Source of the DNA: Candidatus Gottesmanbacteria bacterium RIFCSPHIGHO2_02_FULL_39_11
GTDB taxonomy: Bacteria; Patescibacteriota; Microgenomatia; 2-02-FULL-39-11
Assembly: GCA_001779195.1 (NCBI GenBank)
Contig: MFJL01000026.1
Span: 3,226-67,225, forward strand
Length of the DNA: 64,000 nucleotides
Direction: 5' to 3'
The notes beneath the pieces were generated by a model. It saw only the letters and a program-made list of their open reading frames with translations. It was not told where the DNA came from and searched no databases. Shown here piece after piece: positions 1-64,000 of this stretch (its first letter is position 1; each line of letters begins with the position of its first letter). Both the position numbers and the translations under genes were made by a program.

Positions 1-7
1 TTCTCAG

Positions 8-841
8 ATGTTTTATTTTAGAGCTCCCAGATCTCCGGGAAGTGCTGCAACTTTAAAAGTAAGCGGACTTATAAATATTCCGCAGAAGCCAGGGAATTAT
101 CCGGTCGTTGTAATGCTGCGGGGGTATATTCCCCGGGAAACGTATAAACCGGGAATCGGATCACAGCCTAGTGCACAAGTCTTTGCAAAAAACGGATTTA
201 TCACACTTTCTCCTGATTTTTTAGGGTACGGAGAATCGGCAAGTTCCTCGGCAAACCCGTTTGAGGAAAGGTTTCAAACATATACGACTGCTTTGAGTTT
301 GCTCTCATCACTGACACATTTAAACACGGGACTGGATGCTAGCTATTCAGGAAATATAACTGCGGATTTGACCAAGATCGGTATTTGGGGACACAGTAAC
401 GGAGGACATATCGCTTTATCTGTATTGGCCATAAGCGGAATGGCCTATCCTACAGTACTGTGGGCACCGGTTTCTCAGTCATTCCCCTATTCCATTCTCT
501 ATTATACGGACGAGTATGATGACGGTGGAAAAGCACTTCGGAAAGTTCTTTCTAATTTCGAACAGGAGTATGACACGGATATGTTCTCACCTTCCCGGTA
601 CTACTCGTGGATTAAAGCTCCTCTTCAAATCCATCAGGGGCTTTCTGACCGTGAAGTTCTGCCCTGGTGGTCTCTCGATCTTACAAAAATACTGAAGAAA
701 AATGATATCGACGTAACATATTTAACTTACCCAAACGCCGATCATAATTTACTTCCGAGCGGATGGACAAATGCAGTCCAAAGCAGTATTAATTTTTACA
801 ACGATCATTTTTACAAAAAATTTGGTATAATCTTACCATAA
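8..841 (+). CDS. alpha/beta-hydrolase fold protein (dienelactone hydrolase / S9 peptidase-like esterase)
   Basis: 277-aa ORF with nucleophile-elbow motif GHSNGG (G-x-S-x-G) and later D/H residues typical of alpha/beta hydrolases. May be 5'-truncated at the window edge. Confidence 0.5.
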   Translation: MFYFRAPRSPGSAATLKVSGLINIPQKPGNYPVVVMLRGYIPRETYKPGIGSQPSAQVFAKNGFITLSPDFLGYGESASSSANPFEERFQTYTTALSLLSSLTHLNTGLDASYSGNITADLTKIGIWGHSNGGHIALSVLAISGMAYPTVLWAPVSQSFPYSILYYTDEYDDGGKALRKVLSNFEQEYDTDMFSPSRYYSWIKAPLQIHQGLSDREVLPWWSLDLTKILKKNDIDVTYLTYPNADHNLLPSGWTNAVQSSINFYNDHFYKKFGIILP

Positions 842-865
842 TTGGTAAAGCGTTTGAGTTTATAC

Positions 866-900
866 CGCTCTTTCCGATCCCGATTTAATCGGGAGCGGAT
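866..900. repeat. nested GC-containing hairpin (ccgctc..tcccgat-ttaa-atcggga..gagcgg)
   Basis: Perfect inverted repeat tcccgat/atcggga nested in ccgctc/gagcgg, seen directly; it sits downstream of the hydrolase stop. Confidence 0.5.
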
Positions 901-903
901 TAG

Positions 904-936
904 CACTGTAAAATTTTTAAAAAAAATTTTACAGTG
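904..936. promoter_or_regulatory. 33-bp palindrome cactgtaaaa-N13(AT)-ttttacagtg, copy 1 of 2
   Basis: Perfect 10-bp inverted arms seen in sequence; a near-identical copy lies at 8290-8322 in the copper-operon promoter. It contains TGTA/TACA half sites. Confidence 0.5.
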
Positions 937-1124
937 TAAAAGAGGTTTCCCGCTAAACGATTCTTGAAAAAGAGCGCAGCATATGATAAATATGACGGAA
1001 GGACACCGTAGAAATAATCCAAAGTGTGTCGTAGTTAAACGGAGCACTAATAAGAATCTTAATCGATTGAAGCAAGGTGGTACCACGAGTTAACCTCGTC
1101 CTTGTCAAAGGAGGAGGTTTTTTT

Positions 1125-1937
1125 GTGGAAAATTCAGAAAGAAAAATACATTTAGATCAAGAAGAAACAGAGAAATTTATTTCTCAAAAAATTATTGTCA
1201 AAATCGGAAGCAGCACCATTACCGGAGGAAGAGAAGCACTGGATACTGCCTTTATATCTGATATTGCCCGCCAGATAAGCTACCTTAAAAAAAAGAATTT
1301 GAATGTGGCAATCGTCTCATCCGGAGCAGTTGCATGCGGAAAACACAGAGTTTCAAATTACGATGGGAGTATCCTCAGCCGTCAGCGTGCAGCAGCCAGA
1401 GGACAAAGAATCCTCATCCAAAAATGGGCAGATGCATTTGAAACCTATGGTATGGAAGTTGATCAAATACTGATTAATGATGACAACTTTCCTTCCGCAA
1501 AAAATCTTCTGAATTCTCTTCTTGCCGATCCTGTAGGTATTCCAATAATAAATGCAAATGACGCGGTAAGTGATCATGAGATGAAACAACTTTTAATTTC
1601 TGCCGATAATGATAGACTGGCTGGTTTTGTTGCCGGAGCAGTAGGAGCAGATACCGTATTTTTACTGAGTGATGTTGATGGAATTAAAGATAGAGAAGGT
1701 AATATTGTACCAACTATATATACTCATAATTACTCAGGAGAAAATATAATTTTTAGGGGAAGATCAGAAACCGGAACAGGAGGAATGGAATCAAAACATC
1801 AAGTTGCAATGGAATTAGCAGAGCAAAATATGAGAGTTGTCATCGGAAACGGAAGAGAAGAAAATATTCTGATAAGAGGAGCAAAGGGTGAAAGTGTGGG
1901 GACTTTATACTTCGCACCCTCCTCCACCTTGCAGTGA
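1125..1937 (+). CDS. proB: glutamate 5-kinase (ProB, no PUA domain)
   Basis: Motifs KIGSSTITGG, IVSSGAVACG, IPIINANDAVS, ADNDRLAG, GTGGMESK and VGTLY match the amino-acid kinase/ProB signature blocks. A GTG start at 1125 follows an AAAGGAGGAGG SD with 8-nt spacing; the ORF track begins at 1077. Confidence 0.8.
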   Translation: MENSERKIHLDQEETEKFISQKIIVKIGSSTITGGREALDTAFISDIARQISYLKKKNLNVAIVSSGAVACGKHRVSNYDGSILSRQRAAARGQRILIQKWADAFETYGMEVDQILINDDNFPSAKNLLNSLLADPVGIPIINANDAVSDHEMKQLLISADNDRLAGFVAGAVGADTVFLLSDVDGIKDREGNIVPTIYTHNYSGENIIFRGRSETGTGGMESKHQVAMELAEQNMRVVIGNGREENILIRGAKGESVGTLYFAPSSTLQ

Positions 1938-1946
1938 GATTTGCGT

Positions 1947-2771
1947 TTATTTTGAAGTTTTTTTACTTTCATGTTTTGCTACCTTTAGCATGAACCAAAC
2001 TAACAAGATTATCCCCATAAGAACAGCAATATCTAATAGGGGATTTGAAAGTTTTGAAGACAGGTTGAAAATAAATGTCCGAAGATTTTTGGCATAAGCC
2101 TCGTTTTCATCCATTATGATCTTATCGGTAAGCGCCATATAAGCGATAATAACTGATGACACCATAAAGAGAACACTTGCTGCCAGTTTTAAGGGTTTTT
2201 CTGTTTTGCTTTTTATCTTATACAGATACTGATTGGTAAGCTTTTCATAAAATAAGGATAGAAAAAAAAGAGGAAAGACTATTCCTAAAACGTAGACAAA
2301 TGAAACGATAAGAGAAGTAAGAATTGTCGGGGATAAGGATGATAGAGTAATTGCTGCAAATAGGACAGGGGCACAGCAGGATGAAGTAATGCCAGAAAAA
2401 AGTCCTAATACATAGGTCGAGAAAACGGTCGTTTTGGTTGGCATGGTAAAGTGAGGAAGCGGTAGCATCAGTTTGGTATCAAAAAGGGTCATTAACCCCA
2501 GAAGAAACATAAGAAGAGCTCCTAATAAGTAGGTAGTAGTATGAAACTGGTCAAACACCGAGACAATGATTTTCATGCCAAGCGCAACCGGAACGAGTAT
2601 CGAGCCTAAGCCTAGAGCGAATACTAGTGTCAGAAGAACAATCCGTTTCCTTTCCTTAAAAATAGTACCTAAATAGGAAGGAAATAAAAAAGTGATACAG
2701 CAGGGGGCAAAAAGGGCTACCATTCCGCCTAAAAAAGATGCCGTTAGTGATACTCCGAAAAGTGCAGTCAT
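1947..2771 (-). CDS. ccdA: cytochrome c biogenesis / thiol-disulfide transporter CcdA (DsbD TM-domain family)
   Basis: Polytopic membrane protein with paired-Cys motifs (APCCITF, SSCCAPV) and CcdA-like topology. It is the last gene of the copper operon. Confidence 0.55.
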   Translation of the reverse strand: MTALFGVSLTASFLGGMVALFAPCCITFLFPSYLGTIFKERKRIVLLTLVFALGLGSILVPVALGMKIIVSVFDQFHTTTYLLGALLMFLLGLMTLFDTKLMLPLPHFTMPTKTTVFSTYVLGLFSGITSSCCAPVLFAAITLSSLSPTILTSLIVSFVYVLGIVFPLFFLSLFYEKLTNQYLYKIKSKTEKPLKLAASVLFMVSSVIIAYMALTDKIIMDENEAYAKNLRTFIFNLSSKLSNPLLDIAVLMGIILLVWFMLKVAKHESKKTSK

Positions 2772-2773
2772 AA

Positions 2774-3286
2774 CTAGTTTACATTCGCCTTAACGGTAAA
2801 ATTCAACCTCGGATTATTCGGGTCATTTGTCTCCATAAACACGTCACGACTTACCTCTCCTTTAACCGGCATGATAAAAGGACGATATATAACAGATAAA
2901 GTTGCTTTCTTCCCCGGAGCAATTGTTCCAACCCATGGATTTTTGGAGTGCATGGAGAATTCAGGACTTACTTTCCCATCGATGGTTATCTGACCATAAG
3001 TACAATCACACGATGAGCTTATCTTAAAAAGGGAAAGAGGTTTCAGGCCGTTATTAACGATCGTAAATTCTGCAGATTTCTCATCTTTAACATTCATATT
3101 TCCTAGATCGGAAAAGAAAGATGATACGCTCGCCTCCGGCTTCTCTTTATCGTTTGCTCTGTAACTGGTTATATTGGAAGCTGCCTGGCTCTGTTTTCCT
3201 TCATTAATGGAAAAAAGAACAATGAGTACCAAAAGAAGCACGGTAATTCCGCCAATAATGTAAAAAACTAGCTTGTCCGTACCCAT
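2774..3286 (-). CDS. DUF1573-like membrane-anchored beta-sandwich protein
   Basis: N-terminal TM helix followed by a soluble domain with an SCDCT motif resembling the DUF1573 SCGCT signature. The assignment is inferred from memory of that family. Confidence 0.35.
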   Translation of the reverse strand: MGTDKLVFYIIGGITVLLLVLIVLFSINEGKQSQAASNITSYRANDKEKPEASVSSFFSDLGNMNVKDEKSAEFTIVNNGLKPLSLFKISSSCDCTYGQITIDGKVSPEFSMHSKNPWVGTIAPGKKATLSVIYRPFIMPVKGEVSRDVFMETNDPNNPRLNFTVKANVN

Positions 3287-3288
3287 AT

Positions 3289-6246
3289 TTACTTTCCGGA
3301 GCTGACTCGGACATTTGACATCGGTTTTTCAGGTGTTGCCATGGTTGAGCTAATTTTGGCAAATCCGGCAAAGATTAAACTAAAAATAATAATCATGACA
3401 GTAGGAGCAATAAATGATAGGTAGTTTCTGCGGTGCGGCTGAAAATAGCGTAGAGTCAGAGAATTACTAACCACTGATACAGACGACAAGGCCATAGCAA
3501 GTCCGGCAAGTTCCGGTTTGAGCACCAGTCCGGCAAATGCCAGCGCTCGTGCTGCAACCGGAATTCCAATCACATTGTAAAACAGGGCAAAGAACATATT
3601 CTGTTTGATTTTACCCATCGTTTCTTTTGATAAGTTAATTGCTGTCGCGACATCTCTTAAATCATTTTTTACAATGACAATTCCCCCCGCTTCCATAGCC
3701 ACATCGGTTCCAGAACCCATAGCAATTCCTAAATCTGCTTGTGCTAGAGCCGGAGCATCATTAATACCGTCTCCGACCATGGCAACCGTCTTACTTTGTT
3801 CCTGAAGTTTCTTCACCTCGCTTGCCTTATCCTGAGGCAATACTTCTGCAAGAACATTGGTTATTCCTAATTGTTTGGCTATAGCTTCTGCCGTTTTCCG
3901 GTTATCGCCCGTTATCATATAGACAGCTATATTCTTTGCTGTTAGTTTTTGAATGGCTTCCCGGGATGTCTCTTTGAGAGTATCCGCAACGGCAACAGTA
4001 CCTATAATTTCTTTGTTGTTGGAAAGAAGCATTACCGTTTTTCCTTGTTCCTCAAGTCGTACTACTTTTCTGTCGACTCTATCAATTGGTAAGCCGACAA
4101 CATCAGTTGTCAGTTTTCTATTTCCAAAATAATACGTTTCACCGTTAATAACCCCTTGTACTCCGTGTCCGGCAATTGCCTTAAACTGCTCGACTCCGGA
4201 TGTTTTTATCGATTCTTCATTTGCATAAGTTACGATTGCCTCAGCCAAAGGATGCTCAGAAGAACGCTCAAGACTTGCTGCAAGAGAAAGAACATCGTTC
4301 TCATCAAAGTCAGAAAAGCAATCGACGTCAGTAACTACAGGCTTACCGTTTGTCAGTGTGCCCGTCTTATCAAAAATTACAACATTCACCTTACAAGCCT
4401 TTTCAAGCGGCTCACCGCCTTTTATTAATATGCCGTGTTCAGCACCTTTTCCGGTTCCTACCATAAGAGCGGTTGGAGTTGCCAGTCCCAACGCGCATGG
4501 ACAGGCGATGACTATCACTGCCGTAAATGCCATAAGTGCATAGGAAAGCGGTGCACCGATTACAAAAAACCATACAACAAAGGTAAGAAGTGCAATCGCA
4601 ATTACAGCCGGGACAAAGTATGCTGATATTTTATCGGCGAAAGCTTGAATAGGAGCTTTGCTTCCTTGAGCTTCTTCAATAAGTCTGATTATCTGAGACA
4701 ATGTTGTTTCCGATCCCACACGGGTTGCTTCAAATTCAAAACTGCCCATCTTATTCATAGTAGCGCCAATAACTGTATCACCAATATTTTTCTCAACCGG
4801 GATACTTTCACCGGTTACCATGGACTCGTCAATACTTGATGAACCCTTTATTATTTTCCCGTCAACTGGTATCTTTTCACCCGGTCTAACCAAAATAACA
4901 TCTCCTTTAACTACTTCATCAATCGGTATATCTAGCGTTTGATTGCCGCGCACCACTCGTGCAGTTTTTGCCTGAAGACCCATCAGCTTTTTTATGGCGT
5001 CTGATGTCTGTCCTTTAGCACGAAGTTCGAGCCATTTTCCTAAAAGAACAAAGGTAATAAGAAATGCCGCTGTTTCAAAATACAGTTCAGGAATTTTTTC
5101 TCCGTTTAGACCAATAAATGAACCGGTCCTAAGACTGTAGAATAGAAAATTATAGATACTGTATAGAAATGCAGTTGACGTTCCGATTGCTATAAGACTG
5201 TCCATATTAAACGTCTTCATACGAAGAGCAGATATCATTCCTTTATAGAAACTGTTTCCTAAGAAGATTTGGACCGGTGAGGCAAGAAGAAAAGAGATAG
5301 CTCCTACATACGGAAGTAAAATAGTCTTTCCCGGAATGAAAGGGAAGAAGTCAAAAAGCATAAAGTAGAGCATGGGAAAACTTAGCACAAAACCCATAAT
5401 GAATTTATTACGGGCTTTTTTTATTTCTTTCTGCCTTTTTTTTGACTCGAAAGTAGCATCTTTCTGATTGACAATTTCCGCTTTATATCCTGCTCTCTCC
5501 ACGGCCTTAATCAGTAAGTCAACAGACGTTTTTGCTAGGTTAAAATCAACGAGAGCTTTTTCTGCCGCGAAGTTGACATTTGCCTGCGATACGCCATCTA
5601 CTTTTTTTAAGGATCTCTCGATAATTGCCGCACAGGAGGAACAGTGCATCCCTGAAAGGGATAGATTGACTCTTGTAGTTTGAGATGCAATATTTTCCTG
5701 TTTTTGTATGCTTTTATTTTCTCTATCTTTCCCAATTTCAGGTGTATTTGCAGAAGATGTGATTCCGTCAAAAAGTCTGATTACATCAAGTGAAGAGACA
5801 AGATTCTCTAAATACTCCTTAGACGTTTTTTGATTTTCCGGAACAGATACCTTTACTTGGCGGTTGTTCTTGAGCACTCCTTCAAAATACGATTTACCTT
5901 CAGGATCTTGTCGTACTTTTCCTTCGGCTACGATTTCCGATTCCAATGAAAACTTAAGAGGTTTTCCTGTTGGAATAACTTCTTGCTCTATATTCATTCC
6001 ATTTCCCAATACAGCATTCCCATTTCCGTTACTTTCAACTTTCGCTTCATATCCGGCACGAGCAATGGCAGAAACAATATTCCGTAATGATCCGTCATTA
6101 TCATCTGCTACCAGACTGGCAGCACCTGTTTTATGATCGATGGATCTCACCTGTACCCCAGGAATTTCCGACAGTTCATCTTTAATAAGAGCTTCACATG
6201 AACTACAATGCATTCCCGAGATAGTAAAGTTTATGTTTGTTGTCAT
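3289..6246 (-). CDS. copA: copper-translocating P1B-type ATPase with multiple N-terminal HMA domains
   Basis: HMA motifs GMHCSSC (x2), TM CPC motif [11 protein letters not shown], phosphorylation site FDKTGTLT, hinge [10 protein letters not shown]; 985 aa. Confidence 0.9.
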
Positions 6247-6249
6247 ATC

Positions 6250-6465
6250 TTATGCTTCTAAAACGGTATAGGGCATACCCGACAGTGCAGTGATAATATC
6301 GGACACTTTCAACTCATTGCTGCTTGTTATCGTCGTTTCTCCGTTATTGTTTTTAATCGCCACATCTGTAACTCCTGTAAGCCTTCCCACTTTTTTCTTA
6401 ATCAATTTGACACAAGCTTCGCAGGTTATCCCTGAAATTTTTAAAGTTAAAGTGTAATTATTCAT
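6250..6465 (-). CDS. copZ: copper chaperone (HMA domain protein, CopZ-like)
   Basis: 71 aa with GITCEACV metal-binding motif; its start overlaps copA. Confidence 0.8.
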   Translation of the reverse strand: MNNYTLTLKISGITCEACVKLIKKKVGRLTGVTDVAIKNNNGETTITSSNELKVSDIITALSGMPYTVLEA

Positions 6466-8228
6466 AGAACTTTGATAACTCCCCGTGGTACACCCATTGC
6501 ACAGGTAATAGGATAATTTCCTTTTCCATTCGGGGTGAAATTGAAGGTAATTGTTTTACCTTTCGCCAAATATTGAGGATCATCTACCAGTCTTGGAATA
6601 GTTATGGTTCCCATGCACCCCGACCCGTTATCTTTAACATCTATTTCCATCCTTACCGGTGTTCCAGCTTTTACAGAAAACTCATTAGGAGAAATATCCC
6701 GGTCAGCAGTATATGTTGTTTTTATAACCTGTACGGCACCTTCCCGTTTTGCTTCTTGGGCAACAACGGGTTGTTGGACAGCTTGTTTTGCCCCTCCTCC
6801 ACAACCGCAACCGCCCGTCCCGCATGATACTCCGCTTTTTGCCGGCGGTGCCTGCGCAACTGCATCCGTACTTTTTTCAACTACATTAAAAACTCCCGTA
6901 TACATGCCCATACTGCATGAGAAAGGCAATCTTCCAACGTCTGTTGGGGTAAATTCTATGGTATTGTCACCTAATTCAAGATTTTTCCGTATGCCAAGGC
7001 GGGATATAATGATGGCACTGGCACACGTATTAGAATCAGTTGAGTTGATTTCCCATTTCACCGGAACATCTTTTACGACAGTAAATATATTCGGATTATA
7101 TCCGTTTGCCGACTGCGTCATCTTAACGACTTGAAAACCATCCACAATAGTATTGACAGAAGATGCAGCCAATACATTCTGATTAGAAGAAAAAAGATAT
7201 GCAGGAGATAATCCCATCAAATTTAATCCGTTTTGAGCATTGAAAAACGCTAGTATTGTAACGACAACACCGGCAAATTTGAAGAATTTTTGGGCAAAAT
7301 ATCCTTTGATGACGGATGTCACTCCTCCGACACCTAATAATCCGGGAGCAGTACCCAAAGCAAAAATACCCATGATGGTGGCCCCTCTGATAAAACTGCC
7401 GCTACTCATAGCCAAAAGCTGCATCGCTTGGGTAAAACCGCAGGGAAGAAAAAAAGTCAATCCGCCCAGGATGAATGCATTTTTATGACTGTATTCTTTA
7501 TTCTGCTGCTCTTTTATCCCCAACGCCTTACTTATTCCTGTTGGAAGAGTGAAATGGGCATTGCTGATCCTGGGAAACAGTCCGGTAAGTTGCAATCCGA
7601 GCATCAACATAACCAGAGCTACTCCCAAGGTAAGAAGACCTAAACCAAAGCCAGATAGCTGAAAAAATGATCCGATTAGGCCAATAACACCGCCCAGTAT
7701 TACGTAAGAGGTGATTCTTCCGAAATTAAAAAAAAGATGGGGTTTAAATTTTTCATACACTGATGCATTAGGATTTTTTTCTGAAAAACGGGCAGATACC
7801 CCAAGCACCAGACCTCCCACAAGCGCCATGCAGGTAGAGAGACCTGCGGTTATTCCTATCAGGAATATGGGTATCAGACCGGACGGACGGGAAATAGAAG
7901 TACTGAATAATTTGTTTAAACCAAATATATCGACAAGAATAAAAAGAAAGGAAAGCACAATAACTGAAATGATAATATCTTTGTAGTCATTAATGTTTTT
8001 AGAAAAAAGCGGTTTTTCCTCCTCGTAACCAACTTGATACCCTGCCCGCTCTACTGACTGTATAATTGTGCCATCATTTAAGTAGTTTTCGTGATAAAGT
8101 TCTGCACATTTTTTCCGCTGGGAAACGGTAACTTTTTTCACTCCGGGGATGTCTTTTAATTCATCCTCAATTAAAAGTTCGCAGGATCTGCAGTGCATTC
8201 CTTGAATTGGAACAGTAGTGATTCTCAT
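6462..8228 (-). CDS. fusion protein: N-terminal HMA domain, polytopic permease-like membrane domain, Cys/Gly-rich linker, two C-terminal cupredoxin-like domains
   Basis: N-terminal GMHCRSC HMA motif; ~8 predicted TM helices (TauE/SafE- or CcdA-like); GCGCGGG linker. Two tandem beta-rich repeats end in C..M motifs (SCSMGM, TCAMG) reminiscent of cupredoxin/CopC-like copper sites. Confidence 0.5.
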   Translation of the reverse strand: MRITTVPIQGMHCRSCELLIEDELKDIPGVKKVTVSQRKKCAELYHENYLNDGTIIQSVERAGYQVGYEEEKPLFSKNINDYKDIIISVIVLSFLFILVDIFGLNKLFSTSISRPSGLIPIFLIGITAGLSTCMALVGGLVLGVSARFSEKNPNASVYEKFKPHLFFNFGRITSYVILGGVIGLIGSFFQLSGFGLGLLTLGVALVMLMLGLQLTGLFPRISNAHFTLPTGISKALGIKEQQNKEYSHKNAFILGGLTFFLPCGFTQAMQLLAMSSGSFIRGATIMGIFALGTAPGLLGVGGVTSVIKGYFAQKFFKFAGVVVTILAFFNAQNGLNLMGLSPAYLFSSNQNVLAASSVNTIVDGFQVVKMTQSANGYNPNIFTVVKDVPVKWEINSTDSNTCASAIIISRLGIRKNLELGDNTIEFTPTDVGRLPFSCSMGMYTGVFNVVEKSTDAVAQAPPAKSGVSCGTGGCGCGGGAKQAVQQPVVAQEAKREGAVQVIKTTYTADRDISPNEFSVKAGTPVRMEIDVKDNGSGCMGTITIPRLVDDPQYLAKGKTITFNFTPNGKGNYPITCAMGVPRGVIKVL

Positions 8229-8289
8229 AAAATATCTATACCCATCTTACTCAGGTTTGCAACTAGAATAGTTGCAATAGCTCACTTAG

Positions 8290-8322
8290 CACTGTAAAAT
8301 TTTTTAAAAAAAATTTACAGTG
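8290..8322. promoter_or_regulatory. palindrome cactgtaaaa-AT-ttttacagtg, copy 2, ~65 nt upstream of the copper operon start
   Basis: Near-identical to 904-936. It is followed upstream by a second perfect palindrome tactgaaaaa-ggcg-tttttcagta (8336-8359) and a direct repeat ttttcagtatat (8351-8362, 8393-8404). Confidence 0.55.
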
Positions 8323-8639
8323 TAAAATGGGTTTATACTGAAAAAGGCGTTTTTCAGTATATATGCTGGAAAAACATATTTCAACCTCGAGTTTTTTCAG
8401 TATATTAGGTAATTTTAGTAATAACGACTATCTTACCAATACAGTTATTAAGATTTTATGAGTACCGGGCACAAAAAATTTATTCGTATTATTTCCTTTC
8501 CTTTTTCGTGATCTCCTTGGCGAAATAAATGATACCGAGAATAAGAAAAACAATAACTAATAACCATATCAGTGAACCAAATATTCCCCAGCCAGACATC
8601 ATATTTGAGTAATATCCCATCATAATAAGCCACCTCCTT

Positions 8640-10826
8640 TCAAATTGAAATTAAATCTTTTTCTGCTCGTTTTAATAATACTGCATTTGTCGCCACAATA
8701 ATTGATGAGATACTCATAAGAAGTGCTGATATTTCAGGCCGTAATGAAATACCAAACCCAGGATATAAAATACCTGCTGCAACCGGAATTGCCAGAAGGT
8801 TATAAATCGATGCCCAAAACAGATTTTGTTTCATTTTGCGCACGGTTGCTTTGGATAATTTGATTGCTCGTAGAATATCAGCAGGATCTGATTTCATTAG
8901 GACAACTTTCGCGGTCTCAATAGCAACATCAGTACCAGCGCCAATTGCAATTCCTATATCTGCTTGTGAGAGAGCCGGAGCATCATTGACTCCATCGCCA
9001 ACCATAGCAGTAAACTTACCTTCTTTTTGTAACTTCTTAATATATGAGGCTTTGTCTTCCGGCAACACCTCAGAGAATATTCTGTCTATAGTTAATTGCT
9101 TCCCAATTGCTTCCGCAGTTTTTTTATTATCGCCTGTTATCATGGCTACTTCCAACCCCAACTCTTTCATAGCTAGGATTGCTTCTTTGGCTGTTGGTTT
9201 AATCTTATCGGCTGCTGCCGCCACGCCTGCAACTTTGCCGTCAATTGCCAAAATCATTATGGTTTTGCCCTCAGATAATAATCGGTCAATATCTTTCTGG
9301 AGTGGAGTAATATCAACTTTCCGATCATTCATGAGCTTTATGGTTCCCACAAGAACGTGCCTGCCGGAAACATACGCTTCAACGCCATGACCAGCTAAGT
9401 TTTTGAATCCCGCAACTTCACCTAGAACAAGTTTTTCTTTCTCGGCTTTTTCCAAAATAGCGTGACTTAGAGGATGACTCGATCGCTTCTCAACAGAGGC
9501 AATAAACCATAGAACCTTTTTCTCATCGTGCGATACTGATAGTATATCAATCACGGTGGGTTTGCCTTCTGTCAATGTACCCGTCTTATCAAGAACCACT
9601 GCTTGGATTTTTGATACCTGCTCAAGCGTGGGGGCATCTTTGATGAGGATATTATGTTTGGCTCCAAGACCAGTGCCTACTGCTACGGCAGTTGGAGTTG
9701 CTAGTCCAAGTGCATCCGGACAAGCAATCACGACAGTTGAAATAGCAAAGGACAGCGCAACAAGAAGTGGTTGACCCAGAATAAAAAACCAAATACCGAA
9801 TGTCAAAAGCCCACCGCCTACGGCGATTATAACAAGATATTTGGCAAACTTATCTGCTAATTTTTGCCCGGGTGCTTTTGAGTTCTGGGCAGTTTCCACC
9901 ATTTTAACAATTTGGGCAAGAGCAGTATCTTCGCCAACTTTCGTGGCTTTGAATTTGACAGAGCCGGAAGTATTGATTGAACCACCAATAACCGAATCGC
10001 CTATATTTTTAGCCACCGGAATTGACTCACCAGTAACCAGAGATTCATCAATCGCCGTCTCTCCTTCGATAATCTCGCCATCGACTGGCACTTTGTCCCC
10101 TGGTTTAAGCATAAGAATATCGCGAGACTTAACTTGTGATGTAGGTACCATTTCTTCTTTTCCATCTTTCCAAAGCCTTGCTTGGGGAGGAACGAGGTTA
10201 AATAATGCTTGGAGTGCATCGGTAGTACCCCGCCGACTTTTCATCTCCATCCAATGGCCAAAAAGCACAAAGGTAATAAGCATTACAGAGGCTTCGTAAT
10301 ACGAATCATTACTGCCTAAAATAGTTAGGACAACACTAAATCCATAGGCCGCTGTGATCCCTACCGCAATCAAAACTGCCATATTGAGAGTCTTGGCTTG
10401 AAGTGCTTTATAAGTTGAATAAAGGAAGATCCATCCGGCGTAGAAAAATACGGGTGTGGTTAACAGAAACAGAAGCCACGGTACTGGAATTGGACTTGGT
10501 AAAGTTACTCCGATAATTTTCTCCCCAAGGGGGGAATACAGGATAATGGGGATGGAAAAAAGCAGAGCGAAAAAGAATTTATTTCGGATATCTTCTTCCA
10601 TCAACTTTGCCATTTCACGACCTGCCAATCCTCCGTGCTCCATCCCCATACTCATCGTCATACTCATCTTTAATTTTTCCCATGATGACATCCCAGAAGT
10701 AGGCTTCATGACATGTCCAGCTTCTAATTTCTCACTTCTGGCTTCCAGTTCCATCCCGCATTTAGGACATGAACCAGGAATATCTGAAGAAATTTCAGGA
10801 TGCATCGGACACGTATATTTTTGCAT
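8640..10826 (-). CDS. heavy-metal (Cu) P1B-type ATPase with N-terminal CPMHPE...CPKCGM metal-binding domain and Met-rich segment; non-canonical CPD TM motif
   Basis: YTCPMHPEISSDIPGSCPKCGM (HMBD-type), MSMTMSMGMEHGG Met-rich stretch, TM motif IACPDALGLATP (CPD rather than CPC/CPH), LDKTGTLT, GDGVNDAPAL. Confidence 0.85.
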   Translation of the reverse strand: MQKYTCPMHPEISSDIPGSCPKCGMELEARSEKLEAGHVMKPTSGMSSWEKLKMSMTMSMGMEHGGLAGREMAKLMEEDIRNKFFFALLFSIPIILYSPLGEKIIGVTLPSPIPVPWLLFLLTTPVFFYAGWIFLYSTYKALQAKTLNMAVLIAVGITAAYGFSVVLTILGSNDSYYEASVMLITFVLFGHWMEMKSRRGTTDALQALFNLVPPQARLWKDGKEEMVPTSQVKSRDILMLKPGDKVPVDGEIIEGETAIDESLVTGESIPVAKNIGDSVIGGSINTSGSVKFKATKVGEDTALAQIVKMVETAQNSKAPGQKLADKFAKYLVIIAVGGGLLTFGIWFFILGQPLLVALSFAISTVVIACPDALGLATPTAVAVGTGLGAKHNILIKDAPTLEQVSKIQAVVLDKTGTLTEGKPTVIDILSVSHDEKKVLWFIASVEKRSSHPLSHAILEKAEKEKLVLGEVAGFKNLAGHGVEAYVSGRHVLVGTIKLMNDRKVDITPLQKDIDRLLSEGKTIMILAIDGKVAGVAAAADKIKPTAKEAILAMKELGLEVAMITGDNKKTAEAIGKQLTIDRIFSEVLPEDKASYIKKLQKEGKFTAMVGDGVNDAPALSQADIGIAIGAGTDVAIETAKVVLMKSDPADILRAIKLSKATVRKMKQNLFWASIYNLLAIPVAAGILYPGFGISLRPEISALLMSISSIIVATNAVLLKRAEKDLISI

Positions 10827-10872
10827 AGCAATTCTATTCTACCTTTTGGTTTCTGCGCTCATCATGGATAGA

Positions 10873-11487
10873 CTATGTGAAACTATGTTTATATGATTCT
10901 GCAATAACTTGAACAGACGATTGGATGATAAGAAATGATATACCCAGTCCGACAAAAATATCCGGCCAGGCGGAATTAAAATAGGAAACTAATAATCCTG
11001 CACCAATAACTGCCACATTTGCCGTCACATCGTTTCTGGAACATATCCATGCTGACTTAACATTAATATCTTCTTTCCGATGCTTCATCAACAAAAGAAA
11101 ACTCACCAGGTTAGCAATCAACGCAACCACTCCTAAAAGGGTAATTGTTTCTGCTTGAGGTAGTGTCGGCACAATAATTCTAAGGATACTTTTATAGACA
11201 ACAAAAAATCCCAACAATAGCATAATTAACCCTTTGATAAGGGACGCCTTTGCCCGTAGGTTTGATGATTTATTCATTACGAGCAAACTTACTCCATAAA
11301 CCGAGGCATCTCCCAACATATCCAGCGAGTCACCCAGAAGCGCGTTTGAGGATGCGAGAATTCCGCCAATAAATTCGGCTATGAACATCACGAAATTAAT
11401 AGCCAAAACAATGATAAAAATTTGCTTCAGCTCTTTCTTTTTGGCTAGATCGAGTTCTTTGTTATCAAACTCACAACAGTCAGACAT
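10873..11487 (-). CDS. cation diffusion facilitator (CDF)-like transporter, transmembrane domain only
   Basis: The N-terminus matches CDF TM1-2 signature (FIAEFIGGILASSNALLGDSLDMLGDA). It is only 204 aa and lacks the ~90-aa cytoplasmic C-terminal domain of CzcD-type CDFs. Confidence 0.5.
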   Translation of the reverse strand: MSDCCEFDNKELDLAKKKELKQIFIIVLAINFVMFIAEFIGGILASSNALLGDSLDMLGDASVYGVSLLVMNKSSNLRAKASLIKGLIMLLLGFFVVYKSILRIIVPTLPQAETITLLGVVALIANLVSFLLLMKHRKEDINVKSAWICSRNDVTANVAVIGAGLLVSYFNSAWPDIFVGLGISFLIIQSSVQVIAESYKHSFT

Positions 11488-11606
11488 ATAAATTCCTCAG
11501 GACACATAGGGCATATATATATAATTCCACAGTAATTTTATTATACCTTAGAGGATTTAAGGATTTTGCTGATTCTTGGGTAGAGAATAGGACACTTTCC
11601 ATATTT

Positions 11607-12287
11607 TTACAATTTTTTACTGGTTATACGTTTATTAAATACTTCTGCTGAAATCATTTTTACTGATGGGAAAAAGCCGGGTGTTTCTTTTTGATAGCGA
11701 ATGTATGCATCGCCAAACATTTTAATCATCTCCCTCTCTTCAACTCGCGCAAGCCGGATATATCGGAAAATAAGGATCGGGGCCATGAACAAGGTAATAA
11801 GAGTTGGCCATTGAATGAGAAAGCCAAAAATAATCAAAATAAATGCAAGATATTGCGGATGACGAATATAGTTATAGACACCCCCAATCGCGAGCCGTTG
11901 TTGTTTTTGGGCTTTATATAATACTTCCCATGCTTTACCCAGAAGGACAAGTCCGCCGATAATTAAAGCGTAGCTTGTAATATGCAGAATATTAAAATGT
12001 GGATCCCCGCCAAGACCTAACAAAGTATTAAGGATGTGGCCGTTATTATGAGTAAAATCCAAACCTATTTTGTTGCCAAAAAATGAAGTCAACAAGTAGA
12101 TAGTCAGAGGAAATCCGTACATCTCGGCAAACAGGGCAACGATGAATGCCCCAAGAATCTTGTACGTCCTCCAGTCTGTATTTGTCCTCGGCTTGAAAGC
12201 GCTCTTAATGAAATAGAGAAAAAGAATGATATTGAATATTACGAGAAACCAGTTTCCGTAGTCGTACATATAAGGAAAGTGTAACAA
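11607..12287 (-). CDS. isoprenylcysteine carboxyl methyltransferase / phospholipid methyltransferase family membrane protein
   Basis: Polytopic membrane protein with C-terminal NYIRHPQYLAFILIIFGF motif (RHPxY...E of ICMT/PEMT family). Confidence 0.55.
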   Translation of the reverse strand: MLHFPYMYDYGNWFLVIFNIILFLYFIKSAFKPRTNTDWRTYKILGAFIVALFAEMYGFPLTIYLLTSFFGNKIGLDFTHNNGHILNTLLGLGGDPHFNILHITSYALIIGGLVLLGKAWEVLYKAQKQQRLAIGGVYNYIRHPQYLAFILIIFGFLIQWPTLITLFMAPILIFRYIRLARVEEREMIKMFGDAYIRYQKETPGFFPSVKMISAEVFNKRITSKKL

Positions 12288-12353
12288 AGAATAGATTAAG
12301 AAATCGTGAGATTATTATCCAGTATTAATCAGGGTTGAACTTTTTGCTTCCAA

Positions 12354-12372
12354 TTACTACAATTAGTAGTAA
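12354..12372. promoter_or_regulatory. palindrome ttactac-aatta-gtagtaa immediately upstream of blaI/copY-like start
   Basis: Perfect 7-bp arms; ends 6 nt before the ATG at 12378. It shares the ACTAC/GTAGT core with the 13763-13781 palindrome. Confidence 0.5.
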
Positions 12373-12377
12373 CCTAT

Positions 12378-12758
12378 ATGTTTCAAAAAACACTAAGCCC
12401 TCTGGAACAAGAGATTATGACTATTGTTTGGGAACTGAAGAAGTGCTCTGTTCGGGATGTTATGGAGCAACTTAACCGGGAGAAAAAACTTGCGTATACA
12501 ACGGTTGCCACACTGCTTCAGCGCTTGTTTGAAAAGGGTCTTGTCCAGAGAGGCAGTCGAGGTACAGTACTTTCCTACATACCTAAAGTTTCCAAGGAAC
12601 TATACAGCAAAAGAACGGCTAAGTCGTTTATGCGAACGTTTGTGTCTTCTTTTGGGGAAACAGCTATCGCTTCGTTTGCCGAGTCTATTGACAAACTGCC
12701 AAAGGACAAAAAGGATTATTTGTTGCAGCTGTTGGAAAAACAAAATGAGGATAAATAA
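12378..12758 (+). CDS. BlaI/MecI/CopY-family winged-helix transcriptional repressor
   Basis: The N-terminus (LSPLEQEIMTIVWELKKCSVRDVMEQL...KLAYTTVATLLQRLFEKGLVQR) matches the penicillinase-repressor family. It has no C-terminal Cys cluster, so it is BlaI-like rather than classical CopY. Confidence 0.8.
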   Translation: MFQKTLSPLEQEIMTIVWELKKCSVRDVMEQLNREKKLAYTTVATLLQRLFEKGLVQRGSRGTVLSYIPKVSKELYSKRTAKSFMRTFVSSFGETAIASFAESIDKLPKDKKDYLLQLLEKQNEDK

Positions 12759-13731
12759 GCATTTGTTCATTTTTTCAAGTTTATTATTTCTTCTGACTGC
12801 GAGTTATTTTTTTGTTTTAGTGAAGTTTTTTCCACTACTGGTACACCATACCTTTTATTACTGTCAAGAAATGGCAAAGGTAATATCTTTGAGCCTTCCG
12901 GGGAACTGGGGAGTTGTTGTCTTTGGGATATTAATTATTTCGGTTCTTTACACCGCATTCAAATTATTTGCTACCATCGTTCAAGTTTATAAGTTTCGTC
13001 AGTTGTTGTCCCGATCCATTGTCAAGAATCATGAACTTTCAGATATTTTCAAATCTCTCAAGCTTGTAGATAAAGTGGTCGTATTACATGAAACTAAGCC
13101 ATTTGCATATTGTTTTGGAGTAAGAAACCCAAAAATCTTTATTACTATTGGTTTAATTGCAATGGTTAATAGAAAGGAACTTGAGGTTATTTTACGCCAC
13201 GAAAAGTATCATCTGGAACATCGGGATAACCTAATTTTACTGGTAGCAACATTTATTGAGTCTCTATTCCCTTTTTTCCCAATACTTACGGACCTTATCC
13301 GTATTTACAAGACAGATCGGGAATTACTAGCAGATCAGGCTGCTATCCATAGAGAAGCAGATAAACATTCCCTTTCGTCTATTTTGAAAAAACTCCTTCA
13401 ATATGAACCCGTAACACTACCTGCATTGGCTCCCGCAATTGCTGATGTTGATACACTTGAGACTCGTATAAAATCATTGCTTTCAATTAAAGTAGATTAT
13501 CCTAAGCTAGGAAAAAGAAATTCGCTTCTCAGTATAATTTCCATTGCCGCACTCATGGCGCTTATGAGAACTTCTGTACATGCAGTAGAACTTCATAGGG
13601 ACGGCTTGGATATAATGATAGTCTGTAATGGAAATGTCAGCTGCGAATCTGTCTGTAAAGACCGCAACTTGATCAAATCGCAAAGTATCAGCTCTTCGTA
13701 CACTTCTAAAAACTTCTCCGCAAACAACTGA
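12745..13731 (+). CDS. M56-family (BlaR1-like) membrane metalloprotease / antirepressor without a penicillin-binding sensor domain; His/Cys-rich extracytoplasmic tail
   Basis: HEXXH motif (RHEKYHLEHRD) between TM helices. An in-frame ATG at 12745 overlaps the repressor stop by 14 nt. After the last TM the C-terminus reads HAVELHRDGLDIMIVCNGNVSCESVC. Confidence 0.7.
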   Translation: MRINKHLFIFSSLLFLLTASYFFVLVKFFPLLVHHTFYYCQEMAKVISLSLPGNWGVVVFGILIISVLYTAFKLFATIVQVYKFRQLLSRSIVKNHELSDIFKSLKLVDKVVVLHETKPFAYCFGVRNPKIFITIGLIAMVNRKELEVILRHEKYHLEHRDNLILLVATFIESLFPFFPILTDLIRIYKTDRELLADQAAIHREADKHSLSSILKKLLQYEPVTLPALAPAIADVDTLETRIKSLLSIKVDYPKLGKRNSLLSIISIAALMALMRTSVHAVELHRDGLDIMIVCNGNVSCESVCKDRNLIKSQSISSSYTSKNFSANN

Positions 13732-13762
13732 TATTTTATCTGTTGACAAATGGTTAATATAC

Positions 13763-13781
13763 CTACTACACTTTGTAGTAG
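13763..13781. promoter_or_regulatory. palindrome ctactaca-ctt-tgtagtag (TACA-N3-TGTA) upstream of the dsbA-MCO operon, preceded by TTGACA at 13743-13748
   Basis: Perfect 8-bp arms seen in sequence. It resembles BlaI/CopY operator half-sites (TACA/TGTA). Confidence 0.55.
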
Positions 13782-13801
13782 ATTCTAACTATTTTTATTT
13801 T

Positions 13802-14566
13802 ATGCCGGAAAACTTATCCACTCTGAAAATAAACACAGTGTTTGCGGGATTTTTAATCGTTGCTTCATTTATCATTGGTTCTTTATGGACAAAAGTGCAG
13901 TATCTCGAGAAGGGAGCTTCACAACCTGCGCTGGCTGCCGATAACCCAAGTGCCGATGTGCCTGCTCCAATTGTCGCTCCAGGGGATAATGGTGAGCCGG
14001 TAAAAGTATCAATTGATGACGATCCTGTATTGGGAGATAAGAACGCAAAAGTGACATTGATAGATTTTTCAGATTACGAATGTCCTTTTTGTAAACGACA
14101 TTTCGATGAAGTCTATCCACAACTGAAGAAAGACTATATTGATACGGGAAAAGTCAAAATGGTTTTTCGCGACCTTCCTTTGAGCTTTCATCAAAATGCT
14201 CCCAAAGAGGCTGAGGCCGCTGAGTGTGCAAGAAAACAAGGCGGTGACCAGATGTACTACAAGTACCACGACCAAATCTTTACCAAAACCACTTCCAACG
14301 GAACAGGCTTAGCTCTTGACCAGCTACCAGTTATAGCCAAAGACTTAGGGCTGAATATAGGTCAGTTTCAACAGTGTCTTGATTCCGGCGAATTTAAAGC
14401 GGAAGTCGATAAAGACTTAGCCGATGCAGCTAAAGTCGGGGCTAGTGGTACACCTACGTTTTTTATCGGTAAATCAACAAGCAATGGCGAGATAGACGGC
14501 ATCAAGGTGGTTGGAGCACAACCGTACAGCGCTTTTAAGACAATTATTGATGAAAAATTGAAATAA
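13802..14566 (+). CDS. DsbA-like thioredoxin-fold thiol:disulfide oxidoreductase (membrane-anchored)
   Basis: N-terminal TM segment; CPFC active site in YECPFCKRHF context; DsbA-family length. Confidence 0.7.
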   Translation: MPENLSTLKINTVFAGFLIVASFIIGSLWTKVQYLEKGASQPALAADNPSADVPAPIVAPGDNGEPVKVSIDDDPVLGDKNAKVTLIDFSDYECPFCKRHFDEVYPQLKKDYIDTGKVKMVFRDLPLSFHQNAPKEAEAAECARKQGGDQMYYKYHDQIFTKTTSNGTGLALDQLPVIAKDLGLNIGQFQQCLDSGEFKAEVDKDLADAAKVGASGTPTFFIGKSTSNGEIDGIKVVGAQPYSAFKTIIDEKLK

Positions 14567-14573
14567 TATATGT

Positions 14574-15089
14574 ATGGACAAATCAATCTTTTCCAGTCGA
14601 CTGCTTTTGCCTACAGTAATAATTTCTAGCCTCTATCTTTTAATAACAATACTTCTTATGAATCGCAGTTTAACTGTTGATACACTTTTTGGAACATACT
14701 CTCTTGACTACAAAGGTCAAATAATTATTTCACTTATAAGCGGTATGTGGACTTCGATGACTGACATGGGTTTGTTTCTTCTTGTGATAGCTTCGGTGCT
14801 TACCGGTCTTAACATTTCCCTTTTAGTAGATCGCTTGAACAAGTTAAAAAAGTTAGCGAAGCTTCATTTAGTGGTTGGAGGAAGTTCAATTCTGGGAATA
14901 GTAGGAAGCGGTTGTGCGGCCTGTGGATTGCCAATTCTAGCCCTTCTGGGATTAAGCGGAAGTGCTGCATATTTGCCTCTGAGGGGCATGGAACTGTCGT
15001 ACTTTTCTGTCTTAATATTATTATTTTCTTTTTATTTTTTGGTTAAAACTGATACCCGTCAATCTTGTACTATTAATGTAAATAAATAA
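14574..15089 (+). CDS. small polytopic membrane protein with CAAC motif (possible DsbB/VKOR-like or metal-handling partner)
   Basis: ~4 TM helices; GSGCAACGLP motif; immediately downstream of the DsbA-like gene. No confident family match. Confidence 0.3.
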   Translation: MDKSIFSSRLLLPTVIISSLYLLITILLMNRSLTVDTLFGTYSLDYKGQIIISLISGMWTSMTDMGLFLLVIASVLTGLNISLLVDRLNKLKKLAKLHLVVGGSSILGIVGSGCAACGLPILALLGLSGSAAYLPLRGMELSYFSVLILLFSFYFLVKTDTRQSCTINVNK

Positions 15090-15097
15090 ACGTCTAT

Positions 15098-16165
15098 ATG
15101 GATACAGAATTTTTACTCAAAAATAAATATGTTTTAGTTGTTCTGACAGTAGTCTTTTTGGCTGTTGTCTTTTTCCAAATAAATAAATCAAAAAGTGGCG
15201 TAACACTCAAAAACACTCCGGCGCAGTTATCGATATCAGGGGAGAATGAAACCGCACTTAAGGCTATGGAAGCGATTCCACAAGATAATGTCCCTATGGC
15301 AACAGAAAAACAAGGCCTTCAGGAATTGCCATTTAAAGTGGAAAACGGTGAGAAAGTTTTTAATCTGACTACCCAACCGGTGAAGTGGAATATTTTAAAA
15401 GATGTTACGGTGACGGCTTGGGCATACAATGGAATGATTCCCGGACCGCTCATCCGTGTAACTGAGGGGGACAAAGTGAAAATTTTAGTCAAAAATAATT
15501 TGTCTGAGCCTACCACTATCCATTGGCACGGGATTCAAGTTCCTAATAATATGGATGGTATCCCCGATGAGACGCAAAAACCCATTGCTCCGACAGAAAC
15601 ATTTACCTATGAATTCATAGCAAAGCCGGCTGGTACTTATTGGTACCATTCCCACTATGATAGCGATAAGCAAATCTCGGTGGGGCTCTCCGGTGCCTTT
15701 ATTATAGAACCGAAAGGTGGACTAGCCTCAAAGCCGGATATCGACAAAATTCTTATGCTTAATGAATGGCGTGTCATTGATGATCAAACCTATGCTGCTA
15801 TGCCGGCAACGGGAATGGATGGCAACTTCTTTACCATTAACGGTAAAGCATTCCCTGAGACTGAAACGCTGAATGTTAAGATTGGCCAGAAGGTGAGATT
15901 GCGCTTTATAGGAAGCGGCCAGATGATCCACCCGATGCATTTGCATGGATTCCCCTTTAAAATAGTGGCAACTGACGGCAACGATGTGCTGGAATCTGCC
16001 CAATGGATAAAGGATACCGTCTCGGTGGCTCCCGGTGAGCGGTATGATGTCGAATTTACACCTGATCGGCCAGGCAAATGGATGCTGCATTGTCATATAC
16101 CCCATCACACGACTAACGAACATGTTGAGCCCGGTGGGCTTATGATGATTGTTAATGTTACTTAA
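15098..16165 (+). CDS. two-domain multicopper oxidase
   Basis: All four MCO His motifs are present (HWHG, HSHY, HPMHLHG, HCHIPHH). At 355 aa it is a small two-cupredoxin-domain MCO, and it has an N-terminal TM/signal segment. Confidence 0.8.
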   Translation: MDTEFLLKNKYVLVVLTVVFLAVVFFQINKSKSGVTLKNTPAQLSISGENETALKAMEAIPQDNVPMATEKQGLQELPFKVENGEKVFNLTTQPVKWNILKDVTVTAWAYNGMIPGPLIRVTEGDKVKILVKNNLSEPTTIHWHGIQVPNNMDGIPDETQKPIAPTETFTYEFIAKPAGTYWYHSHYDSDKQISVGLSGAFIIEPKGGLASKPDIDKILMLNEWRVIDDQTYAAMPATGMDGNFFTINGKAFPETETLNVKIGQKVRLRFIGSGQMIHPMHLHGFPFKIVATDGNDVLESAQWIKDTVSVAPGERYDVEFTPDRPGKWMLHCHIPHHTTNEHVEPGGLMMIVNVT

Positions 16166-16185
16166 TTTATTTATAAAGAGGACTT

Positions 16186-16596
16186 ATGAACAATAAAAAT
16201 CTACTCGTTGTGTTAGCAATTGCAGTTGGTGTTCTAGTAATACTCGGATTCAAATTGATGAATACTTCCGGTTCAAGTTCACCATCAAATAATGGAAGAA
16301 ACGCACAGGTGAGTTTAACCACTGATCCAGACCCGCTTAAAATGGGACAGGCAACCTTTATTATTGACGTTAAAGATCAGACCGGCAAGCCAGTCGATAA
16401 TGCGACGGTATTTTTCGATCTCAATATGACCGCTATGAACATGGGAACCCAACAGGGAAACGCCACTTCCCAGGGTAATGGTAGGTACGCAGCCTCCGGA
16501 AGGATGAGCATGCGCGGTCCCTGGAAAGTGACAACAAAAGTCACTATGCCGGACAGTAGTGTTGTGAATAAAGATTTTACAGTCAATGTTCCTTAA
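16186..16596 (+). CDS. YtkA-like / periplasmic copper-binding Ig-like domain protein
   Basis: N-terminal TM/signal, then a Met-rich beta domain (FFDLNMTAMNMGT...GRMSMRGPWKVTTKVTMPD) resembling the YtkA/FixH-like domain found in copper operons. Confidence 0.4.
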   Translation: MNNKNLLVVLAIAVGVLVILGFKLMNTSGSSSPSNNGRNAQVSLTTDPDPLKMGQATFIIDVKDQTGKPVDNATVFFDLNMTAMNMGTQQGNATSQGNGRYAASGRMSMRGPWKVTTKVTMPDSSVVNKDFTVNVP

Positions 16597-16632
16597 ATTG
16601 TGGTTCGGGATATTGATCCGGTTATCCATCTC

Positions 16633-16905
16633 TTACTTATTCTTAAGAAGATGGTTATATATAAAAGCAAAGATATATCCGGTAATCCATGCAGATACTG
16701 TAAATGTAACCAGACCCCACAACATCGTACCTATCTCAGGCGGAGATCCCCTCCATATCTGAGATAGATCTGCCCCATGTGCCCACGAAATAGCAATACT
16801 TTTGTATAAGTCAGGAGCAATATAGATAAGTGAAGCACAGACTATATAGTAAGCTCCGGCCATTATTGCTAAACTATGTGCAGCAACTTTTTCATTTAAC
16901 TTCAT
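16633..16905 (-). CDS. small hydrophobic membrane protein, function unknown
   Basis: 90 aa with 2-3 predicted TM helices. Confidence 0.3.
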   Translation of the reverse strand: MKLNEKVAAHSLAIMAGAYYIVCASLIYIAPDLYKSIAISWAHGADLSQIWRGSPPEIGTMLWGLVTFTVSAWITGYIFAFIYNHLLKNK

Positions 16906-16993
16906 AAATAATCACCCCCTCTTTATATATCATACGTAATTTCATGTCTTTAGTTATTTATACATTATTTATTATGGCAACAATATGCCTCCT

Positions 16994-17173
16994 CTATTCT
17001 GACAACATTTTCCGTGACGGCGATAATACCAAAGATAGAAATATTTTATTCCTGCCTTCTTCCCTTAAAATCAAAAGATAACCTGAAGAAATCAGAAAAA
17101 AAAGAAGAGTTCCGCAGCAAAAAAGATGAAGTGCCAAAAATGGCAATATTCCGGTAATAACTTTTTTCATCAT
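16994..17173 (-). CDS. unannotated 59-aa membrane ORF with vicinal CC motif (HLFCCG)
   Basis: Hand-translated: MMKKVITGILPFLALHLFCCGTLLFF.... It starts 10 nt downstream of the 17183 stop and is below the 60-aa threshold of the ORF track. The CC-in-TM pattern recalls MerT/MerE-type metal handling. Confidence 0.3.
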   Translation of the reverse strand: MMKKVITGILPFLALHLFCCGTLLFFLISSGYLLILREEGRNKIFLSLVLSPSRKMLSE

Positions 17174-17182
17174 TAAACCCCG

Positions 17183-17401
17183 TTAATGTTTGTGACCGCC
17201 GTCCTTCATCATCCAAATGTGCATTAACGGACAAGCCAGAAGTACTGCTCCAAAGAATACCGTACTTACCGGGATTCGAAAAATAGTCACCGCTACAACC
17301 GCCAAAGCTATTAGTCCTAAACACATACCGAGCCACCTTAGAGATGAGTCTTGAGCCTTAACAGCAGAAAATGTACTCGAATGATCATTATGGTTTTCCA
17401 T
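17183..17401 (-). CDS. DUF2933-like small His-rich membrane protein
   Basis: 72 aa: an HNDHSS N-terminus, one TM helix, and C-terminal CPLMHIWMMKDGGHKH. It resembles the DUF2933 family seen in metal-resistance loci (from memory). Confidence 0.35.
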   Translation of the reverse strand: MENHNDHSSTFSAVKAQDSSLRWLGMCLGLIALAVVAVTIFRIPVSTVFFGAVLLACPLMHIWMMKDGGHKH

Positions 17402-17466
17402 ATTTTCACCTCCTTTTACTGCATTATAGAAATCAGATTATGAAGATTTCGTTAATTATGTGAAGT

Positions 17467-18864
17467 TTAAGTACCGGGAAAGGATATAGATACTGTGGTA
17501 CCATGTTCTACTTTGCTGTCGATATCTATTTTCCCGTGATGTGAGGAAATGATAGCCTGAGCAATCGCAAGACCAAGCCCGGAGCCTGAAGCTTTCTCAT
17601 TCTTTGACGCTCTATAAAACCGTTCGAAAATATGGGGCAGATCTTTTTTAGCAATTCCAGTGCCATTGTCTTTTATCTCTACATGAACCAGATTCCTTAT
17701 CTTATGTAACATAATGGTAACTGTTCCATTCTCGTGTGTGTACTTCATTGCGTTATCAACAATATTTAGTATGGCATGGAATAATTTATCTCTTTTCCCG
17801 TGTATTTTAATATCCGGCGCGGTTTCTCCGGTAATTTTAATATTTTTAGAAGAAGCCATTTTTGTCGCCAGTTCGCGGATTTCCTCCAGAAGCTCTGAAA
17901 GATCAAAAACTTCAAAATGAGCAGTAACATCCGCTTCTGACCACGCAAGATCCAAAATGTTTTCCAGCGTTTGCGACATTCTTTTATTATCGATAAGTGT
18001 TTCATCCAAAGCCTTTATATACTCATTTTTTCCTCTCTCTTTTAAGCGTATAATCTCGATATTGCTTCTTTGGGTAGCCAGAGGAGTTTTCAGTTCATGG
18101 GCTACATCTCCAATAAATTGCCGTTCCCTTTTAAATGCCGAATTTAACCGGTCCAAAAGACTGTTAAAAGTTACTGCTAATTCTTTAATCTCGTCATTAG
18201 TGTCGGGAGTATCTACTCGTTCATCAAGATTTTCGTGGCTTATCTTTTTCAGTTTTTCAGAAATGGATGCGATGGGTGCAATCGCGCTTTTGGCGAGAAG
18301 GTATCCCCCAAAAACAGTCGGCAATAAAAATACTACAAAAACGGCTCCAAGTATCAGGAGTAAATTGTTTAGAGAGTTTTCAATCACGTCAATCGGATGA
18401 CCGACAAACACAACCCCATACAACTGATTGTTTTTATAGATGGGGTCAATCCAGAAACGCATTCTAAGATCAGAAATAGTGTGATCTGTAATATGAGGGG
18501 ATTTTGCCGTCGCGGCTTGTTCAAAAAGTTGAGATAGTTTTTTATCGGATCGGTTAACGGTAACGGAACTGCCTACAATATTGCCGGTACTATCCATCAA
18601 AATTACAACCATTCCAGGAATATCGCTAAACTCAGAAAGAAAAGCATTTCGTGCCATCATCTGACATGTTTGACAGGATAGGTTCCCTTCTTTTGTGATC
18701 ACTTCAACAATCGAATTTCCGTGTGATTTAAGTGTTGCATCCGTTTGTGAATATAGAGTGTTTTTTGTAATGAGATAAAAACTGGCAAAAATGACTAGAG
18801 ATGCTATAAAAAAGGCAAGGGAATACCAAACCGTTAGACGAAATCTGACACTTCTCGTATTCAT
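17467..18864 (-). CDS. sensor histidine kinase (CusS/CopS-like)
   Basis: Two TM helices flanking a periplasmic domain containing CQTCQMM, then HAMP, HisKA H-box (HELKTPLA) and HATPase N/G boxes (DNGTGI, GSGLGL). Confidence 0.85.
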   Translation of the reverse strand: MNTRSVRFRLTVWYSLAFFIASLVIFASFYLITKNTLYSQTDATLKSHGNSIVEVITKEGNLSCQTCQMMARNAFLSEFSDIPGMVVILMDSTGNIVGSSVTVNRSDKKLSQLFEQAATAKSPHITDHTISDLRMRFWIDPIYKNNQLYGVVFVGHPIDVIENSLNNLLLILGAVFVVFLLPTVFGGYLLAKSAIAPIASISEKLKKISHENLDERVDTPDTNDEIKELAVTFNSLLDRLNSAFKRERQFIGDVAHELKTPLATQRSNIEIIRLKERGKNEYIKALDETLIDNKRMSQTLENILDLAWSEADVTAHFEVFDLSELLEEIRELATKMASSKNIKITGETAPDIKIHGKRDKLFHAILNIVDNAMKYTHENGTVTIMLHKIRNLVHVEIKDNGTGIAKKDLPHIFERFYRASKNEKASGSGLGLAIAQAIISSHHGKIDIDSKVEHGTTVSISFPGT

Positions 18865-19535
18865 ATTGATTCACTTATTTTATATCCGACACCGTGCAGG
18901 GTATGGATAAGTTTAACTTTCGCTCCTTTATCTACCTTACGCCTGATTGCAGCAAGAAAAACATCTACAACATTGCTCATGCTGTCAAAGTTATAGTCCC
19001 AGACATGTTCAATGATCATGGTTCGTGAAACAACTTCATCTTTATGACGGAGTAAAAGTTCCAGGACTGAAAATTCCTTAGGAGTAAGGGTAATAGGTTT
19101 TCCATTTCTTGTTAATAGATGTTTAATCGGATCCAGTTCCAAATCGGCAACACTTAGCGTGGGTGATGATTCCCCTTTACTGCGTCTTATAAGTGCGTGT
19201 ATTCGCGAGCGAAGTTCCAGATAGGCGAAAGGTTTTGTAATATAATCATCTGCTCCGCTATCAAGGCCGATAACTTTCTCTTCAAGCGTAGCACGGGCAG
19301 TGAGCATAAGGATTGGAGTTTTAATATTTTTCTTACGAAGTTCTTTGCAGATGGTTATCCCATCTGCTTTTGGCAGAGTTATATCCAATATAATAAGATC
19401 ATATTCTTCAGATTCTGCAAGATATTTTCCTTCTTCCCCATCATAAGCGATATCTACAGCAAATCCTTCTTCCGTAAGACCTTTTTTGACTACATTTGCA
19501 AGGCGCCTCTCATCTTCTACAAGAAGTATTCTCAT
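18861..19535 (-). CDS. OmpR-family response regulator (CusR/CopR-like)
   Basis: Receiver domain (MRILLVEDE, DLIILD) plus winged-helix trans_reg_C; it overlaps the kinase gene by 4 nt. Confidence 0.9.
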   Translation of the reverse strand: MRILLVEDERRLANVVKKGLTEEGFAVDIAYDGEEGKYLAESEEYDLIILDITLPKADGITICKELRKKNIKTPILMLTARATLEEKVIGLDSGADDYITKPFAYLELRSRIHALIRRSKGESSPTLSVADLELDPIKHLLTRNGKPITLTPKEFSVLELLLRHKDEVVSRTMIIEHVWDYNFDSMSNVVDVFLAAIRRKVDKGAKVKLIHTLHGVGYKISESI

Positions 19536-19598
19536 AGCCTCTGATTATACACCAAAAAGGTTAAGATTTTATGAAGTTTCCGGTTAGGAACAATATAC

Positions 19599-19913
19599 TT
19601 GACAAGTATATTAGTAATTGCTAATATAGTTAAGATGAAACACGATGTTATTTCCGCATTATGCAATCCGGTGAGACTTAAACTTATTCTCTGCCTTGCC
19701 AGAAAAAGCAAAAACGTACAAGAGCTTATACATACCTGTGGTTTATCTCAGTCGGCAGTTTCCCAACATTTAAATAAGCTAAGAAAAGCCGGGTTAGTAA
19801 AAGATCGAAAGGAAGGTCTATTTATTTATTACTCACTAAAGTATCCTAAAACCGCAAAAATTGCTGAGATGGTTATTAAATTTACTAAGGAGATACGGAA
19901 TGAAAAACAATAA
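19599..19913 (+). CDS. ArsR/SmtB-family metalloregulatory transcriptional repressor
   Basis: HTH CGLSQSAVSQHLNKLRKAGLV; the ALCNPVRLKLI region is typical of the ArsR family. Confidence 0.75.
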   Translation: MTSILVIANIVKMKHDVISALCNPVRLKLILCLARKSKNVQELIHTCGLSQSAVSQHLNKLRKAGLVKDRKEGLFIYYSLKYPKTAKIAEMVIKFTKEIRNEKQ

Positions 19914-20166
19914 AAGTATCACGCATGTAAAATTATACTCAACATTAACCTGTCCGTACTGCATCATGGAACAATCATGGTTAGAAAGTAAAAAGATACA
20001 ACATGAAGTTGTTCATGTGGACCTAAATCCGAAGGAGGCGGAATATATGGTAGAAAAGACCGGACAGATGGGAGTTCCGGTAACGGAGATTGGCTATAAG
20101 GACGGAAAAATGGAATATGTTATCGGATTTGATCAAACGCATCTGGAACAGATTTTACATGTTTGA
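19900..20166 (+). CDS. glutaredoxin-like protein (thioredoxin fold, CPYC)
   Basis: TCPYC active-site motif. ATG at 19900 follows AAGGAGA, overlapping the arsR 3' end. Confidence 0.7.
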   Translation: MKNNKSITHVKLYSTLTCPYCIMEQSWLESKKIQHEVVHVDLNPKEAEYMVEKTGQMGVPVTEIGYKDGKMEYVIGFDQTHLEQILHV

Positions 20167-20500
20167 TATTACAGAACCTCAAGTTCCGGAAATTACCGCA
20201 GAAAACGTAAAAAAATCCATCGATGCAAAAGAGGGAGCACTTCTACTGGATGTCCGGACTGCCGGAGAATACTTGCGTGGAAAAATTGAAGGAAGCATAA
20301 ATATACCGGTGGATGAAGTGACAAACTTCGTCGAATCGGTTGTCCCGGATAAAAGTCATACCATATACGTTTATTGTCTGTCTGGCTCCCGAAGCGTTCA
20401 TGCGGTTAGCACAATGGTAAAACTGGGATACACGCGTGTCTACAATATGATAAACGGCTTACTGGCGTGGCGGGCAAAGGGTTACCCGGTAGAAGGATAA
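20159..20500 (+). CDS. single-domain rhodanese (sulfurtransferase)
   Basis: Rhodanese fold with active-site loop CLSGSRS (CxxGxR type). Its ATG overlaps the glutaredoxin stop. Confidence 0.75.
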   Translation: MFDITEPQVPEITAENVKKSIDAKEGALLLDVRTAGEYLRGKIEGSINIPVDEVTNFVESVVPDKSHTIYVYCLSGSRSVHAVSTMVKLGYTRVYNMINGLLAWRAKGYPVEG

Positions 20501-20511
20501 TCTGTCAGAAC

Positions 20512-21084
20512 TCATTTCTCCACCGGTTCTTCCTTCTTCTGTTTTCTTCTTGTCCAAAGCTTTTCAAACCACCAGGGAATGGTGGTCATGGGGCCGAAAA
20601 TGCTGCCTATAATTGAAAAAAGCTTTGTCTGTCCTGTGGTAAACCCGAAGGTATTTGTGACAGTGATCCCTAATATTTTTGTATTTAAACTGTCAGACAC
20701 CGCTATCTCATACGTACCGGTTTTTCGGGGAGTCATAATCCAGGAGAGAAACCCTTTGCTTCCTTTTTGAAGGGTGATCGTCTGTTCGTCTTTGGAAGGC
20801 GTAATATCAAACCCGGGAGAACGCAGGGAGAGAATGGAGACACAATTCTCCGAGGCGGGATTATCTATATGTATAAGAAGAGCTTGGGATTTGTCCTCCG
20901 ACATCACCCGTTCCGAAACGTCCGCGTTCCAGATGCAGAGGGGCGGCCCCTGTACTATTCCATGTGCCGTTTTTTCGCTATCGCGGGAAACAGCATTTTT
21001 CTCCTCCTGATAAAGGGTAAAAAGAAAATACAGGCTGACAAGGAAAAACACAGCGCCGAGTATTCCAATAATTTTTTTTGTCAT
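20512..21084 (-). CDS. hypothetical membrane-anchored protein
   Basis: N-terminal TM helix followed by a ~150-aa soluble domain; no recognisable motif. Confidence 0.3.
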   Translation of the reverse strand: MTKKIIGILGAVFFLVSLYFLFTLYQEEKNAVSRDSEKTAHGIVQGPPLCIWNADVSERVMSEDKSQALLIHIDNPASENCVSILSLRSPGFDITPSKDEQTITLQKGSKGFLSWIMTPRKTGTYEIAVSDSLNTKILGITVTNTFGFTTGQTKLFSIIGSIFGPMTTIPWWFEKLWTRRKQKKEEPVEK

Positions 21085-21099
21085 TTAAATTAAATTATG

Positions 21100-22066
21100 A
21101 ATAGGAAGGGGGATTTTTAAATGTTTCTTCCAAACTGTTTTTTACAGATATAAAATCCATCTTTTCTCTTTCATGAATAAGAGCTTTTATACCTTGTATA
21201 GCACCATCGTATTTTGAAAATAACTGTCTGACCGTCTGTTGTACTTCAGCATCCATACTTCCAATCTCTAACTGTAGTTGAGATTGTCTGCCTTGGCTAA
21301 AATGAACCTGGGAATTAAGCCATGCCAGTAGTCTTTGTTGATAGAATTCTTCTTTTCCCGATCTCTTTCTCCGTTCTCATTGACTGATCTAAAATACTGA
21401 GCAATATCCAGATTATCCTCTATATATAACGAGTCTGCTTCCCACCGGGCAGTTCCTGATCCTTCCATTCCCCCTCCTCCTAAATCTGCCAAGGCAACCG
21501 CCTGAGCAACTAAGTTTCCTTTGTATTTCACAAACTCCGGTTGCGTCACAGTTCCTAGGGATACGTCAAAATTGGGAACAGTCAATAGAATTGCTTCCTG
21601 TACTTTCTGTCTATCTGATTCCGTAAATACTTCCTCCCCCGTTTCTTTATTAACCCCTGTCATATATTCTATCGCCAACTTGGCGCTGGACTGTTCATTA
21701 TTTCCCAAAGCACGTTTTCTTTTTACCATTGCCCGCCCTTTAGCATCTTCTTACCGGATTCGGCTTCCAATTCTGGACCGTATCATGCCATGCCGCGGCA
21801 AATTTGGCCAGACCAATATCTCTCTCTGTGACTTTATGTGAATTGGGGTTTGCCTGTCTTACTGCATTCAGGATACTTTCGCTCCGATGCATCACCCCTT
21901 GTGTATGAATTCTTATATGGTATGACAATCGGTTTTCGAGATTGGGATTTCTTTCAAAGTTTTCTTCAATTCTGGATAAGGCAGATGAAATCCCCCGTGC
22001 GATTGAGGCGTTGAATTTTTGTTCGTGTGATAAATTCCCTTCTGAAGGTTGAATCGTTTCAGTCAT
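21100..22066 (-). pseudogene. probable frameshifted gene (three consecutive same-strand ORF fragments; HD-like H...HD motif in the N-terminal fragment)
   Basis: ORFs 21740-22066 and 21268-21729 are separated by 10 nt. Protein-like coding in a third frame continues below 21268 to ~21100. The pattern H..H...AAWHD suggests an HD phosphohydrolase. Confidence 0.25.
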
Positions 22067-22149
22067 TATGGGTGAATTATTTCATAAGAAGGAACAAGAA
22101 ATCAAATGGAGCTCTTCCTGATAAAAATATGGTTTTGCTTTTCATAGAA

Positions 22150-22398
22150 TCATTTATACACTCCGTGTCTGTGTGCAATCGTCACAACATATACCCTCTT
22201 TTCTTTTTCATGGACATAATAAAGTATCCGGTAGGGCCAGGCCCGCAGAGACCTCGTTTCCGACAAAGTCCCCGAAAGTTTTTTGCCTTCTGCAGAATTT
22301 TTTTCCAGGAGTAAAAGTCTTTTTCTTATCTTTATTTGTTCCGTTTTCGGAAGACGAAGATATTGCTTAGCGGCTTTCGGAGTAATAATGACTTCCAT
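22150..22398 (-). CDS. RelE/ParE-family type II toxin
   Basis: 82 aa, with C-terminal RAWPYRILYYVHEKEKRVYVVTIAHRHG typical of the RelE/ParE fold; 4 nt downstream of the antitoxin. Confidence 0.7.
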   Translation of the reverse strand: MEVIITPKAAKQYLRLPKTEQIKIRKRLLLLEKNSAEGKKLSGTLSETRSLRAWPYRILYYVHEKEKRVYVVTIAHRHGVYK

Positions 22399-22401
22399 TT
22401 T

Positions 22402-22656
22402 TTATTTTAAGTCAGAGAGACGGATGCCCTGACCCTTTTTTGCCTGTTTCATGCCTTCCGAAATGCTTTTTTTGGCTCCGGGAATGGCAAAGATTTCCGC
22501 TGTCTCTTCAAGAGATTCTAATTCCTCCGCACTTACAAGTGTTGCCTTCGGCTGTCCGTTCACGGTGATCGTCACCCGATCCATATGCTGACTGACCTTA
22601 TTGACCAGATCCGGAAGGATCATTCGCGCGTCCGATATAGAAATTATGTTGCTCAT
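22402..22656 (-). CDS. Phd/YefM-family antitoxin
   Basis: MSNIISISDARMILPDLVNKV...LVSAEELESLEETAEI matches YefM/Phd. The start is taken at the internal Met; the ORF track extends to 22707. Confidence 0.7.
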   Translation of the reverse strand: MSNIISISDARMILPDLVNKVSQHMDRVTITVNGQPKATLVSAEELESLEETAEIFAIPGAKKSISEGMKQAKKGQGIRLSDLK

Positions 22657-22762
22657 ACCTAAAATGTACAACATTATGTACAAGATGTCAAGAGGAGATA
22701 TAACCACTATTTGCGCAAGTTAAAAACAAAATGCAGAATTTCATATGCAAGATCTTTCCTTT

Positions 22763-23182
22763 TCACTCTGAAACTGTAAATTTATTTTTCTTATAACTCT
22801 TGATTAAATATTCTGCGGCTGGAAATAAGTTTTGTGGGATTTTATCTTTATCAAACCATTCCCATTTCTCCCAGTCCTCCGGAATTAAGAGTTTCGGTCC
22901 ACCATCAATTTCTGCTGTTACTCCTATGCCGATATAGTGATTGCCGAAGGCGTAATTTGCGTTTACGGAAATGATTTTATACTTTTTAATACCGCATCCG
23001 AACTCTTCTTTGATATTCCGTCTCACCGTATCCCCGATTTTTTCTGCGAATCTGATATCTCTTCCAGGTACACCGTAAACCTGTTGTCCGTTATACATCC
23101 ACTTCTTAGTCAGTAGACCCAAGAGAATTTTATTATCTTTAATAACCAAAATAGCTACACTAACTTTTGGATATTTTTTCAT
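22763..23182 (-). CDS. NUDIX hydrolase
   Basis: Nudix box GVPGRDIRFAEKIGDTVRRNIKEEFG (Gx5Ex7REUxEExGU). Confidence 0.7.
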   Translation of the reverse strand: MKKYPKVSVAILVIKDNKILLGLLTKKWMYNGQQVYGVPGRDIRFAEKIGDTVRRNIKEEFGCGIKKYKIISVNANYAFGNHYIGIGVTAEIDGGPKLLIPEDWEKWEWFDKDKIPQNLFPAAEYLIKSYKKNKFTVSE

Positions 23183-23260
23183 ATTAGGCTGGGTTTACAT
23201 ATTCTGTTAGAACTTATTTTATTAATTTTTAAGTATATATTTCAACAAAATATACTGTCA

Positions 23261-23875
23261 CTAGTTCAAATATTTTTCAATTTTATCAATAATCTTCTTT
23301 GCATTATCAAACACATTATTAACATCTTTTTTTTGATAAAAATCATCCGTCTCTTTTAAGGCAGCTAGATGTATTCTGTTTCTTATCTTTCTTATTTTCT
23401 CTGCACAATCATATTCTTCTTTATCAAAAACTTTTGCTCTAAAGGCAGCTTTATTTAGTGTAATAAATTGAGTACTATCTTCAAAAGATTCACATTGTTT
23501 ACGTTTTATGACGCCACAAACTTTTTCAACTCCTGATATTTTATAGAGATCTTTGCATGTGATTTCTTTCCATTCAATATCCATAATATCTTTTTCTTCG
23601 ATCTTATTTAGAAATATAGCAGTTTTTAAACAGTAATATATGCAACTTTCTACTATTGCGGCAGTATGAACAATAATATCCTTAAATATAGAGTATGAAA
23701 TGGGACCTGGTAATTTTACTTTATCTTCCTCTAGGATAATCAAAAAGAGAATGTACCTAAAAGAAATAGTAATGTTTGTTCCTAAAAGATCATCTTTGAT
23801 AAATTTAAATCTAGCCTCAATGGTCTTTTGGGAAGGAATTTGCGGATTTAAAGAAGATAAAATCTTACTACCCAT
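23261..23875 (-). CDS. hypothetical protein with HEPN-like R-x6-H motif (RKIRNRIH)
   Basis: 204 aa, largely alpha-helical, with a C-terminal RKIRNRIHLAA motif compatible with the HEPN Rx4-6H signature. This is inference only. Confidence 0.3.
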   Translation of the reverse strand: MGSKILSSLNPQIPSQKTIEARFKFIKDDLLGTNITISFRYILFLIILEEDKVKLPGPISYSIFKDIIVHTAAIVESCIYYCLKTAIFLNKIEEKDIMDIEWKEITCKDLYKISGVEKVCGVIKRKQCESFEDSTQFITLNKAAFRAKVFDKEEYDCAEKIRKIRNRIHLAALKETDDFYQKKDVNNVFDNAKKIIDKIEKYLN

Positions 23876-24029
23876 TTTTGAGTAATTTACTTAATGAATC
23901 ATACCCTTTTTCTTTAAGATATTTGCCTAATTTCTTATCTGATCTCACACCAAAATCTTTACCATATTTTTTTTCAATAGTACCCATTTTCGTATCAGTT
24001 CTTTTACTTCTAAAGCTGGGATTCTTCAT
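23868..24029 (-). CDS. unannotated 53-aa basic protein translationally coupled (ATGGGTAG overlap) to the 23261-23875 gene
   Basis: Hand-translated: MKNPSFRSKRTDTKMGTIEKKYGKDFGVRSDKKLGKYLKEKGYDSLSKLLKNG; its stop overlaps the downstream start by 8 nt. Confidence 0.3.
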   Translation of the reverse strand: MKNPSFRSKRTDTKMGTIEKKYGKDFGVRSDKKLGKYLKEKGYDSLSKLLKNG

Positions 24030-24204
24030 ACATTTATTATATACTACTTTTCATTTTTTTTGTTTTAGTCATCGCTTGATCAATTAATATATCAACAAAA
24101 AAGGATAAAAACATAAATCCTAAAATCCTCCACCCTCCAGGTGGGGATGACTATTAGGGTCTATTTCTCACCCAACTAACAAGAAATATTGTACCGTATA
24201 GTTG

Positions 24205-24582
24205 CTAAGTCATACGATAAATATATGCATCTTCGATGAAGTAGTTATTAATCGTATTTTTAGAAAATCTGATACCAGAAATAGCAGTTCTTCCGGTACT
24301 TATAGCTTTTTTTAGCATAACTACTAAATTGTTATTGGGACTTACTACAGATATGTCCTTAAGGGAAATAATATTATTTCCAAGATAACTCTGGATGTCC
24401 TGGTAAACCTTTAAAGGTCCTTCTTCGTCAACTCTGGAGGAAGATATGACATATTTCCAACTATCAGAATTTTGATCATAGAACCACATAGCTGCATTAA
24501 CAGGAAATTTTTTTGAATCTAAGTTTTTCAATAACGTTTTACCCTCCGTTATGTATTTATCTACCAATATTTTTGTATCCAT
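24205..24582 (-). CDS. hypothetical protein, downstream partner of HEPN-domain gene
   Basis: 125 aa; overlaps the HEPN gene by 22 nt; no nucleotidyltransferase GSxDxD motif. Confidence 0.3.
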   Translation of the reverse strand: MDTKILVDKYITEGKTLLKNLDSKKFPVNAAMWFYDQNSDSWKYVISSSRVDEEGPLKVYQDIQSYLGNNIISLKDISVVSPNNNLVVMLKKAISTGRTAISGIRFSKNTINNYFIEDAYIYRMT

Positions 24583-24977
24583 TGCAATACTCCTTTCCTT
24601 GAATCAGTGATTGATAGGATCATGTCTTCTGCTTTTTTTCGTTGGTGCTGTTCATAACGAGCATTTTCTGACCAATCCTTAGCAACACCCCAATAGGTAT
24701 CGAATGTCTTATCTGCTTTTATCTGGTTATTAAGTTTTATTTCTAGCCCTGCTCCTTTTATCAGTTTTTCCAACTCATGTGTGTAGATGTTGTCAAGTGA
24801 TTTTCTGTCTAAAGGGAAATCGCCTTTCCTCGTTTTTCTAGCTATGCATGCTTTAAGTGCACACTCGATTACATATCCACTAATATAATACGCTCCCGAA
24901 TAATGACCCTTTTTTAGAAGAATTTGTGCTTCTTTTAATCGTATCGTTGATAGTTTTTTAAAGAGTAATCTATTCAT
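24561..24977 (-). CDS. HEPN-domain protein
   Basis: GYVIECALKACIA helix and overall 4-helix pattern of the classical HEPN domain; 138 aa. Confidence 0.5.
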   Translation of the reverse strand: MNRLLFKKLSTIRLKEAQILLKKGHYSGAYYISGYVIECALKACIARKTRKGDFPLDRKSLDNIYTHELEKLIKGAGLEIKLNNQIKADKTFDTYWGVAKDWSENARYEQHQRKKAEDMILSITDSRKGVLQWIQKYW

Positions 24978-25162
24978 AGAATTAAAAAAATAGATTCAAA
25001 TACATTTTAACATATCCGTGAAAGAGTGAGACTTTCCGAAGTGTTCACGTTGTTGATGTGATGGTCAAACTTAGGTATACCCAATCAAATCCTCTACCCT
25101 CCAGGTGGAAATGATAATCTTTTCTTCCATATTATTTTCACCCTTGCTCTGAGTGAGCTGTA

Positions 25163-26212
25163 TTACCTTTCTATGTAATCGTCATTTTTCATCGAAGGAT
25201 CAAGATCAACATAAAAATTTCTTTCCCAGGCATGATGTTTCAATTTTTCCATAAGTTGACCTGTTAATTTACGACCATCCGAAACGGATGCATTATCATC
25301 GACATATTTTACTTTTCTTGTTCCGGGGATAACTGTGGAAATTTCATCAAAAGAAAGTATCCAACGAAGAGCTAATTCCGGTAAAGTTTTTGCCTCGTTT
25401 CCTAAAAGTTTTTCAAGTTTTTTAATTCTTGGGATAAGTAACTTTAATCGTTCCTCACTAAAATATTTTGATCTCATATCGTCGTTAAACTTGCTTTCTA
25501 GTGTAAGTTTTCCGGTTAAACCTCCTTCGTCTCGTGGTACTCGAGCAATTAAACCGACGTTATGCTTTTTGGCAAATGGCAGAAGTTTTTCTGTAGGTTT
25601 TTGGTGAAAAATATTAAAAATAAATTGTATAGTACCAATTAAGCCTGTTTCTAAAGTTTTGAAACAGTTACTTGGTTGGTAATCGTTAATAGAAATTCCC
25701 CAGTATTTTACTTTCCCCTTTTTTGTAATACTCTGTATTTCTGATTTCCAGTCATCCTCTTCCACAAACTGATCTTGCCAGACGTGGAATTGCATGAGAT
25801 CAAGCGAGTCAATCTTTAAACTCTTTAGAGAACTATCAACCATTTTTTCAATATAACCTTTTGGAAATACTTCTGAAATCGGCACACCTCTCCATGCTGG
25901 CCATTTGCGGTTTTTACCGGGAATCTTGGAGGCGATAATTATCTTTTCTCTGTTACCCGACTCTTTAATAAACTTACCGATCAATTCTTCTGAACAATGT
26001 TTTCCTTGTTCATCACCTGGTTCATCAACTCTACCATAAACCCAAGCCGTATCTATAAAATTGCCTCTTAGCTCAACGAAACGATACAATGCTCTCATGC
26101 TTTCATTTTCATCCGGCGCATCCCAACCCCATGGTTTGCCCGCAAGTTGCCATGTACCCATACCAACTTCCGAAACTCGTAATCCTGTTTTACCAAGTGT
26201 TCTGTATTTCAT
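25163..26212 (-). CDS. aldo/keto reductase family oxidoreductase
   Basis: N-terminus YRTLGKTGLRVSEVGMGTW plus typical AKR length and (alpha/beta)8 pattern. Confidence 0.8.
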   Translation of the reverse strand: MKYRTLGKTGLRVSEVGMGTWQLAGKPWGWDAPDENESMRALYRFVELRGNFIDTAWVYGRVDEPGDEQGKHCSEELIGKFIKESGNREKIIIASKIPGKNRKWPAWRGVPISEVFPKGYIEKMVDSSLKSLKIDSLDLMQFHVWQDQFVEEDDWKSEIQSITKKGKVKYWGISINDYQPSNCFKTLETGLIGTIQFIFNIFHQKPTEKLLPFAKKHNVGLIARVPRDEGGLTGKLTLESKFNDDMRSKYFSEERLKLLIPRIKKLEKLLGNEAKTLPELALRWILSFDEISTVIPGTRKVKYVDDNASVSDGRKLTGQLMEKLKHHAWERNFYVDLDPSMKNDDYIER

Positions 26213-26233
26213 ATTTTTATCTTAGTATATTCA

Positions 26234-26316
26234 AATCCTCCAAAACCCTCCACCCTCCAGCCAAAACCCTCCAAAAACCCTCCACCCAAACCCTCCACCC
26301 TCCAGGTGGAAATGAG
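26234..26316. repeat. C-rich degenerate tandem array (AAACCCTCCA-like units, ~6 copies) ending in hairpin cctccaccctccaggtgg; G-rich on the minus strand
   Basis: Seen directly. The minus strand reads GGAGGGTGGAGGGTTTGGGTGGAGGGTTTTTGGAGGGTTTTGGCTGGAGGGTGGAGGG with at least 8 GGG tracts. Single-unit copies of the terminal hairpin lie at 24123-24144 and 25087-25108, each just 3' of a minus-strand gene. Confidence 0.7.
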
Positions 26317-26348
26317 TCCACACCTGCTTTTTATTTTTTTCAGAATCT

Positions 26349-26422
26349 TGGCTGCCCAGCTTGGATTCGAACCAAGATACCATCCTCCAGAGGGACGTGT
26401 CCTACCGTTAGACGACCGGGCA
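26349..26422 (-). tRNA. tRNA-Gln (anticodon CUG), CCA encoded
   Basis: Hand-folded cloverleaf: acceptor TGCCCGG/CTGGGCA, D-arm GTCT..GGAC, anticodon stem CGTCC/GGATG with loop CTCTGGA, T-arm CTTGG-TTCGAATC-CCAAG, and 3' G-CCA. Confidence 0.75.
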
Positions 26423-26481
26423 ATAATAATGAAATATCCTAACGATTGTATCATTTTTCTGCTAAAATCGGGATAACTCTT

Positions 26482-27192
26482 ATGTCCAGGCTCGTTACTC
26501 TCAAAAAAGAACTCAACTCTTTAGGCAGTTCCCAAAAAGCAAAAGCGTCGGCATGGTTTTTTAAAACCGGAAAAGGTGAATACGGAGAAGGAGACAAATT
26601 TATAGGGGTAACCTTACCGGAACAAAGAGGTATAGCCAAAAAATATTTCGATCTTCCGCTTAAGGATATTGAAAGACTATTAAATAGTCCTATTCACGAA
26701 CACAGATCAGTTGCTCTTATTATCTTGGTCAACCAATACCAAAAATCCGATAAAAAGAAACAAAAAGAAATTTTTAACTTCTATCTTTCACATACAAAAA
26801 GAATTAATAACTGGGATTTAGTCGATTGTTCAGCCGGATATATCGTAGGGGGATATTTAATTGATAAGCAGGTTACCATTCTCTCTAAATTAACAGAGTC
26901 TAAAAATATATGGGAAAGGCGTATTTCGATACTTGCAACTTTTAAATTTATATACAACGGCAGATACAAAGAGACATTTCTTATCGCAGAAAAACTTTTG
27001 GCTGATAAACATGACTTGATCCATAAAGCTGTCGGATGGATGCTTCGTGAGACGGGAAAAAGATGCGGTGAGGACATTGAAGAGGAATTTCTAAAAAAGC
27101 ATTATAAGAAAATGCCAAGGACTTCCCTGAGGTATGCTATCGAAAGGTTTTCAAAAGAAAAGAAATTTCAGTATCTTAAAGGTTTAGTTTAA
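26482..27192 (+). CDS. DNA alkylation repair enzyme (AlkD/AlkC-like HEAT-repeat glycosylase family)
   Basis: N-terminal KASAWFFKTG...VTLPEQRGIAKKY and WDLVDCSAGYIVG motifs typical of the DNA alkylation repair family (from memory). ATG at 26482; an alternative TTG at 26446. Confidence 0.65.
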   Translation: MSRLVTLKKELNSLGSSQKAKASAWFFKTGKGEYGEGDKFIGVTLPEQRGIAKKYFDLPLKDIERLLNSPIHEHRSVALIILVNQYQKSDKKKQKEIFNFYLSHTKRINNWDLVDCSAGYIVGGYLIDKQVTILSKLTESKNIWERRISILATFKFIYNGRYKETFLIAEKLLADKHDLIHKAVGWMLRETGKRCGEDIEEEFLKKHYKKMPRTSLRYAIERFSKEKKFQYLKGLV

Positions 27193-27231
27193 AATCACTA
27201 AGCGGGTGACCCGGAATCCAGTTGCAGGGCA

Positions 27232-28626
27232 ATGCAGGAAAGAATGAAGAAAAAAAATTTAATCCTATGGTTGATTTTACTTTTCGCGTTTATTTTTTAC
27301 TCCTCGTCTCTTTCCTTCTTTTTCATATCAGATGACTTTTTTCATATAAGTTTTAATCGCCTGGCTGAAATTTTTAAAATCAGTCCTTCGTATAACCACT
27401 ACATTCCTGTTTTTTTAAGTTCCCTTTTTATTATAAAAAAACTTTTTGGAACTAATCCTTTTGTCTTTCATTTGTATGTAGTTTTACTGCATATTTTAAA
27501 TATTTTTCTGGTATATGTTTTTACAAAAGAATTTTTAAAAAGTTCACGAAAAGCACTCATTGTTTCTCTTCTTTTTTCTTTTTTCTACTCCCACTATGAA
27601 GCAGTTTACTGGATCACGGGAACGACAAATTCTCTTATGACTTTGTTTTATTTATTATCCCTTATTTCGTTTCAAATGTTTACTAAAACAAGAAAAAATA
27701 TTTGCTTGGTTTTTACAGGAGTACTAATACCCCTCGCATTTCTCTCCCATGAGCATGCAATCACATTAATTCCAATAATTATCTGTTATGGAATTTACAG
27801 AAAAGTTAGAGTTAAGAATTACAAAATTCTCCTCCTGCCTATATTTCTGTTTTGTTTTATCTCAATTTTAAAAATTGAAAATACTCATTTAGAGGTGGTA
27901 AAAATAGCAACTTTTTCTCAATTCTACCAATCCGTTATTAGATCAAATATATATCTGTTAATTCCTATTCCATTTATAGTAGATAACATTCCGAAAGGAA
28001 TACCCCTGCTTGCTTTCTTAATTTTAATGATTATTATCTTTATATTAATAAAAAAAGAAACAAAACTTTTGTTCTGCTTAATTTGGCTGGAAATTCACAT
28101 ATTGCTTTTTTCATCAACCAGCCTTCCTCAGCCGAGATATTTTTATTTGGCATCCATACCGGCACTCTGTTTAATTATATCTTTCCTCTCTTACTTTAAG
28201 AAAAACGTGCAGTTTGTGCCTTATATGTTTCTACTTATCGGTTTTATTATTTTCCTATCAAATAGAAGCAGGGAATGGAAAGAGACAAGTATGATTATGC
28301 GCCAAACAATAACTTCTTTAAATACTATGTACTCAAGATTTTCTAAAGATAAAAAAGTATATTTTGTAAATCTTCCCGATTCTCTTAATGGACCTCCATG
28401 GAACGCGTATCTGTTTAGAAATGGAGTTGAAAGATTAATTGAATATGCATCTGGAATACTCCCTAATAATATTTATTATCTGAAGACAGTGAAAAATAAT
28501 ATATTACTTAGAAATGATCCATACATTAATACTAAAGAATTATATAGAATAAATAATTCAGCAGTTATGTTGTATAAAGAAGGAAAATTGTATTTTAGTG
28601 AGAGAAAAATAAAAGAAGAAAAATAA
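27232..28626 (+). CDS. large polytopic membrane protein, putative GT-C-type glycosyltransferase (ArnT/PMT-like)
   Basis: More than 10 predicted TM helices; an N-terminal FISDDFFH acidic loop motif is reminiscent of GT-C glycosyltransferases. Weak. Confidence 0.35.
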   Translation: MQERMKKKNLILWLILLFAFIFYSSSLSFFFISDDFFHISFNRLAEIFKISPSYNHYIPVFLSSLFIIKKLFGTNPFVFHLYVVLLHILNIFLVYVFTKEFLKSSRKALIVSLLFSFFYSHYEAVYWITGTTNSLMTLFYLLSLISFQMFTKTRKNICLVFTGVLIPLAFLSHEHAITLIPIIICYGIYRKVRVKNYKILLLPIFLFCFISILKIENTHLEVVKIATFSQFYQSVIRSNIYLLIPIPFIVDNIPKGIPLLAFLILMIIIFILIKKETKLLFCLIWLEIHILLFSSTSLPQPRYFYLASIPALCLIISFLSYFKKNVQFVPYMFLLIGFIIFLSNRSREWKETSMIMRQTITSLNTMYSRFSKDKKVYFVNLPDSLNGPPWNAYLFRNGVERLIEYASGILPNNIYYLKTVKNNILLRNDPYINTKELYRINNSAVMLYKEGKLYFSERKIKEEK

Positions 28627-29368
28627 GTGCCAGAATAATTCTGTAGATTCCAAAGATTTTTAATGAATGATTTTTTATATATTCGATAAAATATTTAATA
28701 GCAATTAATGCAGTAACAAATGCACCGATAAACCCGATAAGAAGAAGCATCCATTCGTTTGTTGAGTATGAAAATCCGACCTTTAACATGTCTAAAAGTG
28801 TTGCACCCAAAATAGTCGGAATTGCAAGAAGAAATGAAAACTCTACGGCGTGAACCTTGTCAAATCCGGCCATCTGTCCGCCGATAATAGTTGCCGCCGA
28901 ACGGGACACTCCGGGAATAATTGAGAATACCTGATACAGCCCAATTCCCATAGCTTCTTTGGCATTCATCTTTTCAATTGATTTGTCATGTTTTTCTTTG
29001 GGCAAAAGTTTCTCAAAACTGACAAGAATAACTCCTCCGATAAAAAGTGCTGCAACCGTGATCCAAATATTTCCGATTAATAATCCCTTGATGAATTTAT
29101 ACAGTACAAAGCCTGCCACTCCGGCCGGAACAAAGGAAATAATAATTGGCCGGATAAGTTTTTTATTATCAAGAATTTTTTTAGCATATAAAATAATTAC
29201 TGAAAATATCGATCCGAGTTGAATAAAAATTTCAAAACTTTTTACAAAATCAGTTTGGGCAACTCCTAAAATTTTGGAAGCGAGAATCAAATGACCTGTC
29301 GAGGATATGGGAAGAAATTCCGTAACTCCTTCAACCATTGATAAAATAATAGCCTGGAGAATGTTCAT
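28595..29368 (-). CDS. uppP: undecaprenyl-diphosphate phosphatase
   Basis: The N-terminus (AIILSMVEGVTEFLPISSTGHLIL) and 8-TM layout are the UppP/BacA signature. Confidence 0.9.
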   Translation of the reverse strand: MNILQAIILSMVEGVTEFLPISSTGHLILASKILGVAQTDFVKSFEIFIQLGSIFSVIILYAKKILDNKKLIRPIIISFVPAGVAGFVLYKFIKGLLIGNIWITVAALFIGGVILVSFEKLLPKEKHDKSIEKMNAKEAMGIGLYQVFSIIPGVSRSAATIIGGQMAGFDKVHAVEFSFLLAIPTILGATLLDMLKVGFSYSTNEWMLLLIGFIGAFVTALIAIKYFIEYIKNHSLKIFGIYRIILALIFLLLFFSH

Positions 29369-29375
29369 TTCTTAT

Positions 29376-29466
29376 TGTCATTCATAACTTCATGTGCGAT
29401 CAAACATAGACTCCCGCCTTCCCATAAAAACTCTAACGAGTTTTCAGGGTAAACGCGGGAATGACA
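29376..29466. repeat. palindromic intergenic repeat, family A module (TGTCATTC ... GGGTAAACGCGGGAATGACA), inverted orientation
   Basis: The same ~55-nt core recurs at 52741-52797, 55583-55635 and 57927-57985. Confidence 0.7.
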
Positions 29467-29470
29467 TCTC

Positions 29471-29782
29471 CTACTTTTTCTTTTTCTTCTCTTCTTTTTT
29501 AGTCTCTTTCTCTTTTTCCTCTTCGGGCACATCTCCGAGCTGTTCATCAGTTGCGGTAAGAATTGAGAACAATATAAACCCAGCAAATACCGGCATTATA
29601 AGAGTAAATCGGGTTACTTCATCTTTTACTTTAACCAAAATTCCAAGCGTTAAAATAACGGCAATAACCGCCGCCCAAACCATGGGCTTGTTTTCTTTGT
29701 ATATTTTATTTAAGAGTTTCATAAATAGGATATTAATTATTAATAGTACCATTATGCTATGGTAAGGTAGTATAATTGTCAA
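29471..29782 (-). CDS. small membrane protein with K/E-rich C-terminal tail
   Basis: Three TM helices then EEEKEKETKKEEKKKKK. Confidence 0.3.
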   Translation of the reverse strand: MTIILPYHSIMVLLIINILFMKLLNKIYKENKPMVWAAVIAVILTLGILVKVKDEVTRFTLIMPVFAGFILFSILTATDEQLGDVPEEEKEKETKKEEKKKKK

Positions 29783-29786
29783 GGTT

Positions 29787-30650
29787 ATGAAGTCGGGCTA
29801 CGTCGCAATCACCGGAAAACCAAATGTAGGGAAGTCTACACTTCTTAATAATATTTTGGGACAAAAAGTATCTATCACCTCTCCCAAGCCGCAGACTACT
29901 AGGCAGTCCATCGAAGCCGTGTATGAAGATAAGAGAGGTCAGATAATTTTTGTCGATACTCCGGGAATTTTTAAAAAAGTTGAAGATCCGGTTTCTGCAA
30001 AAATAAACCTCGTTGCTCCAAAAGCTTTGGGTAGGGAAATCGCCGTTGCTGTCTATGTAATTGATCCATCCCGGGAACGGGATGAGGAAGACAATAAAGT
30101 TTTGGGGATGGTGCGTAAAATGAAAATTCCGAAAATTCTCGCTATAAATAAAATGGATATTAAGCATCCTTCTTTTCTTCCCCACTATAAATTCATGGAA
30201 GAAGAATTTGATAAAGTTGTCACCATATCGGGAATGTATAAATTAAACACCAACTATCTTATAGATGCCATTTTCGAATTACTTCCGGAAGGGGAGCCCA
30301 TCGTTAAACCGGGACCGCGTGCTACTCCTCTTTTAAATTTGGACAGCAAGCTTTTTATAGGAGAGCTTATACGGGAAAAAGCATATATATTCCTAAGAAA
30401 AGAACTTCCCTATACATTGGGAACGGTTGTTGATGAAGTTACGGAAAGAGACCAAAATTTGACGTATGTAAAAGCCCGGATTCTGACAACTACTGATAAA
30501 TATAAAAAAATGATTATTGGGAGTCACGGAAGAATGATAAAAGAAATCGGAATGGCGGCACGGAAAGAACTGGAAACTGCAACCGGAAAAAAATTCTTCA
30601 TAGATCTGACTGTTGAAGAAAACCCTCACTGGATAGAGACATTACTATAA
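29787..30650 (+). CDS. era: GTPase Era
   Basis: G1 GKPNVGKST, G3 DTPG, G4 NKMD, C-terminal KH domain. Confidence 0.9.
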   Translation: MKSGYVAITGKPNVGKSTLLNNILGQKVSITSPKPQTTRQSIEAVYEDKRGQIIFVDTPGIFKKVEDPVSAKINLVAPKALGREIAVAVYVIDPSRERDEEDNKVLGMVRKMKIPKILAINKMDIKHPSFLPHYKFMEEEFDKVVTISGMYKLNTNYLIDAIFELLPEGEPIVKPGPRATPLLNLDSKLFIGELIREKAYIFLRKELPYTLGTVVDEVTERDQNLTYVKARILTTTDKYKKMIIGSHGRMIKEIGMAARKELETATGKKFFIDLTVEENPHWIETLL

Positions 30651-30654
30651 GAAT

Positions 30655-31251
30655 TTATTTTAATGGTTTTTTTACTAAATATTCTTTTACTTTATTAAAT
30701 GCTTTTCCGCGATGACTTATTTGGTTTTTTTCTTCCATACTTGCCTCTGCAAAGGTTTTCTTCAGGTCAAATGAATAAAAGATGGGATCGTATCCAAATC
30801 CGTTTCCTCCATCGGGCTTTGTGGTAATTTTCCCTTCACTTATTCCTTCAAACGTTTTTATTTCTTTGGTTAAGGGATTGTATAAAGCAACAACTTCACA
30901 GTACCGGGCAGATCTTTTACCTTCGGGAATATTTTTCATTTCTTTAAGGATCTGGCTGGTCCGATCAGAGTCACTCCCTTCACTATATCGGGCAGAGTAT
31001 ATTCCGGGTTTCCCACCTAAAGCATCTATTTCAAGCCCTGAGTCCTCCGCAAGAGTTAACAGACCGGTTTTTTCTCCCCAATACTGTGCTTTTAATCGTG
31101 CATTTTCCTCAAATGTTTTTCCCGTTTCTTCCGCTTGACCGTGCTTATTAATATCCTTAGGTGAAACAACTCCCAGAGATAAATCCTTAATTAATTCTTT
31201 AATTTCCTGAAGTTTATGAGCGTTTGTGGTTGCAATAAGAAGTTTTTGCAT
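30655..31251 (-). CDS. rdgB: non-canonical purine NTP pyrophosphatase (RdgB/Ham1)
   Basis: LLIATTNAHKLQEI N-terminus; Ham1 family length and motifs. Confidence 0.85.
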   Translation of the reverse strand: MQKLLIATTNAHKLQEIKELIKDLSLGVVSPKDINKHGQAEETGKTFEENARLKAQYWGEKTGLLTLAEDSGLEIDALGGKPGIYSARYSEGSDSDRTSQILKEMKNIPEGKRSARYCEVVALYNPLTKEIKTFEGISEGKITTKPDGGNGFGYDPIFYSFDLKKTFAEASMEEKNQISHRGKAFNKVKEYLVKKPLK

Positions 31252-31266
31252 GAATTATTGGGGTAA

Positions 31267-32682
31267 TTAGACTAATTTTAATCTTTCTGTACTCTCTTCT
31301 TTCCCCAAAATTTCCATCGATTCATTTAAGGGTGGACTTACTTTTCGTCCGGTAACTGCTATTCTTACCGCCATAAAATAATCCGATGATTTTTTGCCGG
31401 TCTCGTTGACAACTTGTTGCATTGCTTCCCCAATAGATACAGCATCCCATTTTTTAACCGATTTTAATTTTTCCGAAGTTTTAGCAAAAATATCTTTCCA
31501 CGCTTTAATATCAATTTCATAAGCAGTCGGTTTTTCAAAAAAGAAAGAACTAAGAGGTAAATAATCGGAAAACTTTTTTATTCTCTCTTTAACCAGAGGA
31601 ATTGTTTTTCCAATAATTTCTTCCGGATAGTTATGATCTAAATAATTTGAAATTTGATCTTTGAGCTTTGGATTTTCCGTTTTACGGATATATTCCCCGT
31701 TTACCCACTCCAGTTTTTTCAAATCAAAAGAAGGGCCTACTGCTTTAAGATGTGCGATATCAAACTTTTTTATCATTTCCTCTATCGTGTATATCTCGAT
31801 ATCACCCGGATAAGACCATCCCATCTGTGCAAGATAATTTAAAATTGCTTCGGGCAAAAATCCCTGATCTTTATACCAACTAGCCCACACGGGATTTTTT
31901 CTTTTGGAAAGTTTTGAGTGATCCGGATTTCTGATAAGGGGCACATGACAAAATACAGGCAATTCCCAACCCAGATAGTGATAAAGAAGAATATGTTTTG
32001 GGGTGGACGAAATCCAGTCTTCGGCACGAATTACATGAGATATTCCCATAAGATAATCATCAACGACAACTGCTAAATGATAGGTGGGATATCCATCTGA
32101 TTTTAAAAGCACCTGATCATCAATAAGTTTATTTTCAAATGTGACTTTCCCCCGTATTACATCTTCAAACTGAGTAGTTCCGCTATCTGGTACATTTAAT
32201 CGAATTACATACTTTTCGTTCAATGATCTTTTTTTTGCTTCTTTAGAATTGATATTTTTGCAAAAGCCATCGTATAAAGTAGGTTCTTTTCTTGCGATTT
32301 GTCCTTTTCTCATTTCCTCAAGCCGTGCACTTGTGCAAAAACAATAATAAGCTTTTCCTTTTCCAACAAGTTCCTCGGCATATTTTTTATAAAAATTGAG
32401 TCTTTCTGATTGACGATATGGTCCATATTTACCTTCTGTATCGGGTCCTTCATCATAATCAAGATCAAACCATTTTAAGGAATTTAAAATCCGTGCTTCT
32501 GACCCCTGTACATACCGGGTCCGGTCGGTATCTTCAATCCGTACGATAAATATGCCGTTATTTTTTTTAGCATAAACGTAGTTAAGTAGAGCTGTGTATA
32601 CATTTCCTATATGAAGATCTTCTCCTGTTGGAGAAGGTGCGATGCGCACTCGGACTGGTTTTATCATGCGCTTATTATACAC
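31267..32682 (-). CDS. gltX: glutamate--tRNA ligase
   Basis: Class I HIGH-type motif (PSPTGEDLHIGN) and KLSKR motif (SKLSKRKN). Confidence 0.9.
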   Translation of the reverse strand: MYNKRMIKPVRVRIAPSPTGEDLHIGNVYTALLNYVYAKKNNGIFIVRIEDTDRTRYVQGSEARILNSLKWFDLDYDEGPDTEGKYGPYRQSERLNFYKKYAEELVGKGKAYYCFCTSARLEEMRKGQIARKEPTLYDGFCKNINSKEAKKRSLNEKYVIRLNVPDSGTTQFEDVIRGKVTFENKLIDDQVLLKSDGYPTYHLAVVVDDYLMGISHVIRAEDWISSTPKHILLYHYLGWELPVFCHVPLIRNPDHSKLSKRKNPVWASWYKDQGFLPEAILNYLAQMGWSYPGDIEIYTIEEMIKKFDIAHLKAVGPSFDLKKLEWVNGEYIRKTENPKLKDQISNYLDHNYPEEIIGKTIPLVKERIKKFSDYLPLSSFFFEKPTAYEIDIKAWKDIFAKTSEKLKSVKKWDAVSIGEAMQQVVNETGKKSSDYFMAVRIAVTGRKVSPPLNESMEILGKEESTERLKLV

Positions 32683-32731
32683 AACTTGCTACTTGATTCG
32701 TAATACGCAATACTTAATAAGCAGCACCTTT

Positions 32732-33784
32732 ATGTCTTCACTGACCCAAATCTCAATAAATGCCCGTAAAGCACTCGTCTTCGGTATTATCCTTTTTGTT
32801 GCATACCTTATATTAAATGCAATTTTCAACGCAGTTCTGAGATCTCTTCAGAAACCTCCACCTCCCTTTATACTCCTTCCTCAAAATGAATACGGACAGC
32901 TTCCCTCACCCAAGTTTACTACCGCTGAAAATACGGCAGGTATTAATCTCACCTTGGAAAATATAGAAGGACATCCTCCCGAATCAACAACCGCGGCAAA
33001 AGTATACAAATTTCCCGAAAGACTTTATACCAGCCTTTCTCTGGACCGGGCACGTGCATTCGGAAGAAATTTAGGATTCAGAGATGAACCCGTTGCTCAG
33101 TCCAAAACGTTATATTTATTCACCGATCCTAATAATCCCTTACGTACTTTACAAATAGATGTGGTGACTTTTAATTTCCAAATAAAATACAACTATGCTC
33201 AAAGTCCTGATCTTTTTAAAAATTTGCCAAATACAGGAAAAGATCAACTGGTGAAGGATGCCAGAAATTTTATCACACCGTTATTTGATTCGACTTTATT
33301 AGGAAATATAAAGAGCGATTATCTTAAAGTAGATGCAACCGGCACACAGCTTGTACCTGCCACTGATCGTTTTGATCCCATTCAGGGAGTGAAAATGAAT
33401 TTTTTCAGACCTAATTTGGACGGATTAAAAATAGTGACATCCCAATTTTTTGAAAGCCAGGTAAATCTGACTCACATACCTACCCCTGACATCAATACCA
33501 GCTTTCTTAATATTTCTTATACCTTTTGGCCTATTGCGTACGACTCATACAGTTTATACGGTATACGCACAGCTCTTCAGGCATGGCAGGATTTAAAAGA
33601 CGGATACGGAGCAGTAATATCTATGGGAAATAATACTCCCGAGAAAGTCGTCATCAGAGATATATATATGGCTTACTATGATTCTGAGGAAGAACAACCA
33701 TACTTGCAGCCGGTATATGTATTTGAGGGAGATAATGATTTTGTAGCGTATGTACCCGCGGTTTCTCCGGAACAATTGAATTAA
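32732..33784 (+). CDS. hypothetical secreted/membrane-anchored protein
   Basis: An internal Met followed by a TM/signal segment; no recognisable domain. Its 3' end overlaps the convergent dac gene by ~130 nt. Confidence 0.3.
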   Translation: MSSLTQISINARKALVFGIILFVAYLILNAIFNAVLRSLQKPPPPFILLPQNEYGQLPSPKFTTAENTAGINLTLENIEGHPPESTTAAKVYKFPERLYTSLSLDRARAFGRNLGFRDEPVAQSKTLYLFTDPNNPLRTLQIDVVTFNFQIKYNYAQSPDLFKNLPNTGKDQLVKDARNFITPLFDSTLLGNIKSDYLKVDATGTQLVPATDRFDPIQGVKMNFFRPNLDGLKIVTSQFFESQVNLTHIPTPDINTSFLNISYTFWPIAYDSYSLYGIRTALQAWQDLKDGYGAVISMGNNTPEKVVIRDIYMAYYDSEEEQPYLQPVYVFEGDNDFVAYVPAVSPEQLN

Positions 33785-34724
33785 TATCTTTCCACTGAAA
33801 ATTATCAAATATCCAATTCATCAGATGTTGCGTCTCTGTAAACCTGTCGGCACTTTTTAAAATGACAATCAGAACTCTATGATCATTTCTTTTTACTTCT
33901 GAGACCAGGATTTCTCCTCCTTCCTCGGTAAATCCGGTTTTAACTCCTGACACGCCGGGAATCCTTCCCAATAGCTCATTTACGTTTTTTAAATCATGAA
34001 AATATTGGTAATTTACATCTGAAACCGTTATCTCTTTGGTACCGACCATTTTGGTAAATACCGGATTTCTAAGACCCACTAAGGCCATTTGTGCAAGTTC
34101 TGATGCCGTTGTATACTGGTTGGTATTATCAAACCCGACGGGGTTTTGAAAATGGGTATTACTAAGCCCCATCTCCTTGGCAACCCGGTTCATCTCGGAA
34201 ACAAAATTTTCAACTCCTCCCGGATAGTTATCTGCCAGAGTGTAAGCAGCATCGTTTGCTGAGTCAACAAGTGTCGCGTATAGAACGTTTTCGGCAGTCA
34301 TCCTCTCACTGTTTACGAGTCCCATGGTTTTTCCCTCAGTAATTACCGTTTTAACCGTCAAAACATCATCCAGTTTGTAATGGTTGAGAGATACAAGAGC
34401 GGTCATAATTTTAGATGTTGAAGCAGGAGCAAGCCGTTCATTTTTATTTTTTGAATACAAAACGACTCCGGATGTAATATCTTTAACCAGAACTGCAGCA
34501 GCAGAAAGTAGAGGAGGAGGATTTTTTGTCTGATTTATAGGAATAGCAGGAGGAGCTGGCAAGACTGATTTTTCAGGAAGAGCATATCCGATGAGTTCAG
34601 GAGGGGTATAAAAATAGACATTTTGAGAAGGAAAAAGAGATATTAGAATGAGGAAAAGAACAAATATAATAATTCTTTGTTTGTGCTTTTTGAGATTTTT
34701 TAATTTAGAGCTGATCTTTTTCAT
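33654..34724 (-). CDS. D-alanyl-D-alanine carboxypeptidase (serine-type, PBP5/S11 family)
   Basis: SxxK (ASTSK), SxN (DSANDAA), KTG (VKTGFT) motifs; N-terminal signal/TM. Confidence 0.8.
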   Translation of the reverse strand: MKKISSKLKNLKKHKQRIIIFVLFLILISLFPSQNVYFYTPPELIGYALPEKSVLPAPPAIPINQTKNPPPLLSAAAVLVKDITSGVVLYSKNKNERLAPASTSKIMTALVSLNHYKLDDVLTVKTVITEGKTMGLVNSERMTAENVLYATLVDSANDAAYTLADNYPGGVENFVSEMNRVAKEMGLSNTHFQNPVGFDNTNQYTTASELAQMALVGLRNPVFTKMVGTKEITVSDVNYQYFHDLKNVNELLGRIPGVSGVKTGFTEEGGEILVSEVKRNDHRVLIVILKSADRFTETQHLMNWIFDNFQWKDINSIVPEKPRVHTLQNHYLPQIHIPAASMVVLPQNHSKPYIYL

Positions 34725-34769
34725 TCATTTATATGGAGCCGGTTCCCGGTTCTCTCGCGCAGCAAATTG

Positions 34770-36158
34770 TTATCTATTTTTAATCACTTTAATCCCCAAC
34801 TCTTTTAGCTGTTCACTAGAAAGCTGATTGGGAGCATCCATGACGGACGTTCTTCCTCCTGATGTCTGAGGAAAAGCAACTACTTCACGCAAATATTGCT
34901 CATTAGCCAGCATCATAATTAATCTTTCAACTCCAAAAGCGCATCCGCCGTGAGGAGGCGCCCCATAGGAAAATGCCTCCAGCATGTGTCCGAATTTTTC
35001 CCATATTTCTTTTTTTTCGTATCCCAGTATTCCAAAAACTGCTTCCAGAATCTCAGGACGGTGAGCTCTAGTGCTTCCTCCTCCTACTTCAAACCCATTA
35101 CAGACTAAATCATATTGAGTTGTAAGAATACCTTCAATATTTCGCTTATTTAATAAGTCCTTAATAAATTCATCTTTGGGTTTTGAAAACGGATTATGGG
35201 TAAATGTCCATTTTCCTTCTTTGTCTTTTTCAAAAAATGGAAAATCTACAACCCATGCAAATGCTTTTACTCCGTTTTTCTTCTCTTCTTCATTTCTTAA
35301 ATCGAATTTGTCGCTTGCAAATTTTTCCATTGCTTCTTTATAGGTAAGTACTGGAAATGGTTTTTGTTTTATTTTAACGTCAAAACTTTCAAAAACCTGC
35401 GTAATCATTTCCTCCAAAATTTCCATCACATCTTCCCTTTCTATAAAACTCATTTCCAAATCAATTTGGGTATGTTCAAATCCCCGGTCAGCGCGCAAAT
35501 CTTCATCGCGCAGACACCGTGCAATTTGGAAATATCTCTCAAATCCGGCTACCATCAGAAGCTGTTTATATTGCTGGGGTGATTGAGGAAGTGCGTAGAA
35601 ATTTCCCTGCTGAAGTCGGGAAGGTACGACAAAATCCCGCGAGCCTTCAGGAGTTGACTTAGTCAAAAGAGGAGTTTCAATTTCACAAAAATCTTTTGAA
35701 AAAAGAAATTCGCGGACCTTTTGTACAAACTGAGAACGAAGTCTGATGTTTTTAGTAAGTCTGTCTCTTCGAAGATCCAGATATCGATATTTTAATCTCG
35801 ACTCTTCGTTAACATCGTATCCATCGCCGTCAATTGGAATCGGTAATTCTTTTGCTTTTGATACAATCTCAAGGGATTTTATCTCCACTTCGACTTTCCC
35901 GGTTGCTATTTTAGGATTTACCATTTTAACAGGTCTCTCTTTAACCAAACCGGCAATTTTCACAACATCCTCAGTTGTTATATTTTCTTTAAGGTTGACT
36001 CCTACACATTGGATAAACCCGCTCCTGTCGCGAAGATCTATAAACATGACTTTTCCATGATCACGCCGGGTCGCGACCCATCCCATGAGAGTTACTTCTT
36101 TTCCAACTTCTCGAACTGAGTCAGCAATTAATATTCGTTTCATAAATACTCTTGTCAT
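34770..36158 (-). CDS. aspS: aspartate--tRNA ligase, archaeal/eukaryal-type (possibly non-discriminating)
   Basis: Class II motifs, QSPQQYKQ signature of Asp/Asn synthetases, C-terminal GGGSTRAHR...GAPPHGGCAFGVERL; ~460 aa. Confidence 0.75.
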   Translation of the reverse strand: MTRVFMKRILIADSVREVGKEVTLMGWVATRRDHGKVMFIDLRDRSGFIQCVGVNLKENITTEDVVKIAGLVKERPVKMVNPKIATGKVEVEIKSLEIVSKAKELPIPIDGDGYDVNEESRLKYRYLDLRRDRLTKNIRLRSQFVQKVREFLFSKDFCEIETPLLTKSTPEGSRDFVVPSRLQQGNFYALPQSPQQYKQLLMVAGFERYFQIARCLRDEDLRADRGFEHTQIDLEMSFIEREDVMEILEEMITQVFESFDVKIKQKPFPVLTYKEAMEKFASDKFDLRNEEEKKNGVKAFAWVVDFPFFEKDKEGKWTFTHNPFSKPKDEFIKDLLNKRNIEGILTTQYDLVCNGFEVGGGSTRAHRPEILEAVFGILGYEKKEIWEKFGHMLEAFSYGAPPHGGCAFGVERLIMMLANEQYLREVVAFPQTSGGRTSVMDAPNQLSSEQLKELGIKVIKNR

Positions 36159-36203
36159 CCCCGCAATGGATCCTTCTCCCGTCAGGGCGGGGTCAGGATG
36201 ACA
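36154..36203. repeat. palindromic repeat, family D (TGTCATCCCCGC...GCGGGGTCAGGATGACA)
   Basis: Hairpin with TGTCATCC/GGATGACA termini; related copies at 38960-38997 and 55513-55540. Confidence 0.7.
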
Positions 36204-37398
36204 TTTTGTTATATTTCTTTATCGCCATTCCTAAAAGCTCCATTGCTCTTTCAAGTCTTTTCTCTTTAAGAACATAAGCAATCCGTATCTCATCTTTTCC
36301 TTTTCCGCCGCTCGCATAAAATCCGGTCGCCGGAGCAACCATAAGTGTCTCATTTTTGTCGCTGAATTCTTTGAGTAAATATTGGGCAAAGCGGTCGCTG
36401 TCTCTAATTGGAAGCTTCGGAATGATATAAAAAGCTCCCTGAGGAGGAGTGAATTTTGCACCTGTGATCTTTGAAAGACCTGAAACGATTGTATCTCTTC
36501 TGCTTTGATATACTTTTTTAATCTTTTCAGTATAGGATTTCCAATTTTTAAATGCAGGAATCATTGCAAGTTGTTCAATGGTTGCAACCGATAACCGCGA
36601 TTGTGCAAAACGAAGCATCACCTGCATAACTTCGCTGTTTTTACTTGCAACGCAGCCGATCCTTGCTCCGCAGGCATTAAATCTTTTAGATGTTGAATCG
36701 CAAATAATTAACTGGCTATGAATTTCAGAAAAACATATAAAGGGAAGAACTTTTTTATTATCAAAAACAATTTCCTGATACGTTTCGTCAGAAATAATAA
36801 ATAAATTATGTTCTTTTGCAATTTCAACAATTGTTTCTACTTCCTCATCTGTATAAACAGTCCCGGTAGGATTATTTGGGTTGCATACTACAATCCCTTT
36901 TGTTTTTTTGCCGATTGCCCTCTCTATAATTTCTTTTTTCGGCAGGTGAAATCCGTCCTCTACATGCGTCATGACAGGTTTTAAAACAATATCTCCCATA
37001 CGGGCAATGATGGCATAGCTTGTGTAAAAGGGGTCAAAAACCAAAAGCTCATCACCCGGATCACACACCGTAAAGAAAGCAAAAATAAGCCCTTCAGATC
37101 CTCCTGCTGTAACTATAATATCGTGATCTTCAATGGGATACTGCTTTGACCGGTAAAATTCTCCCCAGGCATGAATGGTTTCCGGAAATCCTAATGACGG
37201 AGCGTATTCCAAAGTTGTAAGCTTCAGTCTATGAATCTCTTTAAAAACTTCTGGAGGAGTAGGAAGATCCGGTTGCCCGATATTTACATGATAAACTGTC
37301 CTTCCCTTCTTTTTTGCTTCCTCAGCAAATGGCACAAGTTTTCGAATAGCTGATGAAGGAGTTTGGCGCCCCCGATTTGAAATGGATATTTTTTTCAT
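36193..37398 (-). CDS. PLP-dependent aminotransferase, class I/II (aspartate aminotransferase-like)
   Basis: Fold-type I length with a conserved SKRF lysine region. Confidence 0.75.
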   Translation of the reverse strand: MKKISISNRGRQTPSSAIRKLVPFAEEAKKKGRTVYHVNIGQPDLPTPPEVFKEIHRLKLTTLEYAPSLGFPETIHAWGEFYRSKQYPIEDHDIIVTAGGSEGLIFAFFTVCDPGDELLVFDPFYTSYAIIARMGDIVLKPVMTHVEDGFHLPKKEIIERAIGKKTKGIVVCNPNNPTGTVYTDEEVETIVEIAKEHNLFIISDETYQEIVFDNKKVLPFICFSEIHSQLIICDSTSKRFNACGARIGCVASKNSEVMQVMLRFAQSRLSVATIEQLAMIPAFKNWKSYTEKIKKVYQSRRDTIVSGLSKITGAKFTPPQGAFYIIPKLPIRDSDRFAQYLLKEFSDKNETLMVAPATGFYASGGKGKDEIRIAYVLKEKRLERAMELLGMAIKKYNKMSS

Positions 37399-37401
37399 AA
37401 C

Positions 37402-38901
37402 TTATCCTAAACTTTTTCTAAGCACTCCGGATCTGGTTATAAGATCCGAGACTTTTTTATGGTGCCGATCCTCGTAAATAGTGTCCGTCAATTCTTTATG
37501 TTCAAAATGAGACGGTTCTTTCGGTCCTAACTCAATATGAAAAATCTCTTCAATGCCTTCTATATCTTTTCGCAATCCGTTTAAGTTTTTTATGCTTCCT
37601 ATAGTCTTTTCAAGAGTATTTTGATTGAAAAAATAACCTGCCTGGATGATATCATTTTTAAGTGTGGGGTACAAATGTAAAATTTCAGAAAGTACACCTT
37701 TCTTTTTGGCATCTAGTAGTCCCCGCCCGGTTCCTATAATCTCAGGCGGAATCCCTATGGAATAAAGAGAAGCAGTAAAGGGAATTGCCCGGGGTAATGT
37801 CACTTTTCCGACTCCTCTGCTGTATCCAAACAATCCTACATGCTGCACCCGTTCGCGCCTTTTTGCTACCTGTTTACTCAGAATATTTATAAGCGGCGCA
37901 ATTTTTTCAATCGTTTCCCGATATGGTTTTTCAAAAAAGGAAACTGATTCTTTTGCAGTATTTTCAAGTTTCTTAGGAACGGAGACGGCACTTAGATGGG
38001 GAAGTTCCCTATTTAATTCGTGAATTGCTTCCTTGACTCTTTTCTCAGCATAATCATATCTAAAAGCACTTTGAATTGTGAGAGTTCTTACCCCCGGATA
38101 TTTTTGAATGGTTTCTGAAGTAGTTAACGGATTTACCCCTCCCCTAAAAGGAAGAGAGCCGGTCCCCAGCATCGGGAAAAGTTTTACTCCGGTTTCACTC
38201 TCCAAAGATGAGAAATTTGATAAAGCGCATCTGACTGCGAGCATTGTTGCAACCAGTCCTGAATTTAATGCCGGATCGCTTCTGGCACAATAGGGTCTTA
38301 GGTATTGGGGTTTTTTGCCGAATTTTTTAAGATGGAGTGAAATATATTTTTTTATGATGTTGCTTGATTCAAATATGCGCTCTACTTGCTCAAAAAGAGG
38401 AATAATTTCAATATGCTGAATGGAGTCTTCCATTTTCAACAGTTTGTGATCGATTGCGACAAGTTCACGAAATGCTTCCTGAATGTCCATAATCTCAGAA
38501 GCGGTCTCAGTAAGAGGGAGGATGGTTTCAAAAATAGGCGGGCTTGAGAATCCCAGACTTTCAGCCAACTGTGAACTGGTTATCATAACCATAAAGGCTC
38601 GTGCCAGTCTGAACTGCTTTTCAATCCGGGGATTAGGGATGCGGAATGTCAGAAATTTTTCTTTGCCCAGAGAGTGACTTTTAAAATAATCAAAGTATTT
38701 ATGCAAAAGCCGGTCAACAACGGCCTCATCCACAAACTTTCCCTCCCAGTCCCAGTTATATTCATCCATCCCGAGATTATTAAAACAATAATAAGCCTCG
38801 CGGGGTTCGGTTCCGGTTGATATATAAGCACGGGAATTCCAAAGAGGACGTCCTGCATTGTCCGGATGCTGAGTAGCCATGGTAGAGGGAATTTTGCGCA
38901 T
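37402..38901 (-). CDS. archaeal-type phosphoenolpyruvate carboxylase
   Basis: N-terminal IPSTMATQHPDN motif and ~500-aa length are characteristic of atPEPC (PpcA). Confidence 0.65.
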   Translation of the reverse strand: MRKIPSTMATQHPDNAGRPLWNSRAYISTGTEPREAYYCFNNLGMDEYNWDWEGKFVDEAVVDRLLHKYFDYFKSHSLGKEKFLTFRIPNPRIEKQFRLARAFMVMITSSQLAESLGFSSPPIFETILPLTETASEIMDIQEAFRELVAIDHKLLKMEDSIQHIEIIPLFEQVERIFESSNIIKKYISLHLKKFGKKPQYLRPYCARSDPALNSGLVATMLAVRCALSNFSSLESETGVKLFPMLGTGSLPFRGGVNPLTTSETIQKYPGVRTLTIQSAFRYDYAEKRVKEAIHELNRELPHLSAVSVPKKLENTAKESVSFFEKPYRETIEKIAPLINILSKQVAKRRERVQHVGLFGYSRGVGKVTLPRAIPFTASLYSIGIPPEIIGTGRGLLDAKKKGVLSEILHLYPTLKNDIIQAGYFFNQNTLEKTIGSIKNLNGLRKDIEGIEEIFHIELGPKEPSHFEHKELTDTIYEDRHHKKVSDLITRSGVLRKSLG

Positions 38902-38911
38902 ATAATGAATA

Positions 38912-38997
38912 TGTCATTCTGAGCGGAGCGAAGAATCCCGACCGATTGCATAATCCCAACGGGATCCTTCCCCCCGCGAACGGGGATCAGGATGACA
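38912..38997. repeat. composite palindromic repeat (TGTCATTCTGAGCGGAGCGAAGAATCC + family D module)
   Basis: Sits between recJ and PEPC; seen directly. Confidence 0.7.
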
Positions 38998-38999
38998 AC

Positions 39000-40676
39000 T
39001 CAATTCGAAACTTTAACATCAATGAGCGTCAACTGCAACTTTTTCTCTCCATTCCACTCATTCTCGCAAACCCTATATACAATGTCCAAATGGTTATTTT
39101 CGATAAACTCGGATACCCTTTCCCCCATTCCAAAACCCATTGCTTCATAGTAAGTATTATTTTTTGAATCTTTTATTTTTATTTTCAGATGGCTCCCTGT
39201 TTTTCCTACAAACCTTTTTTCAACTATTTCCGCATTTTTTGAAAGAAACACCGGCTCCGGATTTGCAACCCCGAAGGGCTTTAACAATTCAACGGTTTTT
39301 AACAGTTTAGTATCTAAAGCGGAAAGGGGAAGTTGGGCATCAACCGGTATTTCCTTTTCCATTTTTCTGCCCTTTAATATTTTCTTTGCTTTTTTCTCTA
39401 AAACTTCTTGAAGTTTCTCTACATTTTCAAGTTTGACGGTAAATCCTGCTGCCATAGGATGTCCTCCTACATCTACAAACCAACCTATCTCCTCCCTAAA
39501 AAATTCAACGATGTTAAATCCCGCAACTGATCTTGCCGAAGCTTTGGCAAATTCCTTTCCTAATGACATTACAACTGAAGGCTTGTTGTATTTTTCCGTA
39601 AGTTTTCCTGCAACCAAACCGATTATTCCTTCATTAAATTCTTCATGGCTGATAATTAGTATCGACTCATCTTTTTTAACCATCTCAAATGCAATATCCG
39701 TTGATTCGCGGGTCAAGTCCTGACGATTTGTGTTGGTATAGCCCAATATGCGAGCCAGCTCACGGGCACGTTTACCATCTGTTGTGCATAACAGCCTTAG
39801 CGCATCCATTGCGTGGGTAATCCTTCCCATGGCGTTAATTCGCGGAGCAATGATGTGTCCTATGTGATAAGTATCTATTTCCTTATCTTTTAATCCTGAT
39901 TGTTCAATAAGGGCAAGTAAACCCAAACGCTTTGTATTATTTAATCTTTCCAGTCCGAATTTTACAATTGCCCGGTTAGGACCCGTCAGAGGAACCAGAT
40001 CAGCAACCGTTCCAATAACCGCCAAGTCCAGATAATTTTTTTTCAATTCTTCAAAAGAAATTTCTTTAACAACAGATCTTAGGTAATTTGAAAAAAACCA
40101 GGAAATTCCGGATGCGCACAACCCGGTGGTATGAACCAATGCAAAAGGCTTAGGAGGATTTTTAGGTATTAAATGATGATCAAGAATAATTACATCCATT
40201 CCTAAGTGTTTGGCATACTCTACTTTTTCTCCTGATGTTATTCCGTGATCAACGGTTATAAGAAGTGCAGGATTAAATTCCTTCTTTATATTTTCAATTC
40301 CAAGTTTTGATAAGCCATACCCCTCACGTACCCGGTGAGGAACATACGGCATGACATGCCCCCCTAACTTATAAAGAGTTTCCCAAAGAATGGCACCTCC
40401 TGAAACTCCATCCGCGTCATAATCTGTATAGACAACTATCGATTCCCGATTTTTAATTGCTTTTTTAATTCTTACAACCGCAATATCTGCTTCTTTTTTA
40501 TCAATTCCGGTTGTCTGAAACGTAATGCTTTCTAATGTAGGATGCAGAAAACTTTCTTCATCTTTTTTCCCTATATTCCTATTTTTTAATAAAATCGAAA
40601 ATAAATTTTGTGAAGTTACTTCTTCTTGCGATAACAGTTTCCACGTTGTCATAGGAGATATAGTACAATAATACAA
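39000..40676 (-). CDS. recJ: single-stranded-DNA-specific exonuclease RecJ
   Basis: DHH motifs (VVYTDYDADGVSG, ILDHH) and DHHA1 domain (GGHPMAAG). Confidence 0.85.
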   Translation of the reverse strand: MYYCTISPMTTWKLLSQEEVTSQNLFSILLKNRNIGKKDEESFLHPTLESITFQTTGIDKKEADIAVVRIKKAIKNRESIVVYTDYDADGVSGGAILWETLYKLGGHVMPYVPHRVREGYGLSKLGIENIKKEFNPALLITVDHGITSGEKVEYAKHLGMDVIILDHHLIPKNPPKPFALVHTTGLCASGISWFFSNYLRSVVKEISFEELKKNYLDLAVIGTVADLVPLTGPNRAIVKFGLERLNNTKRLGLLALIEQSGLKDKEIDTYHIGHIIAPRINAMGRITHAMDALRLLCTTDGKRARELARILGYTNTNRQDLTRESTDIAFEMVKKDESILIISHEEFNEGIIGLVAGKLTEKYNKPSVVMSLGKEFAKASARSVAGFNIVEFFREEIGWFVDVGGHPMAAGFTVKLENVEKLQEVLEKKAKKILKGRKMEKEIPVDAQLPLSALDTKLLKTVELLKPFGVANPEPVFLSKNAEIVEKRFVGKTGSHLKIKIKDSKNNTYYEAMGFGMGERVSEFIENNHLDIVYRVCENEWNGEKKLQLTLIDVKVSN

Positions 40677-40699
40677 GATTTTGTCATTATACTATTAAT

Positions 40700-42049
40700 A
40701 TGTCATATTCACTTCCTCAATCAGTACAAGATTTAATAAAACAATTTCGCCATTCTAGATTTGAAATCTATGCTGTTGGTGGAGCTGTTAGAAATATGCT
40801 TCTTGGCAAACTTTCAAACGATTGGGATTTTACAACTAATGCAAAACCCGAAGAGATTCAAAAACTGTTTCCTGACTCGTTCTATGATAATTCTTTTGGC
40901 ACAGTCGGAATTCCCATTAAGGATAATGATGGAAATACCGAGTCCGTATATGAAGTAACTACGTTTAGATCCGATAGGAATTATTCAGATTCACGTCATC
41001 CTGATTCCGTAGCATGGGGAAGCTCTTTGCAAGAGGACCTCTTGAGAAGAGATTTTACAATAAATGCTATAGTATATGATGGAAAGTCTATTATTGATCC
41101 GTTAAACGGACAGGAGGATCTGAAAAATAAACTGGTAAAAGCCGTTGGAGATCCCCAAAAAAGATTTCAGGAGGATGCGCTTCGCATGATGCGGGCAGTT
41201 CGCATTGCAACGGAATTGGGATTTGCAATTGATGAGAGTACTTTTGATGCAATCAAAAAAAACGCGCCCCTCCTTTCTAAAATTTCAGGGGAAAGAATAC
41301 GGGATGAACTTATAAAAATACTCTCCTCAGATTATCCCTCTGACGGGATCATGGTTTTAAAAAATTCCACACTTCTCGATAGTATCATCCCCGAGTTTGT
41401 AATCTGTTTTGGAGTTGGTCAGATAAGCCCTAAAAGACACCATACCCTGGATGTCGGGACGCATCTTATTGAATCTCTCAGGAATTGTCCCTCAAAAGAT
41501 CCCATTGTACGGCTTGCAACTCTTCTTCATGACATCGGAAAACCGCAGACGCGCAAAGAAATTGACGGAGTAATTACTTTTTATAATCACGAAATAGTGG
41601 GGGCGGGAATTGTCAGAAGAATACTGGATCGTCTCCATTTTTCCAAAAAAGACAGAGAAAAAATTTACCGGTTAGTAAGATTTCATCAGTTTACCGTTGA
41701 TGAAAGACAGACGGATTCGGCCCTTCGAAGAATTCTAAGAAATGTAGGAGTTGAGAATATGGATAACATGTTAGCTCTTCGAACCGGAGACAGACTAGGC
41801 GGAGGAGCACGGGAAACTTCCTGGCGACTTGAACTTTTTAAGAAACGCCTCATTGAAGTTCAGATTATTCCGTTTTCCGTGCAGGATTTAAAAATAAGCG
41901 GATATGATGTGATGAAAGAATTAAATATAAAACCCGGCCCTCAAGTCGGAAAAATCCTGAATGAAATTTTTGAAAAAGTGGAAAAAGGAGAGTTGAAAAA
42001 TGAAAGAGAAGTTTTATTAAAATATATTCAATCCAATCAGCATTTCTAA
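40700..42049 (+). CDS. cca: tRNA nucleotidyltransferase (CCA-adding enzyme) with HD domain
   Basis: Pol-beta NT motif (YAVGGAVRN...DWDF) plus an HD domain (HTLDV...HDIGK). Confidence 0.8.
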   Translation: MSYSLPQSVQDLIKQFRHSRFEIYAVGGAVRNMLLGKLSNDWDFTTNAKPEEIQKLFPDSFYDNSFGTVGIPIKDNDGNTESVYEVTTFRSDRNYSDSRHPDSVAWGSSLQEDLLRRDFTINAIVYDGKSIIDPLNGQEDLKNKLVKAVGDPQKRFQEDALRMMRAVRIATELGFAIDESTFDAIKKNAPLLSKISGERIRDELIKILSSDYPSDGIMVLKNSTLLDSIIPEFVICFGVGQISPKRHHTLDVGTHLIESLRNCPSKDPIVRLATLLHDIGKPQTRKEIDGVITFYNHEIVGAGIVRRILDRLHFSKKDREKIYRLVRFHQFTVDERQTDSALRRILRNVGVENMDNMLALRTGDRLGGGARETSWRLELFKKRLIEVQIIPFSVQDLKISGYDVMKELNIKPGPQVGKILNEIFEKVEKGELKNEREVLLKYIQSNQHF

Positions 42050-42142
42050 ATCAAAACGGAACGAGTTACAAATACCTTCCGGCTTCAAAGTATTTAAAAC
42101 GGAACGGATTACAAATACCTTCCGGCTTAAAACTTAGTTCTT

Positions 42143-42487
42143 TTATTCAATTGTCATCTCGCTGGGAAAACCATCAAGTCGTCTTATAAATCGTTTTACA
42201 TCCTCCGGATCACCGCTATAAAATTCATAGTATCGGTCATCACTTAATAGGCTTTGGCTTCCATCACCATTTACTCTAAATATTTCTCCGCTTTTTCCGT
42301 ATCTGCCACACACTTCTATTTTTCCTTTAGACAAGCCTTCTTGTATAGCAATATCAATATGGCTCTCAGTGCCAAATCCCCATTTATCAGCCGTATACAA
42401 TGTACCACCGGCAAATATATATGGTACAGAAGATCTATCAAGTACTAAACCATTTCTACGATCATAACTTTCTACTGGATGAGACAT
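42143..42487 (-). CDS. hypothetical protein translationally coupled to secF (TAATG overlap)
   Basis: An internal Met at 42487 overlaps the secF stop (TAATG); the ORF track extends to 42511. Confidence 0.3.
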   Translation of the reverse strand: MSHPVESYDRRNGLVLDRSSVPYIFAGGTLYTADKWGFGTESHIDIAIQEGLSKGKIEVCGRYGKSGEIFRVNGDGSQSLLSDDRYYEFYSGDPEDVKRFIRRLDGFPSEMTIE

Positions 42488-43383
42488 TATTTTTTCTTCC
42501 TCTCTTCCCACAAAACTAATAATGGTGCTGCGTTAAATATGGATGAGTAAGTACCCGATAGTATACCGATTAATAGTGCTACGGCAAACCACCGGATGGA
42601 CTCTCCTCCGAAAAGAACGAGTGCCAGAATAGTGAGAAGTACAGTCAAAGATGTAGAAAGAGAACGGACGAGTGTCTGATTCATTGAGAAATTCACTATT
42701 TCTGAAAAATGTACTTCCGGCATTTTACGAAGATTTTCCCGGACCCGGTCAAAAACAACGATGGTATCATGTACGGAAAATCCCATGACAGTCAGAAGTG
42801 CTGTTATAAAAAGACTATCAACTTCAACTTTTAAGAAATGTCCGAGTATTGAAAATAGACCGACAACAACCAAAACATCATGGATAAGGGCAACTACTGC
42901 GCATACTCCGAATGCAATCGGGGAATACGGTTTGGGAATTTTGCGAAACGACCAGGCAATATACAAAATGATAAACAGAGAAGCAACGAGTACTGCCTTA
43001 ACGGCATTGAGTGTCGTTTCCTGACCTACACTCGGTCCAACTGTCTCGTATTTTTTCTGAATAACGGTACCCCCTATTTCTTTTTCAGCTGAGGATAGAA
43101 TCTCCCGACTTTTATTTACGTCAATCGGTTTCATTCTCAGTAAATACGAATCATCACCTGCCTCTGCAACGGATGCTACCTCTACTCCGCTTTTTACAAT
43201 CACATCTTTCAGTTTTTCTTTTGAGAATCCAGGAGACGGATTTTTTATCTGATACTCAAGAAGAGTTCCTCCGGTAAAATCAATGGAAGGACTAAGACCC
43301 CACAAGATAAGCGAAATAGTACCCGGAATAATAATAAGACCGGAGATAATAAAATAGAGGGTTTTTTTCCCGATGATATTCAT
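42487..43383 (-). CDS. secF: protein translocase subunit SecF
   Basis: Six-TM SecF pattern with conserved N-terminal region. Confidence 0.85.
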   Translation of the reverse strand: MNIIGKKTLYFIISGLIIIPGTISLILWGLSPSIDFTGGTLLEYQIKNPSPGFSKEKLKDVIVKSGVEVASVAEAGDDSYLLRMKPIDVNKSREILSSAEKEIGGTVIQKKYETVGPSVGQETTLNAVKAVLVASLFIILYIAWSFRKIPKPYSPIAFGVCAVVALIHDVLVVVGLFSILGHFLKVEVDSLFITALLTVMGFSVHDTIVVFDRVRENLRKMPEVHFSEIVNFSMNQTLVRSLSTSLTVLLTILALVLFGGESIRWFAVALLIGILSGTYSSIFNAAPLLVLWEERKKK

Positions 43384-43393
43384 GATTTGCTTT

Positions 43394-43494
43394 TGTCATT
43401 CCCGCGAAGGCGGGAATCCAATCATTTAGATAAAAATACTAATAATAAAACTTATTTATTAAGGAGTGGATCCCGGGTCAAGCCCGGGATGACA
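43394..43494. repeat. composite palindromic repeat (TGTCATTCCCGCGAAGGCGGGAATCC ... GGATCCCGGGTCAAGCCCGGGATGACA) between secD and secF
   Basis: Two hairpin modules with an AT-rich spacer fill the 117-nt secD-secF gap. Confidence 0.7.
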
Positions 43495-43500
43495 CCATAT

Positions 43501-44829
43501 TTAATCCTTATAAATCATTCCTAAAAACGTTCTGGTAATTACAACCGCGCTAAAAAGTGAAACTAAAATACCGATTGCCAAAGTGATTGCAAAGCCTCTT
43601 ATGGTTCCGCTCCCAAAGTAATACAAAATACCGCATGTCAGAAGTGAGGATACATTTGAATCCCGAATAGACGGATATGCCCGGTCAAAACCCAATCTAA
43701 GCGCGGATACAAAACTGTGTCCCCATCCCCTCTCTTCTTTCATTCTCTCAAATATTAAAATATTGGCATCAACCGCCATTCCAACTGATAGAATAAACCC
43801 GGCAATTCCTGCAAGAGTCAGAGTGACCGGAATAATTTTAAATATAGCAAGAGTTAGAAATGTATAGATAACCAGTGCACAAACGGCGACTATTCCTAAA
43901 ATTCCGTACTGGACGATCATAAAAACAGCAATAATAGTAAGCCCAATTCCGCCCGCTAGTAAACTTTTATCAATGGATGACTGTCCCAGAGTTGCTCCGA
44001 TGTTTCTTTCTTCAATAGGCTTAAGAGGAACGGGAAGCGCGCCTGCGTTTAGGGCAATTGAGAGTTTTTTTGCTTCATCTACTCCAAAACTTCCGTTAAT
44101 AACCGCTTTTCCTCCGTCGATTCTCTCGCTTACGTTCGGAGCTGAAAGAAGCTCGTTATCCAAAAATATCGCCAGTGTCTTTCCTATGTTTCGAGAAGTA
44201 ATGTCTGAAAATAGCTTTGATCCGGCTTCATCAAACTCCAAAGATACCTGCGGAACTCCTGTTTTCGGATCAAAGGTAACTTCAGATTTTTTCAGCTGTT
44301 TGCCTGTCAGTTTTGTCTCTTTAGGCCAGACTTCCAACAGACCTGACGGTGTTGCTACTTTGGCGCTTTCAGATGCTTCCTCCCGAAAAGTCAGTTGGGC
44401 AGTTTTGCCGATAAGATCAACCGCCTGGTGTACATCAGTCACCCCCGGAATTTCTGCAATAATCCGGTATGAGTTTCCCACTTTTGACTGCTGAATAACC
44501 GGCTCGGTAAGACCATACAGATTTACCCGTCTTTCAACAACCGTTTTAGCAGCATCAAAAGCACTTTTCCTGTCACTTTCGGCAACCCCGGTCATATCAG
44601 CCTCTAAAACCAGATGGGTTCCTCCGGAGAGGTCCAAACCAAATTTAGGAGGAAATGACTTTACGATATTAATTGGCCCTAAATGAATATTAAATTCAAG
44701 AGGATGAAGAGTACGGTTAATGTTAATTGGTCCGGCGTGAATATTCAAAGGAACACTGGGGATGTTAATAAGAACCGCGTAAAGGGTAATGATAAAAATG
44801 ATACCGATAAGAAATTTATTTTGTCTCAT
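43501..44829 (-). CDS. secD: protein translocase subunit SecD
   Basis: Periplasmic P1 domain plus C-terminal 6-TM core (LDLSGGTHLVLEAD). Confidence 0.85.
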   Translation of the reverse strand: MRQNKFLIGIIFIITLYAVLINIPSVPLNIHAGPININRTLHPLEFNIHLGPINIVKSFPPKFGLDLSGGTHLVLEADMTGVAESDRKSAFDAAKTVVERRVNLYGLTEPVIQQSKVGNSYRIIAEIPGVTDVHQAVDLIGKTAQLTFREEASESAKVATPSGLLEVWPKETKLTGKQLKKSEVTFDPKTGVPQVSLEFDEAGSKLFSDITSRNIGKTLAIFLDNELLSAPNVSERIDGGKAVINGSFGVDEAKKLSIALNAGALPVPLKPIEERNIGATLGQSSIDKSLLAGGIGLTIIAVFMIVQYGILGIVAVCALVIYTFLTLAIFKIIPVTLTLAGIAGFILSVGMAVDANILIFERMKEERGWGHSFVSALRLGFDRAYPSIRDSNVSSLLTCGILYYFGSGTIRGFAITLAIGILVSLFSAVVITRTFLGMIYKD

Positions 44830-45401
44830 CTTACCAATTCCTCTTCATCCCCTATTACCATAATCCGGGAACCTTTTAAAATTTCAAGAACAAAAGGATC
44901 CCGTCTATTTTTTCGAAACTCAAACTCTTCTTCACTCATTACCGTGTAATTAATCTCTTTTTCCCGCCTTACCTCCTCAGCTCTTACGATTTGATTTATT
45001 TCCGGTAATACTACCTTACCAACCAACAAGAGGTCAACCTCGTTTGCGTTTTTCTTTAAATTACGGGCAAATTTTCCTGCTATCATGGCAAACTTTACTT
45101 TGCCCAGCTTGGGCTTATTTTTGATAATTTCTCCGCCCATTCCTGTTGTTTTTACGATAAGTTCTAAAAGATCGTAATAAATGGAATAGTCCTTTCGAAG
45201 TGAATAAAAAAGCCGATTTGCCCGGTGCTCCTTACTCATGATCCCCTTTTTCTCAAGATGGGAAAGTTCTCTGCGGACCGCATTTATTTCCTCACTCGTC
45301 CGTCTTACAATCTCCCGGACATGATAGATAGTCTCAGGATTTGAGAAAAATAATTCGAGGATTTTGACCCTCACCCGCGAGACAATTAGATCATGTAGCA
45401 T
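44826..45401 (-). CDS. winged-helix DNA-binding domain protein with uncharacterised C-terminal domain
   Basis: N-terminal RVRVKILELFFSNPETIYHVREIVRRT (ArsR/PadR-like wHTH); it overlaps the secD start by 4 nt. Confidence 0.35.
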   Translation of the reverse strand: MLHDLIVSRVRVKILELFFSNPETIYHVREIVRRTSEEINAVRRELSHLEKKGIMSKEHRANRLFYSLRKDYSIYYDLLELIVKTTGMGGEIIKNKPKLGKVKFAMIAGKFARNLKKNANEVDLLLVGKVVLPEINQIVRAEEVRREKEINYTVMSEEEFEFRKNRRDPFVLEILKGSRIMVIGDEEELVR

Positions 45402-45441
45402 AATTACTCCTATACGGGCAGGCCTTTAAATAATTAAAATT

Positions 45442-46623
45442 TCATTGGTATGTCACTTGGCTTTCATTTGGAATAAGTTCAATCCAGATAAGGCCCCGGT
45501 TAAATTCGATCTCTTTTCCATCCGGCCCAAAATACTGGGTCCGTCCAATCCTGCTTTTTTTAGACCACGTCCCCATAATTTGTTTGCCGTCCTTAAAAAT
45601 AAGTGCCTTGCCGCCTCCTATAGTCCCGTACAGCAAATGTCCGTGTTCATCCACCGGCCCGGTCAATTTAGTAAGCTGAACAACTACATTTTTAACCCTG
45701 AGTTGCTCCTTTGTTGTCAGATCAAGATGAGCCGCTCCTCCCGTCTTTCTCTTGTAACTATTTGAAGCTTTGTCATAATCCCACTCCGCGTCATATTTTT
45801 CATACCCCTGGCTAAACTGGACTTTAACCGTATTTACGGCACTTTGATCCGTTGGCGAACCGTCTATAAATTTCCATGGGGTAAAGTTTTTATCCCATGC
45901 AATTCCCCGGTCATCTACATTGGTCCACTCTCTTTTTTCGGCTATCTTATATAGATTTTCAGAGAAACATACCATGGTATGCTCTGTAGCCACCGGATGG
46001 TCTAATCTATCAGGATTTCTGTAGCAGTCAGGATACCCGATGCCGAACTGATCCATATCTTTTATGCGATAGTTCTGGATTTGACACAGTGCTTTTGCAC
46101 GCGGGTCAACGGTATCATCCGGACATCTCCCGGCTCCTCCTACATGGTTATATAAAGCGTCATACTCTGAAACATAGTCCACATAATAGGTACGGGCTGA
46201 CCGCACAGGAGCAAATTCAATATTTTCAAAGGGTGTATTGCAATAAAAAACACCCATAAGTCTTGTGATCCATCCTTCAGCCAGTGCTTCGTAAATAATG
46301 TCAGCTCGGGAAATTCCCGACTGAGGTCTAGCCTCTTCCGTATTTTCAATCATGACGGCAAGAGGACGCCTAGTTGCCCATACCTCTTCTTCCTTTTTGG
46401 TATATTTCATACCGTTTAAGGGACATTCTTCGGTTTTGGGCAAAGATGGATCGACTTTGTATTTGGGTGTCGGAGAGACAGAAGTTTTAGGAGATTTTCC
46501 GTCCAGGCCCGATATATCTGCAAGCCCCTCTGAATTTACCCTGCTAAATCCCATAAAAGATACTCCGGTCACAACCAGATATAATCCTAAGCCACCAATA
46601 AGATAGGACAGCTTTTTATTCAT
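45442..46623 (-). CDS. hypothetical secreted protein/lipoprotein (DUF3048-like?)
   Basis: Internal Met (MNKKLSYLIGGLGLYLVV) then a signal/TM segment and a ~370-aa soluble domain; family guess only. Confidence 0.3.
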   Translation of the reverse strand: MNKKLSYLIGGLGLYLVVTGVSFMGFSRVNSEGLADISGLDGKSPKTSVSPTPKYKVDPSLPKTEECPLNGMKYTKKEEEVWATRRPLAVMIENTEEARPQSGISRADIIYEALAEGWITRLMGVFYCNTPFENIEFAPVRSARTYYVDYVSEYDALYNHVGGAGRCPDDTVDPRAKALCQIQNYRIKDMDQFGIGYPDCYRNPDRLDHPVATEHTMVCFSENLYKIAEKREWTNVDDRGIAWDKNFTPWKFIDGSPTDQSAVNTVKVQFSQGYEKYDAEWDYDKASNSYKRKTGGAAHLDLTTKEQLRVKNVVVQLTKLTGPVDEHGHLLYGTIGGGKALIFKDGKQIMGTWSKKSRIGRTQYFGPDGKEIEFNRGLIWIELIPNESQVTYQ

Positions 46624-46680
46624 AAACAATTCTCTCCTTTTTAAAACTAATAACTGACAACTAATAACCAACAACCGACT

Positions 46681-47181
46681 TTACTTCATCATGGCCAAAA
46701 GCGTATTTGACCACCCTTCTTTTAAGATGCTGGCATGTTTGACTGCTTCTTTTTCTTCAGAAGATAACTCATGATCCACACTTTTTCCATCCATTACCCT
46801 TTTTATATACCACCTGGTATTGCCTCTATTATGAAGAGAGGTAATGACCAGTCCGCTGTTGTATCCATCCAGAAGTGCAATGATAAAACTCTGTTCTCCT
46901 CCTGTATTTGCAAAAGGATTAAACCGGACTAAGCCCATTTTCTGAATATGATATTTCGTATCTTTTTTGAGAGTGTCTACTTCTTTTTCAAAATAGTCCT
47001 GCCGGGTTGAATGTTCATTTACGTGCCCTAAAATCTCAGTTAAAATTTCCTGCAGATTTTTTTTATTATTTCCCCCCGTAAGCGTCCTGTAATGACTCAT
47101 CATTTTATACAAATTCAGAGTCAGTACTGACATCCATCCCACGATTAACCCGATTAATACAAAAAGAATTACACTTTCCAT
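46681..47181 (-). CDS. DUF4446-like membrane-anchored protein
   Basis: MESVILFVLIGLIVGW TM start, then a domain ending GEQSFIIALLDGYNSGLVITSLH. It resembles DUF4446 from memory. Confidence 0.35.
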   Translation of the reverse strand: MESVILFVLIGLIVGWMSVLTLNLYKMMSHYRTLTGGNNKKNLQEILTEILGHVNEHSTRQDYFEKEVDTLKKDTKYHIQKMGLVRFNPFANTGGEQSFIIALLDGYNSGLVITSLHNRGNTRWYIKRVMDGKSVDHELSSEEKEAVKHASILKEGWSNTLLAMMK

Positions 47182-47256
47182 AAATGAGTACACTATGTAT
47201 TCGAGATTGTAAATTACTTTACAAGGTTCTGTCAATATGATAGGCTCAAATCTGCT

Positions 47257-47523
47257 ATGCCGCAAAAAACCAGAAAAGAAAAAATCCTCGCAGAAAAAAG
47301 GAGACAGAAGCAACTTTTAATTTCTCCTGCCGTGCCTGCTTATTCTTTAGACATAAAACCTGCTCCCAAAACTTCTTCAGAAGCGCAAAGTGTACAAAAC
47401 ACAGAAAAAGTAAATATACTGACAGGACACGCTGACCTCAAGTCTGACCTTTTAAAAATTTCACTTTTTACCGTAGGGGCTGTTGCTTTTCAACTTATTT
47501 TATTCTTCTTTGTTATCAAATAA
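47257..47523 (+). CDS. small hypothetical protein with C-terminal TM helix
   Basis: 88 aa, basic N-terminus, C-terminal hydrophobic helix. Confidence 0.25.
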   Translation: MPQKTRKEKILAEKRRQKQLLISPAVPAYSLDIKPAPKTSSEAQSVQNTEKVNILTGHADLKSDLLKISLFTVGAVAFQLILFFFVIK

Positions 47524-47524
47524 C

Positions 47525-47631
47525 ACGACTTACTATGTAAGTCGTCATCCTGAACTTGATTCAGCCTGCCTGCCGGCAGGCAGGGATCCAGAAATTAACT
47601 AACTGGATTCCGGGTCAAGCCCGGAATGACA
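47525..47631. repeat. composite palindromic repeat (hairpin acgacttac/gtaagtcgt; GTCATCCTGAAC...; cctgcctgcc/ggcaggcagg; GGATTCCGGGTCAAGCCCGGAATGACA)
   Basis: Several perfect hairpins concatenated, seen directly. Confidence 0.7.
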
Positions 47632-47843
47632 ACATATGCCCTTCATTTTCTGTGTCCGGTGTCAGACAAAGCGGGATGATCCTAATGCACAAAAAGTTAT
47701 AATGAAAAATAAGCGTCCGGCTCTTAAAGGAAAATGCCCGGTCTGCGGGGCAACCTTGTTTCAGTTGGGAGGATAACCAAGATATTGAAGAAAAGAATTC
47801 AATAATATATTTAATCCTAATTCAGCTAATATAATTTTTTGAA

Positions 47844-48728
47844 ATGCTTGAAAATAAAATAGCAATAATAACCGGTGCAGCAAGCGGAATTGGCCAAGAA
47901 GCAATAAGACGCTTTATTCAAAATCCAAATTATCAAGTATATGCTGTAGATAAAAACCCGCTAGTCTGTCAACTGTACGACAGAAGTTCTTCTGTTAAAC
48001 CAACTCTGTTAGATGTTAGAGAACGTGATGCAGTATCTCAATTCGTTCAACAAGTGCTGGAAAGAAACAGCAGTGTAGAGGTGCTTGTAAACGGAGCGGG
48101 AATTTTGAATGTTGGCAGAGTGGAAACATATTATGATATAGATGGAAAACCAAATTCAAAATATCAAGATCTCTTAGAAACGAATTATACGGCCCCTTTA
48201 AGATTAATGAGATTAATCTTACCTGTTATGAGGCAACAAGGTTCAGGGGTTATAGTAAATATTACCTCAACAAAAGAATATGTACAGGATCCCTATCATG
48301 TTCCTTATGCTGATTTAAAAGCAAAATTAACAAAAGTCACAAGAAGGATTTCACAGGTAGAAAGAGAAAATGGTATTAGAGTTGTTGCTTTGCAACCGGG
48401 AAATACGAAAACAAATATCGATCCGGGACTATGGACTCCGGGAAGTGATGAAGAAGAGTCATATCAAATACAAACATTAAATGACTGGTGGAGAAAAGTC
48501 TTTGGAAACAATCCCCGAAATGTCGCAGAAGTAATTTACCAAATTGCAGAAGGAGATATAACAGATGAACGGGTTTTGGTGGGAATGGATGCAAAACTTG
48601 CGGCAATTTTGCATGATCATCTACCCTATTGGGATAAAATATTTGCACTAGGTTATAAATCTGCAATGATTCTAACCAGAGTAAGTCTTGCAATTCAAAA
48701 TAAAAGGAATGAGCAAATTAATAAATAG
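47844..48728 (+). CDS. short-chain dehydrogenase/reductase (SDR) family oxidoreductase
   Basis: TGAASGIG cofactor motif and the YxxxK region (YADLK). Confidence 0.85.
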   Translation: MLENKIAIITGAASGIGQEAIRRFIQNPNYQVYAVDKNPLVCQLYDRSSSVKPTLLDVRERDAVSQFVQQVLERNSSVEVLVNGAGILNVGRVETYYDIDGKPNSKYQDLLETNYTAPLRLMRLILPVMRQQGSGVIVNITSTKEYVQDPYHVPYADLKAKLTKVTRRISQVERENGIRVVALQPGNTKTNIDPGLWTPGSDEEESYQIQTLNDWWRKVFGNNPRNVAEVIYQIAEGDITDERVLVGMDAKLAAILHDHLPYWDKIFALGYKSAMILTRVSLAIQNKRNEQINK

Positions 48729-48736
48729 GGTGAGAA

Positions 48737-49531
48737 TTAAAAGTGATAAAACGATATTCTTGCTTTCTTCTCTAATTTTAATAGTCCCTTCGTAACTAAT
48801 TCTGTTAAATAGTCGGTTGCGGCACTTTGGCTCACGTGAAGAAAAGTCCGAACCTCTTTATTGGTGACTTTTCCTTTTACTTTGACATAGTCAACAATCT
48901 TATTCATGCGAATCATCCTTCGCCGGGCACGTTCCTGGTTTGCATGGTTTAATTTTTCAAAAGCATTTCTCTTGATCCCTTCTTTCACTTGATCTTCAAT
49001 AGCATGCTTGTCAGATGAACCTATCTGATCGGCCGGATTCGTCTGCGGCAATCGGCCAGGTTCGTCTATAGTATCGGCCACATTGGTAGAAGACTCTACG
49101 GGATGATCGGCCGGATTGGTACTCTCCTCCCGGCCACTTTCGCTCACCGGATCGGCCATTTTGGTGGAATCTGGCCGATCGGCATTTGTGGAAGGATCAG
49201 AAGGCTGATCGGCCGGAATGGAATCAGATTTTGGGCCGGGTTCAACGGATTGGTTGGGAACAGGAGAAGCAGGAAGAGGTCGAATCTCGACAGGCTTTGA
49301 AGGTTCAACTTGAATAGGAGGAGGACTAACGGGAACCGGAGAAGCACTCGACGGAGACTCAACTGGAGAAGACGGAATGGAAGGTTCCTGCGGAAGGTTT
49401 TGAACAGGAGGGTTGGGTTGAGTAGGTAGGAACTCAGGAATAGAAACTTTCACGTCTTTAAGTTTATTAAGGATGTCGCCAAAAGACGTGCGTGAATTTC
49501 CCAAAGGAGGAACTGTAGCATCATCTGCCAT
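48737..49531 (-). CDS. Pro/Ser/Asp-rich low-complexity protein with C-terminal winged-helix DNA-binding domain
   Basis: C-terminal KEVRTFLHVSQSAATDYLTELVTKGLL wHTH. The N-terminal two-thirds is low complexity with NPAD/ADQ repeats, encoded by GATCGGCC-type DNA repeats. Confidence 0.4.
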   Translation of the reverse strand: MADDATVPPLGNSRTSFGDILNKLKDVKVSIPEFLPTQPNPPVQNLPQEPSIPSSPVESPSSASPVPVSPPPIQVEPSKPVEIRPLPASPVPNQSVEPGPKSDSIPADQPSDPSTNADRPDSTKMADPVSESGREESTNPADHPVESSTNVADTIDEPGRLPQTNPADQIGSSDKHAIEDQVKEGIKRNAFEKLNHANQERARRRMIRMNKIVDYVKVKGKVTNKEVRTFLHVSQSAATDYLTELVTKGLLKLEKKARISFYHF

Positions 49532-49594
49532 ACAAAGTCAGTATAGCATTCCAATCATTATACTGCTTTGATCAGGTAATTCGATAAAAAAAAT

Positions 49595-49623
49595 TTGACA
49601 AAAGCCGCAAAAGAAGATATATT
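49595..49623 (+). promoter_or_regulatory. sigma70-type promoter TTGACA-N17-TATATT for leuA leader
   Basis: Consensus -35 at 49595-49600 and -10 at 49618-49623, seen directly. Confidence 0.6.
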
Positions 49624-49722
49624 TTCTATAGTGTGATTACAAATTCTCTTTCAAACCTTTTAAATCTCCTCCTTCTTGGAGGCATTTAATGGGGTTTGAG
49701 AGAGCCAAAGTTTTAGAATAAG

Positions 49723-49745
49723 TCTCTCGAAAGAGAGATTTTTTT
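49723..49745 (+). terminator. intrinsic terminator-like hairpin tctctc-gaaa-gagaga + T7 within the leuA 5' leader
   Basis: Perfect 6-bp stem and 7 T residues. An upstream GAGAGAG (49699-49705) could alternatively pair with the 5' arm as an antiterminator. Confidence 0.5.
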
Positions 49746-49834
49746 ATGCAGCCGTTGCCGATTCTGAGTTTGACGAAGAAGCGGTTTACGGATGCATAAT
49801 CCGCCGAAGCCTTGGCGAAGGCGGATATTACCTT

Positions 49835-51334
49835 ATGAAACAAAAAATTTACATCTTTGACACCACCCTAAGAGACGGTGAACAAACCCCCGGAGCCAAA
49901 TTAAATACTGCCCAAAAAGTAATTTTGGCAAAACAACTTGAGAAACTGGGAGTGGATATTATTGAGGCCGGGTTCCCTATCTCATCTCCGGGAGACTTCC
50001 AATCGGTTGTTGAGATCGGAAAAGCAGTAAAAGACGTAGTCGTATGCGGACTGACACGGGCTATAAAAGGAGATATCGACCGTGCAGCTGAGGCGCTTAA
50101 ATATTGTAAACATCCCCGGATTCATACCGGTATCGGAGCATCGGATGTTCACATCGAATTTAAATTTAAAAGTACTAGAGAAAAAATACTTGAACAAGGC
50201 ATAGAAGCTGTAAAGTACGCTAAAAAATGTGTAGATGATGTTGAATTTTATGCGGAAGATGCAGGACGGGCTGATAATGGATTTTTAGCCAAAATGGTGT
50301 ATGAAGTTATTAAAGCCGGTGCAACCGTTGTAAATATTCCGGATACTACCGGATATTGTTTTCCTGAGGAATTCGGAGAAAAAATAAAGTATCTTTTTAA
50401 TCACGTGGAAAACATAGACAAGGCAATTATTTCCGTTCACTGCCATAATGATCTGGGTATGGCAACTGCCAATACGCTATCAGGAGTGGCAAATGGAGCA
50501 AGACAAGTAGAGGTTACGATAAACGGCATCGGAGAGAGAGCAGGAAACACATCTCTTGAGGAAGTTGTAATGGCTCTTTATACCAGGAAAGACAAAACGG
50601 ATTACTTTACCGATATTAAAACTGCTGAGATTTCCCCGGCAAGTAAAATGGTATCAAGCATTATGGGAATTCCCATTCAGCCGAATAAAGCAATAGTGGG
50701 AGCCAATGCATTTGCCCATTCCTCAGGAATACATCAGGATGGAGTTTTAAAGAGACGCGAAAACTATGAAATTATTGATCCGAAAACCGTAGGACTGGAT
50801 GCATCCCAAATTATACTTACGGCACGATCAGGACGTGCTGCACTCCGACATAAGTTGGGAGAACTTGGAATTGAATTAAATCAGGATGAATTAAACGGTT
50901 TGTATGAAGATTTTTTAAATCTCGCTGACCGGAAAAAAGAAATTTATGATGAGGATCTCCGTATGTTGGTAGGAGAAAAACAGGAGGGCAAGCCGCAAAA
51001 AATAAAATTGGATTTGATACATGCAATTTCAGGGAATCAAAACCTTCCAACCGCTTCGGTCAAACTTACCATCCTGGACAAAGAATACGAGTCAGCAGCA
51101 ACCGGAGACGGAGGAATTGATGCCGCTTTTAAAGCAATTGATCACTGTGTGAAGAAAAAATACAAGCTTACTGAATTTATGATTACTGCAGTAAGTGTGG
51201 GAACAGACGCGCAAGCCCGGGTAAATGTAGCAATTGAGTATAATAAAGAACTTTTTTGGGGCGTGGGTATTGATACGGATACCGTCGTTGCAGCAGCTAA
51301 ATCTTATATAGATGCGATAAATAAATTTATCTGA
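49835..51334 (+). CDS. leuA: 2-isopropylmalate synthase / (R)-citramalate synthase family (LeuA/CimA) with C-terminal LeuA-dimer regulatory domain
   Basis: HMGL-like N-terminus [12 protein letters not shown]; HxH metal site; C-terminal [12 protein letters not shown] regulatory domain. Confidence 0.85.
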
Positions 51335-51336
51335 TT

Positions 51337-52734
51337 ATGCCTAAAACTCTTTTTCAAAAATTATGGGATTCTCATATCGTCAAAAAAATAGATGATGAGA
51401 CTTTCTTAATCTATATCGATACTCATCTGGTGCATGAGGTTACTTCCCCCCAGGCGTTTAACGGACTGAGAAAGCGCGGAATCAAAGTAAGACGGAGGGA
51501 TAAAACTTTTGCAACATGCGATCATAATGTCCCGACATCCGATCAGAAAAACATACGGGATGAATTATCCCGCCTCCAAGTTGAAGCGCTTGAAAAAAAC
51601 TGTAAGGAATTTGAAATCCCCCTGTATGGACTGGATAGTCCCCATCAGGGAATTGTTCATGTAATAGGACCTGAACTTGGAATTACACAGCCGGGTGCAA
51701 CCATAGTCTGCGGAGATTCCCACACGTCCACTCATGGTGCATTTGGGACTTTGGCATTCGGAATTGGAACAACGGAAGTTGAACAGGTTTTAGCAACTCA
51801 GTGTCTGCTCCAATCTCCCTTAAAGACTATGGAAATAAAAATTGATGGAAAATTGGGGAGTGGTGTAACTGCTAAAGATATTATTCTGACCATTATTAGA
51901 AATATCGGAACTAAAGGCGGAAGCGGGTATGCAATTGAATACACGGGAGAAGCAATAAGAAATCTTTCAATGGATGGACGCATGACCATATGCAATATGA
52001 GTATCGAGGCAGGGGCAAAAGCAGGAATGGTTGCTGCGGATCAAAAGACATTTGACTATATAAAAGGAAAAATGTTTGCACCCTATGGAACAAATTGGGA
52101 TAAAGCTTTAGATTATTGGAAAAGTCTTCATACAGATAAAGGGGCTGCATATGATAAATTAATTGTAATTAATGGAAATACAATTGAACCGCTGGTAACA
52201 TATGGAACAGATCCTTCAACAGGAATTAAATTAAGCGAAAAAATTCCAAATTTTTCCGATTTAAAAACTCCTGAGGAAAAAATTACACTTACCAAATCTT
52301 TGGAATACATGCAGATTAAACCCGGAACATCTTTAAATAATTTTCCTATAGATTATGTGTTTATTGGAAGCTGTACGAACTCTAGACTATCCGATCTTCG
52401 TGAAGTTACAAACTTAATAAAAGGAAAAAAAGTAAAATCAGGAGTTTATGCTTTTGTGGTACCGGGATCCCGGCATGTAAAAAAAATGGCTGAGGAAGAG
52501 GGCTTAGACAAAATATTTATAAGTGCCGGATTTGACTGGAGAGGAGCGGGATGCTCAGCCTGTCTGGGGATGAACGAAGATAAAATTCCGGCAGGAAAAT
52601 ACTGTGTTTCGACAAGTAATAGAAATTTTCAAGGCCGCCAGGGCCCGGGAGCCCGCACTTTTTTGGCAAGTCCTCTAACCGCTGCAATTTCAGCAATAGA
52701 AGGAAAAATTGTTGATGTGAGAAATTATTTATAA
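51337..52734 (+). CDS. leuC: 3-isopropylmalate dehydratase large subunit
   Basis: Aconitase-family Cys ligands and the LeuC N-terminus. Confidence 0.9.
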   Translation: MPKTLFQKLWDSHIVKKIDDETFLIYIDTHLVHEVTSPQAFNGLRKRGIKVRRRDKTFATCDHNVPTSDQKNIRDELSRLQVEALEKNCKEFEIPLYGLDSPHQGIVHVIGPELGITQPGATIVCGDSHTSTHGAFGTLAFGIGTTEVEQVLATQCLLQSPLKTMEIKIDGKLGSGVTAKDIILTIIRNIGTKGGSGYAIEYTGEAIRNLSMDGRMTICNMSIEAGAKAGMVAADQKTFDYIKGKMFAPYGTNWDKALDYWKSLHTDKGAAYDKLIVINGNTIEPLVTYGTDPSTGIKLSEKIPNFSDLKTPEEKITLTKSLEYMQIKPGTSLNNFPIDYVFIGSCTNSRLSDLREVTNLIKGKKVKSGVYAFVVPGSRHVKKMAEEEGLDKIFISAGFDWRGAGCSACLGMNEDKIPAGKYCVSTSNRNFQGRQGPGARTFLASPLTAAISAIEGKIVDVRNYL

Positions 52735-52740
52735 ACATAC

Positions 52741-52826
52741 TGTCATTCCCACGTTTACCCTGAAAAGTTCGCTTTTTAGGGAAGGCGGGAATCCATCCTG
52801 GATCCCGGATCAAGTCCGGGATGACA
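52741..52826. repeat. composite palindromic repeat (family A + family B modules) between leuC and leuD
   Basis: TGTCATTCCCACGTTTACCCTGAAAAGTTCGCTTTTTAGGGAAGGCGGGAATCC + TGGATCCCGGATCAAGTCCGGGATGACA. Confidence 0.75.
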
Positions 52827-52836
52827 AATAATATAT

Positions 52837-53424
52837 ATGAAAAAAATTCACAAAATCACTTCTCATACTCTCCCATTAAAACACGAGAACATCGACACAG
52901 ACCAAATTATCCCTGCTAAATTTCTTAAAACCACAGTGCGGGAAGGAATCGGGGAGTTTTTCTTCCATGCATGGCGGGAGGATAAAGATTCCGTTTTTCA
53001 TTCTTCTAAGCATAAAGGGGCCAAAATACTTTTGGCAGGAAAAAACTTCGGAATCGGAAGTTCCCGCGAGCATGCTGTGTGGGCAACACTGGATTACGGA
53101 TTTGATGCCGTTATTTCTTCTTCGTTTGGAGACATTTTTTACAACAACTCGTTAAAAAACGGCCTTATTCCTGTCAAAATCGCACACAGCGAACTTTTGG
53201 AACTGTTTGGATTGGTTGAAAAAGACCACACCACCATTATCGAAGTAAATTTGGAGAGTGAGGAAATTCATCTTCCCAAACACGGAAAAAAATATAAATT
53301 CCCGATTGATCCTTTCCGGAAACAGCTTTTGTTAAATGGAACAGATGAATTAGGGTATCTTTTGACACTCGATAAAGAAATTTCAGAATTTGAAAATAAA
53401 CATAAAGGATTTGTGAATAATTAA
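52837..53424 (+). CDS. leuD: 3-isopropylmalate dehydratase small subunit
   Basis: Aconitase swivel domain, 195 aa. Confidence 0.9.
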   Translation: MKKIHKITSHTLPLKHENIDTDQIIPAKFLKTTVREGIGEFFFHAWREDKDSVFHSSKHKGAKILLAGKNFGIGSSREHAVWATLDYGFDAVISSSFGDIFYNNSLKNGLIPVKIAHSELLELFGLVEKDHTTIIEVNLESEEIHLPKHGKKYKFPIDPFRKQLLLNGTDELGYLLTLDKEISEFENKHKGFVNN

Positions 53425-53445
53425 TTATCATCTAAAAAATATTCA

Positions 53446-53471
53446 GATCCTGAAACAAGTTCAGGATGACA
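53446..53471. repeat. palindromic repeat, family C (GATCCTGAAACAAGTTCAGGATGACA) between leuD and leuB
   Basis: Perfect hairpin ATCCTGAAC/GTTCAGGAT; the same unit recurs at 59205-59231. Confidence 0.7.
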
Positions 53472-53477
53472 TAAGAT

Positions 53478-54542
53478 ATGCAAAAAACCATAGCTGTTTT
53501 ACCGGGTGACGGAATCGGTCCTGAAATAATTGAAGAAAGTATTAACATACTAAATGCCGTTGCAAAAAAATTCAATCATATGTTCGAGTATAAATATGGA
53601 TTAATCGGCGCTTCCGCAATTGATAAAACAGGTGATCCGTTTCCAAAAGAGACAGAAGAAATTTGCAGAACTTCCGATGCAATTTTATTTGGGGCAATCG
53701 GGGATCCGAAATATGATAATGACCCGCGGGCAAAAGTAAGACCGGAACAGGGAATTTTACGTCTTAGAAAGTCTTTGGAACTTTTTGCAAACATTAGACC
53801 AGTCAGTATTTACCCGGAACTTTTTGATATTTCTCCTCTGAAAAATGAAAAGCTTAAAAACGTAGATTTTATTATCGTCAGAGAATTGACCGGCGGGATA
53901 TATTTTGGTGAAAAGAAACGATTCAGTAGCAGTAAAAGTGCATCCGATGTCCTAACTTATTCAAAAGATGAAATAAAGAGAATTGCAAAAAAAGCATTTG
54001 ATCTTGCTAAAAAAAGAAAGAAAAAAGTGACATCTGTTGACAAAGCAAACGTTTTGGAAACTTCACGGCTTTGGAGAGAGACGGTAAATGAAATATCACA
54101 GGATTATTCAGGTGTTGAGTTAAATCATCTATTTGTTGACAATACTTCCATGCAGATTATCAAACGTCCCTCTGAATTTGATGTCATTCTGACGGAAAAT
54201 ATGTTCGGAGATATTCTCTCCGATGAGGCATCGGTGCTAGCCGGTTCAATAGGACTTCTTCCTTCCGCATCCATCGGAGAAAAATACGCGCTTTACGAAC
54301 CTATCCATGGAGCGTTTAATAAAGCCGCGGGTAAAAATATAGCAAATCCCGTGGGTACCATTTTATCCGCAGCCATGATGTTGCGGTTAAGTTTTAAGAT
54401 GGAAGAAGAAGCACAAGTAGTTGAAAACGCAGTGAAAGAAACGATTAAGGATGGGAAGAGAACTAAAGATACAGCACCCTCACAAGAAACTTATTTAGGA
54501 ACAAAAGAATTCGGGGAAATAATTAAGAAAAATTGTCTTTGA
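53478..54542 (+). CDS. leuB: 3-isopropylmalate dehydrogenase
   Basis: IAVLPGDGIGPEI N-terminus and the isocitrate/IPM dehydrogenase signature. Confidence 0.9.
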   Translation: MQKTIAVLPGDGIGPEIIEESINILNAVAKKFNHMFEYKYGLIGASAIDKTGDPFPKETEEICRTSDAILFGAIGDPKYDNDPRAKVRPEQGILRLRKSLELFANIRPVSIYPELFDISPLKNEKLKNVDFIIVRELTGGIYFGEKKRFSSSKSASDVLTYSKDEIKRIAKKAFDLAKKRKKKVTSVDKANVLETSRLWRETVNEISQDYSGVELNHLFVDNTSMQIIKRPSEFDVILTENMFGDILSDEASVLAGSIGLLPSASIGEKYALYEPIHGAFNKAAGKNIANPVGTILSAAMMLRLSFKMEEEAQVVENAVKETIKDGKRTKDTAPSQETYLGTKEFGEIIKKNCL

Positions 54543-54548
54543 TTTTCT

Positions 54549-55502
54549 TTAAATTTTCGTTAGCCAATTTTTATATTTGTTATTTCTCCCTCTCACAATG
54601 TCAAAAAAGAGTTTCTGAAGTTTTCCGGTGACGGGTCCAATTTTACCATCACGTATTTTCCTTCCGTCAACTTCTGAAATCCATGCCACCTGCGCGCCGG
54701 TTCCTGACAGAAAACACTCATCTGAAATATATACCTCACTCCTATCTACTTCCCGTTCCTCAACCGGAATATGAAGATCACGGGCAAGCTGAATAATGGA
54801 ACGCCTGGTAATTCCTTCTAAAATATCTGAATAGTTAGATGGGGTGATAAGCACACCATCCCTTACCATAAAGAAATTTGCGGCAGATCCTTCAGTAATG
54901 TGGCCTTCTGATGTCATCATTAGAGCGTCATCAAATCCCAAGCTTTCAGCGTCTCCTTTTGCCAACGATGAGTTAATATATGCTCCTGTAACTTTTGCCC
55001 GTGCCGGAATCATCACATCTGAAATCCGTATCCAGTTTGAAATCATCAGTTTCAATCCTTTGTGTATCGGCAGGTACTCCCCCAGAGGGATCATGTATAT
55101 CGCAAAATCAAAGACCGCTTCGTGAAGGTTAGGAGATAATCCTAAATTGGATGCATAAGCAAGGGGCCGGAAATAACAATCTGTATCCGGTGCATTTTTC
55201 TTTGCAAGTTCAATGGTAATATCAACCAATTTCTTATGAGAATAAGGAATGGTCTTATTTAAAATATTGAGCGACTTTAAAAACCTTTGATAATGATCCG
55301 CAATTCTGAAAATCGCTACTTCTTTTTTGGGATTTTGGATTTTGGATTTTGGATTTTCTTGTACATACCCCCGTATTCCTCCAAATATTCCCGTCCCGTA
55401 CTGAAGAGCGTTTGTCATAATACTGACCTTTGCTTCACCAATCGGAACTATTTTCCCTTTAAAAAAAACATAGGGAAAAGAGATTTTTGAATTGTTTGTC
55501 AT
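54549..55502 (-). CDS. ilvE: branched-chain amino acid aminotransferase (fold type IV)
   Basis: Class IV aminotransferase motifs; its stop lies 6 nt from the convergent leuB stop. Confidence 0.85.
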   Translation of the reverse strand: MTNNSKISFPYVFFKGKIVPIGEAKVSIMTNALQYGTGIFGGIRGYVQENPKSKIQNPKKEVAIFRIADHYQRFLKSLNILNKTIPYSHKKLVDITIELAKKNAPDTDCYFRPLAYASNLGLSPNLHEAVFDFAIYMIPLGEYLPIHKGLKLMISNWIRISDVMIPARAKVTGAYINSSLAKGDAESLGFDDALMMTSEGHITEGSAANFFMVRDGVLITPSNYSDILEGITRRSIIQLARDLHIPVEEREVDRSEVYISDECFLSGTGAQVAWISEVDGRKIRDGKIGPVTGKLQKLFFDIVRGRNNKYKNWLTKI

Positions 55503-55512
55503 AAAGTTAATA

Positions 55513-55635
55513 TGTCATCCCCGACCAGATCGGGGATCCACTCATTAATAAATAAGTTTTATTCTAAGATTTTTTAAGGATTGGATTCCCGCCTGCCCTA
55601 AAAAGCGAATTTTCAGGGTAAACGCAGGAATGACA
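55513..55635. repeat. composite palindromic repeat (family D + inverted family A) between ilvE and ridA
   Basis: Seen directly. Confidence 0.7.
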
Positions 55636-55659
55636 AAATATTAAATATTTGTAATTAAC

Positions 55660-56085
55660 TTAACAGCATTCTCCTCCGCATCCATCACATCCTTCATCCT
55701 TCATCCGTTTAATATACGCAATACATTCAATTTCAATCGGCGATCCTTTCGGAAGAACAGCAACCTGTACCGTTGCACGAGCAGGGAACGGCTTCTCAAA
55801 ATAAGTTTCATAAACTTTATTCATATCAGAGAATTTCGAAAGATCAGTCATATAAACCGTTGTTTTAAGTACCGATTCCATGCCGGAGCCGGCATCTTCT
55901 AAAATCGATTTGATATTTTCCAAAACTTGTTTTGTTTGTTTTGAAATATCACCCTTTACTATTTCTTTTGTTTTAGGGTTTATGGGAATCTGTCCTGAAA
56001 CAAAAACCAGATCTCCTATAACCACCCCTTGGGAATAGGGGCCAATTGCTTGTGGTGCATTGGGTGTAATAATTTCTTGAATCAT
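55660..56085 (-). CDS. ridA: RidA/YjgF-family reactive enamine/imine deaminase with Cys-rich C-terminal tail
   Basis: PNAPQAIGPYSQGVVIGDLVFVSGQIP RidA core; an extra C-terminal CDGCGGECC. Confidence 0.8.
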   Translation of the reverse strand: MIQEIITPNAPQAIGPYSQGVVIGDLVFVSGQIPINPKTKEIVKGDISKQTKQVLENIKSILEDAGSGMESVLKTTVYMTDLSKFSDMNKVYETYFEKPFPARATVQVAVLPKGSPIEIECIAYIKRMKDEGCDGCGGECC

Positions 56086-56086
56086 G

Positions 56087-57916
56087 TTATTTACCTTTCT
56101 TGTTTAACTGATAATAAAGTTCATTATACCCTCTTACATATGCATCCATGGATGCAACTATCATATCAGGAGATGTTCCTTTTGCAACAATTTCCGTACC
56201 GTCACTTGATACCAAAACCATAGTCACAACAACAGATGCGTTGCTTCCTGAGGTAGGAATCTCAACAAGAAAGTCTTTCAGACGAAAAGAGATGCCGTCA
56301 TATTTATTAATAATTGATTTAATTGCAGAAACCGCAGCATCCACGGGCCCGTCTCCGATACCGTTTGCTGTATATATTTTTCCGTTAAGTTTAACCGTCA
56401 CAAAAACAGACGCTTTTCTGTGTTTAGAATCAGAAAGAGTAAAGTCTTCCAAACTTAGATAATCATTGGGAGACTGATGCTGAAAAATGGTCTCAAGAAT
56501 TGTCTGCAAATCAGCTTTCCCCAGAGATTTTCCTTTCTCTTTTACAAAATGGTTTACCTGTTTTACAACTTTTTTTATGTCGTCTTGTGATAATTGTATG
56601 TCAAATTCATGGTGAATAATTTTCGAAATTTTTTTCTCATCAAAATTTTCATCCAGAAGCTTTTTCTCTTTTTCTGAAGTTTCTGATGTCTTCATGGAAA
56701 GCAAATTTTGGGAAAAAATCCGCTCTACTTCTTTAAGATCCGGTTCAATTGTCGGAGGTGCCGCCATAATTTTTAAAGTTGCCGCAGGGTCTTTAAGCCC
56801 TATACCGGTTGCCACACACACGACCGTATCATCTTTAGAGATAGTTTTAGTCTTTAGCAGTTTTGCCAAAGCAACAATGGTTGTTGCACTGCTGGGCTCG
56901 ATATACAAAGCCTGAGTTTGAGCAAGCATTTTTTGTGCGAGAAGTGCCTCTTCATCAGAGGCATCGGTAATGGTTCCGTGTGTGTTAACTAACGATTCAA
57001 TCACTTTCGGAGCATCAATTGGGAATCCGCATGCGATTGCTCCGCAGATAGTCTGAGGTTTTTGAACCGGCCGGACTTGGTATGAATTTTTATCAGGATA
57101 AATGGAATGACAACCGGAAGCTTGTACTCCGACAATTTTAGGCATTTTTTTAATAAGTCCAAGTCTATAGTACTCATATATTCCTTTATAAATTCCTGAA
57201 AGATGCGTACCCATGCCGATAGGAACTATAATCCAGTCTACATTTCCGCCAGGTACTTGATCCATGATTTCAAAGCCGGTTGATTTCTGACCTTCCTGTC
57301 TAAAAACATAATCTCCTGCAAGATAAAAATTGTATTTTTTGGCAACTTTTTCACACAGCTCGCTTGCTTCATTATAGGTGCTACTTACCTGAATCACCTT
57401 TGCACCATAGGAGAGTGTCTGAGCAAGTTTTCCTTTGGGAGTATTTTCAGGAATAAAGACATAGCAGGCAAGTCCCGCTTGTGCGGAAAATGCAGCAACA
57501 GATGCAGCCATATTGCCTGTTGAAGCCACACACACAGAAGTAAATCCAAGCTCTTTGGCTTTATTTATCTCGACAAAACTTCCCCGATCCTTAAACGCAC
57601 CTGTTGGATTAAGTCCCTCATGCTTAATATAGATATGATCGTTTTTAAGTTTTATTCCCAGTTTTTTTGCATGAATAAGGGGAGTTCCGCCTTCTTTAAG
57701 AGAAACTAAATTTTTCCTGGATTTAAACGGATAAAAATCCAGGTACTTCATAACCGTGGGCTTTGCATTTTCCAACAGATACGGATTCATTTTATTTTTA
57801 AGTTCCTCAAAATTATATTCAATAGTTAAAGCACCTCCGCAGGAAAGACACCGGGAGGTGGTCATTTTTTCATCCGTCTTTTTTTTACATGAGACACACT
57901 GCAGATAGTAATTCAT
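56087..57916 (-). CDS. PLP-dependent ThrC-like enzyme (threonine synthase/dehydratase fold II) with N-terminal Zn-ribbon and C-terminal LeuA-dimer-like allosteric domain
   Basis: Cys4 ribbon (CVSC...CLSC); PLP-lysine signature HEGLNPTGAFKDRGS. The C-terminal ~110 aa match the LeuA_dimer regulatory block (ANGIGDGPVDAAVSAIKSI). Confidence 0.6.
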   Translation of the reverse strand: MNYYLQCVSCKKKTDEKMTTSRCLSCGGALTIEYNFEELKNKMNPYLLENAKPTVMKYLDFYPFKSRKNLVSLKEGGTPLIHAKKLGIKLKNDHIYIKHEGLNPTGAFKDRGSFVEINKAKELGFTSVCVASTGNMAASVAAFSAQAGLACYVFIPENTPKGKLAQTLSYGAKVIQVSSTYNEASELCEKVAKKYNFYLAGDYVFRQEGQKSTGFEIMDQVPGGNVDWIIVPIGMGTHLSGIYKGIYEYYRLGLIKKMPKIVGVQASGCHSIYPDKNSYQVRPVQKPQTICGAIACGFPIDAPKVIESLVNTHGTITDASDEEALLAQKMLAQTQALYIEPSSATTIVALAKLLKTKTISKDDTVVCVATGIGLKDPAATLKIMAAPPTIEPDLKEVERIFSQNLLSMKTSETSEKEKKLLDENFDEKKISKIIHHEFDIQLSQDDIKKVVKQVNHFVKEKGKSLGKADLQTILETIFQHQSPNDYLSLEDFTLSDSKHRKASVFVTVKLNGKIYTANGIGDGPVDAAVSAIKSIINKYDGISFRLKDFLVEIPTSGSNASVVVTMVLVSSDGTEIVAKGTSPDMIVASMDAYVRGYNELYYQLNKKGK

Positions 57917-57926
57917 ATGTTTTCTC

Positions 57927-58046
57927 TGTCATTCCCGCGTTTACCCTGAAAAATTCGCTTTTTAGGGCAGGCGGGAATCCATCGATGGATCCCGGGTCTC
58001 GGAACAATTCTGTCGAATTTTCCGAGTAAACAAGCCCGGGATGACA
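57927..58046. repeat. composite palindromic repeat (family A + expanded family B) between ilvC and thrC-like gene
   Basis: Seen directly. Confidence 0.75.
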
Positions 58047-58050
58047 ATTA

Positions 58051-59103
58051 TTATTTTTTTAAATTTTCCGGTCTTAAGCTTCTAACCATTCTTCCTGCTC
58101 TCCAAATTTCAAGTTCTGACATCTCTTTTAATTCTTTATTTAATTTTTCTTTGTAATCTTTTGTTGCGTTTGCTTTAAGAACCCGTGCTGTTTCTTTCCC
58201 CTCTTTGACACTCTGATATAACTTTTTAAATACCGGCATCACCGCTTTTTTAAACTTCCCCTTCCAATCCAGTGCTCCCCGCTGAGCAGTTGTACTACAA
58301 TTTGCGTACATCCAATCCATTCCACTCTCTGCAACCATTCGGATAAGACTTTGTGTCAGTTCTTCAACCGTTTCGTTAAATGCTTCACTGGGAGTGTGTC
58401 CTTTTTTCCTAAGAGTCTCGTACTGAGCTTCCATAATTCCGGCAAGCGCTCCCATTAAGACTCCCCTCTCTCCGGTCAGATCGCTGTATACTTCATTTTT
58501 AAAATTGGTTTCAAATAAAAACCCCGATCCTATTGCAATTCCCATAGCCAATACTCTTTCTCTAGCACGGCCGGTTGCATCCTGAAAAACCGCAAAACTG
58601 CTGTTTATTCCGCTTCCGTCTAAAAAGTTAGTCCGAACCGATCTTCCAGCGCCTTTCGGAGCAACTAAAATTACATCAATATCTATGGGTGGAATAATTT
58701 TCGTTTGTTCCTTATAGGTAATTCCAAATCCGTGAGAAAAATACAAGGCTTTTCCCTTGGTTAAGTATTTTTTAACATCTGGCCATAACTGCATTTGTCC
58801 TGCATCGGATAACAAATATGCGATAATGGTGCCTTTTTCCAGCGCTTCTTCAATTGAAAATAAATTTTTCCCTTTTTTCCATCCGTCTTTTACGGCTTTA
58901 CCCCAGGAGGGAGATGGATACCTCTGTCCGATAATTACATGAATTCCGTTATCTCTCAAATTCATTGCCTGCGCAGGTCCTTGGACTCCATATCCGATTA
59001 TCGCAACGGTTTCACCTTTTAAGACTTCCTTTGCCTTTTTTAAAGGAAATTCTTCCCGGGTCATAACGGTTTCTAATTCATCTCCGAATTTTATTTTGGA
59101 CAT
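58051..59103 (-). CDS. ilvC: ketol-acid reductoisomerase (class I)
   Basis: Rossmann motif GYGVQGPAQAMNLRDNG and a KARI C-terminal knotted domain. Confidence 0.9.
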   Translation of the reverse strand: MSKIKFGDELETVMTREEFPLKKAKEVLKGETVAIIGYGVQGPAQAMNLRDNGIHVIIGQRYPSPSWGKAVKDGWKKGKNLFSIEEALEKGTIIAYLLSDAGQMQLWPDVKKYLTKGKALYFSHGFGITYKEQTKIIPPIDIDVILVAPKGAGRSVRTNFLDGSGINSSFAVFQDATGRARERVLAMGIAIGSGFLFETNFKNEVYSDLTGERGVLMGALAGIMEAQYETLRKKGHTPSEAFNETVEELTQSLIRMVAESGMDWMYANCSTTAQRGALDWKGKFKKAVMPVFKKLYQSVKEGKETARVLKANATKDYKEKLNKELKEMSELEIWRAGRMVRSLRPENLKK

Positions 59104-59110
59104 AAATTTT

Positions 59111-59268
59111 TGTAAGTGACCTAGAAGCAGTCTCGAAACCTTTACATCTCTGTCATGCTGAATTCATTTCAGCATCTTCAGAAGATTCCTGAACCGAATT
59201 CAGGACAGGCTCTGAAACAAGTTCAGGATGACGGTTTAGAGATGACTTCTAAGTCACTTAAGTAACTT
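59111..59268. mobile_element. MITE-like composite of hairpin modules bounded by ~17-25-bp imperfect terminal inverted repeats (TGTAAGTGACCTAGAAG / CTTCTAAGTCACTTAAGTAACTTAC) between ilvN and ilvC
   Basis: Terminal IRs with 1 mismatch enclose TGTCATGCTGAA..., ATTCCTGAACCGAATTCAGGACAG and family C modules. Confidence 0.45.
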
Positions 59269-59752
59269 ACTTAAATAATGCCGTCCTTCCGGTTCTTACG
59301 AACTCCATCACTCCATATTTCTTCATATTTTTATAAAATCCTTGTATCTTTTCTTCGTTTCCGGTTATCTCAAGCATCATATATTCAGGCGTGACTTGAA
59401 TTACTTTTGCACGGAAGTGATCTGCAATTAAAGAAATTTCTCCCTTGCTTCCGGTTTTTGTAGTTGAAACTTTAATAAGTCCAAGCTCTCTGGCAACAAT
59501 ACTATCTTCTTCCGGTTCGTTTACCTTGATAACTTCGATGATCCGGTATAACTGCTTTGCCATTTTTTCGACCGTTTCCTTATCTCCTTCAACAACGATT
59601 GTAAATCGGGACATGTCAGGATCCTCAGTTGCCGATACCGTAAGAGAAGCGATGTTAAATCTTCTTTTTCGGATAAGTCCTGAGATCCGGTATAAAACAC
59701 CCGGTTTATTTTGAACGGTTACGATTAATGTAGAAAATTTATTTTGCTTCAT
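59267..59752 (-). CDS. ilvN: acetolactate synthase small (regulatory) subunit
   Basis: N-terminal ACT domain followed by the ALS_ss_C domain. Confidence 0.85.
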   Translation of the reverse strand: MKQNKFSTLIVTVQNKPGVLYRISGLIRKRRFNIASLTVSATEDPDMSRFTIVVEGDKETVEKMAKQLYRIIEVIKVNEPEEDSIVARELGLIKVSTTKTGSKGEISLIADHFRAKVIQVTPEYMMLEITGNEEKIQGFYKNMKKYGVMEFVRTGRTALFK

Positions 59753-59785
59753 AGTCTTAATTGTTCATTGTACATTGAACACTAT

Positions 59786-61471
59786 TCATTCAATTCTAAT
59801 TTCATCCACCGATGCTCCCTGCGGAATCATCGGGAAAATATTCTGCTCTTTTTCAACAACAAACTCAATAAGATAGGGTCCTTTATGCTTTCTCGCCCGT
59901 TTAATTGCGCCTTCTATATCTTTTCTTTCCGTCACTTTTTCTGATGGAATTCCGAATCCTTCTGATAATTTCATAAAGTCAGGATTTTTCAAAGATACGG
60001 ATGAATAATTTTTATCAAAAAATAACTGCTGCCATTGTCTTACCATTCCTAAAAAATTATTATTTAAAAGCATTATTTTTATATCCAGGTTTTCCTGAGC
60101 AATCGTTGCCATCTCCTGCATAGTCATTTGGAAAGATCCGTCTCCGACAATTGTCCATACTTCATCATTAGGCTTTGCAACTTTAACACCTATACTGGCG
60201 GGAAGTGCAAAACCCATGGTTCCCAACCCCCCGCTTGTGACAAAACTGTCATGTTTTTTATATTCATAATATCTGCAAGCAATCATCTGATGCTGTCCGA
60301 CATCAGCAACGATACGTGATTTTCCGTGGGTTATATCGGAAAGTTTTTTTACAATTTCACTCATTTTTAAGGGTCCTTTCCTAGGATAGATTTCAGGACG
60401 GATCACTTTTTCGTACTCCACTTTGTCATAATCTTTAAACATGTCAAACCATTCTTTTCTTCCTTTAGATTCTTTGATGAGGGGAAGCAAACTTTTCAGT
60501 ACTTCTTTTACGTCTCCGACAATAGGTACACTGACTTTTACATTCTTACCCAGTTCCGCAGGATCAATATCTACATGAATAATAGTTGCATGGGGCAAAT
60601 AATCATTTAGTCTTCCAGTTACCCGATCATCAAATCGCATCCCAAGGGCAATAACAACATCGGCTTTATTTACACATTTATTGGGGGCCAAATTCCCATG
60701 CATCCCAAGCCAGCCGATATAATTAGGATGGTCTCTTTTGATACAGCTGATTCCGTGAAGTGTGGTTCCAACCGGAATTGCGGCTTTTTCGGATAACTCT
60801 AAAAGTTCTTTTTCCGCATGAGAAATAAGTACACCGTGTCCGGCAAAGATATAGGGCTTACTGCTTTGGTTTATAAATTCAGCCGCCCGTTCTATCTGAT
60901 GCATGTTTCCTTTCACTGTAGGATTATACCCGGGTAAATTAATTTTTTCGGGATAGTTAAATTCTATTTTTTCAAATTGTGCGTCTTTTGTGATATCAAT
61001 TACAACCGGTCCGGGCCTTCCGGTTCCGGATATATGAAACGCTTCTTTAACTGACACGGCAATTTCAGATGCTTTCATTATCAGATAATTATGCTTAGTA
61101 ACCATCGCTGTAATTCCTACAACATCCGTTTCCTGAAAAGCATCTCCCCCAATCAGATGTGAATGAACCTGTCCGCTTATGGCAACAACGGGAACTGAAT
61201 CAAGTATCGCATCAGCAAGACCGGTAACAACATTGGTTGCTCCCGGTCCTGATGTCACCAGACACACGGCAGGTTTTCCGGTAGACCTAGCATATCCTTC
61301 AGCCGCATGGATTGCTCCCTGTTCATGACGAACCAAAATATGGCGAAGTTTTGGATAGCGGGTGAGCGCATCATAAACGGGCATAATCGCGCCTCCCGGA
61401 TATCCGAATATTACTTCAACTCCTTCTTTTAATAGTGATTCACAAAGTATTTCAGCGCCGGTTAGTTTCAT
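59786..61471 (-). CDS. ilvB: acetolactate synthase large subunit (ThDP-dependent)
   Basis: ThDP-binding GDG...N motif and the conserved N-terminus. Confidence 0.9.
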
Positions 61472-63144
61472 ACAAGTATCGCCCCTTTTTCAGCACCCGT
61501 TACCAACTTTGCATACCTTGCTAACCATCCCTTAGAAACAGACAGTTTAAACGATTTTAAGTTTTTCTTTCTTTTTAAAATTTCTCTCTCTGAAACCAGT
61601 AGTGATATTTTCTTTTTTTCTGCATCTATTTCTATTTCATCCCCGTCTTTTACTAAAGAAATCGGACCGCCAACTGCAGCCTCCGGTGCAATATGTCCTA
61701 CAACATGCCCATGCGTTCCTCCCGAGAATCTTCCGTCTGTTATTAATGCTATATCTTCTCCTAATCCTTTTCCCATTACAGCGGAGGTGACCGATAACAT
61801 TTCTCTCATTCCGGGGCCGCCTTTGGGTCCTTCGTACCGGATGACAAGGACTGATCCTTTTTTTATTTTATTTTTCATAAGAGCATCCATGGCTTCTTCT
61901 TCGCTGTTAAAGACTTGGGAAGGACCCTTAAAATAGGAATATTTAAGTCCGGTAAGTTTAGTAATTGCTCCACGAGGGGCTAAGTTACCGTTAAGAATTG
62001 CCATTGGCGGATGAGTATACATTGGGTTATCAAAGGAAGAAATAACATCCTGCCCTTTTTTAAAGTCGGAAACAGCTTTTAAATTTTCTTTTATGGTTTT
62101 TCCGGTAACTGTCAAACACTCTCCGTGTAATAAACCCGCTTGTAATAACTGCTTCATAAGTGCTGGTACTCCTCCTACTTTATATAAATCAGCCATCACA
62201 TACTTCCCCGAAGGTTTAAGATTTCCCAGATAGGGGGTTTTTAATGCAACTCTTTGAAAGTCATCCAGTGTTAACTTGATATCTACTTCATGGGCCATGG
62301 CTAATAAATGTAACACTGCATTGGTTGATCCTCCGAGAGCCATCACAACAGTAATTGCATTTTCAAATGCTTTTTTTGTCATAATCATTTTTGGAGTAAT
62401 CTTTTTTTTAATCAGAGTAACAATCTGCTCGCCGGCTTTTTTACATTCCTCTTTTTTTTCAGGATATACTGCAGGAGTGGATGAAGATTGCGGTAAACTC
62501 ATACCCAAAGATTCAATTGCTGAGGACATTGTGTTGGCCGTATACATTCCTCCGCATGCACCCGGACCCGGACACGCGTTACACTCTATACATTTAAATT
62601 CATCTTTGGAAATTTTTCCCGCATTATATTTTCCTACAGCTTCAAAAATGGATACAATATCTACTTTCTTTCCATGACACTCCCCAGGAAGTATGGTTCC
62701 GCCGTAAACAAATATAGATGGAATATTAATTCTACCCATAGCCATGAGGCAACCGGGCTGATTTTTATCGCATCCGCCGATTGCGACAAGCCCATCGTAA
62801 TTTTGGGCTTTTGCAACAGTCTCAATTGAATCTGCAATAATTTCCCGCGAAGGCAGAGAATATTTCATCCCCCAGTGTCCCATTCCGATTCCGTCAGAGA
62901 CAGTTATGGTATTAAAAATCTGAGGAGCCCCGCCCCCTATTTTCACGCCTTGTTTAACTTCACGAGCGAGCACATCAATATGGCTGTTGCAGGGCGTAAC
63001 TTCAGCCCACGTTGACGCAACACCTATCATGGGTTTTTTAAAATCGAGATCTGTAAATCCAACAGCTCTAAGCATGGCACGATTCGGCGCCCTCTCATTC
63101 CCTTCCGTTGTCAGATAACTTCTGAATTTAAGATATGACTTCAT
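61468..63144 (-). CDS. ilvD: dihydroxy-acid dehydratase
   Basis: IlvD/EDD Cys ligands ([17 protein letters not shown]). Confidence 0.9.
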
Positions 63145-63299
63145 ATAAATTCGAAATCCGAATATCGAAATCCGAAATAAATTCTAATTATTAAAATTCC
63201 AAATTTTCAAAATGTTTAGAATTTTCTTCTTTTAGAATTTCGATATTGTTTCGAATTTCGTATTTCATGCTTCGTATTTTCTTACTATATAACGCAAAA

Positions 63300-63318
63300 A
63301 CCTCTCACTTGGAGAGGT
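63300..63318 (-). terminator. intrinsic terminator (hairpin acctctc-caagt-gagaggt + T-run on minus strand)
   Basis: Seen directly; a T5 run follows the hairpin on the minus strand. Confidence 0.5.
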
Positions 63319-63476
63319 TAATTCAATATTCTATTTGGAAGCTTTTCAGGTCCTCTCAACCTTTAGCCCCCATAGAGGGACAATAAGGTTAAGGACAATA
63401 ATTGAAAAGCTGCTATTTATCATAATTGTTAGATTCTATCAAAAGGAAGCTTCAAATGTCAAGAATTTCTCTTTTT

Positions 63477-63983
63477 TTAGTGAAGGATTCTTTTAAGTTC
63501 ATCCAGACGCGCAAGAAAATAATTAAGCCCTTCCCCCGGATGTGTTATACAGTAAACTGCTTTTTTACTGCAGTCGAGAACCATCTCAACCGGAACATTC
63601 GAGACCATTTCTATTCCGTTTATCACTATACTTACCTGAGTTTTAAAAGGCTTGCTACCTGATATATCTACAAACCACGGAGTTACCCGATATGAGTAGT
63701 CAGAAGGATAGTCGACTTTTATATTTTCAATTTCAGGGGACAGATTAACGGAGATACTAGCAACGGGCGTTGTTCTTCCGTATACATTTAAAGGCAAAAT
63801 AAAAAGCCGGATAGGATTTCTTCCCGCTATTGCTTTTTTATTATTCCAATAAAAAATAGATTTATAAGAATCAACTTCCAGGTTTGCTTTATCCGGTTGA
63901 AAAATAGGATTTAGTTCTTCCAAGTTTTGCAGGGAAGTTTGCGGAGTCAGGGTAATTTGGTCAGTATCTTTTAAAAGATTCAA
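63477..63983 (-). CDS. hypothetical protein
   Basis: 168-aa ORF; no recognisable motif. Confidence 0.3.
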   Translation of the reverse strand: MNLLKDTDQITLTPQTSLQNLEELNPIFQPDKANLEVDSYKSIFYWNNKKAIAGRNPIRLFILPLNVYGRTTPVASISVNLSPEIENIKVDYPSDYSYRVTPWFVDISGSKPFKTQVSIVINGIEMVSNVPVEMVLDCSKKAVYCITHPGEGLNYFLARLDELKRILH

Positions 63984-64000
63984 AAGAGGTACAAAAATCT

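What the first reader, a model, noticed from the sequence alone, without database searches (positions are those of the whole stretch)
55660..57916. ThrC-like PLP enzyme fused to a LeuA-dimer-type allosteric domain, adjacent to RidA with a Cys-rich tail, inside the ilv operon
This is a strong candidate for a previously undescribed feedback-regulated threonine-dehydratase analogue.

The gene between ridA and ilvC has a Cys4 Zn-ribbon and the threonine-synthase-type PLP signature HEGLNPTGAFKDRGS. It lacks the ACT-like domains of IlvA. Instead its last ~110 aa match the LeuA/CimA C-terminal regulatory block (ANGIGDGPVDAAVSAIKSI...), the domain that binds Leu/Ile for feedback inhibition.

Its position between ilvE/ridA and ilvC is where threonine dehydratase (the 2-oxobutanoate supplier) is expected. 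RidA is the known partner that quenches the enamine product of threonine dehydratase.

The RidA here also carries an odd CDGCGGECC tail.
Basis: partly seen in the sequence, partly recalled or inferred. Interest (0 to 1): 0.85.

Follow-up and report, generated by a model that had tools for sequence, protein, structure and literature searches.

The report
Threonine-synthase-like enzyme with LeuA regulator
Inside a branched-chain amino-acid operon of an uncultured CPR bacterium sits a relative of threonine synthase that has swapped threonine synthase's conserved (by recollection, phosphate-binding) residues and gained the isoleucine/leucine-sensing domain of LeuA/CimA; it most likely stands in for threonine deaminase, the first enzyme of isoleucine synthesis, and hundreds of genomes label it simply "threonine synthase".

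Summary
The 609-aa ORF (56087-57916, minus strand) has a Cys4 zinc ribbon, a ThrC-type PLP domain and a LeuA/CimA-type linker plus regulatory domain. It lies in the operon ilvD-ilvB-ilvN-ilvC-X-ridA-ilvE.

The architecture is widespread: all 120 best protein clusters carry it, and a pattern scan found relatives in 454 species-level genomes (the 80 best checked), mostly CPR and NC10. Every named copy is called "threonine synthase", and I found no paper on it.

New evidence here:
- Five positions are invariant T/N-S/R/N in all solved threonine synthases. This clade has M/G-D/R/(M,C,V) instead.
- A Methylomirabilis genome carries a canonical hom-thrC pair 5 kb from the fusion gene.
- In CPR lineages the gene travels with ilv genes in varying orders, often beside ridA.
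- No IlvA homologue occurs in the window or in any of 80 related loci.

The best reading is an isoleucine-feedback-regulated threonine dehydratase analogue (2-oxobutanoate supplier) derived from ThrC, at confidence about 0.55. Activity, effector and genome-wide absence of ilvA are untested. The RidA Cys-rich tail is real and specific to the Gottesmanbacteria-type clade.

The parts
56087..57916 (-). Fusion gene (609 aa): zinc ribbon + ThrC-like PLP domain + LeuA-type linker and regulatory domain
57812..57916 (-). N-terminal Cys4 zinc ribbon (residues 1-35; C7, C10, C23, C26)
   Evidence: Cysteines conserved in 65-66 of 66 members; model pLDDT about 90; also found in canonical-signature ThrC-like proteins of about 410 aa
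56804..57706 (-). PLP (PALP) domain, residues 71-371. K109 is the Schiff-base lysine. Signature residues are M136, G201-D202, R206 and M235, in place of ThrC T88, N154-S155, R160 and N188
   Evidence: alignments to 5 solved ThrCs; signature invariant in the clade
56639..56791 (-). Flexible inter-domain linker (residues 376-426), low model confidence
   Evidence: pLDDT 49-65
56099..56608 (-). LeuA/CimA-type module, residues 437-606: three linker helices plus a bbba-bbba regulatory domain (Pfam LeuA_dimer 467-600)
   Evidence: Pocket residues D526, L546, F549, I553, V562 and P583 are conserved
55660..56085 (-). RidA (Rid family imine/enamine deaminase), starting 1 nt after the fusion gene's stop codon; PAR motif present
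   Evidence: TIGR00004 173.5 bits; adjacency statistics
55663..55707 (-). Cys-rich C-terminal tail of RidA (RMKDEGCDGCGGECC)
   Evidence: Similar CC/CxxC-rich tails occur in 8 of 10 Gottesmanbacteria-type RidAs found (L002-L008, L010) and in none of the 12 Peregrinibacteria-type or other RidAs
58051..63144 (-). Upstream operon genes: ilvD (61468-63144), ilvB (59786-61471), ilvN (59267-59752), ilvC (58051-59103)
   Evidence: Pfam labels of the identical genes on a sister contig
54549..55502 (-). ilvE (class IV aminotransferase), last gene of the operon
49835..54542 (+). Convergent leuA-leuC-leuD-leuB operon. LeuA is the only HMGL/LeuA_dimer protein found in the window and scores as 2-isopropylmalate synthase, not CimA
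   Evidence: NF002086 734.8 bits, cut-off 532
57926..57983 (.). 58-nt palindromic REP-like element in the ilvC-fusion spacer. An inverted copy lies at 55582-55635 (ridA-ilvE spacer) and a direct copy at 52740-52797 (leuC-leuD spacer)
   Evidence: the spacer folds at -54 kcal/mol, z -5.7

Best explanation
The gene encodes a PLP-dependent threonine dehydratase analogue, the 2-oxobutanoate supplier for isoleucine synthesis. It evolved from the threonine-synthase lineage rather than from IlvA.

Proposed mechanism (inferred, not shown):
1. L-threonine forms the external aldimine on K109-PLP and is dehydrated to the PLP-aminocrotonate intermediate. This is the same intermediate that threonine synthase passes through.
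2. The pocket that holds the phosphate ion in threonine synthase has been remodelled (T to M, N-S to G-D, N to M/C/V), so water is not re-added at C-beta.
3. The enamine/imine is therefore released, and the co-transcribed RidA hydrolyses it to 2-oxobutanoate plus ammonia.
4. IlvBN, IlvC, IlvD and IlvE, encoded by the same operon, carry 2-oxobutanoate on to isoleucine.

The C-terminal LeuA/CimA-type linker and regulatory domain binds a branched-chain amino acid, most logically isoleucine, and feedback-inhibits the PLP domain. It plays the role of IlvA's ACT-like domains.

What is shown: the architecture, the residue substitutions, the fold matches, the gene context and the coexistence with a canonical thrC. 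What is inferred: the substrate, the product, the effector and the direction of regulation.

For: (2) ThrC-specific residues are replaced. Five solved ThrCs (Aquifex, M. tuberculosis, Thermus, B. subtilis, Arabidopsis) all have T88 / N154-S155 / R160 / N188 in Thermus numbering. The fusion has M136 / G201-D202 / R206 / M235. The same signature occurs in all 120 independently retrieved homologues and 66 of 66 in A2.

(3) An NJ tree places the M-G-D-R clade as sister to the canonical T-N-S-R-N clade. On TIGR00260 the M-G-D proteins score 177-234 bits, against 330-336 for canonical ThrCs.

(4) Prior knowledge, not retrievable here (Murakawa et al. 2011, PMID 21084312, reference confirmed; Omi et al. 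2003): these residues bind the substrate or product phosphate, and without bound phosphate Thermus ThrC makes only alpha-ketobutyrate.

(5) The fusion is not the cell's threonine synthase in NC10. L079 has a canonical hom-thrC pair 5 kb from the fusion gene; the ThrC is 354 aa and scores 329.9 bits on TIGR00260.

(6) Context. In 12 of 12 Gottesmanbacteria-type loci the gene sits among at least 3 ilv genes, and 11 of 12 have ridA. In other CPR loci, 21 of 39 have ilv genes and 14 of 39 have ridA, with different gene orders. A stand-alone clade member lies in an HMGL-like / ThrC-like / RidA operon.

(7) No IlvA or ThrB homologue was found in the 64-kb window or in 80 loci. Every E. coli IlvA hit fell on the fusion's own PLP domain. 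The window's only LeuA-like gene scores as IPMS, not CimA.

(9) Precedent. Ordinary ThrCs of Thermus, B. subtilis and Microcystis show threonine deaminase side-activity (PMC12172450).
Against: No biochemical or genetic data exist for any member.

The roles of T88, N154, S155, R160 and N188, and of the LiCMS pocket residues, come from my memory of papers that the library does not hold. Only their invariance was tested here.

R160 (R206) is retained, so some anion binding may persist.

Genome-wide absence of ilvA, tdcB or cimA, and presence of a separate thrC in the CPR hosts, could not be tested, because only 10 kb either side of each gene was available.

All 29 NC10 loci lack ilv or ridA neighbours.

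The basal stand-alone M-G-D-R-N relatives, several of them archaeal, sit in uninformative contexts, so the whole clade might perform some other reaction.

The protein still passes the TIGR00260 cut-off.

The source of threonine in these reduced genomes is unknown.
Confidence: 0.55

Rival explanations
1. It is a genuine threonine synthase (O-phosphohomoserine to threonine) that has simply acquired a LeuA-type allosteric domain. Threonine supply would then be tuned to branched-chain amino-acid levels, and a separate enzyme makes 2-oxobutanoate.
For: It passes TIGR00260 (229.9 against a cut-off of 167.1). The closest sequences and folds are threonine synthases. R206, equivalent to R160, is retained. 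Every database name is 'threonine synthase'.
Against: Four of the five residues invariant in solved ThrCs are replaced, including Ser to Asp. It scores about 100 bits below canonical ThrCs. A canonical hom-thrC pair coexists 5 kb away in L079. There is never a hom or thrB neighbour. The conserved ridA linkage makes no sense for a synthase that does not release an enamine. No other 2-oxobutanoate-forming enzyme is seen in the operons.
Confidence: 0.08
2. It makes 2-oxobutanoate without using threonine. It would keep ThrC's gamma-elimination chemistry and act on a non-phosphorylated homoserine derivative (homoserine, O-acetyl- or O-succinyl-homoserine, or vinylglycine-like), giving a threonine-bypassing branch to isoleucine. 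Regulation through the LeuA domain and use of RidA would be the same.
For: It descends from the only fold-type II enzyme that performs beta,gamma-elimination. The retained R206 could bind a distal carboxylate. The ilv and ridA context fits equally well. B. subtilis ilvA suppression through ThrC is a known precedent for a homoserine-derived route (prior knowledge; related papers listed).
Against: No metX, metA, thrB or hom genes co-localise. The pocket changes are towards hydrophobic residues plus an Asp, which suits a small neutral side chain better than an acyl ester. The route requires more chemistry than simple dehydration.
Confidence: 0.12
3. It catalyses some other PLP beta-elimination or beta-replacement. 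Examples are serine or another hydroxy-amino-acid dehydratase, or a cysteate-synthase-like replacement. Its link to branched-chain amino acids would be only regulatory, or its role in NC10 and archaea would be unrelated to isoleucine.
Against: Co-operonic placement with ilvBNCDE recurs in several gene orders. The regulatory domain is a BCAA-type sensor. The cysteate synthase model scores only 67 bits against a cut-off of 325. Threonine dehydratase is the one step that the window's ilv/leu gene set lacks.
Confidence: 0.2

Closest known systems
Threonine synthase ThrC (EC 4.2.3.1; TIGR00260; PDB 2D1F, 2ZSJ, 1UIM, 6CGQ)
   Different: The invariant T/N-S/N residues (by recollection, the phosphate site) are replaced by M/G-D/(M,C,V). 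It has an extra 230-aa C-terminal linker plus LeuA-type regulatory domain. It is encoded in ilv operons beside ridA rather than with hom/thrB. It coexists with a canonical ThrC in NC10.
Biosynthetic threonine deaminase IlvA (EC 4.3.1.19; PF00291 + PF00585)
   Different: Only 19-24% identity. All IlvA models score far below cut-off. The regulatory module is a LeuA_dimer domain rather than ACT-like Thr_dehydrat_C. The substrate loop reads ASTGNM rather than the IlvA-type S-x-G-N-H (from memory).
Regulatory domain of LeuA / citramalate synthase CimA (PF08502; PDB 3F6G/3F6H with Ile bound, 3FIG with Leu bound)
   Different: It is attached to a PLP enzyme instead of the HMGL-like TIM barrel. It is 23% identical to the host's own LeuA domain, so the fusion is old. 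Effector identity is untested.
Promiscuous threonine deaminase activity of ordinary ThrCs (B. subtilis, T. thermophilus, Microcystis; PMC12172450)
   Same: The ThrC scaffold producing 2-ketobutyrate, which shows that the chemistry is accessible.
   Different: Those are side-activities of enzymes with an intact phosphate site and no regulatory domain. Here the site is remodelled and the family is fixed in ilv operons.
Cysteate synthase (TIGR03844; CapA2, PDB 9K3O)
   Different: It uses O-phosphoserine and sulfite. The fusion scores only 67 bits against a cut-off of 325 on the family model. Its context is unrelated.

Membership tests
Threonine synthase (ThrC, TIGR00260) | Fold-type II PLP domain with the Schiff-base Lys in the xFKDRG motif | tested here: met
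Threonine synthase (ThrC, TIGR00260) | Score above the curated equivalog cut-off | tested here: met
   229.9 against 167.1, but about 100 bits below canonical ThrCs at 330-336
Threonine synthase (ThrC, TIGR00260) | The invariant T88, N154, S155, R160 and N188 (Thermus numbering), which by recollection bind the phosphate of O-phosphohomoserine | tested here: not met
   M136, G201, D202, R206, M/C/V235; only the Arg is kept. The functional role of the residues comes from prior knowledge; their invariance in 5 solved ThrCs was tested here
Threonine synthase (ThrC, TIGR00260) | Being the genome's threonine-forming enzyme, typically linked to hom/thrB | tested here: not met
   No hom or thrB neighbours in the window or 80 loci. 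A separate canonical hom-thrC pair is present in L079. Whole genomes were not available
Threonine synthase (ThrC, TIGR00260) | Catalysis of O-phosphohomoserine to threonine | not testable with these tools
   Needs an enzyme assay or thrC complementation
Biosynthetic threonine dehydratase IlvA (TIGR01124/TIGR01127) | IlvA-type catalytic domain scoring above the family cut-off | tested here: not met
   Best IlvA model scores 112.4 against a cut-off of 378.75
Biosynthetic threonine dehydratase IlvA (TIGR01124/TIGR01127) | C-terminal ACT-like regulatory domain(s), PF00585 | tested here: not met
   No PF00585 hit; the C-terminus is LeuA_dimer
Biosynthetic threonine dehydratase IlvA (TIGR01124/TIGR01127) | Threonine to 2-oxobutanoate activity inhibited by isoleucine | not testable with these tools
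   Supported only by context and pocket analysis
LeuA/CimA (2-isopropylmalate / citramalate synthase) | HMGL-like TIM-barrel catalytic domain (PF00682) | tested here: not met
   Absent
LeuA/CimA (2-isopropylmalate / citramalate synthase) | LeuA_dimer allosteric domain (PF08502) with its preceding linker helices | tested here: met
RidA (TIGR00004) - the neighbouring gene | Rid family fold above cut-off, with the Arg of the PAR motif | tested here: met
   173.5 against 106.25; FPARATV present. The essential role of the Arg is from prior knowledge

The most novel reading that the evidence does not exclude
The M-G-D clade of ThrC-like proteins would be an independent evolutionary origin of the first enzyme of isoleucine biosynthesis. 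In this reading a threonine synthase lost its phosphate site and became a dedicated 2-oxobutanoate-forming dehydratase, or possibly a homoserine-derivative gamma-lyase that bypasses threonine. It then captured the LeuA/CimA allosteric module for isoleucine feedback, displacing IlvA in CPR bacteria, NC10 and relatives. If true, this is a non-orthologous displacement combined with transplantation of an allosteric domain between unrelated catalytic folds.
Probability: 0.5. Interest if true: 0.75.

Novelty: new variant of a known kind. Interest (0 to 1): 0.65.

Why it matters
If correct, it has four consequences.
- It fills the threonine-deaminase gap in isoleucine biosynthesis for CPR (Gottesmanbacteria, Peregrinibacteria, Gracilibacteria) and possibly NC10/Methylomirabilis genomes. 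That would change metabolic reconstructions of organisms usually regarded as auxotrophic.
- It corrects a systematic mis-annotation as "threonine synthase", which likely applies to most of the 454 species-level genomes that have a relative.
- It gives a natural example of an allosteric domain (LeuA_dimer) moved onto a different catalytic fold, which is useful for understanding and engineering modular feedback control and biosensors.
- It shows how loss of a product-assisted catalytic element (the bound phosphate) can convert a synthase into a lyase.

Tried and rejected
- A single-sequence scan of genome contigs found nothing because the patterns were too specific. The rerun with alignment A1 succeeded.
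- Literature searches for the fusion, for ThrC active-site residue roles and for CPR or NC10 isoleucine pathways found no relevant paper.
- The key mechanistic papers (PMC3024773, PMC7050208, doi 10.1074/jbc.M110.186205) are not held, so residue roles rest on memory.
- The afdb50 fold library was unavailable.
- An exact look-up of the window's IlvD found no record.
- Extending beyond the window edges revealed no thr, ilvA or cimA genes. It also showed that the 77-kb ENA contig ends inside ridA, so it is a sister assembly rather than the window's source.
- The window's AA_kinase ORF (1077-1937) was considered as an aspartokinase and rejected: it is ProB-like.
- Rfam found no riboswitch, T-box or leader anywhere in the window.
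- The promoter scan found no more sites than shuffled sequence gives, and the terminator scan was within about 1.4 sd of the shuffles.
- The signature count on the 80 loci is partly circular, because D202 is part of the scan pattern. It was redone on independently retrieved proteins.
- The idea that the inverted REP-like copies flanking fusion+ridA mark a mobile cassette was set aside, because the same element also sits in the leuC-leuD spacer and elsewhere in the window.
Full report
**What is there**

The minus strand of 54.5-63.1 kb carries a tight seven-gene operon:
- ilvD (61468-63144)
- ilvB (59786-61471)
- ilvN (59267-59752)
- ilvC (58051-59103)
- the 609-aa gene in question (56087-57916)
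- a 141-aa RidA gene (55660-56085, starting 1 nt after the preceding stop codon)
- ilvE (54549-55502)

It converges on leuA-leuC-leuD-leuB (49835-54542).

Pfam finds PALP at residues 71-371 (251.5 bits) and LeuA_dimer at 467-600 (87.8 bits, cut-off 24.9) in the 609-aa protein. There is no IlvA-type regulatory domain. NCBIfam puts the protein above the generic thrC cut-off (229.9 against 167.1) and far below every IlvA model. Its residues 437-606 also match 2-isopropylmalate synthase models.

The motif HEGLNPTGAFKDRGS is residues 99-113. The four zinc-ribbon cysteines are conserved in 65-66 of 66 relatives.

An AlphaFold2 model built on 66 family members is confident (mean pLDDT 85.3). It shows:
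- a zinc ribbon (1-35)
- the PLP fold (about 55-375)
- a disordered linker (376-426)
- a three-helix bundle (427-479)
- a bbba-bbba domain (487-606)

**How common it is**

The architecture is not a one-off or an assembly chimera. All 120 best clusters in the 5.8-billion-protein collection carry PF00291 + PF08502. They run down to 42% identity, and those that have a name are called "threonine synthase".

A pattern scan of one genome per GTDB species found 454 genomes with a relative. The 80 best are full-length fusions from Gottesmanbacteria, Peregrinibacteria/Peribacteria, Gracilibacteria and other Patescibacteria, and, unexpectedly, many NC10/Methylomirabilota including Ca. Methylomirabilis oxygeniifera. 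The window's closest named relatives are Gottesmanbacteria at 59-60% identity.

Full-text searches for this fusion returned nothing.

**The active site is not that of a threonine synthase**

Alignments to the five solved threonine synthases (Aquifex, M. tuberculosis, Thermus, B. subtilis, Arabidopsis) show the following:

| Motif | All five solved ThrCs | The fusion |
|---|---|---|
| Substrate loop | ASTG(N/D)-T | ASTGN-M136 |
| Second motif | (V/A)-N-S-x-N-x-x-R-x-EGQK | A-G201-D202-Y-V-F-R206-x-EGQK |
| PLP-phosphate loop | P-x-G-N-x-G-N | P-x-G-M235-G-T-x |

In Thermus numbering these positions are T88, N154, S155, R160 and N188.

From my own knowledge of Omi et al. 2003 and Murakawa et al. 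2011 (PMID 21084312; the reference was confirmed, but the text is not held), these residues hold the phosphate of O-phosphohomoserine. The phosphate ion retained after gamma-elimination is the base that directs water onto C-beta. Without it, Thermus ThrC produces only alpha-ketobutyrate.

The M / G-D / R / (M,C,V) signature is present in all 120 independently retrieved homologues and in 66 of 66 sequences of alignment A2. The count on the 80 loci is partly circular, because D202 lies in the scan pattern.

An exhaustive search of 1.84 billion representatives with the PLP half alone, followed by alignment and an NJ tree, gave three results:
- Every canonical ThrC in the sample has T-N-S-R-N. This covers the three solved structures placed in the tree, an NC10 ThrC, and the zinc-ribbon ThrCs of about 410 aa.
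- The sister clade is uniformly M-G-D-R-x.
- The LeuA-domain fusions are a derived subgroup of that clade, among shorter stand-alone M-G-D-R-N proteins.

The M-G-D proteins score 177-234 bits on TIGR00260, against 330-336 for canonical-signature proteins.

**Genomic evidence**

- In L079 (Methylomirabilis sp.) a canonical hom-thrC pair lies 5 kb from the fusion gene. The ThrC is 354 aa, scores 329.9 bits on TIGR00260 and has the full T/N-S/R/N set. So in that organism the fusion is not the threonine synthase.
- All 12 Gottesmanbacteria-type loci have the gene among at least three ilv genes, and 11 of 12 have ridA. Of 39 other CPR-type loci, 21 have ilv genes on the same strand and 14 have ridA. 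Gene orders differ: ilvBN-X-ridA-ilvE-ilvC-ilvD, X-ilvE-ilvD-ilvC-ilvB, ridA-X, and others.
- A stand-alone M-G-D member (P0152) lies in an overlapping HMGL-like / ThrC-like / RidA operon.
- tblastn with E. coli IlvA, ThrA, ThrB and ThrC found no IlvA or ThrB homologue in the window or in any locus. All IlvA hits fell on the fusion's own PLP domain. NC10 hom and thrC queries hit only L079.
- The window's single LeuA-like protein scores as isopropylmalate synthase (734.8 against 532), not as citramalate synthase.
- Pfam scans of 30 of the larger ORFs elsewhere in the window and of the flanks beyond its edges show no alternative 2-oxobutanoate source.

The operon therefore encodes every step from pyruvate plus 2-oxobutanoate to Val, Ile and Leu, except the 2-oxobutanoate-forming step. 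The fusion plus RidA sits in that slot.

On the other side of the ledger, all 29 NC10 loci lack ilv or ridA neighbours. Four stand-alone relatives have uninformative surroundings; two of them are clearly archaeal by their neighbours.

**The regulatory half**

By sequence, the only solved match is the Leptospira citramalate synthase regulatory domain (3F6G/3F6H, E 3.6e-4). By structure it is also the best match.

I recalled the Ile-contacting residues of that domain (Zhang et al. 2009, PMID 19351325) as Y430, D431, L451, Y454, I458, T464, V468, P493' and Q495'. With an offset of 389, all nine fall on the right residue types in the 3F6G chain, which supports the recollection.

The mapping onto the fusion family is:

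| LiCMS residue | Fusion position | Conservation in 66 members |
|---|---|---|
| D431 | D526 | 65 of 66 |
| L451 | L546 | 59 L, 6 I, 1 V |
| Y454 | F/Y549 | 66 of 66 |
| I458 | I553 | 66 of 66 |
| V468 | V562 | 66 of 66 |
| P493 | P583 | 66 of 66 |
| Y430 | V525 | differs |
| T464 | S/T/V558 | differs |
| Q495 | I/V585 | differs |

The first five mappings come from the computed alignment. V468, P493, T464 and Q495 were placed by reading the alignments by eye.

The I-P and S-P-D motifs resemble CimA more than the host's own LeuA. This is a weak hint toward isoleucine.

The module is 23% identical to the host LeuA's corresponding region, so the fusion is ancient rather than a local accident. PF08502 of CimA has been used as a self-standing isoleucine sensor (PMC13381585), which shows that the domain is portable.

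**Most likely mechanism**

The pieces fit a threonine dehydratase analogue:
1. Threonine is dehydrated on PLP to the aminocrotonate aldimine, an intermediate of the ThrC reaction.
2. With the phosphate pocket gone, water is not re-added, and the enamine/imine is released.
3. RidA hydrolyses it to 2-oxobutanoate.
4. IlvBN, IlvC, IlvD and IlvE complete the pathway to isoleucine.
5. Isoleucine binds the LeuA-type domain and inhibits the enzyme.

Ordinary ThrCs already show this side-activity (PMC12172450).

I put this at about 0.55. The rivals are:
- a non-threonine route to 2-oxobutanoate from a homoserine derivative (0.12)
- another PLP reaction with BCAA-linked regulation (0.20)
- a genuine, regulated threonine synthase (0.08)

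**Limits**

- No activity data exist.
- Residue roles rest on memory plus conservation.

**Other things seen**

- The RidA Cys-rich tail is real and clade-specific: 9 of 11 Gottesmanbacteria-type RidAs (the window's included) have one, and none of the 12 others does.
- A 58-nt palindromic REP-like element occupies three spacers of the ilv and leu operons and brackets the fusion-ridA pair in inverted orientation.

**Verdict**

This is a real, widespread and uncharacterised enzyme family that is mis-annotated as threonine synthase. It is best read as a ThrC-derived, LeuA-domain-regulated replacement for IlvA. I class it as a new variant of a known kind, with interest 0.65.

Noticed in passing
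window 57926-57983, 55582-55635, 52740-52797 (core 11-mer also at 29455, 36154, 43395): A 58-nt palindromic REP/MITE-like element sits in the ilvC-fusion, ridA-ilvE (inverted) and leuC-leuD spacers, so the fusion+ridA pair is bracketed by inverted copies (32 nt at 100% and 26 nt at 96% complementarity). The core GCGGGAATGAC occurs 6 times against 0.47 expected. The ilvC-fusion spacer folds at -54 kcal/mol (z -5.7) with no U-tract. A second short element, CAAGYCCGGGATGACA, recurs at 52811, 53456 and 58031.
   Followed up: partly
window 55663-55707 (-); L002-L008, L010 ridA genes: The Cys-rich C-terminal tail of RidA (CDGCGGECC here; CCGGGCGGDC, CCGEGDCGCC, CCGGCC and similar elsewhere) is conserved as a feature in 8 of the 10 other Gottesmanbacteria-type RidAs next to the fusion. 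It is absent from Peregrinibacteria-type RidAs. This suggests metal or Fe-S binding; the function is unknown.
   Followed up: partly
P0129-P0170 subset; loci L084, L085, L086, L087: About 20 representative stand-alone ThrC-like proteins (350-420 aa) share the M-G-D-R signature but keep Asn at the N188 position and lack the regulatory domain. Two of the four examined are clearly archaeal by their neighbours (Pelota, eEF1A, RFC, MC1). They are unnamed or called 'threonine synthase', and their function is equally unknown.
   Followed up: partly
JGI 3300071358 contig (P0152, no DNA held): A stand-alone M-G-D ThrC-like gene lies in an overlapping three-gene unit: HMGL-like (410 aa, LeuA/CimA catalytic domain without a regulatory domain), ThrC-like, then RidA.
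   Followed up: no
L047 4656-5891 (+): A third kind of zinc-ribbon ThrC-like paralogue (411 aa, pocket residues A/G-R/K/V) sits directly upstream of the fusion gene, next to enolase-superfamily (MR_MLE) and cyclase genes. It is neither canonical ThrC nor M-G-D type.
   Followed up: no
P0142, P0184, P0194, P0201, P0203, P0233, P0244, P0252, P0258, P0261, P0267: A separate clade of ThrC-like proteins of about 490-500 aa has a different, unexamined C-terminal extension and L/F-rich pocket residues. P0142 may lack the Schiff-base lysine in the alignment.
   Followed up: no
window 36193-38901 (-); L022, L056, L071: An archaeal-type PEP carboxylase (PEPcase_2) and a class I/II aminotransferase lie about 17 kb from the operon. 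Homologues recur near the fusion gene: both genes in L022, the aminotransferase in L056 and L071. This hints at an oxaloacetate/aspartate supply module.
   Followed up: no
window 3289-16165: A dense copper/heavy-metal cluster: two P-type ATPases with HMA domains, a DsbD_2-cupredoxin protein, a multicopper oxidase, a DsbA-like thioredoxin and a BlaR1/M56 peptidase.
   Followed up: no
window 57866-57916; P0001: The public gene call for the identical protein starts at Met18 (592 aa) and removes the first CxxC of the zinc ribbon. Family conservation of C7 and C10 supports the upstream ATG at 57916.
   Followed up: yes
L003, L006, L009, L016, L018, L029, L065 record titles: Several MAG records carrying CPR-type ilv operons with the fusion are titled 'uncultured Gammaproteobacteria bacterium' or 'Nanohalarchaeota archaeon'. 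This is probably mislabelled or mis-binned taxonomy.
   Followed up: no
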